A stretch of 64,000 nt of DNA from a virus (lineage: Duplodnaviria; Caudoviricetes): the IMG/VR virus record IMGVR_UViG_3300009873_000081, positions 1 to 64,000 of that record. One strand, given 5' to 3'. Every line of letters begins with the position of its first letter. The stretch's first letter is position 1. Both the position numbers and the translations under genes were made by a program. The notes under the pieces were generated by a model. It was given only the letters and a program-made list of their open reading frames with translations. It searched no databases and was not told where the DNA came from. Positions 1-64,000 of the stretch are shown one piece after another.

Positions 1-80
1 AAACAGCTTACGTTGGGTACAAAAAAGAGAATTTTCAGGCATATAAGCAGAATCTACAAACAACTTATCCTCTCATTTGG

Positions 81-866
81 TTGTATAAGGGATTTTGCCG
101 TGTTGCCAGTGAGATTAAAATACCGATAGACGAACACGGTCGGCTGATAACAAAATCGCGCCATCGGTACTTGGTACAGTTGGCCGTAGAACTGTACAAG
201 ACGAAGCTCTACGGAGAACACCAATTTACCGGCAACAACGGCAAGCCCATATCCTGTGACACTTGCGATCACAAGAAGCGCATAAAAGTCTCTTGGGCTG
301 ATGGCAGCAAGGAAAACAGGAACCTAAACTTAGGGGTTGAGCTTAGAGATGAAGTTGACAAGCTTGTTCTCTCTCGTGGTGGTGTGATTTCAAAATACCG
401 TAAAAATCACCCAGGCGTCAGCTTGAATACATTCATTCAGGCGGCTATTCTGACCTATGTGGCTGAGATCGAGAATCGCCCGACAACCTTCTGCGATTGC
501 TGCCTAATGCCAATCGCAGGAGTGCAATATTTGTACGGTGACTCTCGTTTCAGTGCAGATGCCTATGAGATAACACCAAGCCCAACGGCATCTATCGTCT
601 ATGTCAGGTACAAACGGTACTTGCCAACCAAAAGCAACGAGCTTGAGACTTTTGGCATTCGTGCTCATGCTGTCCCTATTTCGTCCGAACACGGCGCTAA
701 AATAAAAGCGTTACTCAGCAGAAAGCTTAGCGACGATAAGCTTGAAACTGAACTTGAGAAGTTTGGTTACAAGCTGAGCGTTGTTATGGGCGAGGGCTTA
801 GTAAAATTAAGGACAGGTCAATTTTTAGCCGTTTGTCCAATGAGTGAGATACCGAAATTAATATGA
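81..866 (+). CDS. hypothetical protein with two CxxC motifs
   Basis: 261-aa ORF with CDTC and CDCC motifs; stop overlaps next start (ATGA). Confidence 0.6.
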   Translation: MYKGFCRVASEIKIPIDEHGRLITKSRHRYLVQLAVELYKTKLYGEHQFTGNNGKPISCDTCDHKKRIKVSWADGSKENRNLNLGVELRDEVDKLVLSRGGVISKYRKNHPGVSLNTFIQAAILTYVAEIENRPTTFCDCCLMPIAGVQYLYGDSRFSADAYEITPSPTASIVYVRYKRYLPTKSNELETFGIRAHAVPISSEHGAKIKALLSRKLSDDKLETELEKFGYKLSVVMGEGLVKLRTGQFLAVCPMSEIPKLI

Positions 867-1264
867 GAGAAAAAGTCTACGAATTTAGCAACGGTGTGCG
901 TATTTTAAACTGTACCAAACACGCACTTAACTTTCTTGACAACGGACAAACTATCATTGTTGAGCCTTCGGGATTTGTGATCGACGCCAAAATCAACGAG
1001 CAAAACAACGGCTATTTGTCAGAATATTTTGGTACTGAGATTTTTAATACTAAATTTCTTGGTGATTTTGAGGTGTCAAACAAAATTGACCATTTAAGCC
1101 GAGAGTTTAGCTTGGTTGGTAAGAAGGAAGTACTATTTGTGGGCAGTCAAATAGCAGCACAGGCTTATCCTGAAAGAGTTGCAGCCTTAGTATCAGTTGC
1201 AGGCTATGAGAGAGCTGAATGGAGCAAAAAATTGATGCGGTGCGATAAATTTATAATGTTCTAA
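863..1264 (+). CDS. conserved phage hypothetical protein (NxTxH...PSG type)
   Basis: ILNCTKH...VEPSG motif; coupled to both neighbours. Confidence 0.6.
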   Translation: MREKVYEFSNGVRILNCTKHALNFLDNGQTIIVEPSGFVIDAKINEQNNGYLSEYFGTEIFNTKFLGDFEVSNKIDHLSREFSLVGKKEVLFVGSQIAAQAYPERVAALVSVAGYERAEWSKKLMRCDKFIMF

Positions 1265-2577
1265 TGAATCGAGAAAGAATCAGAAAAACGCTGCTGTTTC
1301 TTATATCAGCCCAGTGGTATGCTTTGTATAAAGCCAGAACCGGAGAAGTAAGTCTTACTCGTATGCAAGAGATCAGCAGATTAGTTGAGCGCCAAAGATC
1401 AACATACCTGTTGACAGCTTTGGGGTTCTGGCTTGTATTCTCTTTCGTTACAGGGCTTTTTAGCTTGATTAAAAACAATTTGTTTGGAGTGTGGGCTGCG
1501 CCAACAGCAGTTCTTTTAGTGTTAATGTTCTTTGTCGTTATAGCAACCTATCGCGGCTTATTGAATTTTTGGGCAATCAAACATCTCAGCGTTCCGGATC
1601 ACGCCAAGATCACGGCCAGCGATACACCACTGTCGGTGCTTGATTTGCCGGAGCCATCTAACGGAAGTTTTGCCATCGGCATCAACGACCGAGGCCCTCT
1701 AATGTACAGCCTCGGAAAGCCGACCTTCGCCGGCAATTTAGCAATAGCTGGTAGACTGCAATTTCGTGAACATCTGCATGACGCCCTGATCTACGGTATT
1801 ATGAGCGATCCGAACTTTGTCGCTCTAATTTTTGATACTGATGGCGGACTGGATTTTAGTTATCTACGCTACGATTATCGAGAACTCTTAGGGCTGCCAA
1901 ACTTAGAGAGATTGTTTACCGATGAAAAACTGGTTGAGCTTTCCAGGCTAGCAGCTTTGCCAAGAGTAATTGTTAGAAGCGAAGATGGCAATGGTGAGAT
2001 TCAGGACAGCTTAAACTGGCTCTCCGGTGAGTTTAGCCGCAGAAGCCGGATCAAAGCTTTAGAGCCGGAATCAAACTTTGCGCCGATTTTGATTGTTGTA
2101 GATGATGTTCTGGCCTCGGCTTTTTTGAATAAGGGCAAAGGCGAAAGCAAGGGCATTTATCAAGTAGACGTACTGCATAATATTGCCATGCGCGGCAAAA
2201 TGCTCTCAATGCACTTGCTGGTAATCCTTCCAACCGGCAAAGACTGGTCGAGTATGGATGAAGAATTCAAAGAGTTCTTTTCTTGTCTGGAAGTCCATCA
2301 CACCAAATTTGTTGGGAAGGAAGGCAATACAGCAGCGATAAAGAATGTTGTTCCCGCAAATGATATGGTGTTCCAGATTTACCATAAAGGAACGCCTTAT
2401 ACGCTCAAAGCACCAACGGTAAAGCCTAAAGAGCTTGCTGCAAGGATTTATGAGAAATCTGCTAATATGCCAAAGCCAACAAAAGCGCTGGAACAGGCTT
2501 GTCGCAACAACCGGACGTATCGAGACTTGGACAAGCCGGCAATCAATATCCTGCTGCAAGAGCAGTCGGCAGTTTAA
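1264..2577 (+). CDS. membrane-anchored degenerate FtsK/SpoIIIE-like P-loop protein
   Basis: N-terminal TM helices; Walker-B-like ILIVVDDV; IAMRGKMLSMHLLV resembles the FtsK IARLGRAAGIHLI motif; Walker A position reads LAIAGRLQFRE with no GKS/T. Confidence 0.5.
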   Translation: MNRERIRKTLLFLISAQWYALYKARTGEVSLTRMQEISRLVERQRSTYLLTALGFWLVFSFVTGLFSLIKNNLFGVWAAPTAVLLVLMFFVVIATYRGLLNFWAIKHLSVPDHAKITASDTPLSVLDLPEPSNGSFAIGINDRGPLMYSLGKPTFAGNLAIAGRLQFREHLHDALIYGIMSDPNFVALIFDTDGGLDFSYLRYDYRELLGLPNLERLFTDEKLVELSRLAALPRVIVRSEDGNGEIQDSLNWLSGEFSRRSRIKALEPESNFAPILIVVDDVLASAFLNKGKGESKGIYQVDVLHNIAMRGKMLSMHLLVILPTGKDWSSMDEEFKEFFSCLEVHHTKFVGKEGNTAAIKNVVPANDMVFQIYHKGTPYTLKAPTVKPKELAARIYEKSANMPKPTKALEQACRNNRTYRDLDKPAINILLQEQSAV

Positions 2578-2602
2578 ACTAACTTGTGAAAGGATGTGAG
2601 GT

Positions 2603-2872
2603 TTGGAGAGAATTAAAATCAAGAAAGTGAGAACAGAAATGGGATTAATTACACTGAGCAATGTCGATAACGAGTGTGGCAATCCGTACTGTGACGGAGA
2701 AATAAAAGATAACGCCATAGTCGTAGGCCAAAAGCTCGAAATCAACTGGCTGTCCGATCCAGCCAATTCAATGAACGGCGTAATGACGTGTGGCAGTTGC
2801 GGCCATTTTTCCGGGCAGCCTTTGGCCGATGTTCAAAATTTAATGGGTGAACAAGACGCCATATCACTTTAG
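2603..2872 (+). CDS. small zinc-finger-like protein
   Basis: CGNPYC and CGSC cysteine pairs; GAGG upstream. Confidence 0.55.
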   Translation: MERIKIKKVRTEMGLITLSNVDNECGNPYCDGEIKDNAIVVGQKLEINWLSDPANSMNGVMTCGSCGHFSGQPLADVQNLMGEQDAISL

Positions 2873-3243
2873 AAGACCATCATGCTACTTTGGCACCAAA
2901 CTGAAAAACAAGGCGAGTACGTTGTAGAAGCAGAAAATGTAGACCAGCAGGATTTAATCGTGAATTCTGGTGGCTACATTTTTAATCCCAGTGAGACTGG
3001 CTTCTCAACGCCACCGCTGGAGTTTGACAATTCAATCGGTTGCATAGTCAGCTTAACCGGAATATTTGAATAAAATGGGTTTATTCTCTCGATTCTTTAA
3101 CGACGAGCCTGAGCAAACCGAGTATTTTGCTCAAGGACTTTCTGAAGATCAGAAAAATGCGCTTCGCAGTTTTGCTCAGGGATCGGTTGACCTTGCTAAG
3201 GAACTGGGCTGCGATGTTTCTGATATTGGCGTGAGATTCACAG

Positions 3244-3561
3244 TTGATGCAAACGGCAATCCTGTTGCCGAATGCTTTTATGACCCGTAAACAAATTATG
3301 TTGGAATTACGACCGTTACAGTGGCGCGAGGACAAGCGCGAAGATAAATTCAAGATCGTCGGCAAGCTGGGAGAACACAATTTGTTTCTGATCTCCAAAA
3401 ACAATATGCCAAATGTCAAGGCCGGTAAGACCTACCGCATGTGTATCTTCGTCGGCGATACCAAGTTTGCCTACAGTGACGAAATTTATAAGCTCAAAGA
3501 GACTGCACAATCGTTTTGGAATAATATTGTAAAATTGGCTTTGCCGAAGAGTTATGAGTGA
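3244..3561 (+). CDS. hypothetical protein
   Basis: ORF in a tightly packed plus-strand operon; true start probably ATG near 3280. Confidence 0.5.
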   Translation: MMQTAILLPNAFMTRKQIMLELRPLQWREDKREDKFKIVGKLGEHNLFLISKNNMPNVKAGKTYRMCIFVGDTKFAYSDEIYKLKETAQSFWNNIVKLALPKSYE

Positions 3562-3841
3562 GTATTTTGTAACAATAATCTTCTTTTTTATCGGTTGGGG
3601 CTTTGTCAACCATCTTTCGACCGTAGGCTATCGAGAAGTGGCAGGCAAGTTCGGCCAAAAGCGCCGTGTTGCTGTTACCGATCCAAAAAGATATTGGATG
3701 TCACTTAGGTTTATCGGCGACATCCAGAGAAATAAAATCTGTCACGGAAAGTACAATCTTCAAGGCATTTATGCTCTGGTAATAACGATCTATCTGTTTC
3801 TAAATTTTGGAAACGTTCTTTACGGCGCTTCCGAGTGCTAA
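3554..3841 (+). CDS. hypothetical membrane protein
   Basis: two hydrophobic segments. Confidence 0.5.
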   Translation: MSEYFVTIIFFFIGWGFVNHLSTVGYREVAGKFGQKRRVAVTDPKRYWMSLRFIGDIQRNKICHGKYNLQGIYALVITIYLFLNFGNVLYGASEC

Positions 3842-4712
3842 TTTGTTTAAATTCAACAAAGAAATAGCTATTAGAGCGCCATTTGGAAGCCCTTATCTAA
3901 GCTTGATTTCCATAAAATATCATGTTGGTCAAACACCTAAGATAAGAAAGCCGACTGATTTTGACAAAATTAGGCTCTTTGTCAGCAAATGGTTTATAAC
4001 CGTAGGCTTTTATAGCTGGTATGCGCCTTTGATGCTGGCCAACTTGAACAAGCTTGCTGACAAGCTTTTTCCGCACAGTGAGCTTGCGGTTCTGGTTGCC
4101 AAAATAATTTTGAGAGATAAAGAACTTCCGGACGAATACCGCAGTGTAGCCCAACTTGCGCCTAATGTTGTCGAGATTGATTACACAGGAAACCCCAATA
4201 ACGGCATCCCTTTTGTCGTTGAAAAGGACAACATTGCCAAAGGCGCAGGCTACAGATTCGCTACGGTCGATCATCGCACAACGCCTGGAAAAGTCAGAAT
4301 TACTTTTTCCAATAGTCCAAAAATAGCCTTTGGCACAAACGGAAAAGCAGAAGTAACAGAAAGCCGCCCGCTTTATCTTTATGGCATCAGAACGGGACGA
4401 GTGCTGCCTAACGGCGACAATGAAATAAAAATAGGCCATACGATAAATCCCAAACAAGCTCAGAGTGATTATGGCCGAGGCAATTCTGATCCTCGATTTA
4501 TACTGCTGGTGCAAGAGACTGAAACATTCAACGAGAAGAGTGTCCATAGCGCCCTGATCGACTATTATCAGGAGCCTGCGGACGGCAATCGTGGAGAGTT
4601 CTATCAGGAGTGTGCCGAGTTGTGGAAGATCGTCCGAAACATGCTCAAGAAAGAGCCTGAAGAAATTGTGAAATCAAGTATTTTGCCGGAAGGAATTTTT
4701 GAATTAGCATGA
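3807..4712 (+). CDS. protein with C-terminal T5orf172/GIY-YIG-like domain
   Basis: LYLY...IKIGHT...EKSVHSAL...RGEFY pattern. Confidence 0.6.
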   Translation: METFFTALPSANLFKFNKEIAIRAPFGSPYLSLISIKYHVGQTPKIRKPTDFDKIRLFVSKWFITVGFYSWYAPLMLANLNKLADKLFPHSELAVLVAKIILRDKELPDEYRSVAQLAPNVVEIDYTGNPNNGIPFVVEKDNIAKGAGYRFATVDHRTTPGKVRITFSNSPKIAFGTNGKAEVTESRPLYLYGIRTGRVLPNGDNEIKIGHTINPKQAQSDYGRGNSDPRFILLVQETETFNEKSVHSALIDYYQEPADGNRGEFYQECAELWKIVRNMLKKEPEEIVKSSILPEGIFELA

Positions 4713-4817
4713 CTTTTCAAGGCTGTGTAATTTTAATCAGCAAACGGCTTTCTGATGGCACTGCCTCAGCGACTACCGGCCAAATGTTGCCTGTACTTGT
4801 GATGATGAAAAAGATAA

Positions 4818-5156
4818 ATGAATCTACCTGTAAAATTCAATGATAAAGTCGCTTTACCAAAAGGCGCCTTTCGGATCGTGTTTCAAACGATACTTCTTGA
4901 ACACACCTGCTGCGTCTGCGGCAGAGAAACGCTAACTGATATACCGTCAGTTGTTGGTCGTGTTGTTTGGACAGACGATTTAAGACATCTGCCTTACGAC
5001 AATACCCATAACGACGAAACTCAAGTTGTTTGGGGCCTATACTTGTGTATGGATTGCACCCAACAAGCGTTAGGTTTTAAAGTCAATATAGAAGAGATGC
5101 CGATGTCCGATGCTTTTGCAGATAACAAGTGCGAACTGACGACCAAACTCAGATAA
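4818..5156 (+). CDS. zinc-binding hypothetical protein
   Basis: CCVCG and CMDC. Confidence 0.55.
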   Translation: MNLPVKFNDKVALPKGAFRIVFQTILLEHTCCVCGRETLTDIPSVVGRVVWTDDLRHLPYDNTHNDETQVVWGLYLCMDCTQQALGFKVNIEEMPMSDAFADNKCELTTKLR

Positions 5157-5278
5157 AACAAAATCAGAGTCAAGGCGGTTGGATCGTCCAACAAGAGACT
5201 GATTTTCGTTGTTCTAATTGCGGCGCAGATTTGAAAGCACAGGCGTTAAATCAAACCGAATAATTTCTGAAGGAGCCT

Positions 5279-5533
5279 ATGATCCAAAGACTTATTTCTA
5301 CCGATACAATGAAACGCTTTGTCAAGCGTTTTAAGCGCGACTATGACGATGAACTCGGCGCGTTAAAACAAAAGTTGGCACCAAGAGACATAGCTGTAAT
5401 CGTAGACGCCATCAACTTATGGGAACAAATGAAACGTGATGACAGCTTGTTGCTTACACTGTCAGATAAAGCTCGTCTTTATCCAAGCTCGCATATTTTT
5501 CCTAATTCGGCTTTGGATTTATGTCAAAACTAA
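5279..5533 (+). CDS. hypothetical protein
   Basis: AAGGAG RBS just upstream of ATG. Confidence 0.6.
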   Translation: MIQRLISTDTMKRFVKRFKRDYDDELGALKQKLAPRDIAVIVDAINLWEQMKRDDSLLLTLSDKARLYPSSHIFPNSALDLCQN

Positions 5534-6105
5534 AACAAAGCGCCATAAACTTAGTTGTTGTGCTTGGCATCGTTGCTTTGATCGGCTTGTTTGATGCCGT
5601 CTTTGGCGGAATAATCAGTTCAGGCTTGTCAAGCGATAGCGAGTGGTCAGCCTACGACCAGCGTGTAAATGACGGCTACCAACTGCTACTCGGTTCTATG
5701 GTTTTGGCTGGTTTGATCTTGCAGATGTGGTTTCGAGAGTTTGACAGAAACATCGTGATTTTTGCTCTTGCGATCTTTCTGCTGCTTGCCGGATACGTCG
5801 AGGATGCGATGTATTACATTTGGCTGTCAATAACACAATACCCCATCGAATTTTTTGGCCAGGGGTTGCTCGAAGTCGAGACCGGCTTTCCAGAACGTAT
5901 TGCGGGTTGGATCGGCTGGATCGCCCGAAATTGGCTTAGACTGCCTTTCGATGGATTCGAAATAAGCGCAGTCGTGCTTATGAATTTCATCAGCATTGCA
6001 GGCGTATTTGTGTTGTTTTATTTGTTCGAGCGTGAGAAAGAAAGAGAACGTAAAATTGACGGCGTGATGAAAGCTATATTTTCAGACGAGGACACTGACG
6101 CATGA
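5521..6105 (+). CDS. multi-pass membrane protein
   Basis: about 4 hydrophobic helices. Confidence 0.65.
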   Translation: MSKLKQSAINLVVVLGIVALIGLFDAVFGGIISSGLSSDSEWSAYDQRVNDGYQLLLGSMVLAGLILQMWFREFDRNIVIFALAIFLLLAGYVEDAMYYIWLSITQYPIEFFGQGLLEVETGFPERIAGWIGWIARNWLRLPFDGFEISAVVLMNFISIAGVFVLFYLFEREKERERKIDGVMKAIFSDEDTDA

Positions 6106-6590
6106 TTTACTTAGGAATTGATCCTGGCTTGGATGGCGGTGTTGGTGTGATAGCGAACGATGCAAAACTTGTTTTCGGTGTCCCGACTTTAATTAGAAAA
6201 AAAGCAAAAGGGACGAAAAGAGAATATTTAGTGGGACAAATGGCAAATATTCTGCGGGACACGCTTCGGTCAGGCTCAGGTGTATTAGCTTATTTAGAGG
6301 ATGTGCATGCCTTTCCGATGCAGGGGACGGTGAGCATGTTTAATATGGGAGAAGGCAAGGGAATTTGGCTTGGTATTCTCTCTGCATTGGAAATTCCTTA
6401 TGAGCTAATCAGTCCGCAATCTTGGAAAAAAGCAATGGGGCTTAACAAAGATAAGGAGGCATCAAGACTGTTAGCACTTAGATTGTTTCCTGAATTAACC
6501 GACGCTTTAAAACTAAAAAAGGACGAAGGTAAAGCAGAGGCGATACTGATTGCTGAATACGCACGTAGAAAAAATGGAACCAACAGCTAA
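6102..6590 (+). CDS. RuvC-like Holliday junction resolvase
   Basis: YLGIDPGLDGG, YLEDV, SPQSWKK and DEGKAEAILIA motifs. Confidence 0.9.
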   Translation: MIYLGIDPGLDGGVGVIANDAKLVFGVPTLIRKKAKGTKREYLVGQMANILRDTLRSGSGVLAYLEDVHAFPMQGTVSMFNMGEGKGIWLGILSALEIPYELISPQSWKKAMGLNKDKEASRLLALRLFPELTDALKLKKDEGKAEAILIAEYARRKNGTNS

Positions 6591-6792
6591 ATTCTTCGTG
6601 CCACCGCTGGAGCTTTGGGAGAAGCTGGCAACGATGGCGCTCCTGGCTCGCAGCGTCGTGCAAAATGAAGCAGTAGCCAAAACCAAAATTGATGAAATCG
6701 AGGCGATGCTTTCCGATCCGTTCCTAAACGAATGGTTGGAATGGGCGGCTAAGAATAGGCCCTATAACACATCGAAAATTGAGCCAACATGA
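6550..6792 (+). CDS. hypothetical protein
   Basis: operon packing; likely start ATG about 6574. Confidence 0.5.
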   Translation: MLNTHVEKMEPTAKFFVPPLELWEKLATMALLARSVVQNEAVAKTKIDEIEAMLSDPFLNEWLEWAAKNRPYNTSKIEPT

Positions 6793-7013
6793 TAACCGAA
6801 GCCAAAATAAGAGAAAAACTAGATCAGATCAGCGTCCATCTTGATCTGATCCGAACAAACTTGGCAACCGGAGAGCAAAATAGTCTTCTACCGGATTTGG
6901 GCCGTTGGTCAACCGAGCTTTACAGTCTTTTGCTCGACCCGAATGCAACAATCAAAAACGAAGAATTGATAAAATGGCTGTCAGGCAAAGAAAGCCTGCT
7001 GGACAAACTTTAA
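6789..7013 (+). CDS. hypothetical protein
   Basis: ATGA overlap with upstream gene. Confidence 0.55.
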   Translation: MITEAKIREKLDQISVHLDLIRTNLATGEQNSLLPDLGRWSTELYSLLLDPNATIKNEELIKWLSGKESLLDKL

Positions 7014-7031
7014 GCGAAAGGAATTTTTCAA

Positions 7032-7343
7032 ATGTCACTGCCAAAACCCAAACCAGGAGAGCCGGTTGGCGTAATTTACCCAGGCCCACTCTATGAACCA
7101 GTCGAAGTTCCGGCAGAATACGTCCGCGACATGCGGCCTGAATCTCAAGGCGGCCTGTCGTATGAAGCGCTTTGTGCAAAATGGTATCCGTCCAAAAAGC
7201 CGGAGTCTGCTGCAAAACCAAGAAACGATAAAGCAGTAAGTAAAGACAGAGTTCGCCACCGTCCGGACTGCCCAACTTTGAAGCAGGCTGGAGGAGAATT
7301 GGTGAGAGCTTTTACTAACTTTTTCAGCCTTAGAAACTTATGA
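7032..7343 (+). CDS. hypothetical protein
   Basis: AAGGA upstream; ATGA overlap downstream. Confidence 0.5.
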   Translation: MSLPKPKPGEPVGVIYPGPLYEPVEVPAEYVRDMRPESQGGLSYEALCAKWYPSKKPESAAKPRNDKAVSKDRVRHRPDCPTLKQAGGELVRAFTNFFSLRNL

Positions 7344-7663
7344 CAACGAATCTGCCACAACCAGAAAGAATCAACGTTTTCAAAGTCCCAAAATTTGGGC
7401 ATCGCTTCTTTCTGCCGCTTGGATTCCAAGAACCTGATTTTATTTCTATTCCAGAGCCGAGAGACGCCAGGGAGCCTTATTGTCAAAAAGCCATTTTCAA
7501 TCTAAGAGACGTAGTGCTATTCGGATTGGCTGCATTGCTGATCGGTGTGTTTAGCACGGTCGCTGTCTTTACGTGGATAAAAGGCACTTGGTTCGATCTG
7601 TTTGCCATCGGCGCTATCGGACTGGCAGCGGAAGTTGTTTATCTGATCTATAAGTCGAGGTAA
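7340..7663 (+). CDS. hypothetical membrane protein
   Basis: two C-terminal TM helices. Confidence 0.55.
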   Translation: MTTNLPQPERINVFKVPKFGHRFFLPLGFQEPDFISIPEPRDAREPYCQKAIFNLRDVVLFGLAALLIGVFSTVAVFTWIKGTWFDLFAIGAIGLAAEVVYLIYKSR

Positions 7664-7702
7664 AGCCTGGTTGATGTCTTTGGAATTCTGGGGCTTCTCG
7701 TT

Positions 7703-8155
7703 TTGGCTTGGCTTTTAGTTCGAGCTTTTCTGAATTCGGATCGAAGAAAGTATCGTGATGTTATTGTCAGCAAGTACCAGGATGCCGACTACTACTATGG
7801 CAAACAAGGTTCCGAGTTTGACGATCTTGAAGTTAGAAAGGCTATTATAAAAAGAGATGGATGGAAATGCAAGAAGTGTGGAAGAAAAGTCTACGACAAG
7901 CCCAAAACTTTCAAGCAACACTTCTTGCACTGGCTCGGACTCCGCAGACGCATCTGTATCGACCACCTAATTTTTTATGTATATGGGGGAAAAGGAACGA
8001 TGGAAAACGCTCGCGTGTGCTGCTGGCGTTGCAACTCCAAGCGCGGAGCAAGAATGGATCGCACTTGTCTTGAGCAGGTGCGAAAAGAAGGAAAGAAGAT
8101 TTACTTGGGAAAGAAGGTTCCAAAGTTTAAATATGAAAGGAAACGTTATGCTTGA
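7703..8155 (+). CDS. HNH endonuclease
   Basis: RDGWKCKKCG...IDHLI...GG...NARVCCWRCNSKR. Confidence 0.85.
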   Translation: MAWLLVRAFLNSDRRKYRDVIVSKYQDADYYYGKQGSEFDDLEVRKAIIKRDGWKCKKCGRKVYDKPKTFKQHFLHWLGLRRRICIDHLIFYVYGGKGTMENARVCCWRCNSKRGARMDRTCLEQVRKEGKKIYLGKKVPKFKYERKRYA

Positions 8156-8397
8156 ATTCTTACTGTCTTTGGCTGCCCTTCTGTTTGTAGCAATAGCAGA
8201 AGCCGTTTTGGATGAAAACCAATGAGATATTCTTTCAAGTACGACAATCAAGAATTCGATGAAGCTTTTGATGTTGACACTGCCGAAAAGAAGCGTCAAG
8301 AGCTTTTGGCAACAGCGCTGAAGAACCAAGTTCAACCGTCGATGTTCAAAGTCGTGCTCGACGGAAAAGCCGAGATCAAGCTAACCCAAAAGCTGAT

Positions 8398-8691
8398 ATG
8401 AGCCTGACTTTAACCGAACTTCGGACTTTGCTTAAATTGCTGTCGGGTGATCCTGATAATGAAGGCTGGTATGATATTAGGCGCGTAAAAGACAAAGCGA
8501 CACGACGCAACAATATCTCAGTGCATATCAGCCGGCTTAAAAAAAACAAGAAGCTGCTGGAGTCCAGCGGCAGCAACTTTTACAAGCCGACTGAAGAATG
8601 CTGGAAGGTTTTGGAAAGCCTTTATGGTGAATTAGGAGCGCCGTTGGCAAAACTTCTTGAAACACATGCAAAAATACAAAAAACTTCCTAA
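8398..8691 (+). CDS. winged-helix DNA-binding protein
   Basis: TRRNNISVHISRLKKNKKLLES...FYKPT wHTH pattern. Confidence 0.6.
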   Translation: MSLTLTELRTLLKLLSGDPDNEGWYDIRRVKDKATRRNNISVHISRLKKNKKLLESSGSNFYKPTEECWKVLESLYGELGAPLAKLLETHAKIQKTS

Positions 8692-8968
8692 CGGCCATCA
8701 GCGGATCACCCGCAAGATCGGTGTGGCCCGCACCGGCAAGAAGAGCGCATTTAAGCCTAAACAAAGTGCCTGCGCTTATCTGCCGGCCAAAGACATAACA
8801 CAGGCAGTGCTAAACCATCCCAATCGGCTGACTTGCTTCAAAATCAGCAACGACGAGAGCATCGAAGTGGACGGTATTTGCTCTGCTGGAGATGATAAAT
8901 TCGAGATTTATGGGGAAGGCAGGAAGTTCAAGATTTCCGGCGAGACTGAGCTGCACGTTTACGTTTAG
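8657..8968 (+). CDS. hypothetical protein
   Basis: last ORF before a terminator. Confidence 0.5.
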   Translation: MKHMQKYKKLPNGHQRITRKIGVARTGKKSAFKPKQSACAYLPAKDITQAVLNHPNRLTCFKISNDESIEVDGICSAGDDKFEIYGEGRKFKISGETELHVYV

Positions 8969-8993
8969 AGTTGTTTCACACTCTCCTTCCTTT

Positions 8994-9035
8994 ATCCCGC
9001 TTGCAAGATATTTTTGTGAGTGGGATTTTTATTTT
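8994..9035 (+). terminator. intrinsic terminator of plus-strand operon
   Basis: ATCCCGCTTGCAA/TTGTGAGTGGGAT stem followed by T-run. Confidence 0.7.
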
Positions 9036-9078
9036 AAAAAAAATAAAAGAGCCATCCGGAAAGGAAAACGGATGGCTC
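9036..9078 (-). terminator. intrinsic terminator of minus-strand block
   Basis: perfect 10-bp stem GAGCCATCCG/CGGATGGCTC with T-run on minus strand; convergent with the 8994 terminator. Confidence 0.75.
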
Positions 9079-9086
9079 GACTTGAG

Positions 9087-9365
9087 TTAGGAAGAGTGAG
9101 AAGCACTCTCGTGAGAGGAAACAACAGCTTTTTTCGGCGTGAGCTTGAGGTGTATATCCCGCAAGACCTTGAGCAAGCGCAAATGATGCTGGATCATATC
9201 GCGTGTAGGGTCTTGCTCATTTCGTCTATCTATCTCGGTCTGAAGCTGCACGATCACTTCGGTATCAGAGACCAACTCAGTATTGTCTCTGATGAATTCG
9301 AGCGCCTCCAAGCACTCGGTATGCTCGTACAACTTGCGGATCGCCGTCTTGAGCGAATCTTTCAT
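9087..9365 (-). CDS. hypothetical protein with own promoter
   Basis: AGGAGG RBS; TTGCAA-N17-TATCTT promoter at 9439-9411. Confidence 0.7.
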   Translation of the reverse strand: MKDSLKTAIRKLYEHTECLEALEFIRDNTELVSDTEVIVQLQTEIDRRNEQDPTRDMIQHHLRLLKVLRDIHLKLTPKKAVVSSHESASHSS

Positions 9366-9439
9366 TGTTCAACCTCCTTTTGCGTTCACGAGTCATCCTG
9401 ACTCATCAGAAAGATAGCGAAAATTTCGGAAATTTGCAA

Positions 9440-9808
9440 TTAAGATTTTGGCTTTTTCAATAATGCCAAAGCTTCCTTACCATTTTTCCAAGTGCTCGCG
9501 GTTCCCGTCGCTGTAATTCCAGCCAATACACCTCCGGCAACGTACTCCAAAAGCGGAACGTAATCGGTAATTCCTTGCGAGATCGCGTAGATGCCGCCAA
9601 CAAGAGCGCCTGCTGCCATGAGAAAATAGCCTATGGCCTTTTTTATCGCTCCGTCTGGAATTATCTTGAGCGCCCGCAAGAAACCGATGATGATGTTGAA
9701 TACCAGCGTAAGGGAAAGACCCTGCCAGATCAAAATATCATCAGGAACTTCCGCTGCCGGAGCTTCTTGTAAAAAGTTCAACAGCATAGGCATAAGAACG
9801 ATTAACAT
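9440..9808 (-). CDS. putative holin
   Basis: 3 TM helices, GVLAGITATG motif, basic C-terminus, lysis context. Confidence 0.65.
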   Translation of the reverse strand: MLIVLMPMLLNFLQEAPAAEVPDDILIWQGLSLTLVFNIIIGFLRALKIIPDGAIKKAIGYFLMAAGALVGGIYAISQGITDYVPLLEYVAGGVLAGITATGTASTWKNGKEALALLKKPKS

Positions 9809-9828
9809 AAAATTTTACTCCAATAAAG

Positions 9829-10536
9829 TTAATCTTTTGGAACAGCATGGCGATGCACAAAAAACACCGCCTCGCCGTCCATTTTCAGTAGTTTGTCCAA
9901 ATCCTTGAAGGTGATCTTGGCCGAGCCGTTTTCTCCCCAGGACAATCCCCACGAGTTTACCAAATTGACGCAACCTGCCGAAAGCTCGATTTGGTTGGCC
10001 AACAGACAGTGCCCGCCGATAATTTGTCCTGTCGGTCTGATAAAGCCTTTGGTATCCGGCTCCATCATGCCTTCCGTCCAGTAGAGACCGAGCACTGCCG
10101 GGCCATGATAGGCCAACCCTAAAAGCAGGTCAGCCAGTCCAAACGCCCAATAGTAACCTTCGTAGTAACCCAGACGCCTGCCGATTTTGACCCCTGCGAT
10201 AACGCTCGTTCCTTCATACTGCGGGTTGGCATTCGGATATGCGCCGCCTTCCCATTCATCTATCTTCTGTGCCTCCCAATAGATTTTCTCTTCAGCAAAC
10301 CGGTGGTCGATGCCCTTGCTTTCAGCCGGTCGTGCAATCAGTTCGTGTGCGATGCCGTGACCGACGCAACTTCCGGATTGACCTTGATCGAGCAAAGTCA
10401 TACAGCGCCAGGTATAACTTCGCAACGGCTTCTCACCAACCAAATCGCGCACGCGATAGTTTTTGCTTCTCTCGTCAAACTTGGGAATGCGCCCCAGACG
10501 AGGATCGGAAACCAATACGCCGTTTTTTAAAATCAC
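9829..10536 (-). CDS. papain-family (C1) cysteine peptidase
   Basis: DQGQSGSCVG, GGHC and NSWG triad motifs; start re-placed at GTG 10536 (GGAG RBS, GTGA overlap). Confidence 0.85.
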   Translation of the reverse strand: MILKNGVLVSDPRLGRIPKFDERSKNYRVRDLVGEKPLRSYTWRCMTLLDQGQSGSCVGHGIAHELIARPAESKGIDHRFAEEKIYWEAQKIDEWEGGAYPNANPQYEGTSVIAGVKIGRRLGYYEGYYWAFGLADLLLGLAYHGPAVLGLYWTEGMMEPDTKGFIRPTGQIIGGHCLLANQIELSAGCVNLVNSWGLSWGENGSAKITFKDLDKLLKMDGEAVFFVHRHAVPKD

Positions 10537-10796
10537 AAATTCTCCATCGTGTTCAAATGTTCGTCCATTTCTTTCGTTAATTTCAACAGATACTTTTGCG
10601 ATTCGCCAGCGTGGCACTTTGCCAGAACGGTTCTTAAGCTCATCCAGGTTTCTTGCATTTTCTTCAACTTTTTCTCTTGAACCTCATCATCGTAAGCGCC
10701 CTTTATTCTTCCTTTTGTTTTTAGAATCGCATAGCAAGTCAAAAATCCTATCCCAAAAAGCGCTCCCGCCAGTCCGAGAACTGGGAAGTATTCCAT
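10533..10796 (-). CDS. single-TM lysis-region protein (paralog of 11545..11850)
   Basis: N-terminal TM; shared C-terminal pattern with paralog. Confidence 0.6.
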   Translation of the reverse strand: MEYFPVLGLAGALFGIGFLTCYAILKTKGRIKGAYDDEVQEKKLKKMQETWMSLRTVLAKCHAGESQKYLLKLTKEMDEHLNTMENL

Positions 10797-11548
10797 TAAG
10801 CTAAAGTGATAAAGTCCCGATTTTTATAGCTTCTGATCTTTCTTTTTACACTGTCGCCGTCACGATACCCTGCCTCGTTGGTGTTGCCTTCTATCGAAAC
10901 AAAGTAATCATCACCAACTTCAATGACAATACCCGTATGCACCCAGTCCCTTTCGATTTTGCCTTTGGACAAAAACAAGCCTCCGATAATCTTTTCTTTT
11001 CTGTGTGAAGCATAAACGCTGCTGATGAATCTGTTTCCCATTTTTGCGCTTTGTGCCAAATCATCGCAGGAAAAAGTCCTGAGAACCGGCATTTCCATGC
11101 CTAATGTTTCGGCGGTCTGAGCGATGATAAAAGTGACGAATCCGGCACACCACGCCATTTCCTCGCCTTCGTTGCCGTCCATATACATTCTGACCCAGGG
11201 GCCTCGGTTGTTGCCGCCGACTTCTCGCGGGTTCTCAGCCAAATGCTGTTTGGCATAGGCGATAACCAATTCCGGCAGTGAACGTCCATCTTTGTAAAGC
11301 GGCGATACGGCATAATCAAGCGGTGCTTTAAGCAACGCAAAAGTCAAAGCGTCTACGACGCCGGTTGAAAGCAAGTCGTTCTTCCTCTGGAATTCTACTA
11401 CAGCGCGTCTTGTGGCCGGGCCATATAAGCCGTCAATCGAAACGTTATAACCCGCCAAAACCAAAAGCTCTTGGATCAATCTTGCGTCTTGATTTGGCTC
11501 TATGCTCCCATCAACCGGCAAAGAGACTTTCGGCAGATAAGGCTTCAT
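10796..11548 (-). CDS. endolysin: peptidoglycan-binding domain plus CHAP amidase
   Basis: IDGLYGPATRRAVVEFQ...GVVD; WCAGFV, HTGIV, IEGNT. Confidence 0.9.
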   Translation of the reverse strand: MKPYLPKVSLPVDGSIEPNQDARLIQELLVLAGYNVSIDGLYGPATRRAVVEFQRKNDLLSTGVVDALTFALLKAPLDYAVSPLYKDGRSLPELVIAYAKQHLAENPREVGGNNRGPWVRMYMDGNEGEEMAWCAGFVTFIIAQTAETLGMEMPVLRTFSCDDLAQSAKMGNRFISSVYASHRKEKIIGGLFLSKGKIERDWVHTGIVIEVGDDYFVSIEGNTNEAGYRDGDSVKRKIRSYKNRDFITLA

Positions 11549-11850
11549 CGTATTTTTGTTTTTCTCTTGTCAGATACTTCTAAAAGCTCATCAATTTCAG
11601 TACACAACAGGATCGCCGCAAAGTATTGCTTGGCTGACAATCCTGCCCGCCACGAACATAGCAAAGCTCGCAGCCCCAACCAAACACCTTGCAGCTTTTC
11701 CAAGCGTTCGCTTGAGGTTTTTGGCTCTGCTGGCTTGCCATAAAAATAAAGCATAAGCTTTACTTTGAATTTTACCGCAAGCCAATGAAACAGAGCGCCA
11801 AACAAAAAGCTCGTAGCGAGCAACACAATCGGAATAACTATATCTAACAA
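11545..11850 (-). CDS. single-TM lysis-region protein (paralog of 10533..10796)
   Basis: N-terminal TM; GGAGG RBS. Confidence 0.6.
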   Translation of the reverse strand: MLDIVIPIVLLATSFLFGALFHWLAVKFKVKLMLYFYGKPAEPKTSSERLEKLQGVWLGLRALLCSWRAGLSAKQYFAAILLCTEIDELLEVSDKRKTKIR

Positions 11851-11874
11851 CGCAACCTCCTGTCGCGTTTTTTC

Positions 11875-12255
11875 TTAGGGTCGGGCAAACAGCTTGATTA
11901 AATCAGGTATCATCTGTGCCGCTTGCAAAACTCCAAAGATTATCAAAACCACAATGCCTATATTCTTGACTCTTTTGTAGTCTTTCACGTCATCAACTGA
12001 CAGAAGCCGACTTTCGATCTGCTCAAAGAACTTATCATGTTTGTCCAATCGGGTCGTCAATACTGCCAGCCGCTCCCGATGCTCCACGTCTTGCGCCATG
12101 CGTCCATTAAGCATAGCCTCCAAATGCTCGATCTTGCGGGTCTGGCGTTCAAGTTCGGCAAGTATGCGCTCATTGTAGGACTTTTGATATGAAAGCAGTT
12201 CTTGTTGGAAATTGTCCTTGTCCATATTTTCTAATGCTTTTCCTTCGCTACGCAA
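11875..12255 (-). CDS. coiled-coil protein with C-terminal TM (holin-like)
   Basis: heptad-rich N-terminus and C-terminal hydrophobic helix; likely start MDKD. Confidence 0.55.
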   Translation of the reverse strand: MRSEGKALENMDKDNFQQELLSYQKSYNERILAELERQTRKIEHLEAMLNGRMAQDVEHRERLAVLTTRLDKHDKFFEQIESRLLSVDDVKDYKRVKNIGIVVLIIFGVLQAAQMIPDLIKLFARP

Positions 12256-12656
12256 AACGTGAATCCGCTGCTATTCCATTTCAGACAGAACCATTCTATT
12301 TCTCTATATCCCCCGTCGCTGCACAAATATCTGTTGGTAAAGCCTAAAAGCGGCTTTTCTTTCATTGTTGCCGCCGCTTGGATCGTTTTCTGCCGGTCAT
12401 CCGGATGCACCAGTTCAAGCCAGGGTGTCGCAATCAGCTTTTCTTTTGTCCAGCCAAGCAGCCTCGGCCAGGCCTCGTTGAGTTTGATAAAAAAGCCTTT
12501 TTCGTTCGCAATGCAAACCAATTCATCCAGGCACTCAAACAGCGGCCAGACTAACTCGACTGTGTAGGCCGTTTCCAATTGGTGCGCCAGTTTTCTCATC
12601 TCCACCAGCCGCACCGCCGTATTCCTAACCTGTTCCATAAGAGGTGATCGTTTCAA
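12231..12656 (-). CDS. stand-alone PAS domain protein
   Basis: VCIANEKGFFIKLNEAWPRLLGWTKEKL...ELVHPDDR...NRYLCSDGGYREIEW is a textbook PAS fold signature. Confidence 0.85.
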   Translation of the reverse strand: MKRSPLMEQVRNTAVRLVEMRKLAHQLETAYTVELVWPLFECLDELVCIANEKGFFIKLNEAWPRLLGWTKEKLIATPWLELVHPDDRQKTIQAAATMKEKPLLGFTNRYLCSDGGYREIEWFCLKWNSSGFTFCVAKEKH

Positions 12657-12787
12657 GCCTACTCTTTACTTCTCTTTCTTTTTGACAGCCCAATAGCAAC
12701 AAAAGCCAGCAACAGCAGCAAATATTTTTCCAAGCTGCCGATGATCACGCGGTTGCGGGTTGGAACAGCGGCAGCTTCTAATTCATG

Positions 12788-14101
12788 TCAGTGAATTACG
12801 ATAATCCGTCTGCGCAATTGCATTTGTGATCCATGAAAAGCTGACCCTTGCCACTTCAGCCCCAAATAATCTTCAACGCTATGTGTCGCGAGGTCATAAT
12901 TTTTTTCAAGTGGGTTAACAATGAGAAGATTTGAGTAATTTGATACCGTATCATCAAAAGTTGAGCGTACCCTATAGATATAGTTAATTCCGGATGGAAG
13001 TATCAAGTTTGGTGGAAATGAATCAGTGAAAGTAGTATCATCCGCATCTGTTTTTGTTGCTATGAGATGGTCAGTTGGATATTGAAAATGCGAAGGAAGG
13101 TACTTTCGATAAAGCTTGTAGCCATCCGAACCGGCGACTTTATCCCACTTTACAGATATTGAATTTGGCGTGGTTTGTACAGTATCCAAATTCGTCGGGA
13201 CTAAACCATTGTACTGAATACCCGCCCATTTTTGATAAAGGTATTCCAACACACCAGAAATTGTTGCATCACTTTTTCTCCCCTCGAAAACTATCAATTC
13301 AAAAATATATCCGTCATAAGTCTGTGATGCCCCTGACAAATATCTTCCAAGTCTTGCATTACTTGCGTTACCGCTGGAATAATCACCTGCTGACGTATTG
13401 GCTGAATCTCTTTTAACTCCGTCAACGCGCAGCATATAATCAGGATTTGCAGTTTGATCATGAGTAACAACTACAAAGTTAATATTGCTGACCCAATCAG
13501 TTCCAGTAATTGACGTTCTATTAAGGGCAGGACTTCCAGTTCCGTCACCGATCTGAGTTAACCATCCGTCTGTTGCTTCTATAACTCTAAGATGCGCGCC
13601 AACGCCAAAATCCGCATCAGCGGTTGAAAAGATTGGCCCATCTGACAATGCCGATGCTTTAAAAACTACAAATGCAGTCCAATCCTTGCCACTTTGGTGC
13701 ATGAAATTATATAGACTGGTACTGCTATTGTGCATAATGTAATCTGATGCAACAAATAAAATCCCTGGCAATCCTGTTGCAGATATTCCAGTTTTAAACA
13801 GAGGTCGATTTCCTGCCGTAGCTTGCGTAAATGCCCCACCAACACTTCCCCAATTATAGGCGCTATCAATATTTGCATCTGCACTGTATGGATTAGCTGC
13901 ATTCCTCAGACTATCAGCTTTAATCCACAGCCTTAAAGAATCTAAAGTACTCGGTATTATTGGCGATTGCGAATAAACGCTTGATGAAATTAGAACAAAC
14001 AAAACAACGATATTTTTTTTCATTTTTGATCTCTGATAAATGTGCGTCTGCCCAAGTACCGCGACCGGCAGCAGCAGAAAAATTTTAAGACAAAGTTTCA
14101 T
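12788..14101 (-). CDS. LamG/concanavalin-like plus FN3 tail-associated protein with signal peptide(s)
   Basis: LWIKADS...YDGYIFELIVF...YLYQKW LamG pattern; PTNL...SISVKWDKV...YKLYR...YIYRVRS FN3 pattern. Confidence 0.75.
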   Translation of the reverse strand: MKLCLKIFLLLPVAVLGQTHIYQRSKMKKNIVVLFVLISSSVYSQSPIIPSTLDSLRLWIKADSLRNAANPYSADANIDSAYNWGSVGGAFTQATAGNRPLFKTGISATGLPGILFVASDYIMHNSSTSLYNFMHQSGKDWTAFVVFKASALSDGPIFSTADADFGVGAHLRVIEATDGWLTQIGDGTGSPALNRTSITGTDWVSNINFVVVTHDQTANPDYMLRVDGVKRDSANTSAGDYSSGNASNARLGRYLSGASQTYDGYIFELIVFEGRKSDATISGVLEYLYQKWAGIQYNGLVPTNLDTVQTTPNSISVKWDKVAGSDGYKLYRKYLPSHFQYPTDHLIATKTDADDTTFTDSFPPNLILPSGINYIYRVRSTFDDTVSNYSNLLIVNPLEKNYDLATHSVEDYLGLKWQGSAFHGSQMQLRRRIIVIH

Positions 14102-15087
14102 TAATCTTTCCTCGCAAAGATAGTCCCCCACAACTGCTTGGGATCATCTGCCACTGCTGTTATTCGCAAAAACACCGGAGCGTTAGCTGGAATCGTGGCG
14201 TCGTCAAAAGCGGTACTGACTTCGTAGTCATCGGCAACCATGCCTGAAGTCTCAATGTTCGTACCGCGAGTTCTGGGCGTGGTGTGAGCACGATGATCAA
14301 AGAAAATTGTTACTGTGCCGGTATTGGTTGTTACCCAGATTGAATCTATCGTAAAGGCATAAGGCTCGTGAGCGACCATAACCGAGTCGCCAACCAGAAC
14401 GGTATCAAGAAAAGAAAACTTGAAAGCGATCTGTTTCATCTTTGTTGGCAACGCGCTAAAAACACTGTCAGCGTTTTGCTGCGCCCAGTTGATCTGAGTA
14501 TCTGTAATCGTGTTGCTTGCCAACTTAGTCCCAACGATTGCCGCTGATGAATTGATGTCGGCATTGACGATGGTGTTGTTGGAAATCTCGGTGTTAGTCA
14601 CACCGCCGGTTGGTATTTTTATTCCTGCCGACGAGAGCGAAAGCGTCGTGCCGTCAATGTCGATCCGAAGCGAATCTACCGCCGTCGCTCCATTGACAAA
14701 TTCAAGTCCGGAAGCGCTTGCCCGCAAAACGCGAAGCGTATCAGCATCGGCTTTTACACCGTCCGAGCCTATAGCATTGAGTGTCACTGCCCCGGTTGTG
14801 CCACCGCCGCCAAGTCCTGTGCCTGCCGTTACCGCGGTAATATCGCCTGCACCAACCGCCGAGACTTCTGCTGCTGTCACCACACCACGCGCATCGACTG
14901 TCAACACATAATCCTCCGTTTGCGACTCGCCAAAACGAAAATTTGTGACCTTCACCGTGTCAACCGGATTGGCCTGGCTGATCGTATTTCCAGACTTTTG
15001 CCAAAGTCTTGACCACCCGCCCCAACCCTGAGCTTGCGCGATCTGCGGCAAAAGCAAAAACGCCAAAAGCAAAATTGTTTTTTTCAT
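14101..15087 (-). CDS. tail fibre-like protein with signal peptide
   Basis: GDITAVTAGTGLGGGGTTGAVTL fibre motif, I-x-N/T repeats; N-terminal MKKTILLLAFLLLPQIAQA-Q. Confidence 0.75.
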   Translation of the reverse strand: MKKTILLLAFLLLPQIAQAQGWGGWSRLWQKSGNTISQANPVDTVKVTNFRFGESQTEDYVLTVDARGVVTAAEVSAVGAGDITAVTAGTGLGGGGTTGAVTLNAIGSDGVKADADTLRVLRASASGLEFVNGATAVDSLRIDIDGTTLSLSSAGIKIPTGGVTNTEISNNTIVNADINSSAAIVGTKLASNTITDTQINWAQQNADSVFSALPTKMKQIAFKFSFLDTVLVGDSVMVAHEPYAFTIDSIWVTTNTGTVTIFFDHRAHTTPRTRGTNIETSGMVADDYEVSTAFDDATIPANAPVFLRITAVADDPKQLWGTIFARKD

Positions 15088-15088
15088 C

Positions 15089-17347
15089 TTATCTCACGAT
15101 TTTATAACGTAAAGTTCCGGTTAAATCCTTGTTGGCACTGTAGCGATTGGTTAGGTAGACTCGAATCGTGTCGGCAACAATGACATGACCACGCAGTTCA
15201 AAGAATCCCCCCGAAGATGAAGTTATTCCGGAAAACCCAACACTGACTGGATCGCCAACCTCCGCGCCTTTATAAACAACCGTCGTTGAATCGGTTGCAT
15301 CCTGCGCCAAATCACCGGGATTCCACGCAGTACTTTCCATCGGCCAATGCGTGAACATCTCCCGCCAAATGGCTCCGTCGTCGCTATAACTGTAAAACAT
15401 TGACCGCAGGCCGGAGTGAGTTCTTCTGTCTCTTCCATCGGAAAAAAAGAACTGGCCGTTTCCGCCACCGAGATTTTCTATATGGGTGGAGTCGGTAAAA
15501 AGAGTAAAAAGTTTTCGTCCGATCAGTGTGTCAGGGTCAACCAGATTTACTATTGTGTCTATGGCCGCGTCGCTGTTGGTGAACTGTATAAAATCGACGT
15601 TGGCAACGTTAATCTGAGCCGTGTCTTCCTTGAAAGCGAAGCGCCCTATATTGTGCGATCGGATTGGCCCCAATGCCGCGCTGATTGCCTCGCCGGCAGC
15701 AGAATTCGCAAAAACCCTTACAAATTCAATCGGCTTTTGGGGCAATGAGCGGAATCTCACGGTTCCGTCAGATCGAACGATCTCGCTATAGACGATTTGG
15801 GAGTCCCCAATTGAAGTATCCCAATTGTCAAATGCACGTGCGTCGATGATCGAGCGCGAGAACATTTGATGGCTGCCATCCCAAATTGTCGAGAAACCGT
15901 TTGCATTGCTACTGGTTTGACCTATTAGTTGAGTATAAATATTCTGTGGAGCGTAGGCCGATTCGTTATAAATCGCCTGTTCCAAATCGACTCTCGCCGT
16001 GAAATCCGTATGAATCCAGAACATCAGATTGCTGGCATCCGGCCCGAAATGAAAAGCACGGCTTCTCTTCGCTGAATCTGCGTCAAAAATCTCAAAGGTT
16101 AAATGTGCCCATAGATTCTCTGCTCTACCATTCAAGTAAAAGCCGGTAGTAGAATCTGTCAGTCCCATTGAAACATTACGCCAGGAGTTTTGGTAAACTG
16201 ACGGTGTGCCTGCGCCTGGAACTCCCGAAAGCTCACCAGTGCCGATTACTGCGATACCGACTGCGTTTCCACCCTCCTGAATTACTTTTGCATCCCCCAT
16301 CGCAGGAACGGCAATATGCTCGAAATTATTGTTGCGAAAAGATGAAAACGCTGCTGCTGCTGCATTAAAAATAATTGCGGTATCGCAGTTGATTAAGCGA
16401 AGAGATTCAAGATAGTTGTGTTCCGTCCAACCCTTCGCTGACGTGAACGTATTGTAGAAAAGAACGCCAGTGTTAAAATCCTGCATCTGGCAATTCTTAA
16501 CGGCTTGGAAGGTGACATTATTCAACGAGACGGCCACGCCATTACCGCGAGTGCCGATTTGACGAAAGCGGATTCCAGACACGACATTCATCGCCCGAAA
16601 AAATGAGTTGGAGCCTGGTGTTGTGCCATAGACTGTTAGAACAGTGTCGTTTGCCGTTGTGCTAATCGCCGCGCCTGCACCGTCAAGAAATATTTGTTTA
16701 TTGAGTCCATTAATCCTGATCGTGGTGTTCACCAGATAACCCGCTGTATCAGTTGTGACGCTTGCCAAGCTCGGCATCAACTTTACCGTCGATCCGACCG
16801 GAGCGGCGTCAATGGCCTTTTGAATTGCTGGCCCGGCATCGGCACTCAAGTCGTTCTTTGCGCCCCACCATTCCGGTCTGATCATGTCTAAGGCTGTTCC
16901 CGTAAATACTACTGTACCAGAGCCAGTAAACACCTGATACGGGCCAGCAAAAAAACTTCCTTCAATTCTTAAAGTCGTGCCCGAAGCCAGTGTAATCATA
17001 CCGCCTCTGTTAATCGACAGCGCGGCGGTTTGCCGGATTGTATCGGTTGCAGTAATGGACTCGTTGGTTGAGACGATCAATAGAGCGGTGTCAGCTTCGG
17101 CGCGGTTGATGGCGGCAGCTAAAGAACCGAAGTCGTCGGCTGAGTAGCCTCTTTGAATTCCTGCGGTAGTCAGTTCAACTAGCCGTTGAAAAATTTGGTC
17201 TTCAAACCAAGATTTAGAAGGCACAGTCTGGCCGCTAACTATTTGAGATAATTGAGCTTTGGTCTTGTCAATCAGATTTGGAAGCTGGCCAAAAACAGAT
17301 GTTGCGAGTAACAAGATTATAACTTGTGTTTTCCAGAGAATTTTCAT
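15089..17347 (-). CDS. tailspike / pectate-lyase-like beta-helix protein with signal peptide
   Basis: PEWWGAKND...AIQKAIDA beta-helix cap; G-x-I-x-AGPYQVF head motif; start re-placed at MKILWK. Confidence 0.8.
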   Translation of the reverse strand: MKILWKTQVIILLLATSVFGQLPNLIDKTKAQLSQIVSGQTVPSKSWFEDQIFQRLVELTTAGIQRGYSADDFGSLAAAINRAEADTALLIVSTNESITATDTIRQTAALSINRGGMITLASGTTLRIEGSFFAGPYQVFTGSGTVVFTGTALDMIRPEWWGAKNDLSADAGPAIQKAIDAAPVGSTVKLMPSLASVTTDTAGYLVNTTIRINGLNKQIFLDGAGAAISTTANDTVLTVYGTTPGSNSFFRAMNVVSGIRFRQIGTRGNGVAVSLNNVTFQAVKNCQMQDFNTGVLFYNTFTSAKGWTEHNYLESLRLINCDTAIIFNAAAAAFSSFRNNNFEHIAVPAMGDAKVIQEGGNAVGIAVIGTGELSGVPGAGTPSVYQNSWRNVSMGLTDSTTGFYLNGRAENLWAHLTFEIFDADSAKRSRAFHFGPDASNLMFWIHTDFTARVDLEQAIYNESAYAPQNIYTQLIGQTSSNANGFSTIWDGSHQMFSRSIIDARAFDNWDTSIGDSQIVYSEIVRSDGTVRFRSLPQKPIEFVRVFANSAAGEAISAALGPIRSHNIGRFAFKEDTAQINVANVDFIQFTNSDAAIDTIVNLVDPDTLIGRKLFTLFTDSTHIENLGGGNGQFFFSDGRDRRTHSGLRSMFYSYSDDGAIWREMFTHWPMESTAWNPGDLAQDATDSTTVVYKGAEVGDPVSVGFSGITSSSGGFFELRGHVIVADTIRVYLTNRYSANKDLTGTLRYKIVR

Positions 17348-17391
17348 GTCTGTCGTACTCACCATGTTGAAATCCATAAGAGATTAGGAAG

Positions 17392-18080
17392 CTATTCACA
17401 ACTTAAATCAACAGGGAATTGAACCATCGGCTGATTTTCGCTATCCACAACGTCATGACGCATATCAATAATACAGCGCTCCCATTCGTTTGTATACATC
17501 TGCACCAAGTTCATATTTGCAGCGCCGTTCATTTTCAGCACTTCCGCTGTAATTCCCTGAACATAGGGCATAAAGTAGCGTTCTGGTATTCCTATTGTAT
17601 CTTGATCACTGCTAATAGCGTCAGGGAAACCTGAATAGTGTATTTCAATCTCAAGTCCTGCCGTTGTCGGTGCATTACCGTTCTGATCGACCACACCGAT
17701 ATATCCGTAGATTCCCCGCCGTTCAACGTAGAAATGCCAATCAACCGTTGTGCCGCTTATGACGTTGCCGGTTCCTACCATATCCTGCAAGCGGATCACA
17801 TCTTCACGGGTGATCTTGCTGGCTAAAATATCATTGATGTGCACTTCCTTGATGTGCAAAATGTCCGCAGCAAGCTCGTAAGTTGCTTGATTGGCAACAG
17901 TTGTAATTGTTGCCGTAGCTGAAAGCAGGTTAGCACGACGCGCTGCTTCCATGCCTTTGAGGTTTATGAGATCATAAAGCAGTCTTCTTGGAATTTTAGT
18001 CCGGTTTACTCCAGCTTGACCAGCCATGATCTCGACCAAGTCACATAGAACACCGACATTCGTATAAGCGATTTTCTCAT
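17392..18080 (-). CDS. head-tail adaptor / tail tubular protein
   Basis: TITTVANQATYELAADILHIKEV...IPERY adaptor pattern; 5' end anomalous (see findings). Confidence 0.7.
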
Positions 18081-20788
18081 CTCCTTGCTGGCAAGATCAC
18101 TTCACTGCCTGCATTTTCAAATTCTTCGCCAGTCACGCCTTTTGCTGGCTCTGCGGCGCTGCCAGCAACGACTGTAGCGGGCATGACGATCCGCCCTTGT
18201 TCGTCTTTGACTGCTTTTAGCGCTTCTCCTGTCAGCCTGATGCCACGCAAAGCCGGGTACATCTTTGACAAGTCCTTCAAAACTTTGTTCATTACTTCAA
18301 TGTACTCGTTTACGGCTTTTTCACGCGCAGCTTTCTTGAGAAATTTAGTCTCGGTTTTAGTTGCAGTTCTGGGCACGTCCACGCCTTGAAGCTTGGCAAA
18401 GTCTTTGTCTTTGAGCATCTGAATAGCGCGGATCGTTTGAAAAAGTCCACGCACACCTTTGAGCAAGCCATAGACTTTACCAAGCTTGGAACGATAGAGC
18501 AGTTCGCCAAAGACAGTCTGGGTGACGACTCGGCCTAAATCCTGTGCAGTTTTTTTATCTCCACCTGCTGTAATCTTTTTATCCAAGACCTTCTTGACTT
18601 CTTCGGTAAACTGTTTTTGGCCTCTAAGCTTGCTCAAATTGTTTGCGCCACGTTCAGCAGCTTTCTCATCAATCGTACTGCGAATGCGGCTTTGCAATTT
18701 ATCTAAATTGAGCTTGTCTTTACCCTTTGCGCCAATTTCAGTAATCAGGTTATCGACGCGATTAAGCTCAGAGAGTGAAAGCCCCTGTTCGACGCTTTTC
18801 TTGCGAAGTGCTAAAAGCTCGTCACGCAAGGCTTGAAACTCCGGCGCGGTAAAAGCTTCTTTATTTGCTGGCGCTTTTGGTTGCCCGCTTTTGATTTTTT
18901 TGTCAACAACGCTTTTAACTTCTTGTGCAAACTGTGTTTGATTGTTTAATTCGCGGACGTTGGGCACTCCCACTTGCTCTGCTTTTTTCTCGATAAACGA
19001 ACGCAATTCTTTTCGCAACGTACCTAAGTTTTTTCCGATGTTGGAAGTCTTCACATCGCCAGCAACGGTAAAGACCTTATCTCCCGCCATATTGTCGATT
19101 AGCCGCTTGACTTCGTTTATCTCGGAAAGATTCAGACCACGATTTTCGTTTCTTAACAGCAGCTTGACGATATTATTGTATTCGTCTTGCAGCGGCTTGG
19201 CAAGGTCTTTGAACGGAATGCCTTTCTTCAAACGCTTGAGATTATTGAGAATCTTTTTGTTAAGCTCCGTTGAAAATCTTGTCTTGCTCGCACCTTCCAG
19301 AGCGTCGTCCAATGTTTTCTGACTTTGTTTTGCAGCGCTTTTCAGCTTTTCAGAAATCGCCGCATAGTCATCACCGGCTTCAACGCCCATACCGACCAGA
19401 CGTTTACCAATATCACCCGCTTGCGTCTGAGTTTTGTTGGTAATGCGATAGGTCTCTTGATCGGTCAAATCCAAACCTTTTGCAATTCTCTGGTCGGCAG
19501 GCGCAACCAAGTCAGACAGCTTCTCCGTGCCAGATTTGCGCATATCATAAATCTGATCCAGCGCTTTGTCAGCGTCATCAACCTTATAGGTCTGCGAACG
19601 CAATTCAGTTTTTGGCGGTTTGGCGTTTTGCGAGTAAGCTGCCAAGCTCTCTTCGTCCAATTGCTTTAAAACTGGATCGTTGGCCAGATCGTCAGCCGAG
19701 GCTCCAGCAATTTCAAGCTCTTCGGTGCGTTTCAAAATATCAGCATCAATTTCTGGCGGCGTCCGTGTCGTTGGCGCTACGTTAGTTGGAACAGGCTGAT
19801 CCAAACGCTTTAACGTAGCATCAATAGTCTTACCGCTGGCTTCGCTGATTTTGCCAGCACGTTCGGACATCTCTTCCAAAGTGCCGGTAATGCCCATTTG
19901 CGCAACAGCCTCGCCAACTTTGGCTTCTTTGGTTGCGTCAGAAAGCTTTACCCTTTGCGCTCCGGTAAGCCCCATGCCTTGAAGCATCTGCTCATTGACG
20001 TTGGCATCTTTAAGCAAATGCTCGACACCGAGTCTTTTGTTGGCAAGCTTGAGCGAGCCAAGTATTGCAACTTTACCTGCTCCGGTAGCTATGCTAATAG
20101 GATCGCTGACATAATTTAGCCGATTGACCATCTCGGCAGTCTTTATTATATTCCTTGCTTGTGATGCCGACAAAATACCTGCCTGCGCCCCTTTAGTTGC
20201 TGCTGTCTTTCCCAGGCCTGCGCCTAAAGTCGCAACTGTTGAGACAAACTCAGCAGGATTTTTTTCTATTGTATTCAGCACACGATCAAGCGAGCCTGCA
20301 TTCTCTACGATAGCATCGCCAATAATAGAAAGAGCTTGGTTCTCTTGTTCAGACTGCTGCTCAGGCGTCAAATCAGTGCCCCCTAAAAACTCAGGAAGCG
20401 TCTGTCTTAACTTAGCCCCAGGATAGAGTGCAACATCTGCCACAGGCTTCGGCAGCACTTTTCTAAGCAGTCCGCGTGTCACCGACCCCAAGCCTTCAGC
20501 AGTTTGAAACGGATTCATCAGCATGTGAGCCAAGCCCTCCGCCATTTCTTTTATATCTGCTCCGTACTCTTTTCCGGCATCGCCAAAACTAAACTTGGCA
20601 TTTATGCCTTCGATCTCATAGCCTTCTCCAATCATTTGGTTGACCAGATTTAGCTGCGCATCCTCGCTTGCTGCTATACGAGGGTCGGAGTCAATAATCT
20701 CATTCAAACGATTAGACGAGACAAAGACCGGCGCACGTCCGGATTGCGGCTCTGCCAAAGGCTTCAATGTTTTATTAGGATCGGCCAT
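18077..20788 (-). CDS. large internal virion/ejection protein
   Basis: 903 aa, helical, Ala/Lys-rich, located between nozzle and tailspikes. Confidence 0.6.
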   Translation of the reverse strand: MADPNKTLKPLAEPQSGRAPVFVSSNRLNEIIDSDPRIAASEDAQLNLVNQMIGEGYEIEGINAKFSFGDAGKEYGADIKEMAEGLAHMLMNPFQTAEGLGSVTRGLLRKVLPKPVADVALYPGAKLRQTLPEFLGGTDLTPEQQSEQENQALSIIGDAIVENAGSLDRVLNTIEKNPAEFVSTVATLGAGLGKTAATKGAQAGILSASQARNIIKTAEMVNRLNYVSDPISIATGAGKVAILGSLKLANKRLGVEHLLKDANVNEQMLQGMGLTGAQRVKLSDATKEAKVGEAVAQMGITGTLEEMSERAGKISEASGKTIDATLKRLDQPVPTNVAPTTRTPPEIDADILKRTEELEIAGASADDLANDPVLKQLDEESLAAYSQNAKPPKTELRSQTYKVDDADKALDQIYDMRKSGTEKLSDLVAPADQRIAKGLDLTDQETYRITNKTQTQAGDIGKRLVGMGVEAGDDYAAISEKLKSAAKQSQKTLDDALEGASKTRFSTELNKKILNNLKRLKKGIPFKDLAKPLQDEYNNIVKLLLRNENRGLNLSEINEVKRLIDNMAGDKVFTVAGDVKTSNIGKNLGTLRKELRSFIEKKAEQVGVPNVRELNNQTQFAQEVKSVVDKKIKSGQPKAPANKEAFTAPEFQALRDELLALRKKSVEQGLSLSELNRVDNLITEIGAKGKDKLNLDKLQSRIRSTIDEKAAERGANNLSKLRGQKQFTEEVKKVLDKKITAGGDKKTAQDLGRVVTQTVFGELLYRSKLGKVYGLLKGVRGLFQTIRAIQMLKDKDFAKLQGVDVPRTATKTETKFLKKAAREKAVNEYIEVMNKVLKDLSKMYPALRGIRLTGEALKAVKDEQGRIVMPATVVAGSAAEPAKGVTGEEFENAGSEVILPARR

Positions 20789-20790
20789 TA

Positions 20791-22002
20791 TTATTCTTTT
20801 CGTCTAAGCAATTTAAGCTTGTCTCGAATTTCAGTCTCGTTGATCTCGCCTTGTGACGACTTAAAAGTTTGCCCTGTTGTTTGGCTCTCTCCCGGTTTAA
20901 AGTTTTCAAGCGCTTCCGGAAAATAGCTGTAAGGCTTGGCAATCAAATCAAGATTGTCGATGCCGAATTCATTGCCCCTGGATCGCCCTTTTTCAACTTC
21001 TTCGTTGGCAAACTTCTGTGCTCTGGCTCCAATAATATTGACTGCCTCTCTAATCGAACGCACAGTTTCATCCGTAACCGCGCCACCTTGTACGGCACTT
21101 TGTATTTTTGAAATAACACTGTCAACCAAACCTTGCATTTGTTGAGTACGGATAAATTCGGATTCCCGTACAACCGAAAGCGGGTCGAGCATCTTTTGGA
21201 AAGTTGTAAGCACAGTTTGTTGCTTAATATTACGATTAAGCTGAGACTGTGTAGAATCAAGAACATCGTTCACTTTAGCAGCCTGACTTCGCATTTCCAG
21301 AAAGTCTTTAACCGGAGCCGATTGTGAGACATCTTTACCGAGTTGTCTAACCAGATTGGCTTTTTGCGGTGCGGTCAGGGGCTTCTCTTGCGGTTCTGAT
21401 AATGCCTTAGCTCTGGCAAGATTTTCTGCGGTTTGCGACCTTTTCAAATCAATCTCAGCCTGTTCCAACTGCTTTTCCGGCTCAGTCATAAGCGATGGCC
21501 TTGCGCCTTTTTGTAAAAGCTCGGTATCGCCAAAAGCGCCTGCCGCTGCTAAAGTCGGTGCCTTTTCCCCAGTTGCTACCGCCTCTCCATACTCGCGGCC
21601 AAGTCGTTCACGATTCGCTCTCCCCAAAGTTTCAATTGCCAGTCCCTGTTGCCCTGACACTGCGGCTTGCGCTGCAATCTTGTTAGGATCGCCAGACTCG
21701 ATAGCAGCTTGTAAATCTTGTAGCCTTTTTTTGTCAAGCTCGAATGCGTCAGCTTTCATCTGCACATCAAGCGAAGAACGAATCAAATCTGGATTATTCA
21801 AAATCGAACCGAGCATACGCAAACTGGATGCTGGATTTTTGGAAAAATCGGCTGTAGCTAAATAATCCGAAGCTAAATTTTGACGTGTTTGCTCCTGAAT
21901 TTGTTGCATAAGCCGAGCCTGTAAAGCCGCCGACTCAGGACTTTGCCGCTGTGCTGAGAGCGCATTGATTTGCTGTATAAGCGGATCGAATGGAGTAGCC
22001 AT
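20791..22002 (-). CDS. internal virion/ejection protein
   Basis: KMLDPLSVVRESEF motif typical of podoviral injection proteins; Gln/Ala-rich. Confidence 0.65.
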   Translation of the reverse strand: MATPFDPLIQQINALSAQRQSPESAALQARLMQQIQEQTRQNLASDYLATADFSKNPASSLRMLGSILNNPDLIRSSLDVQMKADAFELDKKRLQDLQAAIESGDPNKIAAQAAVSGQQGLAIETLGRANRERLGREYGEAVATGEKAPTLAAAGAFGDTELLQKGARPSLMTEPEKQLEQAEIDLKRSQTAENLARAKALSEPQEKPLTAPQKANLVRQLGKDVSQSAPVKDFLEMRSQAAKVNDVLDSTQSQLNRNIKQQTVLTTFQKMLDPLSVVRESEFIRTQQMQGLVDSVISKIQSAVQGGAVTDETVRSIREAVNIIGARAQKFANEEVEKGRSRGNEFGIDNLDLIAKPYSYFPEALENFKPGESQTTGQTFKSSQGEINETEIRDKLKLLRRKE

Positions 22003-22613
22003 TATGAAATCCTCGGATTGGTGTAGCCAATCGGATCAAACTGAAAATTAAAATTCGATGCCGGCAATTGTTGGAACGGATTCATCTCCGGCAAAGACTG
22101 GTAAGGATTATTAAAGTATCTGTCGGGCATCACGACCGGATTATTGCTAAAAGAGCCGCTTGGCAATGAGGTTTGTGCTAACTGTAATTGCCGCAACTGA
22201 TCCAAATAAGGCTGAAATGGTGAAGGCTGATTTAAATTATATAGCGACATACCAAGCCCAGCCAATCCACTGAAAAGCTCACCGCGAGACTGTTGTGCCT
22301 GCTGTGCTTGCTGATGTTGCATTTCTTTAACCTGCATAAGCAGTCTTTGCCTTTGTGACTCGAACTGATCGCGGATTCTCGAAGCTTGATCGCTGATAAT
22401 AGCATTGACCGCTCCCGAACCTCCCAATCCAGCAGATGCTAAACGTCTTCTTGTAGAAGCTGCATTCTCAGCCAAAGCACGAGATTGATCAAGTTGTAGG
22501 AAATGCCTAACATCTTCCTCAAGATAGCTTTTCGGCCCGTAAAGCGTATTTATAAGAGACCCTAAAACGCCTGAGCCAGTTGTGGCTAAAGCAATTGCCG
22601 ACATAGGTTCCAT
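22002..22613 (-). CDS. small ejection protein
   Basis: MEPMSAIALATTGSGVLG N-terminus; RLASAGLGGSGA; Gln-rich. Confidence 0.6.
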   Translation of the reverse strand: MEPMSAIALATTGSGVLGSLINTLYGPKSYLEEDVRHFLQLDQSRALAENAASTRRRLASAGLGGSGAVNAIISDQASRIRDQFESQRQRLLMQVKEMQHQQAQQAQQSRGELFSGLAGLGMSLYNLNQPSPFQPYLDQLRQLQLAQTSLPSGSFSNNPVVMPDRYFNNPYQSLPEMNPFQQLPASNFNFQFDPIGYTNPRIS

Positions 22614-22622
22614 AATCTTAAC

Positions 22623-22780
22623 TTGCTTTTCTCAAAAAATTTTGTTATCTTGTTTTGTTCGCAATTGACGTTTTTTATTTATAAGCCAACAATTTTTCAA
22701 GCTTTGCCGAGAGCGTCCCGATGTCAGGGACACAATCCAGCCTTCAAACGCCGATTGCGAACAACTCTCGGCATTTTTAT
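22623..22780 (+). promoter_or_regulatory. sigma70-like promoter and attenuator-like leader
   Basis: TTGCTT-N17-TATCTT; two interleaved inverted repeats; T-run. Confidence 0.6.
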
Positions 22781-22793
22781 TTGAAGGTTTTTT

Positions 22794-23102
22794 ATGCCAA
22801 ACAAGCGCAAAAAGAAATTTCCAAAAATTACGAAAAACACCAAATTTTATTGCAACCAGTTCGTAGTTGTTGGTTTTTGCGAAAATGGCTGCCATTACAT
22901 CGGTCAGCACGATCATTCGATTGAGCATCAAAGAAACTGCCTTTGCACCGATCTGGTAATGATTCCGTTCGATGACGAGCCGCCTTGTGCGACGATAGCT
23001 TTTCCATCCGAGAAAATTAAGAACGGTATTTTTGTTCTGCATTTTGTTCCTGCCTTTATGGGCGCCTATCCTTATGAAACCGTTGGCGAACCGGAGAATT
23101 AG
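22794..23102 (+). CDS. hypothetical protein (antisense cassette)
   Basis: follows promoter/leader and abuts the HNH gene. Confidence 0.5.
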   Translation: MPNKRKKKFPKITKNTKFYCNQFVVVGFCENGCHYIGQHDHSIEHQRNCLCTDLVMIPFDDEPPCATIAFPSEKIKNGIFVLHFVPAFMGAYPYETVGEPEN

Positions 23103-23104
23103 AC

Positions 23105-23887
23105 ATGAAAACTAAAAGACTTGACAGAATAAAACTAATCGGTAAAAAATTTGGACAGCGTATTGTCATTGCCATATCAAAAGTTAAAAAGTATTACTTT
23201 GACGTAAAGTGTGTTTGTGGAAAAATCTCTACTGTTCGACATCATGATCTATTAAAAACATCTCATTGCGGTTGTTTAAATAAAAGATGCTATAAACATG
23301 GCAAACACGGGACTAAAATATATCGAACTTGGCAAGGCATAAAATCTAGATGTAAAGACAAAAACAATCAAAACTATGGCGGTCGAGGCATAAAAGTTTG
23401 TAAAGGATTTCATAACTCGTTTAGCCACTTCTATTCGATAATAGGCGATCCACCGTCACCTAAACACTCAATTGATCGCATAAAAAATAATCTTCATTAT
23501 TCTTGCGGCATTTGCCCAGAGTGTAGAAAAAGAAACTGGAAACTAAACTGCAAATGGGCTACACAAAGTGAACAATCTAATAATACTCGATCTAACCGAA
23601 TAGTGACTGTTGGTAAGGAAAAACTGACAACCCAACAATTTGCTAATAAGATTGGTATTCGATCCGACACTTTCCGTAAGCGACTGGACAAGTACAAATG
23701 GTCTATTGATAAAGCTACCACTACTCCAGCATTAAAAACGAAAAAGAGCGTAGTCTATAAGGGAAAAATAGAGTTTATCAAAGAACTATCAGAGAAATCA
23801 GGTCTAAAATATGCTACGCTATGGAGACGCTTATATATTTTGCACTGGCCTGTTGAAAAAGCTGTAGATATGCCTGTAGTGTATTAG
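23105..23887 (+). CDS. HNH homing endonuclease
   Basis: YRTWQGIKSRC, NYGGRGIKVC, SIDRIKN...NCKWAT..EQSNN, repeated C-terminal HTH; GGAG RBS. Confidence 0.9.
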   Translation: MKTKRLDRIKLIGKKFGQRIVIAISKVKKYYFDVKCVCGKISTVRHHDLLKTSHCGCLNKRCYKHGKHGTKIYRTWQGIKSRCKDKNNQNYGGRGIKVCKGFHNSFSHFYSIIGDPPSPKHSIDRIKNNLHYSCGICPECRKRNWKLNCKWATQSEQSNNTRSNRIVTVGKEKLTTQQFANKIGIRSDTFRKRLDKYKWSIDKATTTPALKTKKSVVYKGKIEFIKELSEKSGLKYATLWRRLYILHWPVEKAVDMPVVY

Positions 23888-26299
23888 TCAAGCCTTGAGT
23901 TGATCTCTGCTAATATCTTGAGTTGATCCACCTCCAGCGAGGTGTTTCCGGTTTTTTGAGAATCGGACAGCGTAATTTCAAAAGATAAATCTTTGCACCA
24001 CAGACCCAATGGAAATTTAAATCGTTTTGACTGTGCTGTTGTTTGTTCTGCCAGAGTCGGCACGAACGAGCTTACGACTTGTTCGCCATTTCGATAAAGT
24101 TTCAAAGTAATTCCACTGCCTACAGACTTGTAACGAATATAGCCTTCGTAAGGAATTAGCTGTTGGTCTTGCGATCCTTGAAAGCCAGTTGTCTCATCAA
24201 AGAATGATTTAGCGGTAAGTTTAGCCGAATGCCATAAAGGAACAATTACCGTGCCTGCCTGTGTTGTCCCCGAATCGTGCAGATAGATGTTACTTGTGCT
24301 CATACTGTACAAGCTGCCGTCTCTCGATCCCAACAAGATTCTCATAACATGAGCAAAACTAAGCTCCGTCATTTCTAGGCCTTCGCTCAAAAGATTAACC
24401 GCATAATACTTTTGGTCGGTTGGAAATGCAAACATAAGCTCCGAACGCTTCAGCCGGATTAGTCAGAGCATCAAAGTCGGTTTTTAAGCCCTCACCAATC
24501 ATCGTGCCCTGTCCGGTTTCATCAAACACAATGAAGCCAGTACGCGACACGCCAAACACTAAATTTCTACCGGTTGGTGGATGTAATGCAGTTGCAATGC
24601 TATCAGGAGCAAGAATACCTTCTCTTTTTCCTATTCGATCCAGCGCAAAATCGAATTCGGCTCCTGTGGTTAAAGTCAGGACATAGGCATCGTCTTCAGT
24701 AAAGATCAGCAAACGGCGTTTTGGTGATACTACACCAGGAGTATCAGATGCAACCGCCAAGCCTGTGATTGTCTTAGCACCAAAGAAGCCAAGATTGATG
24801 ATATTTGATCCTCCAAAACTATCGTAAGTTGCCACACCTGCGCCGTCGATAGTGCTGGAAATCAAGTAATTGTCAAGTTTTTGAGTGCTTTCCTTGTTGC
24901 GAATTTTGCCGACAATAAAGTGCGAATCGAGGGCTACGCCGTAAGCAAAATTCGGCCTGACACCTGTTTGGCCTACAGTGTCGATATAGGTAGAGCCTAA
25001 AGACGGGTCACTCGTTAATTCAATATAGCGTGTGCTTTCGTTGATTTTTAATAGACCATCGGTATCTAAGTCTAAAACCGTCTCATCACTGCCGTCATCC
25101 ATCTCGGTAGCACTGCCGCTTATGCTGAATCGCCGCCAAAATTGCACATTGGCAGTCGCTGACTGTCGAGCAAACACATGAAGTCCGGTTATGCGACGAG
25201 AAATTAAATGCTTTGAATAGTTCGTAGGTATTTCATCCGTATCTGAGGCAAAACCAGTAAAAGCCTTTTCAAAACTTGATGTTGTCGAATTCCAACAAGC
25301 GTTATAAGGTATATCTAAAAAGAACCGAATTGATTCATCCGAAGCTCCGCCTGTTAAATCAATAGTTGACTCTTCTGAAAGCGGCCCGATCTGAAAACCA
25401 TCGTACTCGTAAGCACAGGCAAACAACCAAGTCTCTTGCGCAATCGTAGCACCAGGAGAGCTTTGTTTGGTTAGCCGCATAATACCGGCATCAGGCTTAA
25501 GCATCTGATGGATGTCGAGAAAGAAATCTGAGACGGTATCGGGAACTGACGAACTCGGTGAATCGTCGGTATTTCCGAATTGCCGATTGACATAGCCATA
25601 CCACAACTGGTATTGGGTTGGAAAAGAATAAGTGTTTCCCGTCATGCCAATCAAAAGATTCTCCCTTTGGACAAACCTTACAATGTTGTCAACATTATCG
25701 AGCTTGCCAGTTTTGATCGGCCAACGAGAAATGTAGTAAGTATTGCCAGAACCGTTGCCGTTGAGTGCACCAGTTGTAAAAGTCAATGTCTTTGTGGCTC
25801 CGTCATAACCGGTGACTATCGCAGCAGTTTCGCTTGCACCAATAGTAATCGTTACAATCCAGCCGTTGTAATAATCGTCATCTGATGAAGAAAGCTCACT
25901 ATCTACTATTTGGTCGGCGCTGCTCGATGCGTCTGTTGTGTAAGGCCCTTCAGACTCGGTAATTTTTCTAAAGCCGCTTTGAAAAGCCGAGCCATCCCAG
26001 TATTTTCCAACCCACAAATGGTTATTGCTCGATCCATCTTGTCCGTGCAAAAGGTATATGTCAGTGTTGGACGGCGAAGTAAGCCCAAGCTCACCGACAT
26101 TCTTCCAAGTAACAGAACTCGGCAAAGTCGAGCCAAACAAAGAACTGGCAGCATCAGCATACGCGCCGGATTTAGACAAGCTTCCAGGACGATCAGTAAG
26201 CGAAAAATTCTTGCACTGTGTACTTGCTTCAACCGAAATGTCAATATCGCTTGAGCGCCGGTCAATGCCTCGAAATTTTCCAAGTATGATGCTTGCCAT
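23884..26299 (-). CDS. tail nozzle / stabilisation protein (P22 gp10 or T7 gp12-like), split at about 24435
   Basis: FRGIDRR...QCKNF...PGSLSK N-terminus; beta-rich; two overlapping ORFs of 634 and 183 aa. Confidence 0.65.
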
Positions 26300-26673
26300 T
26301 AGAACAAGTATCCAAATACATCGACCGTTGTCGTCGCTGCGCTGCCCTGAAGTGTATTCATTAGCACTTTGAAGGTATCCGCTGCTACGCCTCTTGTCGC
26401 TCCCGCCTTTGCAATTAGAACCGTATAAAGCGTCGATCCGGTCAGTTCAGTATGAGTTGCATTTGCAACAACGTCATCAAAAGCGGCACTATTAAACCCA
26501 AATGAATAACTCGCAGTTGTCAAGCTTGTCGATGCGGCTCTAACTACAATATGCGTTATAATGCAAGACTTTCCTGTTGGCACGGTGTACAGCGTTGTAG
26601 CCGTAGCCGTGTTCATGTCAACGCTGGTTGTGGTTGACAACCTTGTTATTGCGTTATCTCTTAAAGCCGCCAT
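26299..26673 (-). CDS. virion structural protein
   Basis: TTLYTVPTGKSCII motif; Thr/Ala-rich. Confidence 0.6.
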   Translation of the reverse strand: MAALRDNAITRLSTTTSVDMNTATATTLYTVPTGKSCIITHIVVRAASTSLTTASYSFGFNSAAFDDVVANATHTELTGSTLYTVLIAKAGATRGVAADTFKVLMNTLQGSAATTTVDVFGYLF

Positions 26674-27093
26674 TATACTGCTACAATCTCGTCGTCGTTA
26701 GCAATCAATTCATCATTATTGAAAACCAAGTTACTCCATCTTAACCCCGTTGTGCTTGGAGAGTCCGGCAAAAGTATTTGGCTATCTGAGCCAACTGCCA
26801 AACGGTCGCTTGAGCTTGAATTTCTGGCAATCAAATCGCCTTTAGTTGTCAATATGGACTCAGCAATTTTAAGATCAGCATAAGCTTTAGTCGCTGCGTG
26901 TAAAGTCGATGTTGGTGCGCCTGATAAAGTCAAAACGCCCGTCATTTGTGTCACCGGACTTTTCAACTTTACCGTCAACGTCCGTAGTGAGATCGTCAAC
27001 ATCAACTTCTTGTGCTCCGCCTGTTGCGGGCTGAGTGACCCTAACATTGGTCGAGCCACGAAGAGAAAATTTCGATATTTGATTTACTGCCAT
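26673..27093 (-). CDS. short fibre protein, frameshifted at about 26946
   Basis: KSGDT in one frame joins MTGVLTLSGAPTSTLHAATKAYAD and TTKGDLI in the other. Confidence 0.7.
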
Positions 27094-27100
27094 ACACCTT

Positions 27101-28138
27101 CTATTGTTTTGTCCAGCCTATATTGTCGCCAGAATTTAGCTCTTTTGTCCAGCGCTGCCGATCTATTAAGTCAGCGCCGATAGCTGTTGTGGTGTCGCCA
27201 ATCTCAGAAATCGGACTATCAAACCACCCGCCTGAGCCGATCACTTGATCCGAGTCCGGAGTTAAAGCCCGTTCAGCCAGATAGTTGCGCCAAACCATAA
27301 GCCGATGATTGGTTGGGTCGGTAAAGAGCAGCATTTCACCATAAGTCTTGATATAACCCGGCCCGGCTATATTTTCATTTCCAGTTCCGTTCGAACCTGC
27401 GGTTGTTTGTAAAGCCAGTGTTGCGGCAGCATAAACTTTTATCGAACTGGTTTCGCCCACATAAAGCACATGATCTTTAATTGCCACACCATAAGGTGTA
27501 GAGAGTCCGGTAATTTTGTCTCTATAGGCCATAATACCGTGACTATCCCATTTTAGCACACGAAAGTTGCCAACGTCAGAAATATAAAGCACTCGCTCGT
27601 GCACGTCGTAAGCGATCTGCTGCATATCCGAACCAAGCTGCTGATTGCCGGTTCCAGCACTGCCGGTTGCCTGCTCGATGCTCAAATCCGAGAGCTTGAT
27701 TCTTATAATTCTTCGATTGCCGCTATCAGCACACCACAAATATTGCCGGTTGGCTGAAAGTCCTGTTGGTGCTGAAAGCCCGGTGATTTGGTTGACATAA
27801 GCCAGATCACGAGCGCGGTGCAGCTTGATCCGATTATTGCCGGTATCGCTGATAAAAAGAAGCCCGGAGTCAGGATGATAAACAATATCTCGTGGACTGC
27901 TGAAACCGGTCGAGCCGGTTCCGGAAATCGGCAGCCCGGTCGATACGTTGATGTCGCCGTAATGCGCGACGAAGGCCAAGCCGTTTAGTTTGAGCTTCTT
28001 GATGCGGTTATTGCCCGAATCGCACACCCACACGAAGCGGCCATCCGTAGCTGCTCCGCGAGGTGTGTTGAACTCTTCGTCGTCATCGCCCGATGCTGTC
28101 CCGCCAAATTTCATCAAGTAGGCAAAATTGCTTGGCAT
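27101..28138 (-). CDS. NHL-repeat beta-propeller protein
   Basis: repeated F-x-x-P-x-G...DSGNNRI units. Confidence 0.85.
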   Translation of the reverse strand: MPSNFAYLMKFGGTASGDDDEEFNTPRGAATDGRFVWVCDSGNNRIKKLKLNGLAFVAHYGDINVSTGLPISGTGSTGFSSPRDIVYHPDSGLLFISDTGNNRIKLHRARDLAYVNQITGLSAPTGLSANRQYLWCADSGNRRIIRIKLSDLSIEQATGSAGTGNQQLGSDMQQIAYDVHERVLYISDVGNFRVLKWDSHGIMAYRDKITGLSTPYGVAIKDHVLYVGETSSIKVYAAATLALQTTAGSNGTGNENIAGPGYIKTYGEMLLFTDPTNHRLMVWRNYLAERALTPDSDQVIGSGGWFDSPISEIGDTTTAIGADLIDRQRWTKELNSGDNIGWTKQ

Positions 28139-28266
28139 CAGTAAGGCTTAGGTCTTGGCTTTGGTTTAGGCTTTGGCTTCTTTTTGCCCTGTATTTGCTT
28201 GCGGCGCTCGTCGGCGTATTTGCTTGCGCCGCGATTGCCCTGCGTTGCAGTCGGTGCTGCCATCAT
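28138..28266 (-). CDS. 42-aa basic protein with KP repeats
   Basis: AGGAG RBS; MMAAPT...KKKPKPKPKPRPKPY; TGATG overlap with next gene. Confidence 0.6.
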   Translation of the reverse strand: MMAAPTATQGNRGASKYADERRKQIQGKKKPKPKPKPRPKPY

Positions 28267-28272
28267 AGGCTC

Positions 28273-28482
28273 CTAATTTTTAAGCCCCATCAACTCCATT
28301 ACTGTTGATTTAGCTTCTTCTTCGCTCTTAGCAACGATAGTTTTGTCTTTTCCAGGTTCGCCATAATAGCAGCGAATAATGTAGCCATTCTCAGCAGGCT
28401 CCACATGCAAGCTTTTATGCTGCATCGACGGCACACCTGAGATTGAATAAGAGCTTTTCTTGGCGCTTTTATGCTTTGGCAT
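28273..28482 (-). CDS. hypothetical protein
   Basis: VEPAENGYII motif; AAGGAG RBS. Confidence 0.6.
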   Translation of the reverse strand: MPKHKSAKKSSYSISGVPSMQHKSLHVEPAENGYIIRCYYGEPGKDKTIVAKSEEEAKSTVMELMGLKN

Positions 28483-29236
28483 TGGAAGCTCCTTGTCTTT
28501 TCATCATGAAGTCGCCCTGATTTCTGGCGAATTGTCCGACAGTTTTGGTTTGCGGCTCATTAACTGCGCCTGAGACCAAAAGCTGAATTTGCTGCTGTAC
28601 AAACTGATTTACAAAATTAGCCTGCTCGAAATCGCTCTTATCACCGCGCATTCTTCTCAGCTTGATCTCGGCCATTAGTACGATCAGATCATGCAAAATA
28701 GGATTAAGCTCGCAAGTCGTAATAACTTGGTCTCTTGCTGTGCCGCTGGCAGTAGTGCCGAGTGTAAAGGGCATCCCAATATAGGTAACGATCAAGTTTA
28801 TCGGGTAGGAACCGACACTGACCAGCAAATAGAGCTTGCCGCCTGATATGTAGCAGCGTGGGTCGCGGGTCGTGCCTTCAAAGTAGCGGTTTTCCGTAAT
28901 GCCCAGTTTGCTGGCAGCAACCCTTTCGACCCATCTTGTATAGCCATCCTGATCAGTAAAACGCGCATTAACGAAACCGTTTCGGAGAAAATAACGTTCT
29001 TGAATCTGACTGCCCAAATCAACACCGGTTGAGTCAATTGCGATTGTCTTTTCTTCTTCGATTTCAGAAAGCAAAGTAAACACATCTTGAAACTTTTGCT
29101 GAAAGCCTAGCAGCATTTGCACTAATTCGCGTTGCGCGGCGTTGAGCGCTTCGAGCTTGACTGTCGAACTCCAAACTTCTGAATTTGGATCGTTCAACAA
29201 GTTTCCAAGAGATGTCAACATTTCAGATGCAGTCAT
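28469..29236 (-). CDS. head-tail adaptor / tail tubular protein A
   Basis: WS...EALNAAQREL and CELNPILHDLIV motifs. Confidence 0.7.
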   Translation of the reverse strand: MTASEMLTSLGNLLNDPNSEVWSSTVKLEALNAAQRELVQMLLGFQQKFQDVFTLLSEIEEEKTIAIDSTGVDLGSQIQERYFLRNGFVNARFTDQDGYTRWVERVAASKLGITENRYFEGTTRDPRCYISGGKLYLLVSVGSYPINLIVTYIGMPFTLGTTASGTARDQVITTCELNPILHDLIVLMAEIKLRRMRGDKSDFEQANFVNQFVQQQIQLLVSGAVNEPQTKTVGQFARNQGDFMMKRQGASNAKA

Positions 29237-29730
29237 TTGTGCCTTTGCTTTATCAGCTTGTATTGGCTGCGATAATAAAAATCTTCACTCACGACCTGCA
29301 CGACATAATCAAATCCTGCCGCACGCAACAGGTACTTTTCATCTTTTCCAACATCAATTAAACTTGAGAGCCAGTTGAAGCATTCAGGCTCAGATTCAAA
29401 AATCGGCGAGAGACCGAACTCTTTATCTGTCAACTTGCATTTCGGCACACCTATGCGCAGGCGGTAGTTTATGGTTGAATCAGGCATCTTCCAGCGCAAA
29501 AGCAAATGCTCAGTCGTTCTTACTGTGCTGGTGTTCAATGTTTGCCAGTTCTTAAAGCCCACGTCGATGATTTTAGTGCCAAATGGAACTTCAAAAAGCA
29601 GGGTATCGCCAAAGTCTGCTTCTTGAGCTTGGACACTGCCGACAAATATAAAAACGGCGGCCAGCAGGTCTCTTACCAGCCGCCGCCCAGGGTATGGATG
29701 GGTCAGATGGAGCTTAAAAAGTCTCGCCAT
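29233..29730 (-). CDS. hypothetical, possibly secreted protein
   Basis: LLAAVFIFVGSVQA-Q signal-like segment; start uncertain. Confidence 0.45.
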   Translation of the reverse strand: MARLFKLHLTHPYPGRRLVRDLLAAVFIFVGSVQAQEADFGDTLLFEVPFGTKIIDVGFKNWQTLNTSTVRTTEHLLLRWKMPDSTINYRLRIGVPKCKLTDKEFGLSPIFESEPECFNWLSSLIDVGKDEKYLLRAAGFDYVVQVVSEDFYYRSQYKLIKQRHK

Positions 29731-30827
29731 TTTAGTGACGTTTTTTTAATGTCGTACTTTTCACGAATGCGTCTGTAGCCTTCCTTGCTCATCAAGCTTC
29801 TTGCGCCTTTTGCATTCCATAAACTCGCTGTTGCTTCCACAAATTTCTCAGCATACTCGCTTGAATAAGGATCGCCAGGAATCAAAACGCTTTTGCCGTC
29901 TTTTATCGTTTCAATCAATCCTGCACGTTCTGATGTGATAACGGGGACTCCGCTTGCCATTGCTTCAAGCGCCACACCACAAACCGTTTCGTTGAATGTG
30001 TTCGGATAGAGCATAGCGTAGTAGTTTGGCAGTTCTTTCCAAAAGTCTTTTTGCGGCAACGGCTCTTTGACTTTTACATCAGGCAGCTTGGCTATTTCCT
30101 GATAAAGCCATTGATATTTTCTTTCCTGCGGATCGTCGTCCAGATAGAGCGTGGTCTTGGCGTAACAGTCGAGCGTCGCTTCCGGTATTTGCTTTTTGAT
30201 TTCCGGCCACAGCCTTAGAAAAAGTTCCAAACCTCGAAATGCAGTTGAAGCATAAATAAAGCGCGGCGCTTGGCATTCCGATCTGGTCTTGGACAGGTTC
30301 TTAACATCCAAACCTTTCGGAATAGTCTCAATGCGTTTGTCTTTTATTCTGAAAAAGTTTTCAAGCCAGCGCTCTTTCTGCCAATCGCTCTTGAGCACAA
30401 TCGCATCGAGATTGTCCGTTACCAGTTTGTCGTAAAGAATCTCGTTATTGGCCTGGTCGTAGTCGTCTCCCGACCACAAAACAACTTTCTTCGGGCGGCG
30501 CTCGCCGAAGAGCAGCCGATTGCGGCGTGGCGATAATATTTGATCGTGAGCGCGAACGACGATCAAAACGTCGATTGTTTCTTTTTCGAGAATCTTAGGC
30601 AGATCATTATAGTTGAGAAAGATCGCTTGGTTGAAAACCCCGCCACGCTCTTTGACATTGCCAAAAATGTAAATCGGATGGGCGTTGCCTTCTTGAGCAT
30701 AAAACGGATGAAGTTCTTTGGCTAAACAAAGCTCTTCGCGCTCGGTGCCGCCACAAACGATCCGGCCTTCACCGATTTCGTTGATGTCGAGCAACTTTGG
30801 CGTGGTTGTCCAAAATCCGATTTTCAT
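29703..30827 (-). CDS. GT-B (GT4-like) glycosyltransferase
   Basis: FIYAS..RGLELFL..WPEIK; ETVCGVALEAMASGVPVI. Confidence 0.9.
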   Translation of the reverse strand: MKIGFWTTTPKLLDINEIGEGRIVCGGTEREELCLAKELHPFYAQEGNAHPIYIFGNVKERGGVFNQAIFLNYNDLPKILEKETIDVLIVVRAHDQILSPRRNRLLFGERRPKKVVLWSGDDYDQANNEILYDKLVTDNLDAIVLKSDWQKERWLENFFRIKDKRIETIPKGLDVKNLSKTRSECQAPRFIYASTAFRGLELFLRLWPEIKKQIPEATLDCYAKTTLYLDDDPQERKYQWLYQEIAKLPDVKVKEPLPQKDFWKELPNYYAMLYPNTFNETVCGVALEAMASGVPVITSERAGLIETIKDGKSVLIPGDPYSSEYAEKFVEATASLWNAKGARSLMSKEGYRRIREKYDIKKTSLKWRDFLSSI

Positions 30828-31450
30828 TCTGCTTGATAATGCACGATATTGCGATACTTGATCGACTCGTCTGCTGCCAACTCAACTAATTTGGCGTAGT
30901 CACTGGTATAGTCGAAGTCGATGCCGTTCTTGTAAACTTTGTAATCAAAACCGTTTTCCCACATAAAAAAATGATTGGCAATGCCAAACTCATCCAGCAG
31001 GCTCTCTTCTATTTTACGCAAAGCCAAATCATCAATCATTAGATACCCATTAATTGCTGTTGATTTGGGCAGCAGCTTGAGCGTATTGCCTACCGACCAA
31101 ACAAACCAAAAATGGTGCATCCAGCCGCGCCAGTTGTCGCTTTGCACACCCTTGCGAAGCTCGGTTAGAATGTGTGGCGTCTCGATATAACCGCACCGCG
31201 CCACGCGATTCATCTCACGCAAGACAAATTCCGGATTGTGCATATCTTCCAGCGCGTGACGGCAATAAACAAAATCAATTTCCTGATCGGCAAACGGCAA
31301 TCTGTCCGTGCAAACGTCCAAACGATGGTACTGCCTGCCGTTGACTTTTTCTTCCAGCCGCCAGTCCACAACATCAGTAGCCAAATTGAAAACATTATGA
31401 CCACCGCCAACGTCAAGAATGCGCTTGAAATTTTTTAATTGCAATTCCAT
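30824..31450 (-). CDS. class I SAM methyltransferase (type 11-like)
   Basis: ILDVGGG, LPFADQEIDFVYCRHALED, GYIETP. Confidence 0.85.
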   Translation of the reverse strand: MELQLKNFKRILDVGGGHNVFNLATDVVDWRLEEKVNGRQYHRLDVCTDRLPFADQEIDFVYCRHALEDMHNPEFVLREMNRVARCGYIETPHILTELRKGVQSDNWRGWMHHFWFVWSVGNTLKLLPKSTAINGYLMIDDLALRKIEESLLDEFGIANHFFMWENGFDYKVYKNGIDFDYTSDYAKLVELAADESIKYRNIVHYQAE

Positions 31451-32019
31451 CAGGCTTTCTTTGCAAACCAGGTATCAGCCATAACACCGTAGTTATAGCT
31501 AAACACTTCCATTACTGCCTTTGCCACTTGGTCACAACGCAGATTCCAGGAGAAATCATCGCCAATAATCCAGCCTCCGGTTCGTACTTTGGGCTTCCAA
31601 GCTAAAATATCCTTCTTGACTTCAGCATAAAAATGATTGGCGTCGATATAGACAAAATCGAAAAATTCGTCGGGAAAGTCCGCTGCGGCCACAATGCTTG
31701 GCTTTCGTATCAATTGCGCACGGTCAGCATAGCCGGCCAAACGCTGTTTGGTAGCTTCGTACATTGTGTCAGCGTCCGTATCATTTTTAAACCACAACCA
31801 GTGTGCCACTCCAAAATTCAGAAGCTCAGATTCAAGATTTTTTCCAACCGGATAAGCGTCGATTCCCACCATTTTTAAATTAGGATTGTTGTCCAGAAGA
31901 TACGCCGTAGTATCTCCTTTCCAAACTCCAATCTCGGCTCCGATCATTTGGCTCTTGCCGCTTTGGATCAAAAGGTTGATGAATTCACGTTTGCGGTCGA
32001 AAGTATAAAATTCAAACAT
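31450..32019 (-). CDS. class I SAM methyltransferase (type 24-like)
   Basis: GAEIGVWKG, DFVYIDANH.Y, GGWIIGDD. Confidence 0.9.
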   Translation of the reverse strand: MFEFYTFDRKREFINLLIQSGKSQMIGAEIGVWKGDTTAYLLDNNPNLKMVGIDAYPVGKNLESELLNFGVAHWLWFKNDTDADTMYEATKQRLAGYADRAQLIRKPSIVAAADFPDEFFDFVYIDANHFYAEVKKDILAWKPKVRTGGWIIGDDFSWNLRCDQVAKAVMEVFSYNYGVMADTWFAKKA

Positions 32020-32833
32020 CGGCCAAATGCCTCCGGGAGTGTTTGAACATCGTATTTCGTAACACACTCGCCTGCTCCGGCGACTTTTTTAACAGATCGA
32101 GCAAATTGACATTTGCTGCCAACTGCTGATCGGCAAACTGCACGGTTTTCCAGGACTGGCAGCCGACGTGTTCGAGCCAGCAGCCAGTAAAGACTTTCTG
32201 CTTTGCGCCTTGTTCCTGCCACGTTCTAAACATGCCCTCCTGACCGCCCCACTTGGCGTCGTCAAAAGCATACTTGTGTTCGGTCAGAAAAAGATCGCCG
32301 TTCGGCTGTTTAAAGCGCTGATAGAATTGATTGGTAAAAGCAAAGAAAAAGCCGTAAAGCGTATCCTGCCAATCAACACCGTGCAATTCGATAAATCCGG
32401 TGTCCTGTTTTTGTGTAGCGTGTTGCTTGGGATAGCAAGGATCGTCAGTCAACGGGCCGTAGCTGGTTATAGCGTTGTCTTCGTCCTGTTCGATGGCTGC
32501 GATAAAATCCTTAATCGAACTATTGAACTTGATGTCATCATTGGCAACAATGATAATCTCGTAGCCAAGCTCGACTGCTTTTTGGATGCCTAAATTCCAA
32601 GCGCCGGTAATTCCCAATTTGATTTGATCGTCAATACGCAAATATGCCGTATTTGGCAAACTCAAAGCAAGCTCTTTAATGCCCGTGCCTTCTGATTCAT
32701 TGTCAATCAAAAGCAGATCGTAGTCAATGCCGGTAGCAGCTTTTAACGTGACAACAAAATCTTTTATCGTTCGCAAGCCAAATGGCCTAAAAACCCGGGA
32801 GTAGTGACAAAGAACAATAAAAACAGTCTTCAT
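32012..32833 (-). CDS. GT-A (GT2-like) glycosyltransferase
   Basis: LLIDNES, GAWNLGI, ANDD (DxD-like). Confidence 0.8.
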   Translation of the reverse strand: MKTVFIVLCHYSRVFRPFGLRTIKDFVVTLKAATGIDYDLLLIDNESEGTGIKELALSLPNTAYLRIDDQIKLGITGAWNLGIQKAVELGYEIIIVANDDIKFNSSIKDFIAAIEQDEDNAITSYGPLTDDPCYPKQHATQKQDTGFIELHGVDWQDTLYGFFFAFTNQFYQRFKQPNGDLFLTEHKYAFDDAKWGGQEGMFRTWQEQGAKQKVFTGCWLEHVGCQSWKTVQFADQQLAANVNLLDLLKKSPEQASVLRNTMFKHSRRHLADV

Positions 32834-33483
32834 ACTGCCGATAGTCTCACTTTCGCCTGCTCCCCATCAGTAAAAGGCATCACCAGCATGTGGCCGACAT
32901 GCCCGCATTTAATAGTAAAATCACACCACACTTCAAAACCCCGTTCTCTGGCATTGTCACAGAAAACCACATCTTCAGTCGCAAACTTCTCTTCATCGCC
33001 ATAAGGCCGATAATAAAACCAGGGCCATTTTGTCGATTCAAAGACTTTGCGCTTGATCAACATACATCCGGTGCCGATGCTGCAAACTTGCTTTAGTGTG
33101 TCACCGGCAACCGGATTGTAAGTTTGATATGGTATCTTTTCGCCGGCGCGATTGTCTACAAAGCAAGTGGAGTTGTATGGTTCGATCTTAACAGTATAAA
33201 AACCTCCGACAATGTCCTTATCGTCCTGGAGCAGACGTGAAAGCGTTGCTTCCGGAAAGGACATATCGCTGTCCATAAAAAACAGATGCGAGCAATCCGT
33301 CTTTAAGAATTGCTTGACAAACTCGTTGCGATTGTTGACAGTGTTGCCCCATTTCAGAATTTCACAATAAGTCCGACCTTCTTCCGGCAACAAATTTTGC
33401 GCCGGAAAGAAGGTCTTGAAAAACTCTGTCGATAGTGAGTCACCAACCGGAATGCAAACCATAACTTTGGACAATTCCGGCAT
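32830..33483 (-). CDS. GT-A glycosyltransferase-like protein
   Basis: RN...HLFFMDSD, GTGCMLIKRKVF, TEDVVFC, CGH. Confidence 0.85.
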   Translation of the reverse strand: MPELSKVMVCIPVGDSLSTEFFKTFFPAQNLLPEEGRTYCEILKWGNTVNNRNEFVKQFLKTDCSHLFFMDSDMSFPEATLSRLLQDDKDIVGGFYTVKIEPYNSTCFVDNRAGEKIPYQTYNPVAGDTLKQVCSIGTGCMLIKRKVFESTKWPWFYYRPYGDEEKFATEDVVFCDNARERGFEVWCDFTIKCGHVGHMLVMPFTDGEQAKVRLSAV

Positions 33484-33803
33484 TACGGGCCTACCGCTGT
33501 TTTGGTTCCGATCAACATAACACAGACGCTTGATCCGGAAATTGCTGCCTGTGAAGAACGCGATATTGTAATCGCGCCGTTTGACACCGCGCCGGTTGGA
33601 ATGGAAAAGGCCGGCAAACCTGCGTCAGTAGCAATCGTTGCATCGTTGATCAGCGTGACGAAACCCGCCCAGACATTGGCCAGCCGGGTGCGAAAGGTTG
33701 CCGAAGTCGAGGTGGTAGTATACGTTGCCGTACCCACTTCAAGCTCAAGTTGGCCGGGTTCGATGCCCTCGGTTGCCGAGGGCATGAGTTTAAAATTAGC
33801 CAT
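33483..33803 (-). CDS. putative capsid decoration protein
   Basis: small, beta/Thr-rich, downstream of MCP. Confidence 0.5.
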   Translation of the reverse strand: MANFKLMPSATEGIEPGQLELEVGTATYTTTSTSATFRTRLANVWAGFVTLINDATIATDAGLPAFSIPTGAVSNGAITISRSSQAAISGSSVCVMLIGTKTAVGP

Positions 33804-33832
33804 GTATGTATAGCTCCAAGTTAAGATTCAGT

Positions 33833-34411
33833 TTATGCCGTCATCGGCCAGTAAGCAAATTGCATACACCAAATTTTCAAAGCATCGGCAGTTGTGGCAT
33901 CAGTTGTAACACCCTTAATATGCACGATGTCAAAATCCGTAGCATTGCCATTGACTTTGCCCCAAACCGTAAAAAACGGCTTGTCGGCCCCTGGATTATC
34001 GCTTGTTGCGATTGCAGCAATTGTTTCGCTAAACGCCGTTGCTGGCTCTCCGGCATCATCAGAACCAGCATGAGTAGCGCCAAGATCGACCGTATCGTAA
34101 GTCGTCTCTATAGTCACACCCTTTGCCGCTTCGTCAGCAATCAAGCCCCATCGCACGTAGAACGGATAGGCCGTGTCCATGTCGTGCGGCGTGGAAACCA
34201 CCACGTGCGCCTCGTCGCCATCCTGTAAAGGCGCGACGATAACGTGTTCCCATTTGCTGGAGGTGCCATGCGCGGTTTCTGCTGCGCCCACCAAACTCAT
34301 CGCTTTTACCGGAACTTCGATAACTTTGACTTCCGGCACGGGCTTGTGCAGATGCGGGTGGAAACGTTCGCGATGATACTGATTTAAAACATGAGTTGTC
34401 GAGTCTGCCAT
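33833..34411 (-). CDS. putative virion structural protein
   Basis: AGGAG RBS; position after MCP. Confidence 0.55.
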   Translation of the reverse strand: MADSTTHVLNQYHRERFHPHLHKPVPEVKVIEVPVKAMSLVGAAETAHGTSSKWEHVIVAPLQDGDEAHVVVSTPHDMDTAYPFYVRWGLIADEAAKGVTIETTYDTVDLGATHAGSDDAGEPATAFSETIAAIATSDNPGADKPFFTVWGKVNGNATDFDIVHIKGVTTDATTADALKIWCMQFAYWPMTA

Positions 34412-34424
34412 AATAATCTCCTAT

Positions 34425-35321
34425 TTAGTTTGAAAGTTCACAGCGTTTGAGTTCCTCAAGTCTTGACTTAAAACCGTCACGAACCCGTGTAATCGAAGCC
34501 CAAGCGCCGTCTCGATATTGCATTCCGCTGGAGACTTTATGTTTGACAAAATCAACGCCAATCTCTGCCTGCTGCTGCTTTACTCTCAAATAAGGCAAAA
34601 TAGCTTCAAGAAAATATCTGGCTTTGTTGTCCGTTATCAACCAATGGTGTCCTTGTTTACCGGCCTGGTGTTTAAAAACGTAGCCGCCAAAAAAACCAGC
34701 CACCCAAGTCAGACACGCAGAAAACTTCTGGGTAAGCGTAACCCTTAGAGAATATCTTGGGCTACGTTGCTTATTCCATTCGCCTTTTGATTTGTTGATA
34801 AGTATACAACCTTCACCATCGAAGAATCCTGCGATGTAATGCAAATAATGGGAGTCTTCTTTGGATACAAAAACATCATCAGACGATGAAATCAGATGTT
34901 TTAAAATTCTGCGATTGCGAAGTTCAAAAACAGGAATTGGTTCGTAACGATTCCACAGCTTTCTCTGAGCATTTTTTCTTATCTGAAACGCAACAGCTAA
35001 TCTCGCTTGTTCCTCCTTGATTCTCAGGTATGGAAGCAAAGCTTTAAGAAAATTCAGCGCAGCGTTATCTCTTACGAGGTAATGATAGCACTGCTTATGA
35101 TTCTCTTTTGGTCTCTGCATCTCAGTTATCAGACCTCCAAAGCCAAGAGAAAGAATCCATTGCAAAACCTTTTTATCAGTATTTACAATGCTAACCGAAA
35201 GATCGAATCTCGGCATTTTTCCTTTCTGTGTCTTGTAGGTTGAAGCAATAACCGAAATACTTCCTTCAGCGTCAAAAAGACCAGCAAGATAGGCTAAATC
35301 AGATTGTTTCAAAGTCTCCAT
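34425..35321 (-). CDS. double-motif LAGLIDADG homing endonuclease (free-standing)
   Basis: YLAGLFDAEGSI and YIAGFFDGEGCI. Confidence 0.95.
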   Translation of the reverse strand: METLKQSDLAYLAGLFDAEGSISVIASTYKTQKGKMPRFDLSVSIVNTDKKVLQWILSLGFGGLITEMQRPKENHKQCYHYLVRDNAALNFLKALLPYLRIKEEQARLAVAFQIRKNAQRKLWNRYEPIPVFELRNRRILKHLISSSDDVFVSKEDSHYLHYIAGFFDGEGCILINKSKGEWNKQRSPRYSLRVTLTQKFSACLTWVAGFFGGYVFKHQAGKQGHHWLITDNKARYFLEAILPYLRVKQQQAEIGVDFVKHKVSSGMQYRDGAWASITRVRDGFKSRLEELKRCELSN

Positions 35322-35342
35322 AGATAGTTGATTATTATGAAG

Positions 35343-36659
35343 TTAGCCTGTAATCCCGAAGATAACCGCGTGAGCATCCGGGAAAGTGCGCCACAAACCG
35401 TTTTGGCAATAAATCTCATTGACTTCGGTATGAGCACCCGGATTTTGCACGTTGGTCTTTACGGTCACGTCGATGTAGTTCATCAATTTCATATACTCCA
35501 TGTCCACGATAATCGCGTCCATCGAGTACTCATTTAGCGAGGTTGCCTGATCGGTCAAAAGCGGATGGCGATGCAAAAGCGCAATGCCATGACCAAGCTC
35601 AAGCTGCATGACCGTCCAGCCATAGCGTTGGCTGTACTCATCGTTGACCGTGATGAACTTTTCCAGCGCGTTGTAGAGCACCGAGAAGAATTTGCCGCCA
35701 ACAAACCAGTGCTTGATTTGTTGGGCGTTGCCATAGCGATAGATGATCTCAGTTTTCTCGCGGAGCAGATCGAGCGAGAAAGCGCCGCCAAAGTCGATCA
35801 AGCGGGAAACACCGTCAAGTGCTGTAGACGCGCCAGGAACAAACTCAACAATACCGCCTGTCATCCAAAGCGTCGAGCCTTGTGATTGGGTGATCTTGGA
35901 TTTACGACCGAAGAAATACGCCCATTCTTTCTGACGGAAAAAATCAGTGCGCTTCATTGCAGCGCGTTGGGCTGGAGAAAGTTTGCCATAAACATCAAGC
36001 GGCTTTTCCGAGTCAGTAACGCCCCAGGTCTTGGAGAAGAACTGGCAATAGTTCTGCACGTCGGTTGGCTCATGGCTGATCGGGTTGGGAGCATTCCCCC
36101 CGTCAGCAAGAGCGTTGCCCATGTGAATGAGCTTGTAGGTTGTGGCCAGTTGGGTGGGAGATGCCGGACTGTTGCCGTTTCCACGAAGAACACGCACACT
36201 GGCCGTACCCGAAGCCAGACCAGACAGCGTAACTTGCTGCACGATCATAGTTTCAGGCGCATAGCCGGAAGCGTATTTTGTGGTGGAATAGTTTGCGCCG
36301 GTAGCATCGCAAAAAAGATCGGGGCACTGGAGGACATCACCAGCCTGCAAGAACAGGGCTTGCGCGTCAGTGATGCCTATAATATCGGAGAGTGAGCCAG
36401 AGCTTGATGCAGACGCCGTAGCAATATCGAACTTGACCGGCGTTTCCTGCATGGTAAGCACTTTTGGCTCCGGATCACTGACTTGCACGGTTTTCATCTC
36501 CATACGCAAGATGTTGTCCAACTTGGCGTAGGAGCGTTCCTGCATAACGATCAGGTCACTAAGCGAGTATTTACGCTTAGTGGTATACATATCGGCGACG
36601 CCCATTGCGCCCTGCTTGACGAATTGGGCTGCGCCTTGTGTTGCACTAAAAGCTGCCAT
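35343..36659 (-). CDS. major capsid protein (DUF5309/SU10-like)
   Basis: NYCQFFSKTWGVT, EWAYFFG, MTGGI, HRHPLL, HAVIFGIT; follows scaffold. Confidence 0.85.
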   Translation of the reverse strand: MAAFSATQGAAQFVKQGAMGVADMYTTKRKYSLSDLIVMQERSYAKLDNILRMEMKTVQVSDPEPKVLTMQETPVKFDIATASASSSGSLSDIIGITDAQALFLQAGDVLQCPDLFCDATGANYSTTKYASGYAPETMIVQQVTLSGLASGTASVRVLRGNGNSPASPTQLATTYKLIHMGNALADGGNAPNPISHEPTDVQNYCQFFSKTWGVTDSEKPLDVYGKLSPAQRAAMKRTDFFRQKEWAYFFGRKSKITQSQGSTLWMTGGIVEFVPGASTALDGVSRLIDFGGAFSLDLLREKTEIIYRYGNAQQIKHWFVGGKFFSVLYNALEKFITVNDEYSQRYGWTVMQLELGHGIALLHRHPLLTDQATSLNEYSMDAIIVDMEYMKLMNYIDVTVKTNVQNPGAHTEVNEIYCQNGLWRTFPDAHAVIFGITG

Positions 36660-36694
36660 TTAAAAAATTCCTTTATGTGGCAGCCGGAGAAGAC

Positions 36695-37687
36695 TTAAGG
36701 TGAAACCATATCACGAGGAATATCGACCGTGCCGTAAAGGTCAATTAAAGCTTGGACTTCTTTTGGCACTTGCTTGGGCGCTGGTGGAGCGCTGCCGCGT
36801 GAAGCAACTGAGTCCGGTTTGTTGGCGCGTTTGCCGATTGCAGCCTCAGCACTCTCAGGTTTGGGAGCAGGAGGCGGTGTATGTGTGCCGTTGGTCTTTT
36901 GTCCGTCCAAAGCTCTCTTGAGTGTTACCCAATCGGTTTTAGACAGGCTTTCGAGCCAGCCGTTAATACGAGCCAGATCAGGCTCGCCGGTAAATGGATT
37001 CTTGTATTCAGGAAAAGCATTAACAAAGTCATTTGCTTGCTTAAGCGTCATCTGCCGCGCTTGCTCTTCAGCTTCTTGGGCACGGCGAGCTTGATAACGC
37101 TGTGTCTCTTTGTACTCAGCACGAGCGTCCTGCCAAGCTTGATAAGCACGTCCTGAAAGAGAGTCAGGATCGCTTACATCGTCCTTATCGTACTCTTCTC
37201 TTTTGATGAAGTCCCATAAGGACGGTTCGCCTTTGGCACGAACCTGCTCTTTTGGCGCTTCAGCAGGTGCTTGGTTTCCTCGTAAGGAATTGACACCAGC
37301 CAGCATGTTCATTAGAGCTTGGTTCTTTTGCCGCTCAATCTCAAGTTCAGCCCGTCGAGCGTCGGCTTCGGCCTGGATGCGCTTGGCTTCGGCTTTGGCT
37401 TTGTCAGCTTCACCTTGCCAAGTTCGCCTTTGCTTTTCGTCTTCCGCTTCTGCGGTTTCCTCGGATGATTCTCCGGCTTCTGATTCTTTTTGTGTGTCAG
37501 TTGATTGATTGGCCTCTTCTTCTTCGGGCTTGACTGACTTATCAGTTGCCGGAGTCGTCGGGGCTGGAGTGTTTTCCGGTTGGGGCGTCGTCGTAACGAC
37601 ATCGGAAAGATCGGCGTCAGCAGGAATAGTTGGTGAGTTTATTCCGATAGCTGTCATTGCCGAGTTTAAATCTGTTGCTTTAGCCAT
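36695..37687 (-). CDS. capsid scaffolding protein
   Basis: acidic disordered N-terminus, WQGEADKA coiled coil; start re-placed at MAKATD. Confidence 0.75.
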   Translation of the reverse strand: MAKATDLNSAMTAIGINSPTIPADADLSDVVTTTPQPENTPAPTTPATDKSVKPEEEEANQSTDTQKESEAGESSEETAEAEDEKQRRTWQGEADKAKAEAKRIQAEADARRAELEIERQKNQALMNMLAGVNSLRGNQAPAEAPKEQVRAKGEPSLWDFIKREEYDKDDVSDPDSLSGRAYQAWQDARAEYKETQRYQARRAQEAEEQARQMTLKQANDFVNAFPEYKNPFTGEPDLARINGWLESLSKTDWVTLKRALDGQKTNGTHTPPPAPKPESAEAAIGKRANKPDSVASRGSAPPAPKQVPKEVQALIDLYGTVDIPRDMVSP

Positions 37688-37732
37688 GCTGAACTTGTCC
37701 AGTATGTTTAAGAGTAAAAAACTGCGGTAAAA

Positions 37733-37840
37733 TAAAAAACCCTGACCGATGTTTTTAGGCATCAATCAGGGTCTTTCCTCCGTCCGGGAGTAGCATTACC
37801 GTTGTAACAAAAATATAGCGAAATTTTCAAAAATCAAGAA
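37733..37840 (-). promoter_or_regulatory. promoter and terminator-like hairpin ahead of scaffold/MCP
   Basis: TTGATT-N17-TATATT; ACCCTGATTGATG/CATCGGTCAGGGT stem plus T6. Confidence 0.55.
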
Positions 37841-37879
37841 CTTGCTATCAACACAATAAAGCAAAACTTTAAGTAAAAG

Positions 37880-38092
37880 TCAAGTAATTTTTCCTGTTGG
37901 CGAATGTAAAACCCGTTTAGGCAAAAAAGTCACACCTTCACGGTCAGTTGTAAACTCAATTGAGCCGGAAGCTTTGGCGCTCTCACGCTCCTCGATATAG
38001 TTGGCAAGCTCGATCAAAAGCGCCAATTTGTGCGTATTGAAACGTTCGAGCTTGGCTAAAAGAAATTCACGAGAATAAGTCATTGCTCTCAA
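37880..38092 (-). CDS. hypothetical protein
   Basis: ORF coupled to upstream gene. Confidence 0.5.
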   Translation of the reverse strand: MRAMTYSREFLLAKLERFNTHKLALLIELANYIEERESAKASGSIEFTTDREGVTFLPKRVLHSPTGKIT

Positions 38093-38595
38093 TACCCGTA
38101 AGGACGGCTAATATGCAGTTCTACCCTTATTCGACAGGCTGCGGAGAGACCCGCATAAACATTAACTCTCGCTCCTTGACATGGCGGCAAATCCGCAATG
38201 GCACTGATGTCATAAGTGCTGTCGGCATCGGTTGCGCCCCAATCATACAAGTTCACAATATCCACGCTGTCACGATCAGCGGCGCTTGATCTTACCAATG
38301 CGTTTTCCACTTTGTCAAAATACAAAGGCTCTATTGAGATGGTCAGGCTGTCGGAATCTTCCACGCCCGCTGCTGCCGTATCAATATAAGCAACTGCCTG
38401 TACAACGCCGCTATAGTTGGTGTTGATTGACGTTCGTGGCAGCAAGAAAATAAAGAATGTGTCCGACTCTGCTGTCAATTCCGTCCAATTAAGCCCGGTC
38501 GGATTGCTGGTCGGGTAGAGCATCGTCACCTGCTGAGCGCTGCAAATAACCGGCAGCATGAACAGTGTTAAGAAAAGTAAATTTGATTTTTTCAT
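38089..38595 (-). CDS. secreted beta-sandwich protein
   Basis: MKKSNLLFLTLFMLPVICSA-QQ signal peptide. Confidence 0.65.
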   Translation of the reverse strand: MKKSNLLFLTLFMLPVICSAQQVTMLYPTSNPTGLNWTELTAESDTFFIFLLPRTSINTNYSGVVQAVAYIDTAAAGVEDSDSLTISIEPLYFDKVENALVRSSAADRDSVDIVNLYDWGATDADSTYDISAIADLPPCQGARVNVYAGLSAACRIRVELHISRPYGY

Positions 38596-38602
38596 AAAAT
38601 TC

Positions 38603-40657
38603 CTATTTGGTTTTTTGTCTGCCGTTTTTCTTTACATCACGTACTGCTCTTTGTAATTCTCTCCTTTGAAATTTCATGTCTGCAACGAAGCGGCTGATTT
38701 CCGGTTCGATCTCGGATACGGCTTTTTCCCTTTGCAACGACGTGACCATTTCCTGTAGCCGTCCAAGTTGCTGTTGCAGTACCTTTATCGTCTGTCCCGA
38801 TTGCTCGTTGGCCTGTTGTAATTGAACCGTAGTATCAATCGTCTGCAAAATCTCCTGACGTTCCGACTCGCGTAAACCAGGTAGCCTTTTCAAAACTTCG
38901 CCAATAAGTGCTGGCTGCTGCTGACTGAGTTGCTGAAGAACTTGCAGTTCGTAAACCGATTGCGCTGGCATAGTCGAACCGAGCTTGATTCGGTAGTTGG
39001 CTTTGATCGAATTGAGATCGTGCAAAGTTTCCCAAGCTCCAGTGACTTCGTTATAATAAGGAGCGTTGATTTCTCTGGTAATAGGCTTTTGATCTGCACC
39101 AACCAATTGAAAAACTTTATGCCATGTATAAAACGAAGTCTGCCATTCCAGCATATTATTAAAACTACGTTCGATGGCTATTTCCAAACGGGACAAAGGT
39201 ATTCTGAGGATGTCTGTGGCCCAGGCTCCTAATTGTTGCGTAGCAGCAAAAGTCTCAGGAGCACCACGAGGATCGCCAGTTCTCATACTGTAAGTCGAAA
39301 GCTGAAACTCCATTGCTTGGGCAAAATATTGCACCAGTGTAAACCACGCAACAGGAAGCGGTTCCGGTCTGACAATTTCCCCTGGAAACTTGCCTGTCAC
39401 CGGGTGCATCTTGATATTATGCCAGCTTCCAGGAATGGAAAAATCTCGCTGGAACTTCTTCATATCGTTAATGCCTGCCACTCCGGCATCAACGATAACC
39501 CGCCAATTAGATGCAAGCGCAGCATTGAGAAGTGTCAATCCAATGGCCGCATTGAGCATTTCCTGCTGGCCGATCATAAAATCGACTTCGGCCAACGGCA
39601 TTGAGTTTCCCGTATCTTCACCAATAACCGGCACAACGGGATAATTGGAAATCGGTAGAATCTCTTCTGATTCGGGAACCAACACACGCCCTGAAAGCTG
39701 CTGATACTTGTGGACGCGCCAAACTGGGGCTTCTACTTCTTCAAGCCTGAGCATTTCAACTTGTCTGCGATCAATACCAAGTTGTGTAAGTTGAGCATCT
39801 TCAACTTTCTTTTGCAAAAAGACCTTATCAATATCACTTGGCTCTTCATCGTCATCAAGGACTTTGTAGACCAGCCCTGTCGATTTCTGCCGCAACACCC
39901 TAACGTCAGTTATTTGTCTGCGGTAAACATCAAGTACCCGAATAAAATCGGCTTTCTCTTCCTTGTAGACATTCGTGATAATTCTTGGCGTTGAGGTCTC
40001 TATCTCCTGCCCGTGCGTAGTGCGGCCTTCCCAATAAATTTCGTCATTATGACAATAAATACTTTGGTCGTTGGGAATTTGATCCCTAATCTTTTTTGGT
40101 AAACTTGCAAAGAAATCAAGCGGCCTTAAAAGCTTGGTAACGATGATAACTGGCGCATCGTCAAATAAAGGATGAGCACCAGCAGCCTTATCAGTAAAAA
40201 CGTTGCGATAAGAAAGATCACGAAATCTTAGTTCTCCGCGTCCATAGTCAGCAATATTGTCCACATCGTTGAGAATCCAACCGATGCCGTGCTTTTGCTG
40301 ACGTGTTACTGTGCGCTCCATGAGCACGCTGCCCAAAGATTGATAAAAATGATAATCAAGAAAGTCATTCAGAACTTGCGCCAGTCCCACGTCTTCCTTG
40401 CGAGTGCCATAGACAATACCTGTAGGCTTTTGAGCAATCATCATACTTATTCTGGTCAAAAGCAACGGGCGAAGCTTATTGAGCACAATGTCACTGCCGC
40501 CCCTCGCACGAAGCTTGTCCGACCACCCTTTCGTGTGTTGAGCACCAGCAACAGCCTTCTCATTCTTATCACGACCGCGCCGCCACTCCTGGCTATCAGT
40601 TTTGTATGCCTCGTAAGCATCCCAATCCATTTTTATTTGTTGGTCATTTACTGCCAT
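38603..40657 (-). CDS. portal protein (P22-like)
   Basis: GAQH...LRARG...NKLRP, HGIGW, YPVVP, QEMLN motifs; position after TerL. Confidence 0.85.
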   Translation of the reverse strand: MAVNDQQIKMDWDAYEAYKTDSQEWRRGRDKNEKAVAGAQHTKGWSDKLRARGGSDIVLNKLRPLLLTRISMMIAQKPTGIVYGTRKEDVGLAQVLNDFLDYHFYQSLGSVLMERTVTRQQKHGIGWILNDVDNIADYGRGELRFRDLSYRNVFTDKAAGAHPLFDDAPVIIVTKLLRPLDFFASLPKKIRDQIPNDQSIYCHNDEIYWEGRTTHGQEIETSTPRIITNVYKEEKADFIRVLDVYRRQITDVRVLRQKSTGLVYKVLDDDEEPSDIDKVFLQKKVEDAQLTQLGIDRRQVEMLRLEEVEAPVWRVHKYQQLSGRVLVPESEEILPISNYPVVPVIGEDTGNSMPLAEVDFMIGQQEMLNAAIGLTLLNAALASNWRVIVDAGVAGINDMKKFQRDFSIPGSWHNIKMHPVTGKFPGEIVRPEPLPVAWFTLVQYFAQAMEFQLSTYSMRTGDPRGAPETFAATQQLGAWATDILRIPLSRLEIAIERSFNNMLEWQTSFYTWHKVFQLVGADQKPITREINAPYYNEVTGAWETLHDLNSIKANYRIKLGSTMPAQSVYELQVLQQLSQQQPALIGEVLKRLPGLRESERQEILQTIDTTVQLQQANEQSGQTIKVLQQQLGRLQEMVTSLQREKAVSEIEPEISRFVADMKFQRRELQRAVRDVKKNGRQKTK

Positions 40658-40660
40658 AGC

Positions 40661-41068
40661 TTAATTCGCTTTATAAATATTCCAATCGTAACAACGATTA
40701 ACCAATTGTCGATTTAAATTCTCGACAACTGAGCAAAACTTTTCCTCGTCTTTCAGCAGATCGAGCTTTCTTCGTCTTGCCCAGGTCAGCGCCGCATGTG
40801 TGATCTCATGAGTAGTCACGCCTACGCCCAAATCTCTTTGCCAGAAAAAGACACATCCGCACAAACGCGGATTCTTGAATTTCTCCTGTGAGTTTGCAAA
40901 CGATACTACACAAGCTCGAAGCGATTTGCCCATTTGATTTCTTTCGATACCTGTGGCTCTTACAGCTTCGAGCATCGTCTTTTTTCTTTGAAAAATCCAA
41001 ACCAAAAAATAAAGCGACTTGTTTTCAGGGTAAATGCGAAATTTCCAAAATAAGTTGGAGTGTCGCAT
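40661..41068 (-). CDS. hypothetical protein with HExxH
   Basis: THEITHAA...EEKF. Confidence 0.55.
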   Translation of the reverse strand: MRHSNLFWKFRIYPENKSLYFLVWIFQRKKTMLEAVRATGIERNQMGKSLRACVVSFANSQEKFKNPRLCGCVFFWQRDLGVGVTTHEITHAALTWARRRKLDLLKDEEKFCSVVENLNRQLVNRCYDWNIYKAN

Positions 41069-42733
41069 TTAATAAATCCCAAGTTCAGCAAAATTTGTCG
41101 GCACAAAGCCCAAATCGTCGTCAGGCTCGTCGCGCTCGATTCTGAATTTTTCCAATCTTGTTAAGGCTCGAAACAAAGGCTCAGTACAAACGTGAGAATT
41201 TTCTTCACCAAATTGCAATGAATCGAGAAGGTGAGGCGATTTCATAGAGTCAAACAAACGACCTTCATGCTCGATTTCTTTCATTTCTGGCCTTATGGCA
41301 ATCTGTCCTAACGAAAGACGAGGGTTCAAACCAGCATAAATACGGCCTTTTTTGTCTGGCGGCTGGTACTTGATAAAGATTGGCGAAAACGGATATTTGG
41401 CAAAGAATGTATCACCAACAACTTTTTCGTTGGTCATAGGCGCGTAGATTCTGGCTCCGCCAATGGCCTCGATAACGACGCTATTATAGAAATATTTTTT
41501 ATGCAGCTCTAAAGCTCGATCTATAATTTTAGTTGGCGACATAAAATTGTAATCAAACTCTAAAATCCAAGTCATATTAAAAACAATCGGTTCTCCGATG
41601 TTCTCGATTCTTTTAAAAACTCTGCCACGAGCGACGGTCATCAAAACCCGCTCGTCAGCGTTGTCGCCTTCAGCAAAGGCAGGATCAATATAGAGAAAGG
41701 TATAAACCGGAATTGGATCGGGGTATTCGTCAGAGATCAAAACATTTTGCACACCTTCGTAGCGTTTGAACGTCATGTGGTGATAAACCCATCCTGTCAG
41801 TTCCTTAGTCAATTCCGGAATGATCACATTTTGACGCTCTGCCAGGAAAATACCTCTTTTACCTTCTTCAACAGCTTTCTTTGCCTGTGCTCTTAATCTC
41901 TCAGTTGGATGATAGCTTTCCCAGATACTAACGCCTTTGATTTCTTTTGGATCGTCAAGTAAATCAGGAGAGCCGTCAGGAAGCACCAGTGAGTGAAAGG
42001 AAGTTCCTTTGTATTTCTTATCCTTCATAATGTGGTCGAGCAAACAGCCGGGGCCAAGCAAATTTCCAATATACCTGACCTTGCCATAAGTTGAATCTAT
42101 TGCGTACTCAACTTCTCTCTCCCAGAAGGATTTATGCGACTCAAGCGTGGAAGGCTCACGCATGTCTGGTGAGTCTTCTACATCATCGCCTAGTATCAAA
42201 GTATAACGCCAGCCCTTTTTCTGACCGGAACGCACACTACCTCCCAAACCGATTGAGCGCAGATAAACGCCGTTGGTCGGCGCAATCTCGTGCGCACTCC
42301 AAACCGATTCTCGGCTTTGTGGCCTAAGCTCACCATAAACTTCTAACAACTTTGGATTGCACTCAATATCAAATTTTAGATCGGCAAGCATGGCTTTGCC
42401 GGAATCCCCCACCTTACCGATAAGTAGAATATAAGGCTCAAGCTTATAGTAAATTCTATAGAGCGTATTAAAGCGAACGTGACTCGTTTTTGCGAGTTCG
42501 CGTGGGCTTGTACAGTAATAATATTGGTAGTTTAGGGCAAGAGAGTAATGAATGCCCCAGTGTGGAGGAGCAATATCCTGAGTTCGCATATAAAAATGCG
42601 GCTCGTTCTCAGGATCACCAAAGAAATACATCGACCAGGCAATAACACGCTTGGTCGTCTCGGTAGGATCGTTTGGCACTGGCGCGAACTCAGCTTTAAT
42701 CGCTTCGCGCTGGCTTTTAGTCAAGCTGAACAA
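41069..42733 (-). CDS. terL: terminase large subunit
   Basis: Walker A PRELAKTS, Walker B LILGDDVE, IGN coupling motif, nuclease IDPA and IEA. Confidence 0.9.
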   Translation of the reverse strand: MFSLTKSQREAIKAEFAPVPNDPTETTKRVIAWSMYFFGDPENEPHFYMRTQDIAPPHWGIHYSLALNYQYYYCTSPRELAKTSHVRFNTLYRIYYKLEPYILLIGKVGDSGKAMLADLKFDIECNPKLLEVYGELRPQSRESVWSAHEIAPTNGVYLRSIGLGGSVRSGQKKGWRYTLILGDDVEDSPDMREPSTLESHKSFWEREVEYAIDSTYGKVRYIGNLLGPGCLLDHIMKDKKYKGTSFHSLVLPDGSPDLLDDPKEIKGVSIWESYHPTERLRAQAKKAVEEGKRGIFLAERQNVIIPELTKELTGWVYHHMTFKRYEGVQNVLISDEYPDPIPVYTFLYIDPAFAEGDNADERVLMTVARGRVFKRIENIGEPIVFNMTWILEFDYNFMSPTKIIDRALELHKKYFYNSVVIEAIGGARIYAPMTNEKVVGDTFFAKYPFSPIFIKYQPPDKKGRIYAGLNPRLSLGQIAIRPEMKEIEHEGRLFDSMKSPHLLDSLQFGEENSHVCTEPLFRALTRLEKFRIERDEPDDDLGFVPTNFAELGIY

Positions 42734-42739
42734 ATCATT

Positions 42740-42875
42740 GCTCTAAAACCGTCCTGGCGGTTGTATTCCTGGATACTATCAGTCTGCTGGTGACGGTTTC
42801 CAGGATGTCCGTGCTTCGCGGCGTCCCGCTAACCAGCAGAGCTTTTATCCTACGCACCGCTATTTAGGTAGGATT
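42740..42875 (-). promoter_or_regulatory. structured GGA-rich leader upstream of terL
   Basis: several stems; tandem hairpins with CCAGGA loops. Confidence 0.5.
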
Positions 42876-42888
42876 GGCTTTATCAAAT

Positions 42889-43530
42889 CTATGCACTAAA
42901 AATAAAAGCGTGATTCTCGAAATTTTTTAAATTGCCAAACTGTCCGTGATTTTTGTAGTATTCGAGCTTGAAGCCCAAATCCTGCATTAAGCCTGTCAAG
43001 TCCTTGTCAGTAATGCCGTATTGCCAGATCGCCGTCGAATCGGGATTTCTTTCAATATCTTGATACGACGGATGCTTTTGATCGTGAGGTACATTCCTGA
43101 AATATTCATCCATGCCCAAACCAAGCAGTCTTATCGAGCTTTCTGATTTGATCCACATCGGATTATAGATCAAAAAGGTCTTGACTTGTTTGGCATAAAG
43201 CTTGATAACGCTTTTCCAATCCGGCTTTGCCTGATGCAACAATACGTCAAACATAAAGGCAACATCGGCATTGCCGATCTGTCCGGCGATTTTAGGCGTG
43301 GCAAAGTTCCCGCAAATGTCGTAAAGATTCTTTTGGCCGTTTTTTATCTGATAGAATTTTTCTGAAAAAGAGCTGTCAACGATATAAGCACACTCAGAAT
43401 GATACTTGCCGAAAGCATAAAACGTGTAAGCCCCGTCTACGTTCCAATTGCCGCCCAGATCGACAAACGATTTCGGCTTCGGCTCCCGGCTAAAAGCCAG
43501 GTCGATCAATTCAAGCTTGTGCTGATTCAC
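42889..43530 (-). CDS. SAM methyltransferase-like protein
   Basis: FVDLGG and DVAFMFDVLLHQ. Confidence 0.65.
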   Translation of the reverse strand: MNQHKLELIDLAFSREPKPKSFVDLGGNWNVDGAYTFYAFGKYHSECAYIVDSSFSEKFYQIKNGQKNLYDICGNFATPKIAGQIGNADVAFMFDVLLHQAKPDWKSVIKLYAKQVKTFLIYNPMWIKSESSIRLLGLGMDEYFRNVPHDQKHPSYQDIERNPDSTAIWQYGITDKDLTGLMQDLGFKLEYYKNHGQFGNLKNFENHAFIFSA

Positions 43531-44012
43531 TTTTTCTCAAATTGAAAGTAAGCGTAGCCGTCTGCGACCGTTCGGAGAGTCGGGACGTAGCCTAAACCAA
43601 GCAAACGGTCATATTGCTCGATCATCTTTTTGTTGTTGGGTGCTTCGGGATTTTTGAAGAGCACACCAGCATTTTCCAAATCGAGTAGAGCTAATGGCAT
43701 TTTTAGAAAGTCATAAGGTGAGAGTGGCTTTGGCTCTGATGTCTCGATTGTTCCGCCAATCTTTACATTTTGCAACGGTGTTGTCTTAGGCTGATCTTCA
43801 ATACCGCGTAAAATAGGTTGAGGAAGAGCCTGTTTGATCGTTGGCTCGACAACAGGATATGGATGCTTTGGGATGGGAGCGTCTTTTGGTTGCTCTTTTG
43901 GCTTGGATAAAATCTCAGAAAAGGTTTTTGCCGGACGTTTAGCAACAGCTTCCGGTTCAAGATTTTTCTTCGTTGCTTTGACATCAGGTTCCTTACTTTT
44001 TGCCTTTGCCAT
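43527..44012 (-). CDS. hypothetical Lys/Pro-rich protein
   Basis: ORF coupled on both sides. Confidence 0.55.
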   Translation of the reverse strand: MAKAKSKEPDVKATKKNLEPEAVAKRPAKTFSEILSKPKEQPKDAPIPKHPYPVVEPTIKQALPQPILRGIEDQPKTTPLQNVKIGGTIETSEPKPLSPYDFLKMPLALLDLENAGVLFKNPEAPNNKKMIEQYDRLLGLGYVPTLRTVADGYAYFQFEKK

Positions 44013-44157
44013 AACCTTTTGCCTTCGTTGGAGTTTTACCGCCCGCCAGCAATCCCATTAAACCGCGTTGTGCCGAAGTCAGAGGCTTGCCATGCACTGT
44101 GCCGTCTTTTAAGATTCGCTTGGCCTTATATCTTGATAGCAATTTCTTCTTTGGCAC
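43993..44157 (-). CDS. small basic protein with N-terminus supplied by the endonuclease insert
   Basis: AAGGAG-N7-GTG; MPKKKLLSRYKAKRILKDGTVHGKPLTSAQRGLMGLLAGG... Confidence 0.7.
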   Translation of the reverse strand: MPKKKLLSRYKAKRILKDGTVHGKPLTSAQRGLMGLLAGGKTPTKAKGYGKGKK

Positions 44158-45250
44158 TTTTCATCTCCTTTAGTCTTTTTTCAAAGAAATTTCTCTTATA
44201 CAACTCAAAGCTAGACGGTAACTTATTACCATTAGAAAATTTGCAGTACCTATAGAACTTAATAGCTAACTCAGCTTGCTCTTTTTTAACCGTCATTTGG
44301 CTTACTATACGCTTGAGAAAATCAGCAGCTTTTATGCCATGTAAGCTCCAAACAAATGTATTTGCTAAACGATTAAAATATAACTTTCCGCCGTTCTGCT
44401 TAGTCAATTGAAACAAATGTTTTATAGCTTCAAACTCTCGCATTTGCACAGTAACAACAAGATTATGATAAACAACCGAATTATAGTATCGTTTTGTACC
44501 GTAAATACCTATACATCCTTCGCCATCTACAATACCTGCGAGATAGGCTGAATCCTGTGGCACAGACCAATCAACATTCGGCAGATCAGTACTACTTTTG
44601 AAATTATTAGCAAGTTTCAATTCTTTTATTGTATTCTCAAATTGATCTCGCCTACTTAGATCGTCATTAGTCACTAAGCTATTACAACGATAGAAATAGC
44701 ATTCTTGATAGAAACTTATAGCAAATTCAGCCTGCTTTTTCTTAACCTTTAGAAAAGGCAAAATTCTCCTAAGAAAAACAAAAGCTTTTAAACCATAGAT
44801 ATGCCAGCCGTATAGCATCCCGTTTTTTACGATTTTATTTTTTTGCTTAGATTTTTTCGTTTGTGTTAAAAACGCCAGTTGATTCACAGCACCGCTATTT
44901 GTCATTGTAACAGATACAAGCAATTGATGATATGTGGACTTTCTTACACCGAATGGCTTCTTTTTATACACGCCTATAGTGCCCTCGCTATCAACTATAC
45001 CTGCGCAGTATGCAGCATCGCTATCTGACATAGCGAACTTACTTTCGATATTTTCAACTTGTTTGCTTCTTAACTCAATTTTCTTTCGAGGCCTGTTTCT
45101 TATTCTTGATGCCTTTTTATCTGCATCGCAGCATAATCTGCATCTTCCTGTTCTACCATCAGAGTTCCTCTTATCAGGATAAAACTCTGTAAAGTTTTTA
45201 CTAATTTTACAAAAATTACAAACTTTTGACATAGGCATACAACTATTCAA
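44126..45250 (-). CDS. double-motif LAGLIDADG homing endonuclease with N-terminal Zn finger
   Basis: KVCNFCK...CRLC; YCAGIVDSEG and YLAGIVDGEG; AT-rich. Confidence 0.95.
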   Translation of the reverse strand: MNSCMPMSKVCNFCKISKNFTEFYPDKRNSDGRTGRCRLCCDADKKASRIRNRPRKKIELRSKQVENIESKFAMSDSDAAYCAGIVDSEGTIGVYKKKPFGVRKSTYHQLLVSVTMTNSGAVNQLAFLTQTKKSKQKNKIVKNGMLYGWHIYGLKAFVFLRRILPFLKVKKKQAEFAISFYQECYFYRCNSLVTNDDLSRRDQFENTIKELKLANNFKSSTDLPNVDWSVPQDSAYLAGIVDGEGCIGIYGTKRYYNSVVYHNLVVTVQMREFEAIKHLFQLTKQNGGKLYFNRLANTFVWSLHGIKAADFLKRIVSQMTVKKEQAELAIKFYRYCKFSNGNKLPSSFELYKRNFFEKRLKEMKSAKEEIAIKI

Positions 45251-45256
45251 TCCTTT

Positions 45257-45304
45257 TCACTTCCCAGCTTTTGCTTTGGATGGGTATTTTCTTTTCTTAG
45301 CCAT
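45257..45304 (-). pseudogene. orphan 5' stub of the small basic gene
   Basis: MAKKRKYPSKAKAGK*, ATG overlapping the upstream stop. Confidence 0.55.
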
Positions 45305-46808
45305 TTGAAATCTCCTTTGCTCGATTCAGTGTTTCGCCGATCATATCTTCAAAATTAAGCGGCACTGGCTCAAACAAGCTTTCCGGCGCTGCAACCGCAG
45401 GGCTTAGATTGTAACCTGAATCTTTGGCGCGTTTTGGCCATCGTGCCATTACGTTGGATTCAAATTCCGGCTCAACCTTATACCATTTGCCCTGCCACTT
45501 TAGATCGAGCTTGGGATCAGGCGCTTGGGTTTCTGTAGCATACTCCGAAAGCATGTACTCGATCCAGGACAAGCGGACTGCATTTTCCACCTGCGGCGGG
45601 CTTTTTCTTTGTTCCAGCGCGATATTGGGATGGTCTAATGCACTGGCTTCGATAACATGGCTGCTCTTCTCGAATGCGGCAATGAATTGCGCCTCTTTTA
45701 CCGGACGATAGAAAGCCACAAATTTAACGTTTTCTCCGGCCAACACACTTTCCGCTTTTTTCCAAAACGCTTCCGGTATATCGTGAGCACGGTCAAAAAC
45801 AATCAGCAAATTAGTCTCGCGTTTCGGCTCGAAAAGTGTAATGTCTTTGGCAGTCAAACCCTGCGCATAGTGACTATAATTCATCTCCATGCGCGGCGCT
45901 TTGGGAGAGAGTCCAAAACGTTCTCCTCTTTGCATTCTAATCTCAGCCCAAAGCTTGTCCACAAGCAAATCTTCGGTCGGGGCCACTGCCAAAACTACTG
46001 AAGGCACAAAGGCATCGAAGAACCAATTGATTAGAACAGCCGCAATAAAGCTTGCGCCTTGATATTGACTGCCACGAAACAAAATTCGGTTATTTTTGTT
46101 TTTGACTACTGACTGCAAAAGCTCGCTTTGCTTTAGCGTTGGCCTTCTTTTTAGAACATCTCGCATATATTTGAGCGGTAGATCACGATAGCTTTTATAA
46201 TCCCGACCAGCCTCTAAAAAAGCGAAAAGCCTGAAGCGGCTTTCTGGCGGCAGGCTCTTGTCTTCAAGAAGATGCGCAGCTAAAATCCGGTAAGCTGCCT
46301 TTGCCTCTTCAGTCAACGGCAGATCAACATTTTTGATTTCCTCGAATCGGGCTTCTTCTGTTCCATCAGGTAACTCGTCTTCGTTAGCATCGTCATCAAG
46401 CAAAGCTTCGGTACTGATACCAACGCTATCGTGGTTTGGCATTAGCAGTCCGGCAAGATAAGCTTTATGCTCTGCCGGCAACCCTTCTACCATCAACAAA
46501 AAGGCGTCTTCTTTTGACATCTCAGACTGCGGCAGACCATAAAATCGGTTGAGTAGAATGTTGGCAGCAGCTACGCATTGACGATTTTCGGTATTAGTCG
46601 CAACGTCATAAAGCGCGTCAATGACTCGCTTCAAGCGCGACATTTTTGATTTATACCTGTGGTCGGGCCTCTGCATATAAGCCCGACCAAACTCTGCCAA
46701 GCCAAAACCAATTTTGGAGCTTTTGTTATCTCCCGGATACCATTTATTTAAAAAATGATCAGCCGTTTTTGGCGCGGTATAAATTTTACCTGTTTCATAG
46801 TCGCTCAT
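45297..46808 (-). CDS. TerS-like N-terminus fused to inactive TerL-type ATPase domain
   Basis: AANILLNRFYGLP; degenerate Walker A RGSQYQGAS; VAPTED...LWAEI; LIVFDRAH; SALDHPNI; likely start MSDYETG. Confidence 0.7.
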   Translation of the reverse strand: MSDYETGKIYTAPKTADHFLNKWYPGDNKSSKIGFGLAEFGRAYMQRPDHRYKSKMSRLKRVIDALYDVATNTENRQCVAAANILLNRFYGLPQSEMSKEDAFLLMVEGLPAEHKAYLAGLLMPNHDSVGISTEALLDDDANEDELPDGTEEARFEEIKNVDLPLTEEAKAAYRILAAHLLEDKSLPPESRFRLFAFLEAGRDYKSYRDLPLKYMRDVLKRRPTLKQSELLQSVVKNKNNRILFRGSQYQGASFIAAVLINWFFDAFVPSVVLAVAPTEDLLVDKLWAEIRMQRGERFGLSPKAPRMEMNYSHYAQGLTAKDITLFEPKRETNLLIVFDRAHDIPEAFWKKAESVLAGENVKFVAFYRPVKEAQFIAAFEKSSHVIEASALDHPNIALEQRKSPPQVENAVRLSWIEYMLSEYATETQAPDPKLDLKWQGKWYKVEPEFESNVMARWPKRAKDSGYNLSPAVAAPESLFEPVPLNFEDMIGETLNRAKEISNG

Positions 46809-46812
46809 ATTA

Positions 46813-46845
46813 CACAAAGATAAACAATTACTTGAACTCTGTCAA
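46813..46845 (-). promoter_or_regulatory. promoter of packaging operon
   Basis: TTGACA-N17-TATCTT; also reads TATCTTTG (TAnnTTTG). Confidence 0.65.
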
Positions 46846-46876
46846 GTAAAATCTACACAACAGAGGAAAATGGCGA

Positions 46877-47185
46877 TTATTTTGTTCGCCGGAAGGCAGT
46901 TTGAGGGCAGTGTACAGGCGAAAATTTCGGGATGACTTCGGCAGGTCTGCTCCAGTCTGAAACGAGTCCGCCAATTTTGACTCGCGCTCGAACATCACAT
47001 GGAGCGCCGTAGAGCACGACAAAATTCTTTTCAGACTCAACAGTTTTGAAAACTTGTTTGCCTACGGATGTTAATTGCTCGACTTCAAATATTGCATTTT
47101 CAACATCTGATCCCAAAACCAAGACGGGGCTGTATTGGTCAAGGTCGTAAGAAATGTGCAGAAAAGTGATAAAAATATTAACACT
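46877..47185 (-). pseudogene. FN3-like ORF lacking a start, probably truncated by tnpB
   Basis: VRARVKIGGLVSDWS FN3-like end; open frame runs into the tnpB 3' end. Confidence 0.4.
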
Positions 47186-48425
47186 TGACTTTTTGCGCAG
47201 TCGGACAGACCAGCGCTGGGCGACACACACGCCCTCTATCGGCTATCGGTATCACCGAATCGCCGAATGCTTTCCTTGCTATGCCGATGGCTCCGTTAAC
47301 ATCGGCGTTGATTGTAAATCCAAGCGAGGACTGGAAAAGTCCGCGCTTGATTCGCTTGCCGAGATAGTTCTCGAAATGTTGCATCGGTTCTTTGGCAAAA
47401 TGATCGATCTTGGAAGTGTAGCTTTCCTCGCTCTCCATGACTGTGATACCGTACTCACGCGCCTTGTAGGAAATCATTCCTGCCAAACGAGCATGCGGTA
47501 TTTGCACGAAGTTTTGATTGTTGGATGAACCAAGATTGCTTTCTTGCTTCCAAAATTGATTTCGACCAATGACGATTGTGCCAATGCGATTCTCTATACA
47601 AAAATTTATGATGAATCTGCTGGTCTTGTGCAGGTAATCATTGACTTTGTTGTTGCGTTTCGAGTTTATGCTTTTTATCCTGTGCGAGCTTTTGGTTTTG
47701 ATTATGGATTGCAGACGCGCTTTTTCTTTGTTGAAAGACTGGTTGATCGACTTGAGCGGTCTTCCGTTGATCAACGAACTTTCGGAAACGTTTGAGAACA
47801 TGGCGGCAAGATTGTTCACGCCAAGATCAAGCGATACAAAGTTTTTCGCATCAACTTCGGCAGATTTTATTTCATCATCATACACTATGTCAAAGACGAA
47901 TTTCTGGCTTTGCAATGTAATGCGAACCTGCCGAAATTTATTAGGTTTGATCTTTGTCTTGATCGGCTTTATTTCCTTCAATCCAAACTTATCAAGTTTA
48001 GGAAACTTTATTACGCCACTTTTCACTTGTACCTGCTGGCAAGTAAAAATGACGGTTCCGGTTTTGTTCTCACGAAGATATTTCGGGATTGACGGTTTGG
48101 CCTTGAATGATGATTGATTTTTTTTAAACGCTCTCAACGCTGCAAACCACGATGTAAATGAGCGGCAAGCCTGGATAACTACTTGTTGTGCGGTCTGTGC
48201 TGGTAAGGTGCGATACAATTCATGATTCTCGGAGACGAAAAAATTGATAAAATCTATCGCAGTGAAAACCGGCTCACGCCAAAATACTTTTTGCCGTTGG
48301 ACAAAAATCACCGTGTTGTATAAAGCTTTTGAACGATTGGCAAGCTCAAAAATATTTTTGTCAAACGGTCTAACATGTCGTTCGACTTTTGATATGAGAT
48401 TTTCAGGTTTGTTCTTTCGTTTCAT
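47178..48425 (-). mobile_element. tnpB: IS200/IS605-family TnpB (solo, no tnpA)
   Basis: SLDLGVNN, NGRPLKSIN, DYLHKTS, EESYTSK, RIKRGLF, NADVNGA. Confidence 0.9.
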
Positions 48426-48429
48426 GAAA

Positions 48430-48550
48430 TAAAAAACCCTTGCAAGGTGCCATCGTGATTCACCGAAACGGTGGATTACGAAACCCGCAAGGGTCATTCG
48501 GTAAATCATGATGGCACTTTAAAAATATAAAATTTTTATGTCAAAAGCAA
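48430..48550 (-). promoter_or_regulatory. promoter and attenuator-like leader of tnpB
   Basis: 21-nt imperfect IR interleaved with ACCCTTGC/GCAAGGGT plus T6. Confidence 0.6.
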
Positions 48551-48774
48551 ACACTTTTATCAAATTTATGCACTACAATCGTTTCGGGTGGGTTAAGATC
48601 AGTGCGGTTGCTTTCGAGAATTACAAGTGGGACGTGGGCAGCCAGAGTAAAGAGGAAGATAAAGAACTTGTCCATAAGTTGCTAAACGCTCCTAAAGTTG
48701 TATTATACAGTTCGTTTACCTCCCTCGATAGTCTTTAGGAGCAACTTCAGTGCCTAACGCCGTGCTGCTCAAGA

Positions 48775-48969
48775 TTAATCAGTTAATTCGTGCAAATCTG
48801 GTATTTTTTCCAAGCCTTTTTCAAGTTCCAATCTGACAATTTTATGCCCCATCAGCTTTAGAATGATCGCATCTGTTAACTTCAATTTGCCGACATAATA
48901 CGAGGTTTTACCAACGTGAACAAACCCGCCTTCGACTAATTTTTGTTTTACACTTTCTTCTTCAGACAT
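48775..48969 (-). CDS. hypothetical protein
   Basis: short ORF in operon. Confidence 0.45.
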   Translation of the reverse strand: MSEEESVKQKLVEGGFVHVGKTSYYVGKLKLTDAIILKLMGHKIVRLELEKGLEKIPDLHELTD

Positions 48970-49505
48970 AGCAAAATCGTGCGGTTAAAGTGAATATAGC
49001 GCAGCAGCGGCCTTATACCTTTAAAACACCAATACCAGGGTACTGGGTTTATTCGGGTTTTAGCCTCGACTACAAAATTGGCTTTGTCGATCAAAGCCAT
49101 TAACTCGTCTTCAGCAAATTCGTGAAAGTGACGAGGGCCACGTAGAAACCTCGGACGATCAATTGGCGTCGAGATAAACAATCTACCATTATTGGCAAGC
49201 AACTGACAAGCAGATTCCAGACAAACCAAAGGATTCATCGGGTGTTCGATGACCTCAAAGCAAAAAACATAATCAAACTTTCTGTCCAACGAAAACTTGT
49301 AGTCGAGATCAAAATGGGTATTCTCAATAGAAAATCCTAACAAAGACTCCAACGATTCGGTGAGCTTGGTGCGATCACCCAAATCGAGAGCACTGCTACC
49401 TTCAAATGAAAAATTTTTTAACCATTGCAAAGTCAGCTTCCAGCGTTTTTCTACATCTTGCCTTAAGCCATACTCTTCATCAACACTATGCTTTAGATCG
49501 AGCAT
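48948..49505 (-). CDS. class I SAM methyltransferase
   Basis: ALDLG, FDYVFCFEVIEH, GRLFISTP. Confidence 0.85.
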   Translation of the reverse strand: MLDLKHSVDEEYGLRQDVEKRWKLTLQWLKNFSFEGSSALDLGDRTKLTESLESLLGFSIENTHFDLDYKFSLDRKFDYVFCFEVIEHPMNPLVCLESACQLLANNGRLFISTPIDRPRFLRGPRHFHEFAEDELMALIDKANFVVEAKTRINPVPWYWCFKGIRPLLRYIHFNRTILLCLKKKV

Positions 49506-49511
49506 AGAATC

Positions 49512-50498
49512 TCAAAAAACGGTTTTTCGCATCAGACTTATTATATGGCCGCGATAGGCCAAGCTATTTAGGCAAGTTGAAAAGCAGGTTTCGCATTTGG
49601 TTGCGTTTAGGATCATGCGCCGTGTTCCTAAATTACCTGTTATATCATCGCCAAATTCGTTTTGGCAAACATAAATTTTACCGTCTGCTGCCATCACCAC
49701 AGCCGCACCGTCTAAAAACGAACAGGGGGAAGCTCTTTTGCCAGTACACATTTGCTGTAAATGGTCTTGGTTTAAAGCTTTTGATTTTATATTTCCTGTT
49801 TTGCGTCGGTAAATCTCTTTAAGCTCGGCTTCGGTATCGTTAGCAAGCTGAAAAAGCTCTGCACGATTTCTTAAATCATCACGGTTGTAAGCTGGTGTTA
49901 CGTTCCAAACAACGCCCAAATCTTTAGCTAAGGCTTCCAAGCGATTGATCTCGTCCGGTGTTTGAGTAGTAATAACGCTATTGATGGTCGTCTCAATATC
50001 GTATTTCTTGCTTAACTTTACACTTTCCACAGCCTTGTCAAAGGCTTTAGGAATACCACGAATCAGATCGTGACTTTCAATTCCGTCTAAGCTTATTGCT
50101 ACAACAAAGCGAATTCCTCGTAGATCACTGACCAACTTCAAATAATTCTCCAACCGATCCGGATAAAGACCAGATGTGTTCAAGTGTAATGTTTCAAGAC
50201 TGAACATACCACAAACCATTGCTGCAAACTGTGGCAGATCGCTATAGAGTAAAGGCTCTCCTCCAGTAATACCTACGTAAGAAACGTCTCTCAGCAAGCG
50301 ATCAGACAGATGTTTGTGCCACTCTCTTAGGTCAAGATCGGTAGACTTATTTTGCCAAATATTGCACATTTGGCACCTTAAGCTACAACGATCAACCAAG
50401 TTTATCGTCAAAGCCAAAGGCTTTTTGCTTAATTTAGCGTACTGATAGCGAAGAATAGGCAGCATATCAAAATCCCAATCTATCGGCTTCCAGGTCAA
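49512..50498 (-). CDS. radical SAM protein with SPASM/twitch-like tail
   Basis: CSLRCQMC, TGGEP, ISLDG...HDLIRG, DGKIYVC...CETC. Confidence 0.9.
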   Translation of the reverse strand: MTWKPIDWDFDMLPILRYQYAKLSKKPLALTINLVDRCSLRCQMCNIWQNKSTDLDLREWHKHLSDRLLRDVSYVGITGGEPLLYSDLPQFAAMVCGMFSLETLHLNTSGLYPDRLENYLKLVSDLRGIRFVVAISLDGIESHDLIRGIPKAFDKAVESVKLSKKYDIETTINSVITTQTPDEINRLEALAKDLGVVWNVTPAYNRDDLRNRAELFQLANDTEAELKEIYRRKTGNIKSKALNQDHLQQMCTGKRASPCSFLDGAAVVMAADGKIYVCQNEFGDDITGNLGTRRMILNATKCETCFSTCLNSLAYRGHIISLMRKTVF

Positions 50499-50877
50499 AT
50501 TCCTTCAAGCGTTTCTCTAACTGACTATGGCTAAAGCTCGTAGCGTCGAGGTCTTTGCCAAATTCGAGCAAATGAACAATCTCGTGTAACAGGCCATCGT
50601 CAGCAAGAAGATCACAGGCATCAATCAATTTAGCGTTGATCAAAGCGTTGCCAAGAAAACACAATGTATGAATGCACTCCACATATTTCTTTTGCCTAAA
50701 GAGCTTGGCAGTAATATTGATCCGGTCTCGTGCTACTGGCCGACTGCCTAAACTAATGATCTTCTCTTGAGTTCGTCGTTTGGCTAAAAGCCGTTTGGCA
50801 GTGTCTTTGTCTTTGGCAATGACGTAGCCGCCGAATTGGTTTCTGCCGACTGGATAGGATGTAAGAAAGTAAAGCAT
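50467..50877 (-). CDS. hypothetical protein
   Basis: ORF in operon. Confidence 0.55.
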   Translation of the reverse strand: MLYFLTSYPVGRNQFGGYVIAKDKDTAKRLLAKRRTQEKIISLGSRPVARDRINITAKLFRQKKYVECIHTLCFLGNALINAKLIDACDLLADDGLLHEIVHLLEFGKDLDATSFSHSQLEKRLKEFDLEADRLGF

Positions 50878-50894
50878 AGGCTACCAACTGTAAA

Positions 50895-51167
50895 TTAAGG
50901 CCTGTGTCCGACCTGGCTCACCAAAGATTCAACATCGTCGTAATTTAGCACTGGCAGTCCGAGCGCCTTCAAGTAAAGCTTTATATCTTCTTGCAGTTCT
51001 TTCACCGTCTCTCCGCTTGGACAGACTGGATCGACAGTAATGGCTCTTACTGAGCCGTCTTTGTTGTAGTAAGCTTCGTGAATGCCAAAATTCACAAACT
51101 TAATAACAGCTAAACTCTTACGAGAATCAACTTGTTCATGCTTGACAACTCGATAGTTCCAACTCAT
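50895..51167 (-). CDS. conserved phage hypothetical protein
   Basis: MSWNYRV...IHEAYY..DG motif. Confidence 0.7.
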   Translation of the reverse strand: MSWNYRVVKHEQVDSRKSLAVIKFVNFGIHEAYYNKDGSVRAITVDPVCPSGETVKELQEDIKLYLKALGLPVLNYDDVESLVSQVGHRP

Positions 51168-51168
51168 A

Positions 51169-51357
51169 TCAGCACCTGTAGATTAGCCAAGCTATACAAA
51201 CTAACAAACTGGCATAAGGCCAAATCTTAAGCTTAGCCAAGCCAAGCTGATGCAATTTTTGAATCCGATAGTCGTAAAGATTGAGCAACCCGCCCAGACA
51301 AATAAGCGCTAAAGGAAAAACAACCAACCAAGCCAAAATTGTTATGAACTTTTGCAT
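51169..51357 (-). CDS. small membrane protein
   Basis: two hydrophobic segments; GGAG RBS. Confidence 0.5.
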   Translation of the reverse strand: MQKFITILAWLVVFPLALICLGGLLNLYDYRIQKLHQLGLAKLKIWPYASLLVCIAWLIYRC

Positions 51358-51463
51358 CTGTTTATTCTCCGAGAAATTCTTGCCATCTTGTTGCGTTTTC
51401 GAGTTTTAGTCAAATAAGACACATTTCGTCTCGATCTGCCGTAGCCTTTTTTCGTTGCTTTTC

Positions 51464-51766
51464 TCATTGTTCGCTCTTGCTAGCTATCTTCGCTGTGTCA
51501 CCCGAATAGGTAATGTCCCAACGCCTGAACAGATAAGGTGTTGGCCATACAGGTACAGGCATAGGAACAGGATACGGCTGCGGTATGATCGGACTTGGGT
51601 TTTTTGCTCTCCACTCCTCAAGCAACTGCTTAACAGCAGTCAGATCAGACTTTGCGTTAATGCCTAAAGCAGCACCCAAGATTTGGTACAGTTCTTTGGC
51701 TTCTTCAAGATCGAGAGTAAACTCTTGATCTTTGATTTTCAGAATAACTACAGGTTTAGCTTCCAT
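51464..51766 (-). CDS. hypothetical protein with Pro-rich segment
   Basis: PQPYPVPMPVPVWP. Confidence 0.6.
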   Translation of the reverse strand: MEAKPVVILKIKDQEFTLDLEEAKELYQILGAALGINAKSDLTAVKQLLEEWRAKNPSPIIPQPYPVPMPVPVWPTPYLFRRWDITYSGDTAKIASKSEQ

Positions 51767-52055
51767 AAGATTATAACCCAGTTAAAATAGTAGTTCTGTT
51801 GAACCGACAGTAAAAGCAATGGCATCCTGTCTGAATTGTTTGCACATTCCTTTCGTTCATACTTTTACTCTGATAAAACGGTTTTCAGGTGGTTCGGTTC
51901 TTCTTAGCCGCATGCTACAACTATAGCAATAAGCTTCGTCCTCTGTAAGCATACCAAGATCATCTTCATCGCAACGAGGGCAGTTAGGCATTTTACCAGC
52001 TTGGGATCAAGAGTTACTTAGACCCAAGCTGGTAAAATGATGTCGTAAGTTGGTT

Positions 52056-52385
52056 TCATACATCTTCGTTAAAAAGTTGACACGGACAATCACCAATCTG
52101 CTCGTTGATAAAAACCAAACAACCATTTTCAGTGTGGCTAAACCTCTTGTGACCACAAACACAAACTTCATCATCATGTCGATTATCCATTTGCTTTACG
52201 GCTTCAAGAGCTTCTTCAACGTTATAGCCTAACCAGTCTTCATTTCTTTGATCCGACGAGTACAACCAACCGCCACTTGGCCCACACATTTCCAGAGCTA
52301 CACCTAAAGGCTCGTACCAAGCTTTAACGTTAGTATACCCTTTAGTTTCAAGAGCTTTCTTGATTTTCTCCGATCTGTATGACAT
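52056..52385 (-). CDS. hypothetical protein with C-terminal Cys/His cluster
   Basis: CVCGH...H...C...CPC. Confidence 0.55.
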   Translation of the reverse strand: MSYRSEKIKKALETKGYTNVKAWYEPLGVALEMCGPSGGWLYSSDQRNEDWLGYNVEEALEAVKQMDNRHDDEVCVCGHKRFSHTENGCLVFINEQIGDCPCQLFNEDV

Positions 52386-52429
52386 GGTTGCTATGGTTCA
52401 AGCTTTCCTTCAACTCGTTACCTTTTAGC

Positions 52430-52550
52430 TGCCGGTGTATCGGCACCTGAAGTCTACACTTCAGTTCTTGCTTCTACGAGGGTTCTTACCGACACTCACT
52501 CTCTGCAAGCGTTTAGGCTTTCGCCAAGTTCCGGTGTAACTCACCGTACT
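52430..52550 (-). ncRNA. putative TnpB omega-RNA scaffold and guide
   Basis: overlaps tnpB 3' end; AACGCTTGCAGAGA...CTCGTAGAAGCAAGAA pattern then hairpin CTGAAG/CTTCAG. Confidence 0.55.
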
Positions 52551-53616
52551 TCTTTAAGTTTAGAGCGGCATTCAAATCACGATCAATGGATAAACCGCAA
52601 TCGCAGGTGTAATTTCTATCCGAAAGAGTTAAATCTTCTTTAATTGAACCGCATTTTGAGCAAAGCTTACTTGATGGAAAAAATCTATCAGCCACAATAA
52701 CCTGCTTATTACGCCATTTGGCTTTGTATTCGACCTGCCGACGAATCTCACCAAATCCTATATCGTGAATAGCTCGCGCAAGTTTTTCATTTTTCAACAT
52801 TCCTCGGACATTCAAGTTCTCAAGTACAATTGTGGAAAAATTACCTGTTATATAGTCTGATAGCCTGTGTGCAAAATCTCTTCGAGTGTTAGCTATTCGC
52901 CAGTGCAAAACAGATAAACGTCCTGCTGATTTTATCTGGTTGTTACTACCTTTGGTTTTCTTAGAGTGTTGCCGTTGACGCTTTCTAAGTAATCGCAACT
53001 TCTTACCCAAAGGTCTAGGATTATCAAAAAATTTTCCACTTGATAATACAGCAGCATGCCTTAAGCCAAGATCAACACCAATAACTGCTTGGTTCTCACA
53101 AATTGTTGGTTTGATCTCGGTTTCAAGACATATTGCTACAAACCATCGTCTGCCTTCATAACTTACTGTAGTTGAAAGCAGTCTTCCGCTCCGTCGCATT
53201 GGTTTTGCCATTTTTACGAAACCAATTTTTGACAATCTAATCTTGGTGTCTTTAATATAGAAAGTTCCAGGGCCGTTATCAATTCTTGCTGATTGTTTTC
53301 CTGTTTTCTTTTTAAATCGAGGGTATTTGCCCAATCCCTTAAAAAACCTATCAAAGGCAACACCCAAATTTAAGATTGCCTCTTGCACAACACGTTTTGG
53401 TGATTCATACATCCACGGAAAGTACTCACCTTTGATCTCGTTAAGACCTTTGTTAAGCATTTTGACATTTGGCTTTTGACCGTCTCTACGAAGTGTTTGC
53501 CACATTTCTAAAGCCCAATTATAAGCAAAACGAGATGCTCCAACAGCTTGTTTAAGCTTTTCTTCTTGAAAGACGGTTGGATAAATACGAATCTTCTCTG
53601 CTGCATGAGTTTTCAT
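52513..53616 (-). mobile_element. tnpB: TnpB RNA-guided nuclease (IS605/IS607-type, solo)
   Basis: IRIYPT HTH, GVDLG, VLENL, PSSKLCSKCG Zn ribbon, DRDLNAA; D-E-D intact. Confidence 0.95.
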
Positions 53617-53981
53617 TGGATTTGCCTTCCTTCAACTCCACGTTCGATTCTGGCTTTAGTACGTTTGTTAAGCCATTCTAACGCCTTTTCCAAGTGATAA
53701 TTAGCATAGCCATTTTCTGGACATTTAAATTGACCACTTTGGAAACCATTCAACCGATCAATCACGATTGCAATCAAATTTTCGTTTGTGCAACCGTTGA
53801 CTCCTGCCTCTTGAATTGCACCGTTTTGGAAACTAATCGAGGCAAAAGGCTTATGTCCTTCGCAAGGCACACGATCTTCAGTTGGATAGACTCGATACTC
53901 ATGACAAGCGCCACCTATTCCAGGTAGCCCTAAGCACAGGACTTGTGTACGACCAGGTTCACCGATTTCGACTTTTCTCAT
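53613..53981 (-). CDS. tad1: Tad1-like immune-signal sponge (anti-Thoeris/CBASS)
   Basis: GGACHEY...ISFQNG...DRLNGFQSGQF..PEN...HLEKALEWLNKRTKARIERGVEG matches the Tad1 family pattern as I recall it. Confidence 0.8.
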   Translation of the reverse strand: MRKVEIGEPGRTQVLCLGLPGIGGACHEYRVYPTEDRVPCEGHKPFASISFQNGAIQEAGVNGCTNENLIAIVIDRLNGFQSGQFKCPENGYANYHLEKALEWLNKRTKARIERGVEGRQIQ

Positions 53982-53993
53982 AAAGGTTCCTTT

Positions 53994-54527
53994 CTAAAAA
54001 GCGCTCTTTGAACATTGTTCGTTTAAAACAGGCAAGCGCCCTTCTGATTTCAAAGCATTAAGTATATGCCACACACTGGTTCTTGGTACTCTATTTCCAA
54101 GTTCTTCGGTAATCTTTTCTATATAGCATGTTGACGGATTCGATCTCTTTTGAATCGCTTTTTCATAGGCTAAAAGAACAACAGTCTCTCTTTCCGTATT
54201 CAGCGGCACAGATGAAACAAGTGTTTTCAACTTAACTTTTGGTTGCTTCGGATTTGAGTACCGATGGCCCCCATGAGCTTTTAAAATATCAAAAGCCTGT
54301 CGTTCACTAAAATCAAACCATTCTCCTCTTACACATTTGCTATCCCAAATATCCTGGATTTCTTTCTCTTTCTCCACAGGATCGTCACATTCTATAGCCC
54401 CAAATACTCTTAGTTCCCTCGGATTGCCAACTTGCAATTGTTGCAGCCTCAATTCAGCACTATCCGTTGTAGAACCTATCTTGAAAAAACTGTTCCGCTC
54501 ATCCTGAATAAAATAAACAAATCCCAT
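53994..54527 (-). CDS. T5orf172/GIY-YIG domain protein
   Basis: GFVYFIQ...FKIGST...RLQQLQVGNP...RGEWF. Confidence 0.85.
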   Translation of the reverse strand: MGFVYFIQDERNSFFKIGSTTDSAELRLQQLQVGNPRELRVFGAIECDDPVEKEKEIQDIWDSKCVRGEWFDFSERQAFDILKAHGGHRYSNPKQPKVKLKTLVSSVPLNTERETVVLLAYEKAIQKRSNPSTCYIEKITEELGNRVPRTSVWHILNALKSEGRLPVLNEQCSKSAF

Positions 54528-54576
54528 TTGTGTGTCCTATAAGATAGACATAGTAAAGACAACAACTTAGTTAAGC

Positions 54577-54662
54577 TGTCCGAAACTTTCGGACAGAAGG
54601 TGTCCGAACTGTCCGAGAAAGTGTCTTAAGACTGTCCGATAGGGGTGTCCGAGCCTGTCCGA
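54577..54662. repeat. cluster of TGTCCGA heptamers
   Basis: 6 direct copies and 1 inverted copy in 86 bp. Confidence 0.8.
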
Positions 54663-55720
54663 TGCAAAAGAGACACAGAACCCTTAGAAGGGGAGACCAA
54701 GTCTTGAATTTCTCTTAGTTGTGCCTCCACCTGCCACTTTTTGACTCCAAACTTATCAGCGATCTCTCGAATAGAGATTTTCAAACTGCCTTTTGCTTTC
54801 ATCTGACAGGCTTCTACCCAAGTCTCAGGCTCTGATATTACCTTAGCCTCGATCACTCTTGGCTGTGCAGCTTCTTGCACAGTTGGTTTAATCGGCACAG
54901 AGAAGCCGGCTTTAGCAGCAGCAAAGGTTTTTCTGTAGGTCAGGCTCTCCTCTTCAGTATAACCGTGTACCTCGCCTTTTAGCTTCGGGGCCTCAATATC
55001 CGGTTTATCTGCTACCTGCACTTGGGGCTTGAGCTTTTCCGGCTTTGTCACTTCTTCTACTTTCCAAAGTATTGTTCCCCAGTGATAGCCAAGCGGTGTG
55101 CAAGCAAAGAACATGAACGAGAGCATGAAAGCCTGTAACTCATTATCAAACTGCAACATTGCTCCATGATAGATCATAGTACAGGCTGTTAGTTGCGCAA
55201 TATAAGCACAAGAGAGCAGTACATTTTTCCACTCGGTATGCACCAAAGTAGCGAAGAATGCCAGCATGATCGCCATAAGCGAAGCCGAAACTCCGAATTG
55301 AATGCCAGACAGTCTGCCAAAGAATGTATCAGCATCTTTTCGTCTCTGTGTAAACTCCGCTTTAACTAAAGCTTGATGCCGCTCAACCAAAGCATAGTAA
55401 GGTTCCCAAACCCGGTCGATCTCTTTATCAGCCGCAGCAATTAGTTCTGAGTAAGGATTGAACAGGTCTTTAGCTCGCATCGCTCTTTGATTGAGTGTAT
55501 CATAAACGGCCTTCGAGCGCTCAAAACTCAAGGCTCGGATTTCAGCCTTGCTTTTTTCTGCCTTCACGTCATTCTTTATTTGGATTGAGTCTAATTTGGC
55601 TCTTTCTTCTTTAGCTAAATTGACTAAAACCCGCTCACCGTTAATGAACACTTGAAAAGAAAGCTCACCGGCGAAAAGCACAGTAAAACAAATTCCTATA
55701 AATATTCTTCTGAGAACCAT
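54626..55720 (-). CDS. membrane protein with coiled coil and C-terminal HTH
   Basis: TM helices; SIREIADKFGVKKWQVE. Confidence 0.7.
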   Translation of the reverse strand: MVLRRIFIGICFTVLFAGELSFQVFINGERVLVNLAKEERAKLDSIQIKNDVKAEKSKAEIRALSFERSKAVYDTLNQRAMRAKDLFNPYSELIAAADKEIDRVWEPYYALVERHQALVKAEFTQRRKDADTFFGRLSGIQFGVSASLMAIMLAFFATLVHTEWKNVLLSCAYIAQLTACTMIYHGAMLQFDNELQAFMLSFMFFACTPLGYHWGTILWKVEEVTKPEKLKPQVQVADKPDIEAPKLKGEVHGYTEEESLTYRKTFAAAKAGFSVPIKPTVQEAAQPRVIEAKVISEPETWVEACQMKAKGSLKISIREIADKFGVKKWQVEAQLREIQDLVSPSKGSVSLLHRTGSDTPIGQS

Positions 55721-55781
55721 AGTTGCCGTAACTCATGTTGCTCCTAACCCACCGCACACCGTCCTATCCAACCCGTTTATT

Positions 55782-55850
55782 TAAAAAAGTCCGGACAGCC
55801 TGTTTTGCTGTTAGATACGCACCTTTGGAGGAGCGGCTGCCCGGACTGCT
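55782..55850 (-). terminator. terminator-like hairpin
   Basis: AGTCCGGGCAGCC/GGCTGTCCGGACT stem plus T-run. Confidence 0.55.
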
Positions 55851-56301
55851 TTCATATCAAGAGCGCTCACATCTCCATCTGGGAGAGCCTCGTGAGCGCT
55901 CAATCTTGATGCACTACTTCAACACAGGATTTGAAGCTTGGCATCGAATAAGGCGCCAGCGATTGTTACTTAAGGGTTACTGGGGAGACCAGATTTAAGT
56001 AACAATCTGCACTGCTAGCCCAGTGCTTTAACTGGCATAATGCTGGTCTCGATTATTTTTAAAGTAAAGCTCCAAGCAAGCTTGCGTGTAACATTTGCTT
56101 CGGGATGAGCTATAGTTAATTTGCCTGCCTGGAGCCGTTTTCTATTCATACCGATCAAACAAATATTCAAGCACGTCAGCCCAAGTCGCATCAGGATCGT
56201 CTTTCTTTTTCTCTTCAAGTAGAGCTTGCATCAAGTCCAATAGTTCGGACTCTGAAATCGTCATGATTTTGCCTTTGCGATCCCAAGAGAAAAATTTGCC
56301 G

Positions 56302-56577
56302 TTATGTTTTATTTTCACTTTGCTCGTTTTCGATTGCAAAATACAGATTAAATGCCGAGTGCATAACATCAACACATTCTTGTTTGGCTAATTCCAATCT
56401 AAAGCGTGTATGTGCACTAACAACTTCACCAAGCTCCTCAATACACGATTTAACATGCCGAAATACGGCACCAGTATTAGTCGTCGTCTCAAACCCGTCG
56501 TAAAGCTTGGCTTTGTCTATGATTCTTTTTCTAACAACAGCAAGTAAATTATCAATCTTCTCTTCTGGCGTCATCAC
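56302..56577 (-). CDS. MazG-like nucleotide pyrophosphohydrolase
   Basis: IEELGEV...QECVDV (EExxE...ExxD). Confidence 0.65.
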   Translation of the reverse strand: MMTPEEKIDNLLAVVRKRIIDKAKLYDGFETTTNTGAVFRHVKSCIEELGEVVSAHTRFRLELAKQECVDVMHSAFNLYFAIENEQSENKT

Positions 56578-56731
56578 TATGGCCCTCCACCATTGGAGCC
56601 GCCGCCTGAATTTGTTTGCACGTTATTCTCCTGATTTCCAGATGTTTTTGTATTTCAAATAGCTCGATTCTTCTTCGCTATCGTCGTCAGCATCGTCGTC
56701 ATCAACAGTATCCGACGATTCAATCAAAGTT

Positions 56732-56914
56732 TCATTTTCCACAGATCAACTCCTTTTTGTTGCGTCTGAACCAAACCCGCGCTGGATTCTTATTGGTTCC
56801 CTGCCAATAAATTTTATTATCAGCTCCACACGTGCCAATAAAACCAACTCGATTTTCAAACCAACTGCGCCACACAAACAATGCTGCTGGCAAAAGAATA
56901 GTGTATTGGGTCAT
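56732..56914 (-). CDS. hypothetical protein
   Basis: short ORF in operon. Confidence 0.4.
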   Translation of the reverse strand: MTQYTILLPAALFVWRSWFENRVGFIGTCGADNKIYWQGTNKNPARVWFRRNKKELICGK

Positions 56915-56929
56915 AATCCAGTCTCATCT

Positions 56930-57124
56930 CTATAGTTCAACTCCTTGTGCCCTTAAAACATCTTCAAGCTTTTTAACTCGCTCAGTAAGAGACGGTTCTT
57001 TGATTCCAACAACTTCTATCAGCAAACAATTCACATATTCACTCAAATTACCGTTACTGAGTTTCTTGAGTTTGGCAACTAAAGGCTTATCCAAGCTCAT
57101 AGCGATTACTTCTTTACGGGTCAT
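56930..57124 (-). CDS. ribbon-helix-helix-like regulator
   Basis: KEVIAMSLDKPLVAKLKKLSNGNLSEYVNCLL; first gene after the divergent promoter. Confidence 0.65.
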   Translation of the reverse strand: MTRKEVIAMSLDKPLVAKLKKLSNGNLSEYVNCLLIEVVGIKEPSLTERVKKLEDVLRAQGVEL

Positions 57125-57134
57125 CTAACATTAC

Positions 57135-57325
57135 ATTCGTTATTAAAAAATTTCGTTATTAAAAAATACAATATCAAACAAAACTCACGCTTATAATATA
57201 TTATAAGAAAACTATAAAGTCAAGCTTTTTCTTTTGCCTCTTTCGGCCTTATAGCACCCGTTAGATGTTTTTTAGAGAAAGAAAAAATCACTTGACTTTT
57301 GGATTAAATTTGCTTAGATTGATTT
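57135..57325. promoter_or_regulatory. divergent promoter / switch region
   Basis: minus TTGACT-N17-TATATT; plus TTGACT(57292)-N17-TAGATT; tandem TTCGTTATTAAAAA; palindrome CTTATAATATATTATAAG. Confidence 0.7.
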
Positions 57326-57326
57326 T

Positions 57327-57450
57327 GTGCAGGCATAGCTCTCAACAAAAGTCCTTTCCTTCTTAGGAAAGATTCCATTAGCACAATAACAGCCCCGCGA
57401 GTTTTGTTGAGACCCTGCACAAGTTTCTGACTCGCGGGGTTTTTATTTTT
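57327..57450 (+). promoter_or_regulatory. attenuator-like leader
   Basis: X-Y-X'-Y' inverted repeats; CCCCGCGAG/CTCGCGGGG plus T-run. Confidence 0.65.
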
Positions 57451-57653
57451 GGCCGGTTAGAGAGAAGGAATATCGGCGTCAAACGGCGGCGCGTTACAGC
57501 CTGAGAATTTGCGGATGAACCGAAAGGACAAATGAAAGTCCGAGGCCTGTGGAATTCAGGCCAGTCTAAAAATGGATTGTAGGGAATCGCGTTTATATCA
57601 GGCTTAACCAAGTTAAAAAACTTGGAACACGGGTTCGAGTCCTGTACCGGCCA
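57451..57653 (+). ncRNA. tRNA-like RNA with large multi-hairpin insertion
   Basis: 7-bp acceptor GGCCGGT/ACCGGCC plus A; T-arm ACGGG-TTCGAGT-CCTGT. Confidence 0.7.
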
Positions 57654-57678
57654 CAAATCAGGCAGCGATGACCGAAAT

Positions 57679-59119
57679 ATGCAAAGACTCTCTTACGACA
57701 TCATCGGCAAAATGGCTGAGACCGAGTTGCCCAAACTTCTCTACCAAAACTACATTCTGCGCAAAGGCAACACACCTAATATTCAGTCTTTTGCCGACTA
57801 CGTGCTGCGTTGTTGGGATAAGCATTATAATTTGACCATTAAGCCTGACGGCAAAGAATCCTTTGGCCATTTACGCTAAAAGCCACCTGCGGCAACGGCA
57901 TTTAAAAGCCGTACTCGAAGGTGAATACGGCAGAAAAAAGATCAACGTCCCGAAGAAAACCGGCGACGGCAAGGATCATTATTATCGCATCCTGGCTCCA
58001 AAGGGAAAACAAAGACAATGGGCGCGTTTTCTCTCCGACGATGAGTGGAAAGGCATCAGCGAACTTTTTCGTTATCCCACCTTGCGTTTGGTCATTCAAG
58101 AATTAAAAAATCTTATCGGCGATCTTGGCGGTTGGGAAAAATCAGAAGAGACACAGCTTTCAAGCTGGTCAAACTCGACTCTATGGGACAAGGCCAATCG
58201 AAGCTTACTATTCGATCTCAAGTATTATTACAACAAAGCCAAAGCCGAGCGTGACGAAATCAAGAAAGAAAAACGCATCGACTCGACTTCAGCGCCCATA
58301 CATCAACTGGCCAAGATCACTAATACTGATAGAAAAGTTATTTGCCGAATCAGGAAATTTCTGCTGTTGGCTTTTATCGGCAGCGGCGAGTTTCTGACTA
58401 TTGGGGACAAAGATTTTTGGAATGCAGTAAAACGAGGGAAGCAGATTAGAAGTTCAGCTTTACAAAACCGTCCTCGGATGGATAAAGAGAAGAACCCAAA
58501 CTCCACCACGCCTAAAAGCGTGACATGCTCTTCAACCCTTGAGCGGAAAGCGGCGATGCCTCTAAAAAAGGTATTACTGGACGTTCCTCTTATCCGACAC
58601 GAAGACGGTCTTGAATCAATCGAATCTGAAGACTTCTTAGACAGACTGGATCGAGCCATCATGCTCGACGCCAAGCTCCAGACGGTCGGCAGTATCAAGA
58701 TGTCGGCACTTCCAGCCCATCTTGACTTTGCTTTTACCCTGCCCGACCAGGAATTTAACGATCTAACCATAAAAGAAGTTGCGGAAGATTTCAACTTCTC
58801 GATGGAAAAGACCGACTTAAGAGCGTTCTTGTGCGCTACTAACATGAGGCCAAGAAAGAAGAAAGCCATTAGAAGCTTTCCGGCTCCGGCCAGTCTCGAA
58901 GAAAACTTCAGATATGCTCGTACTTCCGTAGATGAATCCGATTTCCTGCCATACTACGATAACAGCGAATATTGGAGATCGAGAAACATCTTTAGAAGCG
59001 TAAGAAAACAAGAGCAAAAGATGGTAGAAAAGAAAGAACCTACAAGAGAAGAGAGAGAAAAATCTACTATCGGTCGGTTGATTCTTGCTATTGACGGATT
59101 TAGCTCTGGACGTGTGTAG
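57679..59119 (+). CDS. putative replication/DNA-binding protein, probably one gene frameshifted at about 57862
   Basis: basic 418-aa ORF with no RBS, overlapped by a 66-aa ORF; function inferred from position only. Confidence 0.4.
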
Positions 59120-59218
59120 TATTAGTCCCTGCTGTTTCTGAGTTTATTTACTACTACACTATACAGATCATCATCGCCAATAAGGGCTTAGTGTCTTTAA
59201 TTTTATAAAGTAAGGTAT

Positions 59219-59449
59219 ATGACAATCAAAAAATTCTTAACTCTTACAGACGGTCAATTACTTTACAATCTGCCGATAGACGTGGATTTGTCAGGAGTCA
59301 TGTCAGCAAGACTAAACCAACAGGAGGTAAAGTTAAAAATTGTTTGGAGAATGGAAGGTAATGGCTACTTAGTTCCATACATTTTGTCACCTGTAGCCAA
59401 TCCAAGCGAAGCTGATGAAATCGAAATTACCTATGAGACGACAGATTAA
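59219..59449 (+). CDS. hypothetical protein
   Basis: TAAGG RBS. Confidence 0.55.
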   Translation: MTIKKFLTLTDGQLLYNLPIDVDLSGVMSARLNQQEVKLKIVWRMEGNGYLVPYILSPVANPSEADEIEITYETTD

Positions 59450-59745
59450 TGCAAAGAAGCACAGTCATAGAATACCCTGGCGTCTACAAATTAGAAAAAG
59501 CCCGTCATCTCGAGCACATGCTTGACGAGATCGAAAAGTGCGTAGAGCCTTCATCCTTTGTCAAGCTGAGAAAACTGGTCAAAGAGAACAAAACCGCTTA
59601 CGATAGTTTGGCAATGTCAGGAAGATGGATGGTTGGAGCGCCGGAAGCTTTGCTCAGATTGATTTTGGAACTTACAGAAAATAACATAAACCCGTTGGCA
59701 TTAACTGAAGCACAGGATCGAATTGAAAAAAGCTTGACTTTTTGA
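59449..59745 (+). CDS. hypothetical protein
   Basis: TAATG coupling. Confidence 0.55.
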   Translation: MQRSTVIEYPGVYKLEKARHLEHMLDEIEKCVEPSSFVKLRKLVKENKTAYDSLAMSGRWMVGAPEALLRLILELTENNINPLALTEAQDRIEKSLTF

Positions 59746-59808
59746 TTTTATTTACGTATATTGAATTACAGTCAACGCAGTACAAAAATCAAACAAGGAA
59801 TTTTAACC

Positions 59809-60021
59809 ATGAAAACTCAAGCCAAGCCTAATCTTAGTCCGTTGGGAACATGCAATCGTTGTAGTGATGTGGCTTATGTTCAACTCAAAAAAGGCATTTC
59901 ACCTGGAGTTTGGACAGAACCCGAACTGCTTTGCAATGATTGCCTTGATAAAGATCGCAAGGCCATGCTTAAAGCCGCAGGCTGTGAAGAAGAAACCATT
60001 GGAAATATAACTTTTGAATAA
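59809..60021 (+). CDS. small Zn-finger protein
   Basis: CNRC...LCNDC; promoter at 59734. Confidence 0.55.
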   Translation: MKTQAKPNLSPLGTCNRCSDVAYVQLKKGISPGVWTEPELLCNDCLDKDRKAMLKAAGCEEETIGNITFE

Positions 60022-60035
60022 TAGGAGAACAGCTT

Positions 60036-60263
60036 ATGAGTTTCTTTGAACAAGAAGTGCAAGTTGAAACCAGAACCGAATCGGGTTTTTGGACAAGCTT
60101 AAATTTTGCCACTGCTATTCCGATACCAGAGATAGTGCAGGAGTTTTTTGAACCGGCACCATGTGAATGCGGCATATCGAGTCCACCGACACACATAAAT
60201 CTCATCACAGGAACACGCTTCTATGACGACGAAAGCCATGAGTGTGCAGGGTATCCTTGCTAA
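60036..60263 (+). CDS. hypothetical protein
   Basis: AGGAG RBS. Confidence 0.55.
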   Translation: MSFFEQEVQVETRTESGFWTSLNFATAIPIPEIVQEFFEPAPCECGISSPPTHINLITGTRFYDDESHECAGYPC

Positions 60264-60281
60264 CAACTTAAAAAATCAGAT

Positions 60282-60791
60282 ATGAACACGCTTTATAAAA
60301 TCACTCTGCTGCTTTTTTGCACACAAAGCTTTGCCCAAACCCGCTTTGTTGTTCGACCTGATGAAGTCGGGTTTGTCATGCTAAAATGCAAAACCGATTC
60401 GCTTCAAATAAGCATTATGGATGTCTCGGGAGAGGAAAATCAGATTACTATTTTAGCCGTACCATACGTACTCAAAAGCAACTTCAACGAGGATTCTTTG
60501 GAGCTTTGGTATCACATCTGTAAAGACGATACTGCCTTTTACAGCCAAATCACCAAAGCTCCAACAAATAGAAAGTTTTTGTCAAGCCTCAACGAAATTA
60601 AAAAGGGTCGAGCGCCTAAAGGCGACTTGCCTTTTGTCGCACAATCCCACTTATCTACAACCATCTTGAGATTTTCAATTGATCCAGGAAGAAAGTCCCG
60701 GTTTCAAGATGGCTCGACAGTTGGGGCTTATTTCGATATACAGACAGATAGCACTGGCAGCATAATTAAAATCTGGAAAAAGAAGCAGTAG
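60282..60791 (+). CDS. secreted protein
   Basis: MNTLYKITLLLFCTQSFA-Q signal peptide. Confidence 0.6.
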   Translation: MNTLYKITLLLFCTQSFAQTRFVVRPDEVGFVMLKCKTDSLQISIMDVSGEENQITILAVPYVLKSNFNEDSLELWYHICKDDTAFYSQITKAPTNRKFLSSLNEIKKGRAPKGDLPFVAQSHLSTTILRFSIDPGRKSRFQDGSTVGAYFDIQTDSTGSIIKIWKKKQ

Positions 60792-60802
60792 GAGCTTTAG
60801 CC

Positions 60803-61066
60803 ATGTCATTGATGAGGCGAAAATTCATTATTGCTATTGTTTGGCTGTTAGGCTCAGGTCTCTTGATTCTACCCTATTTTGTAGGAAAAGCCGCAAATGA
60901 AACTTTCTTGCATTTGTATCCCATAAGCTGGCCATTTCTCTACAGTATTGGCTTTGTTGTTTGTGGCTGTTTAGTTGTAAGTAACTTACTGCTATTAGCA
61001 TTATTTCCAATCAGTTCTGATATAGCCGACTATTTCGAGAAAAGATCAAATAAAAAACAAATATGA
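60803..61066 (+). CDS. two-TM membrane protein
   Basis: AGGAG RBS; two hydrophobic helices. Confidence 0.6.
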   Translation: MSLMRRKFIIAIVWLLGSGLLILPYFVGKAANETFLHLYPISWPFLYSIGFVVCGCLVVSNLLLLALFPISSDIADYFEKRSNKKQI

Positions 61067-61631
61067 AAAATTTTTCTAAACTCAACGTACTCTTTTCTAA
61101 AGCTAAGCTCAACAAGCGCCCGTCACGAGGATTAGCCCAAAACACACTGTCTGAAATATAGACTTAGCTCAAGTCAAAACATCCAAAATCGTCCACCAGC
61201 CCTTCGTCACCGTTCTTAAAAAAAATCCTAAAATTTTTTTCGATCTCTACGTACTGTTTTCTAAAATCCTAAAATTTTATTTTTCAAGCACGCATAAGAG
61301 TGCTTGGAGTCCCACCGCCCACACCCCGGCCGGAGTGTCTTGCCATTCTCGCGCCTCTATAGGAGGGGGTGTATAGCGATATAGACAGAGAGCAAACGAA
61401 AGTACACAACAATTAGCCTTAGGTTACAGCCGATACGCTCGATCCTGTTGTCCCGGCCACTGCACAGTGTCTTGCCTCGAAAGCGGGCCTATACCCCTCG
61501 CGTTTTTCTCTCCAGCCAAAAAGCATTCTTATTCACCGGGCCGGGCTGTACGATAGCCTTGTGGCTTCCTACAGTGACCGTACAGCAATGATCTGTTGCA
61601 TTGACAGCCTTACCTATGCACAAGCTTGGGC

Positions 61632-61672
61632 AATAAAAAACCCTATGCTGTGTTAGCCATAGGGTTTTTTAT
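61632..61672. terminator. bidirectional intrinsic terminator
   Basis: ATAAAAAACCCTATG/CATAGGGTTTTTTAT. Confidence 0.8.
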
Positions 61673-61690
61673 TCACTTTGAGACAAGCTT

Positions 61691-62083
61691 TTATTCAAAG
61701 ATCACACCGTTATAAGCTTGCATACTGTCCGCAAGTAAAAGAAAATCATAAATATGATCAAACTTCAACGCCGGCAAATTATCGGCAAAACGATCATAGC
61801 TTTGCTTGTGTCGCTCGTACATTTCAAGCAATTCCGCTTTGTCAAACGTTGCTGTGCGCTTGTAATTGCGGATATTATTTTTTCTTTGCCAATTGCGACA
61901 ATCGAGGTTATCCAATTGCACAAACTCAAACTCTTGTGTTTCCAGCGACTTGGTACTGTTATAGAGCATCATCATATAGCCGGATTCGACGCATTCCGCA
62001 AGACTACAGTCTGTCCCAATAATTGCGTTGAAATTTTTGTTTCGCATTGTAAACTCCGTTGTCTTAAAAGTGAATAGCTTCAT
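61691..62083 (-). CDS. hypothetical early protein
   Basis: GGAG RBS before MRNK; own promoter TTGCGC-N17-TATACT near 62130. Confidence 0.6.
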   Translation of the reverse strand: MKLFTFKTTEFTMRNKNFNAIIGTDCSLAECVESGYMMMLYNSTKSLETQEFEFVQLDNLDCRNWQRKNNIRNYKRTATFDKAELLEMYERHKQSYDRFADNLPALKFDHIYDFLLLADSMQAYNGVIFE

Positions 62084-62234
62084 GAATTAAACTTACACTT
62101 TTATAGTATACGCAAAAAATGCGAATTGCGCAAGCTAATTACGAAATCTTCACAAATAGCTTGCTCATGCTTGTTTTGCGGTATTTAGACGTAACGACAC
62201 AGCTAATATTTAATTATTATGTAGACGTTGTCTT

Positions 62235-62355
62235 GTTACATTCTTTTAATCAAAAAGATTAGACTTGATTTCCGCATTTTATTTACGTATATTGTATTAC
62301 TTCTATGAAGTAACAAATAACAGAAGCAATCACTTAAACTTATGCGAGGCACAAA
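62235..62355 (+). promoter_or_regulatory. repeated early promoter module, copy 1
   Basis: TTGATT-N17-TATATT; similar to 62687-62802. Confidence 0.75.
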
Positions 62356-62610
62356 ATGGAAACTGTAAACGTTGCCACCCGCCCCCTGTCCGAAATTGCT
62401 CGTGAAATTCGCCGAGATTGGAAGCAAGTCAATTTTGGCGCGGCGCCTTACTTGCAGGCAATGGCAAGCCTTAATGCCATTAGTGACACTTACGGTTTAG
62501 ATGATGCTAAAAGCATCGTAATCTATTTTCTTGCTAATGCTTCAACTTGGCGCGGTGAAACGGCTAAGCGTATCAAGGCTGAATTGAAACGCATGGCAAA
62601 AATCAAATAG
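62356..62610 (+). CDS. conserved phage early protein
   Basis: RPLSEIAREI..DW...APYL.AM...YG.D...YFLANA..WRGE.A..IK.EL. Confidence 0.8.
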   Translation: METVNVATRPLSEIAREIRRDWKQVNFGAAPYLQAMASLNAISDTYGLDDAKSIVIYFLANASTWRGETAKRIKAELKRMAKIK

Positions 62611-62630
62611 TCTTATTCGCGTCTCAAACT

Positions 62631-62671
62631 AATGCCCTTGTGATCTAAATTCGCAAGGGCATTTTTATTTT
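62631..62671 (+). terminator. intrinsic terminator
   Basis: AATGCCCTTG/CAAGGGCATT plus T-run. Confidence 0.8.
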
Positions 62672-62686
62672 CCCACCTAAATTAAA

Positions 62687-62802
62687 GTTACATTCTTTTA
62701 ATCATAAAAGGTAGACTTGACTTTACGCATTTATTTACGCATGTCTGTAATACTCTTCAGAGTATATAAATAACAGAAACACTTTACTTTGCGAGGTGAG
62801 TC
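62687..62802 (+). promoter_or_regulatory. repeated early promoter module, copy 2
   Basis: GTTACATTCTTTTAATCA...TAGACTTGA...TTATTTACG...AAATAACAGAA...TGCGAGG. Confidence 0.7.
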
Positions 62803-63153
62803 ATGAATAAGCGTTTAGTCAACCTTATCGAATTGTCTGGGAATGTTCGCTTTTACGTACCTACTACAAACAACGTGAATCAGGCACAAGATACAGCTTC
62901 CCACGTGGAAAAAGTCGAAAAACTTTTTTCCGCTTGGTTTGGCGGAGCAACGCAGTACGATGCTTTAGGTTGCTGGTCTTCACCTGCTGCTGGTCTGGTA
63001 AAGGAAAAAGTTATCATTGTGGAATCATTCTGCAATGAGCAAGCTTTACAAGCTAATATTGAAAGCGTTGTAGACCTTGCGGAGCGTGTCAAGCAAGAGT
63101 TATCGCAAGAGTCTATAGCGATTGAAGTCAATAACCGTTTGTATCTTGTTTAA
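62803..63153 (+). CDS. PII/DUF3574-like small protein
   Basis: FGGAT...GCW...LVKEKV...LSQESIAIEV. Confidence 0.6.
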   Translation: MNKRLVNLIELSGNVRFYVPTTNNVNQAQDTASHVEKVEKLFSAWFGGATQYDALGCWSSPAAGLVKEKVIIVESFCNEQALQANIESVVDLAERVKQELSQESIAIEVNNRLYLV

Positions 63154-63199
63154 CCTTAACTCTGGACACAAGGAAGTGTCCTAACTTCACTTTGAGAAG

Positions 63200-63733
63200 A
63201 TGAAAAAGCTTATTGAATTAGCTTTAAGCAATCCTAATAGCCGTTTTTGGTATGCACAAGAGAAACGTTTCTTGAAACGCTATGCCAAAAAACGCAATTG
63301 GGATTTTTATCGTTTTTGTGACATTATCGCCATTACTTCGCCGCGAACACAATTGTCGCGTAATTGGAAGTTAGCTTGTAATTATATGGCTGGTGAAAAC
63401 TTTTATACGCCAGCTTTGCCCTCGGTTATTTCAGGGTTGAAATATTACGAGCAGAGTGGTATTATCCGAGGGCCAAAAACAAGCCGTTTTTCTTTAGCCT
63501 TACAAGGTGATGAAAGTGCAATCGTTTTAGACATTTATATGGCGAGAATACTGCGTTTTGATTATGAAGCAATGTATCAACCTGAAAACTACTTGAGACT
63601 TTGCAGACGCATTGAGAAGCTTGCACAAGTTTTGGGCTATACGCCGGCGCAAACGCAAGCTTGCTTGTGGATCAATTATCTACAAGCTAACAATCGTTCA
63701 AACGGATTAAGTTATTCACAACTTGAGCTATAG
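63200..63733 (+). CDS. conserved phage protein with HhH-glycosylase-like motifs
   Basis: WY, IAITSP, GPKT..F, IVLD.YM.R, QA.LW. Confidence 0.6.
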   Translation: MKKLIELALSNPNSRFWYAQEKRFLKRYAKKRNWDFYRFCDIIAITSPRTQLSRNWKLACNYMAGENFYTPALPSVISGLKYYEQSGIIRGPKTSRFSLALQGDESAIVLDIYMARILRFDYEAMYQPENYLRLCRRIEKLAQVLGYTPAQTQACLWINYLQANNRSNGLSYSQLEL

Positions 63734-64000
63734 GTGAGACTATGCGTACAATAACCGTTTATGTCACCGACAAGGATACTGGCTTAACTTACAAGGCATT
63801 CTCACGCCAGTATCGTGCTGATGAAGTGCTAAAGCACTTCTTTGGCTTGTTAGAAGCTTATGCCGCTTATGAGAAAGTGTTAGGCTGTTTTCACATTGAA
63901 ATTGAATGAGAGGAACAAATATGAACCGAAAACAACAACTCGTTTGTTTTCTACTTAATGCGTATTGTTGCTTATATGGTGCGCAAGACACAAACGACGT

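What the first reader, a model, noticed from the sequence alone, without database searches (positions are those of the whole stretch)
12788..17347. All three receptor-binding-type proteins carry Sec signal peptides
Seen: the tailspike (MKILWKTQVIILLLATSVFG-Q), fibre (MKKTILLLAFLLLPQIAQA-Q) and LamG-FN3 protein all have classical signal peptides, as does the gene after the portal (38089..38595) and possibly 29233..29730. All have Gln at +1. Known: tailed phages normally assemble in the cytoplasm from signal-less proteins, and +1 Gln (pyroglutamate) is typical of Bacteroidota-related secreted proteins. Inferred: an extracytoplasmic maturation pathway in which fibres fold in the periplasm and attach at lysis, or are displayed or secreted to block superinfection.
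Basis: partly seen in the sequence, partly recalled or inferred. Interest (0 to 1): 0.78.

Follow-up and report, generated by a model that had tools for sequence, protein, structure and literature searches.

The report
Phage tail fibres carrying export signals
An uncultured 104-kb short-tailed phage, probably of a Bacteroidota-type host, puts that host's secretion signal and many of its sugar-attachment motifs on its tailspike, its fibre and four other late proteins, so this host-recognition gear seems to mature in the periplasm, not in the cytoplasm where tailed-phage particles are built.

Summary
Genes A (15089-17347), B (14101-15087) and C (12788-14101) each begin with a Sec/signal-peptidase-I type leader cut before Gln. 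That gives 7 sites in 6 proteins, all with Gln at +1.

Three results add to it.
- These six proteins alone are enriched in the Bacteroidota periplasmic O-glycosylation sequon D-S/T-(A/I/L/V/M/T): 37 seen against 9.9 expected (z 8.8). The other 102 proteins have 54 against 58.5, and control motifs are flat.
- In A's family, leader and sequon enrichment go together. This holds in six related loci. A leaderless relative that starts exactly at the cleavage site has no enrichment.
- A has a tailspike fold, sits where T7 has its fibre gene, and has a conserved N-terminal module on variable bodies. Its relatives lie beside an SU10-adaptor-like gene in six phage contexts.

Export is well supported. 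Whether A and B then join the virion at lysis or act as free envelope enzymes is still open. In cultured Cellulophaga phage phi18:3, three tail-end proteins with such leaders are annotated from virion MS/MS.

This scan has noted the same phenomenon in at least ten other phage genomes. I found no paper that describes it.

The parts
15089..17347 (-). Gene A: 752-aa tailspike-like protein. It has a leader (aa 1-20), a conserved N-terminal module (aa 21-~165), a right-handed beta-helix (~158-480) and C-terminal beta-sandwich domains.
   Evidence: AF2 model with mean pLDDT 80.5. Foldseek top hits are phage tailspikes: Sf6, Kp32gp38, phiAB6, Det7, HK620. It is a mosaic: aa 55-166 are 55% identical to P0002, aa 153-685 are 30% identical to P0003, and aa 675-752 are 35% identical to the P0002 C-terminus. 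Sequons: 13 against 3.6 expected, z 5.5.
17288..17347 (-). Leader of A: MKILWKTQVIILLLATSVFG, cut before Gln21.
   Evidence: The model shows an isolated low-confidence helix at aa 2-17. Homologues carry equivalent leaders followed by the motif Q-x-x-N/L-x-x-x-KT-x-x-QL.
14101..15087 (-). Gene B: 328-aa fibre-like protein. It has a leader (aa 1-19), a mature N-terminus QGWGGW, a GDITAVTAGTGLGGGG fibre repeat and a ~120-aa C-terminal domain.
   Evidence: Close homologues P0006-P0009 all have a leader with Gln at +1. Distant ones are leaderless Pelagibacter podophage structural proteins. Sequons: 7 against 2.35 expected, z 3.2.
15031..15087 (-). Leader of B: MKKTILLLAFLLLPQIAQA, cut before Gln20.
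12788..14101 (-). Gene C: 437-aa concanavalin/LamG-like (lead only) protein with an Ig/FN3-like tail. It has two tandem leaders and ends ...RRRIIVIH-TGA.
   Evidence: Atlas neighbours are Laminin_G_3. PHROG gives weak hits to the Ig-like ends of major tail proteins at aa 286-380. Sequons: 7 against 2.2 expected, z 3.3.
14051..14101 (-). First leader of C: MKLCLKIFLLLPVAVLG|Q. Its start overlaps B's stop (TAATG).
   Evidence: It matches the leaders of C-like genes in L005 (MRTFLKIFFALLPALALG|Q) and L006 (MKRILFLLLLPVVVLG|Q).
13970..14023 (-). Second leader of C: MKKNIVVLFVLISSSVYS|Q, in frame 26 codons after the first.
12659..12787 (-). Remnant of a C-terminal membrane anchor, in frame after C's TGA stop: ...RNRVIIGSLEKYLLLLLAFVAIGLSKRKRSKE.
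   Evidence: It matches the anchors of C-like proteins in L005 and L004. TGA is an ordinary stop here, ending 33 of 108 ORFs.
17392..18039 (-). SU10-adaptor-family paralogue directly upstream of A. It has no leader and no sequon excess. It is the proposed docking partner of A's N-terminal module.
   Evidence: Pfam PF24175, E 2.6e-13. A gene of the same family lies beside A-family genes in L007, L010, L014, the P0139 contig and L015.
28469..29236 (-). Second SU10-adaptor-family gene, at the canonical head-to-tail adaptor position.
   Evidence: Pfam PF24175, E 1.2e-7.
38089..38595 (-). 168-aa protein after the portal gene, with leader MKKSNLLFLTLFMLPVICSA|QQ.
   Evidence: Sequons: 4 against 1.0 expected, z 3.05.
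29233..29730 (-). 165-aa protein with a long n-region and LLAAVFIFVGSVQA|QE. This is a probable leader or signal anchor.
   Evidence: Sequons: 2 against 0.46 expected, z 2.4.
60282..60791 (+). 169-aa protein outside the structural module, with leader MNTLYKITLLLFCTQSFA|QT.
   Evidence: It has 4 sequons in 169 aa.
10796..11850 (-). Lysis genes downstream of the cassette: a holin-like transmembrane protein (11545-11850) and an endolysin with a PG_binding_1 domain (10796-11548).

Best explanation
A, B and C, and three further small late proteins, are genuine substrates of the host's Sec pathway.

Proposed route:
- The leader takes them across the inner membrane.
- Host signal peptidase I cuts before a Gln, which the host glutaminyl cyclase turns into pyroglutamate (the Bacteroidetes Q-rule).
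- Their many D-S/T-hydrophobic sequons are O-glycosylated by the host's general periplasmic glycosylation system.

A is a tailspike-type beta-helix enzyme and B is a fibre. They are most likely the phage's receptor-binding proteins. The particle is built in the cytoplasm and carries the leaderless SU10-adaptor-like protein encoded just upstream of A. It would meet the periplasmic pool of matured spikes only when the holin opens the inner membrane. The conserved mature N-terminal module of A (Q-LPNLIDKTKAQLSQI..., then a helix and a small solenoid) would then dock on that adaptor.

Shown: the leaders, Gln at +1, the sequon enrichment limited to leader-bearing proteins, the tailspike fold, the synteny, and the modularity.

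Inferred: actual export, cleavage and glycosylation (strong inference), and joining the virion after export (moderate inference). The confidence given is for the whole chain. For export and processing alone I put about 0.85.
For: - Leaders with Gln at +1 at 7 of 7 sites in 6 proteins.
- Sequon D[ST][AILVMT]: 37 against 9.9 expected in the six leader proteins (z 8.8). The 24 leaderless structural proteins have 22 against 23.2, and all 102 leaderless proteins have 54 against 58.5. Control motifs are flat, and D[ST] followed by a non-permitted residue is depleted, 6 against 14.1.
- Within A's family, observed/expected is 2.27 for the 52 members with leader plus Gln, 1.17 for the 72 leaderless members, and 1.24 for the 24 with other leaders.
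- The pattern recurs gene by gene in L003, L004, L006, L007, L010 and L014.
- The leaderless relative P0242 starts MAQVYLKNL..., exactly at the cleavage point. It follows an adaptor-like gene and has 1 sequon against 3.3 expected.
- The motif is glycosylated only on non-cytoplasmic proteins, in the periplasm (PMC12871550).
- Virion role: tailspike fold. T7-like gene order: adaptor, nozzle-like 634 aa, gp14/15/16-like 203/403/903 aa, then A, then lysis genes.
- A conserved N-module sits on exchanged bodies.
- An SU10-adaptor-family gene lies beside an A-family gene in six phage contexts.
- P0003 combines an A-like body with a B-like end.
- No internal start codon could give a leaderless A that keeps the conserved motif.
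- Cellulophaga phage phi18:3 gp085-087 carry Q-rule leaders and are annotated as virion or tail proteins from MS/MS.
Against: - No experiment. SignalP was not run, so leader calls rest on my own heuristic.
- No route by which a periplasmic protein joins a cytoplasmic tailed-phage particle has been described.
- P0002 has the same leader, N-module and C-terminal domain but sits in a cellular-looking locus (peptidase M19, Ser/Thr kinase-nSTAND, PEGA). So the N-module is not exclusive to virions.
- C-like proteins in L004 and L005 end in a transmembrane anchor, and C here has a cut-off anchor. At least that member looks like an inner-membrane protein rather than a virion part.
- The phi18:3 proteins are not homologous to A-C and show no sequon excess. 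MS/MS of purified particles can also pick up co-purifying proteins.
- The host is unknown. One relative was binned with a KSB1 MAG.
Confidence: 0.5

Rival explanations
1. The proteins are exported but not part of the virion. A, B and C are secreted or periplasmic accessory proteins built from tail-fibre parts: a polysaccharide depolymerase, a fibre-like binder and a lectin-like membrane protein. They would remodel or strip the host envelope during infection to block superinfection, to stop progeny sticking to debris, or to help release. The true receptor-binding protein would be elsewhere, for example the NHL-repeat protein at 27101-28138 or the nozzle.
For: - All the export evidence applies equally.
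- The cellular homologue P0002 has the same architecture.
- C-like proteins have membrane anchors.
- Bacterial secreted tailspike-like enzymes exist: WceF (PMC7949094) and RbmB, which is among the fold hits.
- The cassette lies directly before the lysis genes.
- Q-rule proteins of unknown function in P. gingivalis phages were read in this way (PMC10367356).
Against: - No leaderless fibre or spike candidate was found in the tail module. The NHL protein is conserved rather than variable between G000 and L007.
- A sits at the T7 fibre position, next to an adaptor-family gene, in six contexts.
- The same N-module occurs without a leader in a phage with the same gene order.
- A conserved head on variable bodies is the usual signature of virion-attached spikes.
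Confidence: 0.33
2. The leaders are not used for export. The hydrophobic N-termini would stay on the proteins, or serve as membrane tethers or assembly tags on the cytoplasmic side, and the fibres would be assembled in the cytoplasm as in other tailed phages.
For: Cytoplasmic assembly is the rule for tailed phages, and authors have treated the lack of signal peptides as a mark of phage origin (PMC6199706). I could not run a trained predictor.
Against: - Gln at +1 at 7 of 7 sites has no reason to exist without cleavage by signal peptidase I.
- Sequon enrichment confined to these proteins has no reason to exist without periplasmic exposure.
- Leaders are conserved in form but not in sequence across homologues.
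- The leaderless relative starts exactly at the predicted cut.
Confidence: 0.07
3. The proteins are cargo of the type IX secretion system, or lipoproteins displayed on the infected cell's surface.
For: The host type is Bacteroidota-like. Some structural neighbours of C in the Atlas carry Por_Secre_tail domains.
Against: Pfam finds no Por_Secre_tail or other C-terminal sorting domain in A, B or C. None of the leaders has a lipobox Cys at +1.
Confidence: 0.04

Closest known systems
Leader-bearing tail-end proteins gp085, gp086 and gp087 of cultured Cellulophaga phage phi18:3 (NC_021794, Pachyviridae)
   Same: Three consecutive late genes lie just before the lysis genes of a Bacteroidota podovirus. 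All start with Q-rule leaders (..FGYS|Q..GVSA|Q..GLNA|Q). The record annotates them as virion, structural or tail proteins from MS/MS of particles.
   Different: There is no detectable sequence similarity to A, B or C. They have no sequon enrichment, with 1 seen against about 3 expected each. I found no paper in the library that discusses their leaders.
Q-rule signal-peptide proteins of Porphyromonas gingivalis phages (Matrishin et al. 2023, PMC10367356), and the Q-rule itself (Bochtler et al. 2018, PMC5837995, cited from that paper's reference list and not read here)
   Same: Phage-encoded proteins with signal peptidase I leaders that expose Gln at +1, read as adaptation to the Bacteroidota secretion machinery.
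   Different: Those were five proteins of unknown function, proposed to modify the host outer membrane. Here the leader-bearing proteins are the tailspike and fibre at the receptor-binding locus, and they also carry the glycosylation signature.
Classical phage tailspikes and depolymerases (Sf6, HK620, P22 gp9, phiAB6, Klebsiella phage depolymerases) and the T7 gp17 fibre
   Same: A right-handed beta-helix body, a gene position after the internal core proteins, and a conserved particle-side head on exchangeable bodies.
   Different: To my knowledge those are made without leaders and assemble in the cytoplasm. A's family in Bacteroidota-type phages has a cleavable leader and sequon enrichment.
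Substrates of the Bacteroidota general O-glycosylation system (review PMC12871550)
   Same: Non-cytoplasmic proteins enriched in D-S/T-(A/I/L/V/M/T). About half of non-cytoplasmic Bacteroidota proteins carry the motif.
   Different: The known substrates are cellular proteins. The review does not mention phage (0 occurrences).
Bacterial secreted tailspike-like enzymes: Pantoea WceF (PMC7949094) and Vibrio RbmB
   Same: A tailspike fold behind an export signal, acting on the cell's own polysaccharide. The cellular homologue P0002 fits this picture.
   Different: They are chromosomal genes in polysaccharide loci, not genes at the fibre position of a phage tail operon beside an adaptor gene.

Membership tests
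Sec / signal peptidase I (type I) signal peptides | A positively charged n-region, an uncharged hydrophobic core of 8-15 residues, and small residues at -3 and -1 | tested here: met
   My own heuristic on all 162 ORFs. A, B, C (twice), 38089-38595 and 60282-60791 pass. 29233-29730 passes only if a long n-region is allowed. No trained predictor such as SignalP was available.
Sec / signal peptidase I (type I) signal peptides | Actual translocation and cleavage | not testable with these tools
   This needs reporter fusions or N-terminal sequencing.
Bacteroidetes Q-rule substrates | Gln at +1 of the signal peptidase I site | tested here: met
   7 of 7 sites. The chance is about 2e-10 at 4.15% Gln. 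It also holds in homologues P0002-4, P0006-9 and P0127-P0131, and in 35 of the 74 leader-bearing hits among the 147 scanned.
Bacteroidota general O-glycosylation substrates | A non-cytoplasmic protein carrying D-S/T-(A/I/L/V/M/T) sequons | tested here: met
   37 against 9.9 expected in the leader proteins and flat elsewhere. Control motifs are flat. The result recurs in related loci and across the family.
Bacteroidota general O-glycosylation substrates | Glycan attached at the sequon | not testable with these tools
   This needs glycoproteomics.
Phage tailspike / depolymerase | A right-handed parallel beta-helix body | tested here: met
   AF2 model with pLDDT 80.5. 81 PDB matches at E<=1e-3, led by phage tailspikes. 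TM-scores are modest, 0.3-0.48 when normalised by target length.
Phage tailspike / depolymerase | Attachment to the virion through the N-terminal domain | tested here: inconclusive
   There is a conserved N-module on variable bodies, and an adaptor-family gene lies beside the gene in six contexts. But the module also occurs in a cellular locus.
Phage tailspike / depolymerase | Homotrimer; catalytic acidic residues | not tested
   Only a monomer model was made. No active site was assigned.
Pfam PF24175 SU10_adaptor (neighbour genes 17392-18039 and 28469-29236) | Score above the Pfam gathering cut-off (27 bits) | tested here: met
   51.3 bits and 32.8 bits.
Type IX secretion cargo | A C-terminal sorting domain (Por_Secre_tail or CHU_C type) | tested here: not met
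   No Pfam family at E<=0.01 in A, B or C. None at E<=1 in C and C-like proteins.
Bacterial lipoproteins (signal peptidase II) | A lipobox with Cys at +1 | tested here: not met
   Every site has Gln at +1.
Laminin_G_3 / concanavalin-like lectin fold (gene C) | A match to PF13385 or a confident jelly-roll model | tested here: inconclusive
   Pfam finds nothing. The PDB profile search finds nothing. My AF2 model has pLDDT 41. Atlas feature neighbours are all Laminin_G_3 at 0.93, and structure neighbours have TM about 0.5.

The most novel reading that the evidence does not exclude
Tailed phages of Bacteroidota-type hosts route their receptor-binding spikes and fibres through the host's Sec pathway. 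The proteins would be capped with pyroglutamate and coated with the host's own O-glycan in the periplasm. They would then be fitted onto cytoplasm-built particles only when the holin opens the membrane. This would be a two-compartment assembly line, not described for any tailed phage, that gives virions a host-made sugar coat on their most exposed parts.
Probability: 0.4. Interest if true: 0.9.

Novelty: new variant of a known kind. Interest (0 to 1): 0.72.

Why it matters
Tailed-phage particles are taken to be built entirely in the cytoplasm from proteins without leaders, and the lack of signal peptides has even been used as an argument for phage origin (PMC6199706). A whole class of Bacteroidota phages may instead send its host-recognition proteins through the periplasm, where they would be trimmed, capped and glycosylated by host enzymes. 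That would have several consequences.
- It adds a new step to virion assembly.
- It would mean that virions of gut, soil and marine Bacteroidota phages can carry host-type glycans. That bears on immune recognition, stability and host range.
- It affects how such fibres should be expressed for phage engineering or depolymerase production: with their leader, in a Bacteroidota host.
- It gives annotators a simple rule. A leader, Gln at +1 and sequon enrichment at the fibre locus together point to a Bacteroidota-type host.
- If the proteins prove to be free enzymes instead, they are a new class of phage-encoded envelope-remodelling factors built from fibre parts.

Tried and rejected
- The AF2 model of C from a 4-sequence alignment was unusable, with pLDDT 41.
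- Pfam found nothing in A, B or C, nor in C-like proteins at E<=1. The PDB profile search with C found nothing.
- tblastn of A, B and C against 50,697 phage records gave no match.
- Two scans of IMG/VR, one with the adaptor and one with the A-family alignment, gave no relative.
- Two alignments (A2, A3) were too divergent for locus scans.
- The genome-contig scan gave only three loci. Two were short and one was a KSB1-binned phage fragment, so the host stays unassigned.
- TGA recoding to explain the in-frame anchor after C's stop is rejected, because TGA ends 33 of 108 ORFs.
- A leaderless isoform of A from an internal start is rejected. The next start codon after the leader is GTG at codon 42, beyond the conserved motif.
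- T9SS cargo and lipoprotein readings are rejected (see the membership tests).
- Fold or composition bias as the cause of the sequon excess is rejected. Leaderless members of the same family and control motifs are flat.
- Literature searches found no paper describing leader-bearing tail fibres. The library is limited to open-access papers.


Full report
WHAT THE DNA IS. The window is the first 64 kb of a single 103,994-bp contig. Its minus strand carries a late operon. It holds a large terminase (41069-42733), a portal (38603-40657) and a major capsid protein (35343-36659). A sugar/methyl-transferase block follows. Then comes an SU10-adaptor-family gene (28469-29236), an NHL-repeat protein (27101-28138) and a 634-aa protein whose position and N-terminus recall the T7 nozzle (my reading, not tested). 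After these come three proteins of 203, 403 and 903 aa in the place of T7 gp14/15/16, with a weak T7_gp14 hit. A second SU10-adaptor-family gene follows (17392-18039, PF24175, E 2.6e-13), and then the three genes of the finding. After them come a small PAS protein, holin-like transmembrane proteins, an endolysin and a peptidase. From my knowledge of the T7 genome, A sits where T7 has its tail-fibre gene.

THE OBSERVATION. SignalP was not available. I therefore scanned all 162 ORFs of the genome with a simple von Heijne-type rule. The soluble high scorers are A, B, C (twice), 38089-38595 and 60282-60791, and 29233-29730 qualifies if a long n-region is allowed. All seven predicted cuts expose Gln. 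Gln is 4.15% of the proteome, so this would happen by chance about 2e-10 of the time. None has a lipobox Cys. The three genes are tightly packed. A's stop is one base from B's ATG, and B's TAA overlaps C's first ATG as TAATG.

WHAT THE PROTEINS ARE.
- A: an AF2 model built from 58 sequences has mean pLDDT 80.5. It shows an N-terminal lone helix (the leader), a long helix, a small three-rung solenoid (aa ~70-150, pLDDT above 93), a large beta-helix, and beta-sandwich domains at the end. Foldseek against the PDB is led by phage tailspikes and depolymerases: Sf6, Kp32gp38, phiAB6, Det7 and HK620. Vibrio RbmB is also among the hits.
- A is a mosaic. Its N-module is 55% identical to P0002, its body is 30% identical to P0003, and its last 80 residues are 35% identical to P0002.
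- B shares its GDITAVTAGTGLGGGG repeat with 'structural proteins' of Pelagibacter podophages. Those start MAGYTRQ and have no leader. B's close relatives P0006-P0009 all have a leader with Gln at +1.
- C has no Pfam match even at E<=1, and my model of it failed. ESM Atlas neighbours are concanavalin/Laminin_G_3 proteins, with fn3 as a weaker lead. The 'LamG-FN3' label is therefore a lead, not a result.

CONSERVATION OF THE LEADERS. An exhaustive HMMER search with A found 3104 relatives. I scanned 147 of the best 150. By my rule 74 carry a leader, and 35 of those have Gln at +1. A looser classifier counted 52. The leaders differ in sequence, but a conserved motif follows them directly: Q-x-x-(Y)L-x-N-L-x-x-KT-x-x-Q-L/I.

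Related loci show the same cassette.
- L006 has A-like, B-like and C-like genes in a row, each with a leader and Gln.
- L007 is a syntenic relative. It has the NHL, nozzle-like, core and adaptor genes, then a leader-bearing spike with the same N-module on a different body, then a leader-bearing B-like gene.
- L010 is a P22-portal-type podovirus fragment. An adaptor-family gene there overlaps the start of a leader-bearing A-like gene.
- L014 and the P0139 contig also place A-family genes next to adaptor-family genes.
- L004 and L005 are other phage types. They have leader-bearing B-like genes and C-like genes between the tail genes and the lysis genes.

A SECOND SIGNATURE OF EXPORT. Bacteroidota glycosylate Ser/Thr in the motif D-S/T-(A/I/L/V/M/T). 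This happens only on non-cytoplasmic proteins, and the glycan is transferred in the periplasm (PMC12871550). I counted the motif against shuffles of each protein.
- A: 13 against 3.6.
- B: 7 against 2.35.
- C: 7 against 2.2.
- 38089-38595: 4 against 1.0.
- No leaderless protein reached a comparable excess.

Pooled, the six leader proteins have 37 against 9.9 (z 8.8). The 24 leaderless structural proteins have 22 against 23.2. All 102 leaderless proteins have 54 against 58.5. E-S/T-hydrophobic, N-S/T-hydrophobic, the reversed motif and D-hydrophobic-S/T are all at expectation in the leader set. D-S/T followed by a non-permitted residue is depleted, 6 against 14.1.

The excess is not a property of the fold. 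Within A's family, observed/expected is 2.27 for members with leader plus Gln, 1.17 for leaderless members and 1.24 for members with other leaders. It recurs gene by gene in L003, L004, L006, L007, L010 and L014, where leaderless head and tail proteins are flat.

The cleanest natural control is P0242. It belongs to A's family, follows an adaptor-like gene, starts MAQVYLKNLANKT exactly at the predicted cleavage point, and has stop codons upstream in frame. It has 1 sequon against 3.3 expected. I reached this result before I looked at earlier notes of the scan, which report similar sequon findings on other genomes.

HOW IT MOST LIKELY WORKS. Export, cleavage before Gln and periplasmic glycosylation are a strong inference from two independent signatures. 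I put this at about 0.85. The open question is the fate of the proteins afterwards.

In favour of a virion role for A and B:
- The T7-like position of A, and the tailspike fold.
- A conserved head on exchanged bodies.
- An adaptor-family gene lies beside an A-family gene in six phage contexts, one of them leaderless.
- P0003 fuses an A-like body to a B-like end.
- I found no leaderless fibre candidate in the tail module.
- No internal start codon could make a leaderless A that keeps the conserved motif.
- In cultured Cellulophaga phage phi18:3, gp085, gp086 and gp087 start with Q-rule leaders and are annotated as virion or tail proteins 'based on experimental MS/MS proteomics'.

Against a virion role:
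- No such assembly route is known.
- P0002 carries the same leader, N-module and end domain in a cellular-looking locus.
- C-like proteins end in a membrane anchor.

My best reading is that the spikes mature in the periplasm and dock on the adaptor-bearing particle once the holin has opened the inner membrane. C and the small leader proteins may be membrane or periplasmic helpers. I give the full chain 0.5 and the 'exported but free' rival 0.33.

COMPARISON WITH WHAT IS KNOWN. The Q-rule and the O-glycosylation system are established host features. Phage-encoded Q-rule proteins of unknown function were noted in P. gingivalis phages (PMC10367356). Secreted bacterial tailspike-like enzymes are known (WceF, PMC7949094). 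I found no paper that describes leader-bearing tailspikes or fibres, or phage substrates of the Bacteroidota glycosylation system. The 2025 review of that system does not mention phage. This scan has recorded the same phenomenon on at least ten other phage genomes. That makes it a recurrent feature of this host group and not an oddity of this contig.

VERDICT. I rate this a new variant of a known kind: a tailspike and fibre carrying a host export signal and a host glycosylation signature. Interest is 0.72.

Noticed in passing
window 12659-14101 (minus strand): Gene C looks like a cassette recombined into an older C-like gene. It keeps the resident leader (start at 14101) in front of its own leader (start at 14023). 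After its TGA stop the same frame runs on for 42 codons that encode the resident gene's transmembrane anchor and basic tail. C-like proteins share a C-terminal RRR-x-I-x-I motif before the anchor. The motif is also seen at the end of the 484-aa gene in L014.
   Followed up: partly
window 17392-18039 and 28469-29236: The phage has two SU10-adaptor-family genes. One is at the usual head-to-tail position and a paralogue lies directly before the tailspike. The P0139 contig likewise has two, flanking its spike gene. The paralogue may be a spike-specific docking protein.
   Followed up: partly
L001:10001-12283 (P0002): A 760-aa protein has the same leader type, N-module and C-terminal domain as A, but a different Pect-lyase/GH28-type beta-helix. 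It sits in a cellular-looking locus (peptidase M19, Ser/Thr kinase-nSTAND, PEGA). It may be a domesticated tailspike or the source of the module.
   Followed up: partly
L004:11400-12906: Downstream of the B-like/C-like pair, a siphovirus-type contig encodes two lipobox proteins. The 323-aa one has 7 sequons against 1.5 expected (z 5.1). Sequon enrichment therefore also marks phage lipoproteins near the lysis genes.
   Followed up: no
window 12231-12656: A 141-aa PAS-domain protein (PAS_3, E 4e-11) lies between the exported cassette and the holin-like genes. This is an unusual item for a phage lysis region.
   Followed up: no
window 9829-10617: A 262-aa peptidase (phrog_16701, E 1.5e-50) follows the endolysin at the end of the late operon. 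Its role in lysis or in processing is unknown.
   Followed up: no
It ends at the start of the possible leader protein 29233-29730. If the phage also glycosylates proteins in the cytoplasm, its virion could carry two kinds of glycan.
   Followed up: no
L010 (contig WFVT01000375.1): A phage fragment with a P22-type portal, capsid, adaptor-like gene and leader-bearing spike is binned in a candidate division KSB1 MAG. Either it was mis-binned, or the Q-rule and sequon signature extends beyond Bacteroidota within the FCB group.
   Followed up: no

Follow-up and report, generated by a model that had tools for sequence, protein, structure and literature searches.

The locus studied here raises the question of why a phage that already encodes a complete large terminase should keep, as the first gene of its packaging module, a second terminase ATPase domain in which the catalytic motifs have been lost. 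The original prediction, drawn from the letters of the window (the whole stretch of 64,000 nt that was analysed, from the virus record IMGVR_UViG_3300009873_000081), had described this gene as a TerS-like protein fused to a dead TerL ATPase and had offered for it the functions of a regulator or adaptor of the motor, a poison subunit against competing phages or a decoy for Avs-type defences. The ORF is intact, with an ATG at 46808 and a stop at 45297-45299 on the minus strand, and its exact 503-aa product is on record for a contig of 103,994 bases. Its parts, in the coordinates of the window, are the following.

45297..46808 (-), complete ORF of 503 aa, made up of the N-terminal partner domain, the dead ATPase domain of TerL type and a tail predicted to dock
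46434..46808 (-), helical domain at the N-terminus, aa 1-125, with the separately encoded P0168 and P0169 as homologues
46332..46433 (-), disordered linker of acidic character, aa 126-159, once the C-terminal end of a separate gene upstream
46329..46334 (-), fusion junction between K159 and N160, 17 nt fewer than in Logan contig SRR6032603
46194..46331 (-), helical extension, aa 160-205, with which the TerL-like part begins (alignments A1 and A4)
45423..46193 (-), TerL-type ATPase fold, catalytically dead, aa 206-462 (pLDDT, Foldseek, VIA-align, HMM search)
46050..46073 (-), Walker A remnant GSQYQGAS, aa 246-253, lysine replaced by alanine
45780..45809 (-), Walker B remnant LLIVFDRAHD, aa 334-343, aspartate kept, catalytic glutamate replaced by arginine
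45702..45713 (-), FYRP as what is left of motif III, aa 366-369, where active relatives read NPT/NPL
45300..45419 (-), tail at the C-terminus, aa 464-503, derived from the linker and the first strand of the nuclease

Residues ~206-462 of the ORF form a TerL ATPase fold devoid of the Walker A lysine, the Walker B glutamate and motif III. Annotated TerLs were matched by the ORF in tblastn (E 9e-10) and its profile matched the active full-length TerLs P0020 and P0021 with E values of 2.4e-104 and 3.6e-87, respectively (HMM), and among PDB sequences the family profile matched only solved TerL nuclease domains, the part that the ORF lacks. The AF2 model reached a pLDDT of about 90 over aa 200-460. 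Its top 20 Foldseek matches were all TerL ATPase domains, and its superposition on the ATPase domain of P74-26 TerL (4znl_A) gave a Z of 20.4 with an rmsd of 2.7 Å over 208 residues, against values of about 13-14 for helicases (VIA-align). The proposed terminase fold is thus confirmed, and the possibility that this is some other fold falls away.

All the motifs named in the original prediction are present in the order given there, among them PTLKQ (aa 223-227), VAPTE (aa 275-279), LWAEIRMQR (aa 286-294), SALDHPNI (aa 389-396) and VMARWP (aa 453-458). Alignment with the active relatives establishes GSQYQGAS, FDRA and FYRP as the true counterparts of GK[ST], DE and NP[TL], as had been claimed. 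The Walker A lysine is absent from the ORF, the segment reading KYSST or RYSNT in L010-type relatives; GSQYQGAS is invariant except for Q/Y among four close relatives, and all the other cluster representatives, more than 140, keep the lysine (GK[ST] or SK[ST]). The catalytic glutamate of Walker B, DEA in active relatives, is missing both here and in the L010 type (FDDA or FDNA). Motif III reads YRP in the window subclade, whereas L010-type dead copies retain NPS or NPT. The ORF still has the Q-motif region, the aspartate of Walker B and the LDHPN motif. The nuclease domain is absent, as predicted, the protein ending about 45 aa past ARWP, with its last helix aligned to the first nuclease strand of the active relatives (IGET vs IGCD).

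The dead motifs and the loss of the nuclease are common to six diverged relatives (41-71% identity) and occur in no other of the about 145 cluster representatives. The dead proteins form a single clade, sister to P0020 and P0021 (SH-aLRT 86; 100 for the enclosing clade), in which the window subclade sits on a long stem branch at 36-41% identity to the TerLs of L011, L012 and L015. In these three contigs the nearest active relative is the only TerL and lies beside a P22-type portal and an SU10-type capsid gene; the L015 enzyme has a coverage of 89-91% on terminases annotated in cultured phages. Similarity between the ORF and the resident terL (41069-42733) was undetectable. Judged by these sequence relationships, the core of the ORF comes from a different TerL lineage and is not a duplicate of terL, in agreement with the original prediction. 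No further relatives of the ORF were found in a single-protein viral scan or in two metagenome scans, none of terL in a single-protein viral scan, and the terL alignment scan yielded only L017; the phage collection held no DNA-level match.

Within the close group synonymous sites are saturated (pS 0.71-0.88) and pN is 0.09-0.24. Between the window and L002, dN amounts to 0.206 for the dead copy, 0.215 for terL and 0.174 for the portal. The reading frame of the dead copy is open in seven contigs and the residues of the dead state are themselves invariant in the close group, in which identity is 74% over the ATPase core and on average 54% over the N-terminal extension (aa 160-205). These substitution patterns indicate that the dead copy is kept by purifying selection, at a rate like that of terL and the portal. 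Fold, motif loss and selection together uphold the earlier view of an exapted, catalytically dead TerL ATPase domain; its opposite, a copy that evolves neutrally among relatives with intact motifs, is contradicted by the dead motifs that the relatives share and by the low pN beside saturated pS.

For the N-terminal domain a TerS-like motif had been claimed (AANILLNRFYGLP, aa 81-93). This domain is homologous to a separate 182-aa protein of L010 (P0168; BLASTP E 1e-11) and to a 154-aa protein of L015/L016 (P0169; E 2.7e-28 in a profile search, 6e-11 in tblastn), whose gene lies two genes upstream of the active TerL, in the small-terminase position. The likeness to TerS therefore holds for gene position and fails for homology: neither the domain nor its homologues matched Pfam, PHROG or any TerS family, including Terminase_2 and phrog_51, and hhalign gave a probability of 0.2% against the Terminase_2-type TerS of L007/L008. 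As a single query the domain found no match because the near-identical P0172 is hidden inside the P0003 cluster. The only hint of such a relation came from a language model, which likened P0169 to DUF5681 clusters (0.94, with 157-160 shared features); this is below the level marking true family members, and the Pfam HMM gave no confirmation. The model of aa 1-165 has a pLDDT <50. The acidic linker is present as described, the acidic stretch itself spanning aa 138-157.

The fusion, on the other hand, is on comparison of the contigs a feature specific to the window record and not the conserved TerS-TerL architecture that had been anticipated. In Logan contig SRR6032603, whose gene products are otherwise identical in protein to those of the window, genes 1 and 2 are separate (494 nt vs 477 nt in the window), and the 17 nt absent from the window, a difference derived from gene coordinates and the proteins P0003 and P0172 and not from contig DNA, contain the stop codon of gene 1 and the start codon of gene 2, which overlap as ATGA. 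P0172 (162 aa) ends in IKEPT, five residues past the acidic stretch, and P0003, whose start would give a 347-aa form, begins with MKPNV. The partner gene is coupled by an 11-nt overlap in L010, by the ATGA overlap in the Logan contig and by in-frame fusion in the window, where the fusion might stem from an assembly error or be a rare, even harmful, variant. The gene just upstream of the dead copy in L002, L003 and L013/L014 encodes an unrelated 90-96-aa protein (no similarity to the N-terminal domain for those of L002 and L013) and is followed by a promoter-like site and a leader of 100-170 nt. The dead copy therefore appears to persist without an adjacent partner in L002, L003 and L013, unless the partner lies outside these short contigs.

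The packaging module in which the gene stands comprises the following further features.

41069..42733 (-), working large terminase (phrog_38 type), ATPase and nuclease, phrog_38 E 1.7e-34
about 42518-42727 (-), predicted docking site on TerL, N-terminal helices aa 3-72
43527..44012 (-), gene of 161 aa lying between terL and the dead copy, conserved in every relative, L017 with no dead copy among them
38603..40657 (-), P22-type portal of the packaging module, PF16510 E 2.6e-33

The resident terL carries PRELAKTS as Walker A and LILGDD as Walker B. Synteny places the dead-copy gene at the head of the module, upstream of terL, in the window, L002, L003 and L010, which bears out its description as the first packaging gene; a homing endonuclease and a TnpB element flank it. 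A further comparison is with L017, one 8-kb contig in which terL is 66% and the portal 62% identical and which has a homologue of the 161-aa protein. Its packaging module has no dead copy, and a 170-aa HTH protein occupies the slot where the window has it. This protein matches the product of gene 1 in Arthrobacter phages, annotated in several of them as terminase small subunit, and a homologue of it is absent from the window's 104-kb record. Since the dead-TerL module stands in the slot of this small-terminase-like gene, it most likely either takes the role of a small terminase or bridges to it. The 161-aa gene adjoining terL could instead be the real small terminase; its product, P0018, yielded no usable lead in an Atlas search.

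A structural link between the dead copy and the motor is predicted at the C-terminus. The complex of TerL (alignment A3) with the dead core (A4) was predicted with a score of 0.71 (0.71, 0.71 and 0.72 in the runs) against 0.01 for the best of three controls, a level reached by 58 of 80 solved complexes and by 2 of 110 mismatched pairs; these counts are only rough, as custom alignments were used (4 and 6 rows). We know of no solved complex like that of TerL with the dead core, and the score may reflect memory of a structure. The runs agreed in at least 71% of the contacts, with a partner pLDDT of at least 80. The predicted interface comprises the tail (residues 305-344 of the 344-aa core) on one side and TerL residues 3-36, 53-72, 96-100, 212-218 and 240-244 on the other. 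The tail is disordered alone, with a pLDDT of 38-53 in the monomer, and its helix is the best-conserved piece of the protein (85% identity in the close group); the N-terminus of terL is conserved in L002, L003, L010 and L017. The prediction thus places the conserved tail on the helices at the N-terminus of the working enzyme.

We consider it somewhat better than an even chance that the ORF is a non-catalytic accessory subunit, a partner or adaptor, of the phage's own terminase. Its core would be a TerL ATPase domain from the foreign lineage that serves L011/L012/L015-type phages, and the loss of ATP hydrolysis and of the whole nuclease domain would have left a folded scaffold with a 40-residue tail, which would dock as a helix on the N-terminal helical domain of the enzyme encoded at 41069-42733. 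The dead-TerL module may then fill the small-terminase role or bridge to it, bringing a DNA-recognition partner to the motor, regulating the motor, or both. This partner would be the fused N-terminal 159-aa domain in the window and the separate, translationally coupled protein in L010 and the Logan contig. We infer from this arrangement that the ORF acts as an adaptor or in the manner of a small terminase and that its N-terminal domain binds DNA; the regulator or adaptor of the original prediction gains in-silico support from the predicted complex and from the slot comparison with L017. A more specific version is possible, though we hold it only tentatively. The dead ATPase would be an adaptor that plugs a foreign DNA-recognition module into a non-cognate motor: the protein of the TerS position and its TerL would have been captured together, the TerL stripped to an inert scaffold still holding its old partner, and the tail would have evolved to mimic and replace the resident small terminase, which L017 keeps. 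Should the adaptor reading hold, phages could exchange DNA-recognition specificity between otherwise incompatible packaging machines, and the terminase would join the motors that recruit pseudo-enzyme subunits; should the swap be real as well, the 'truncated terminases' of jumbo and other phages may represent a general route for swapping packaging specificity.

The same predicted interface between tail and TerL would also suit a brake, in which the tail fills the N-terminal groove of TerL and silences ATPase and nuclease until procapsid or DNA is available, with no function in DNA recognition. Persistence of the dead copy in L002, L003 and L013 without the adjacent N-terminal partner fits this explanation, as does selection comparable to that on terL. 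It leaves unexplained, however, why 74% identity is maintained over an ATPase fold of 250 residues where a short tail would do, and why the dead copy is coupled or fused to a partner that occupies the TerS position beside active TerLs. We regard a brake as unlikely.

Slightly less probable still is a weapon, made up of the dead subunit and its cognate recognition protein from the L015-type lineage, that poisons the pentameric motor or titrates pac sites or the small terminase of phages that infect the same cell and use that lineage. Among active relatives the nearest are indeed the sole TerLs of another phage lineage, the dead copy of L010 being 56-57% identical to the TerL of L011 or L015. 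The portal and capsid genes of the window-type and L011/L015-type lineages are not BLAST-similar, and the window-type and L011/L012/L015-type lineages exchange genes, among them one for a 235-aa protein (70% identity), which makes it probable that they share hosts. Against this, the best-conserved element is the new tail, for which binding to the unrelated TerL of the phage itself is predicted. The gene also stands first in the resident packaging module, in the slot of a TerS, and the window subclade, at the end of its long stem branch, is 36-41% identical to the supposed targets.

A decoy that soaks up or mis-triggers Avs-type STAND NTPase sensors appears very improbable. The fold does resemble the TerL of the Avs3-terminase complex (8dgc_E, Z 14.8), and the genome holds other counter-defence-like genes, for example that of an Acb2/Tad1-hairpin protein in the near-identical contig. 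In the published Avs3 complex, recognition reportedly proceeds through the ATPase active site with bound nucleotide and through the nuclease active site. Both sites are gone from the ORF, and the gene belongs to the late packaging module and not to the early anti-defence genes. Neither this function nor that of a poison subunit, both raised in the original prediction, received positive evidence. Least credible of all is that the gene is a relic without function, left by a terminase that was displaced or captured and now on its way out of the genome, or that it supplies the ATPase half of a working TerL split in two: the loss of all catalytic motifs and of the nuclease domain, the flanking mobile elements and reports of split TerL genes (PMC10773633) would suit it, but the relic is rejected by the selection analysis, since a genuine one should show dN/dS near 1 and frame disruptions instead of the seven open frames, the invariant dead-state residues and the constraint shared with terL and portal, and the split is rejected because the resident terL has both domains, the copy is dead and no nuclease half is present.

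No viral motor has been studied better than the terminase. Searches of the literature for a pseudo-terminase, an inactive TerL paralogue or a second or truncated terminase nonetheless returned no functional study, dead truncated TerL copies beside terL having been remarked only in passing since 2017, with no function assigned. A 'truncated large terminase' is described beside terL in RaK2-like jumbo phages, namely CBB_274 of vB_PcaM_CBB and its counterparts in phiM12 and phiN3 (Buttimer et al. 2017, PMC5259590). Like the ORF, these are stand-alone, incomplete TerL-like genes directly upstream of terL, where the small terminase is expected, and are conserved across a phage group. They are, however, of the gp17 type, in T4-like myoviruses, and the core of the ORF belongs to a different TerL family; moreover, when the ORF was compared by tblastn with 50,697 phage records, the hits were exclusively full-length TerLs of Arthrobacter and other phages, with no RaK2-like record. 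The two are for these reasons probably of independent origin. The ORF further differs from the RaK2-like copies in that its lineage is not that of the resident terL, in its coupled or fused partner gene and in a tail with predicted docking on TerL. What it adds to such cases is a foreign origin in place of a local duplicate, a co-inherited partner, fused in one strain, that occupies the small-terminase position beside the active enzymes of the donor lineage, a relative with the same motor and portal but a conventional HTH small-terminase-like gene in the slot, and a short, highly conserved tail whose predicted docking on TerL comes with clean controls. Two other candidate parallels were discarded, the 'two large terminase genes' of phiPDS1 being a split gene and the 'second terminase' of Xanthomonas phages an allelic variant.

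With active TerLs (P74-26, 4znl and 7ks4; L011, L012, L015) the ORF has the fold and clear sequence homology in common, and departs from them by its dead motifs, the missing nuclease domain and the new conserved C-terminal tail. It is well established that the C-terminus of TerS binds TerL. The ORF resembles TerS proteins (lambda gpNu1, P22 gp3, the Terminase_2 protein upstream of L007 terL) in its place at the head of the packaging module and, in the fused form, in having an N-terminal helical domain, a flexible linker and a C-terminal segment predicted to hold the N-terminal region of TerL. Unlike them, it has no TerS-family homology and carries centrally an ATPase fold instead of an oligomerisation ring.

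One further feature stands just before this gene.

46817..46845 (-), promoter-like TTGACA-N17-TATCTT, 8 nt before the ATG

A consensus scan found 15 such sites against 13.1 expected, which is not above chance by itself. The element is proposed because it is conserved across relatives, being found also upstream of the dead-TerL gene in L002, L003, L013 and L014.

The dead-TerL ORF lies in a packaging module of a linear IMG/VR virus record (103,994 bases, about 79% complete), with the following features.

Features of the packaging module and its surroundings
47178–48509, TnpB element, upstream of the dead-TerL ORF
45297–46808 (−), dead-TerL ORF, ATG at 46808 and stop at 45297–45299, 503 aa, uninterrupted
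44126–45250 (−), HNH+LAGLIDADG homing endonuclease, downstream of the dead TerL, 374 aa, HNH-type (phrog_5046)
43527–44012 (−), conserved 161-aa gene, downstream of the dead TerL
42889–43530 (−), 213-aa ORF between the 161-aa gene and terL
41069–42733 (−), large terminase gene (terL), phrog_38 type, E 1.7e-34
between terL and portal (−), 135-aa gene
38603–40657 (−), P22-type portal

The ORF contains a terminase ATPase domain. ATPase halves of annotated TerLs from Arthrobacter, Sinorhizobium and other phages match it in tblastn (24% identity, E down to 9e-10), and a profile of the ORF together with its close relatives found 3,606 proteins among 1.84 billion representatives, the best matches beyond its own clade being full-length TerLs (E 2.4e-104 and 3.6e-87). 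Residues 200–460 have a pLDDT of about 90 in the AlphaFold2 model, whose first twenty PDB matches in Foldseek are TerL ATPase domains. Superposition with VIA-align on the P74-26 TerL ATPase domain gives a Z of 20.4 (rmsd 2.7 Å, 208 residues), with Z values of 17–19 for the TerLs of HK97, T7, T4 and D6E and about 13–14 for helicases. The intact frame and the TerL ATPase fold of the C-terminal part, both stated in the original prediction, are thus confirmed, and the motifs that it named are all present in the order that it gave.

The catalytic motifs are altered and the nuclease domain is missing, as had also been read from the sequence. In the alignment, GAS occupies the place of the Walker A GK[ST] of active relatives, DR that of the Walker B DE, and RP that of NP[TL] in motif III. 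Among about 150 cluster representatives, only the cluster of the window and that of the dead-copy proteins P0019 and P0007 lack both the Walker A lysine and the Walker B glutamate, and only these two end about 45 residues past the ATPase domain. The last helix of the ORF (MIGETL...) falls in the alignment on IGCDVAR..., the first nuclease strand of the active enzymes, so the nuclease domain is cut off just past its start. The nuclease region of the TerL family profile matches solved TerL nucleases, and the intact relatives are therefore real terminases. Inteins are frequent in active TerLs of this donor family and none is seen in the dead copies; their insertion site is the nuclease domain (L009 7872–10679, 935 aa), a position past the ATPase domain (L011 5416–8118, 900 aa, LAGLIDADG) or the Walker A or Walker B motif itself (e.g. 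P0024, P0041, P0049, P0103, P0116).

The dead copy is under selection. Synonymous sites between dead-copy relatives are saturated (pS 0.71–0.88), with a pN of 0.09–0.24 in the close group, and the copies of two relative contigs (L003 and L013) are 86% identical in amino acids at pS 0.79. Between the window and a third such contig (L002), dN is 0.206 for the dead copy, 0.215 for terL and 0.174 for the portal gene. The changed motif residues are invariant within the close group; these relatives do not keep intact motifs, and the copy is not evolving neutrally. With a mean identity of 85%, versus 74% in the ATPase core, the tail helix is the best-conserved segment.

No similarity between the ORF and the resident terL was detectable. 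Its nearest active relatives are the full-length TerLs P0020 and P0021 and the TerL of contig L015. In L015 and three other contigs of this lineage (L011, L012 and L016) the related enzyme is the only TerL, placed beside a P22-type portal and an SU10-type capsid gene, and none of the four holds a phrog_38-type terL. With respect to the resident terL the dead copy is accordingly xenologous, in line with the separate TerL lineage originally proposed. It is 36–41% identical to the TerL of the other lineage (56–57% for the dead copy of relative contig L010). Between the dead-copy and L011/L012/L015 lineages neither the portal nor the capsid genes show BLAST similarity, and a few other genes are common to both lineages, one at 70% identity. 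The latter encodes a 235-aa protein (window 9835–10536 (−), L015 4603–5310), a likeness that is a sign of recent gene exchange. The dead copy could derive either from capture from an L015-like phage or from replacement of the surrounding terL-portal-capsid block. A maximum-likelihood phylogeny built on the ATPase cores unites the six dead proteins in one clade (SH-aLRT 86), sister to P0020 and P0021 within a clade of support 100. The stem to the window subclade is long (0.87), the branches inside it are short, and the tail is common to both dead subclades; inactivation and truncation most likely occurred as a single event.

The N-terminal part, originally described as TerS-like, has no TerS family match. 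Residues 34–123 are homologous to a 182-aa L010 protein, with an 11-nt overlap between its gene and the start of the dead copy, and to P0169 (154 aa), whose gene in L015 and L016 is placed two genes upstream of that for the active TerL; a language model likened P0169 to DUF5681 clusters, which is a lead only. In a near-identical Logan contig (SRR6032603) the dead copy is 100% identical in protein, but is encoded by two genes overlapping at ATGA: P0172 (162 aa) is identical to residues 1–159 and then ends in EPT-stop, and P0003 begins with MKP and continues as in the window. Gene coordinates place the window 17 nt short of the Logan contig at this junction, whereby stop and start are gone and the frames joined. 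The fusion would thus be a very recent variant of a translationally coupled gene pair rather than a conserved architecture, and such a recent fusion suggests that the two products work together. Against a strict partnership, however, L002, L003 and L013/L014 carry an unrelated 90–96-aa gene upstream of the dead copy, followed by a promoter-like TTGAC-N17-TATCTT and a leader of 100–170 nt. The conserved element precedes the dead-TerL unit in all four of the regions L002 751–880, L003 70–209, L013 613–791 and window 46817–46845, and the leader of L002, L003 and L013 contains conserved blocks, e.g. CGGAGGTTGGAA and GCAAGGCTTTT. In the window, 8 nt separate the element from the start codon of the N-terminal domain.

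The order dead copy, small genes, phrog_38-type terL and portal is found in the window, the 34.5-kb Logan contig, L002, L003 and L010, L013 and L014 ending before terL; the phrog_38-type terL genes of dead-copy contigs are 63–73% identical to that of the window. The 8-kb contig L017 carries the same terL (66% identity) and portal (62%) and a homologue of the 161-aa gene, with no dead copy. Its equivalent slot holds a 170-aa HTH protein that matches gene 1 in phages of Arthrobacter, Microbacterium and Gordonia; in several of these phages the gene carries the annotation terminase small subunit. No homologue of this protein was found in the window's 103,994-base record.

When the working TerL and the dead core were modeled as a complex, each of three runs scored 0.71, versus 0.01 in the highest-scoring of three controls. 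A score of 0.71 is attained by 58 of 80 solved complexes and by 2 of 110 mismatched pairs, rough counts since own alignments were used here. The runs share at least 71% of contacts, with a partner pLDDT of at least 80. In the predicted interface the C-terminal tail (ORF residues 464–503), disordered in the AlphaFold2 monomer model, packs on the N-terminal helices of TerL (residues 3–36 and 53–72) and nearby loops. The modeling with TerL originally advised thus docks the tail on the TerL N-terminus and places no interface between the two ATPase folds. This N-terminus is strongly conserved, L017 included.

Small terminases hold TerL through a C-terminal segment. The simplest reading, slightly more likely than not, is that the dead ATPase module would take the place of the small terminase, or bridge to it, and serve the packaging motor as a catalytically inactive partner, with its tail held on the N-terminal helices of the working TerL. 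Of the original interpretation, an exapted dead TerL ATPase of another lineage is retained, probably as such a motor partner, whereas TerS family homology and a conserved fusion are not. A pure brake acting on TerL is unlikely, and a weapon aimed at donor-lineage phages, whose sole TerL is the related enzyme, is distinctly unlikely. A decoy for Avs is highly improbable, and a relic or split gene hardly credible.

A dead, truncated TerL beside terL is of a kind already known and barely described. Truncated TerL-like genes beside terL were noted in 2017 in RaK2-like jumbo phages, phiM12 and phiN3, with no function given (PMC5259590). The copy in the window shares this position, but is probably of independent origin, from another TerL family and in another phage type. 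Its foreign origin, coupled or fused partner and predicted docking tail, and the conventional gene that a relative carries in the slot, are unreported for the other truncated copies. No functional study of any dead or truncated TerL copy was found in the literature; the copy in the window yields precise, testable constructs.

Further features were seen in and around the module. The homing endonuclease directly follows the dead TerL and is missing from the corresponding site of L002, L003 and L010; there the next gene is a small basic one of 51–56 aa. The window counterpart of this small gene (43993–44157 (−), match at 44023–44136) abuts the endonuclease 3' end. The TnpB element interrupts a gene at 46877–48675 (−), the two halves of which (48553–48675 and 46934–47161) match an intact 125-aa homologue in L002 (76–453) and L013. 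The 213-aa ORF, with no family match, has its sole homologue in L013 (46% over 112 aa) and is absent from L002, L003, L010 and L017. The Walker A of the working TerL (42478–42501 (−), PRELAKTS) has Ala in the expected place of the second Gly, as do those of L003, L010 and L017, L002 alone having Gly (PRESGKTT); the lysine is invariant. At about 52400–54000 of the window, as seen through the gene list of the near-identical Logan contig, a protein of the Acb2/Tad1-hairpin type (anti-CBASS/Thoeris sponge family) immediately precedes a second TnpB, and a radical-SAM and methyltransferase pair is placed between this TnpB and that at 47178–48509.
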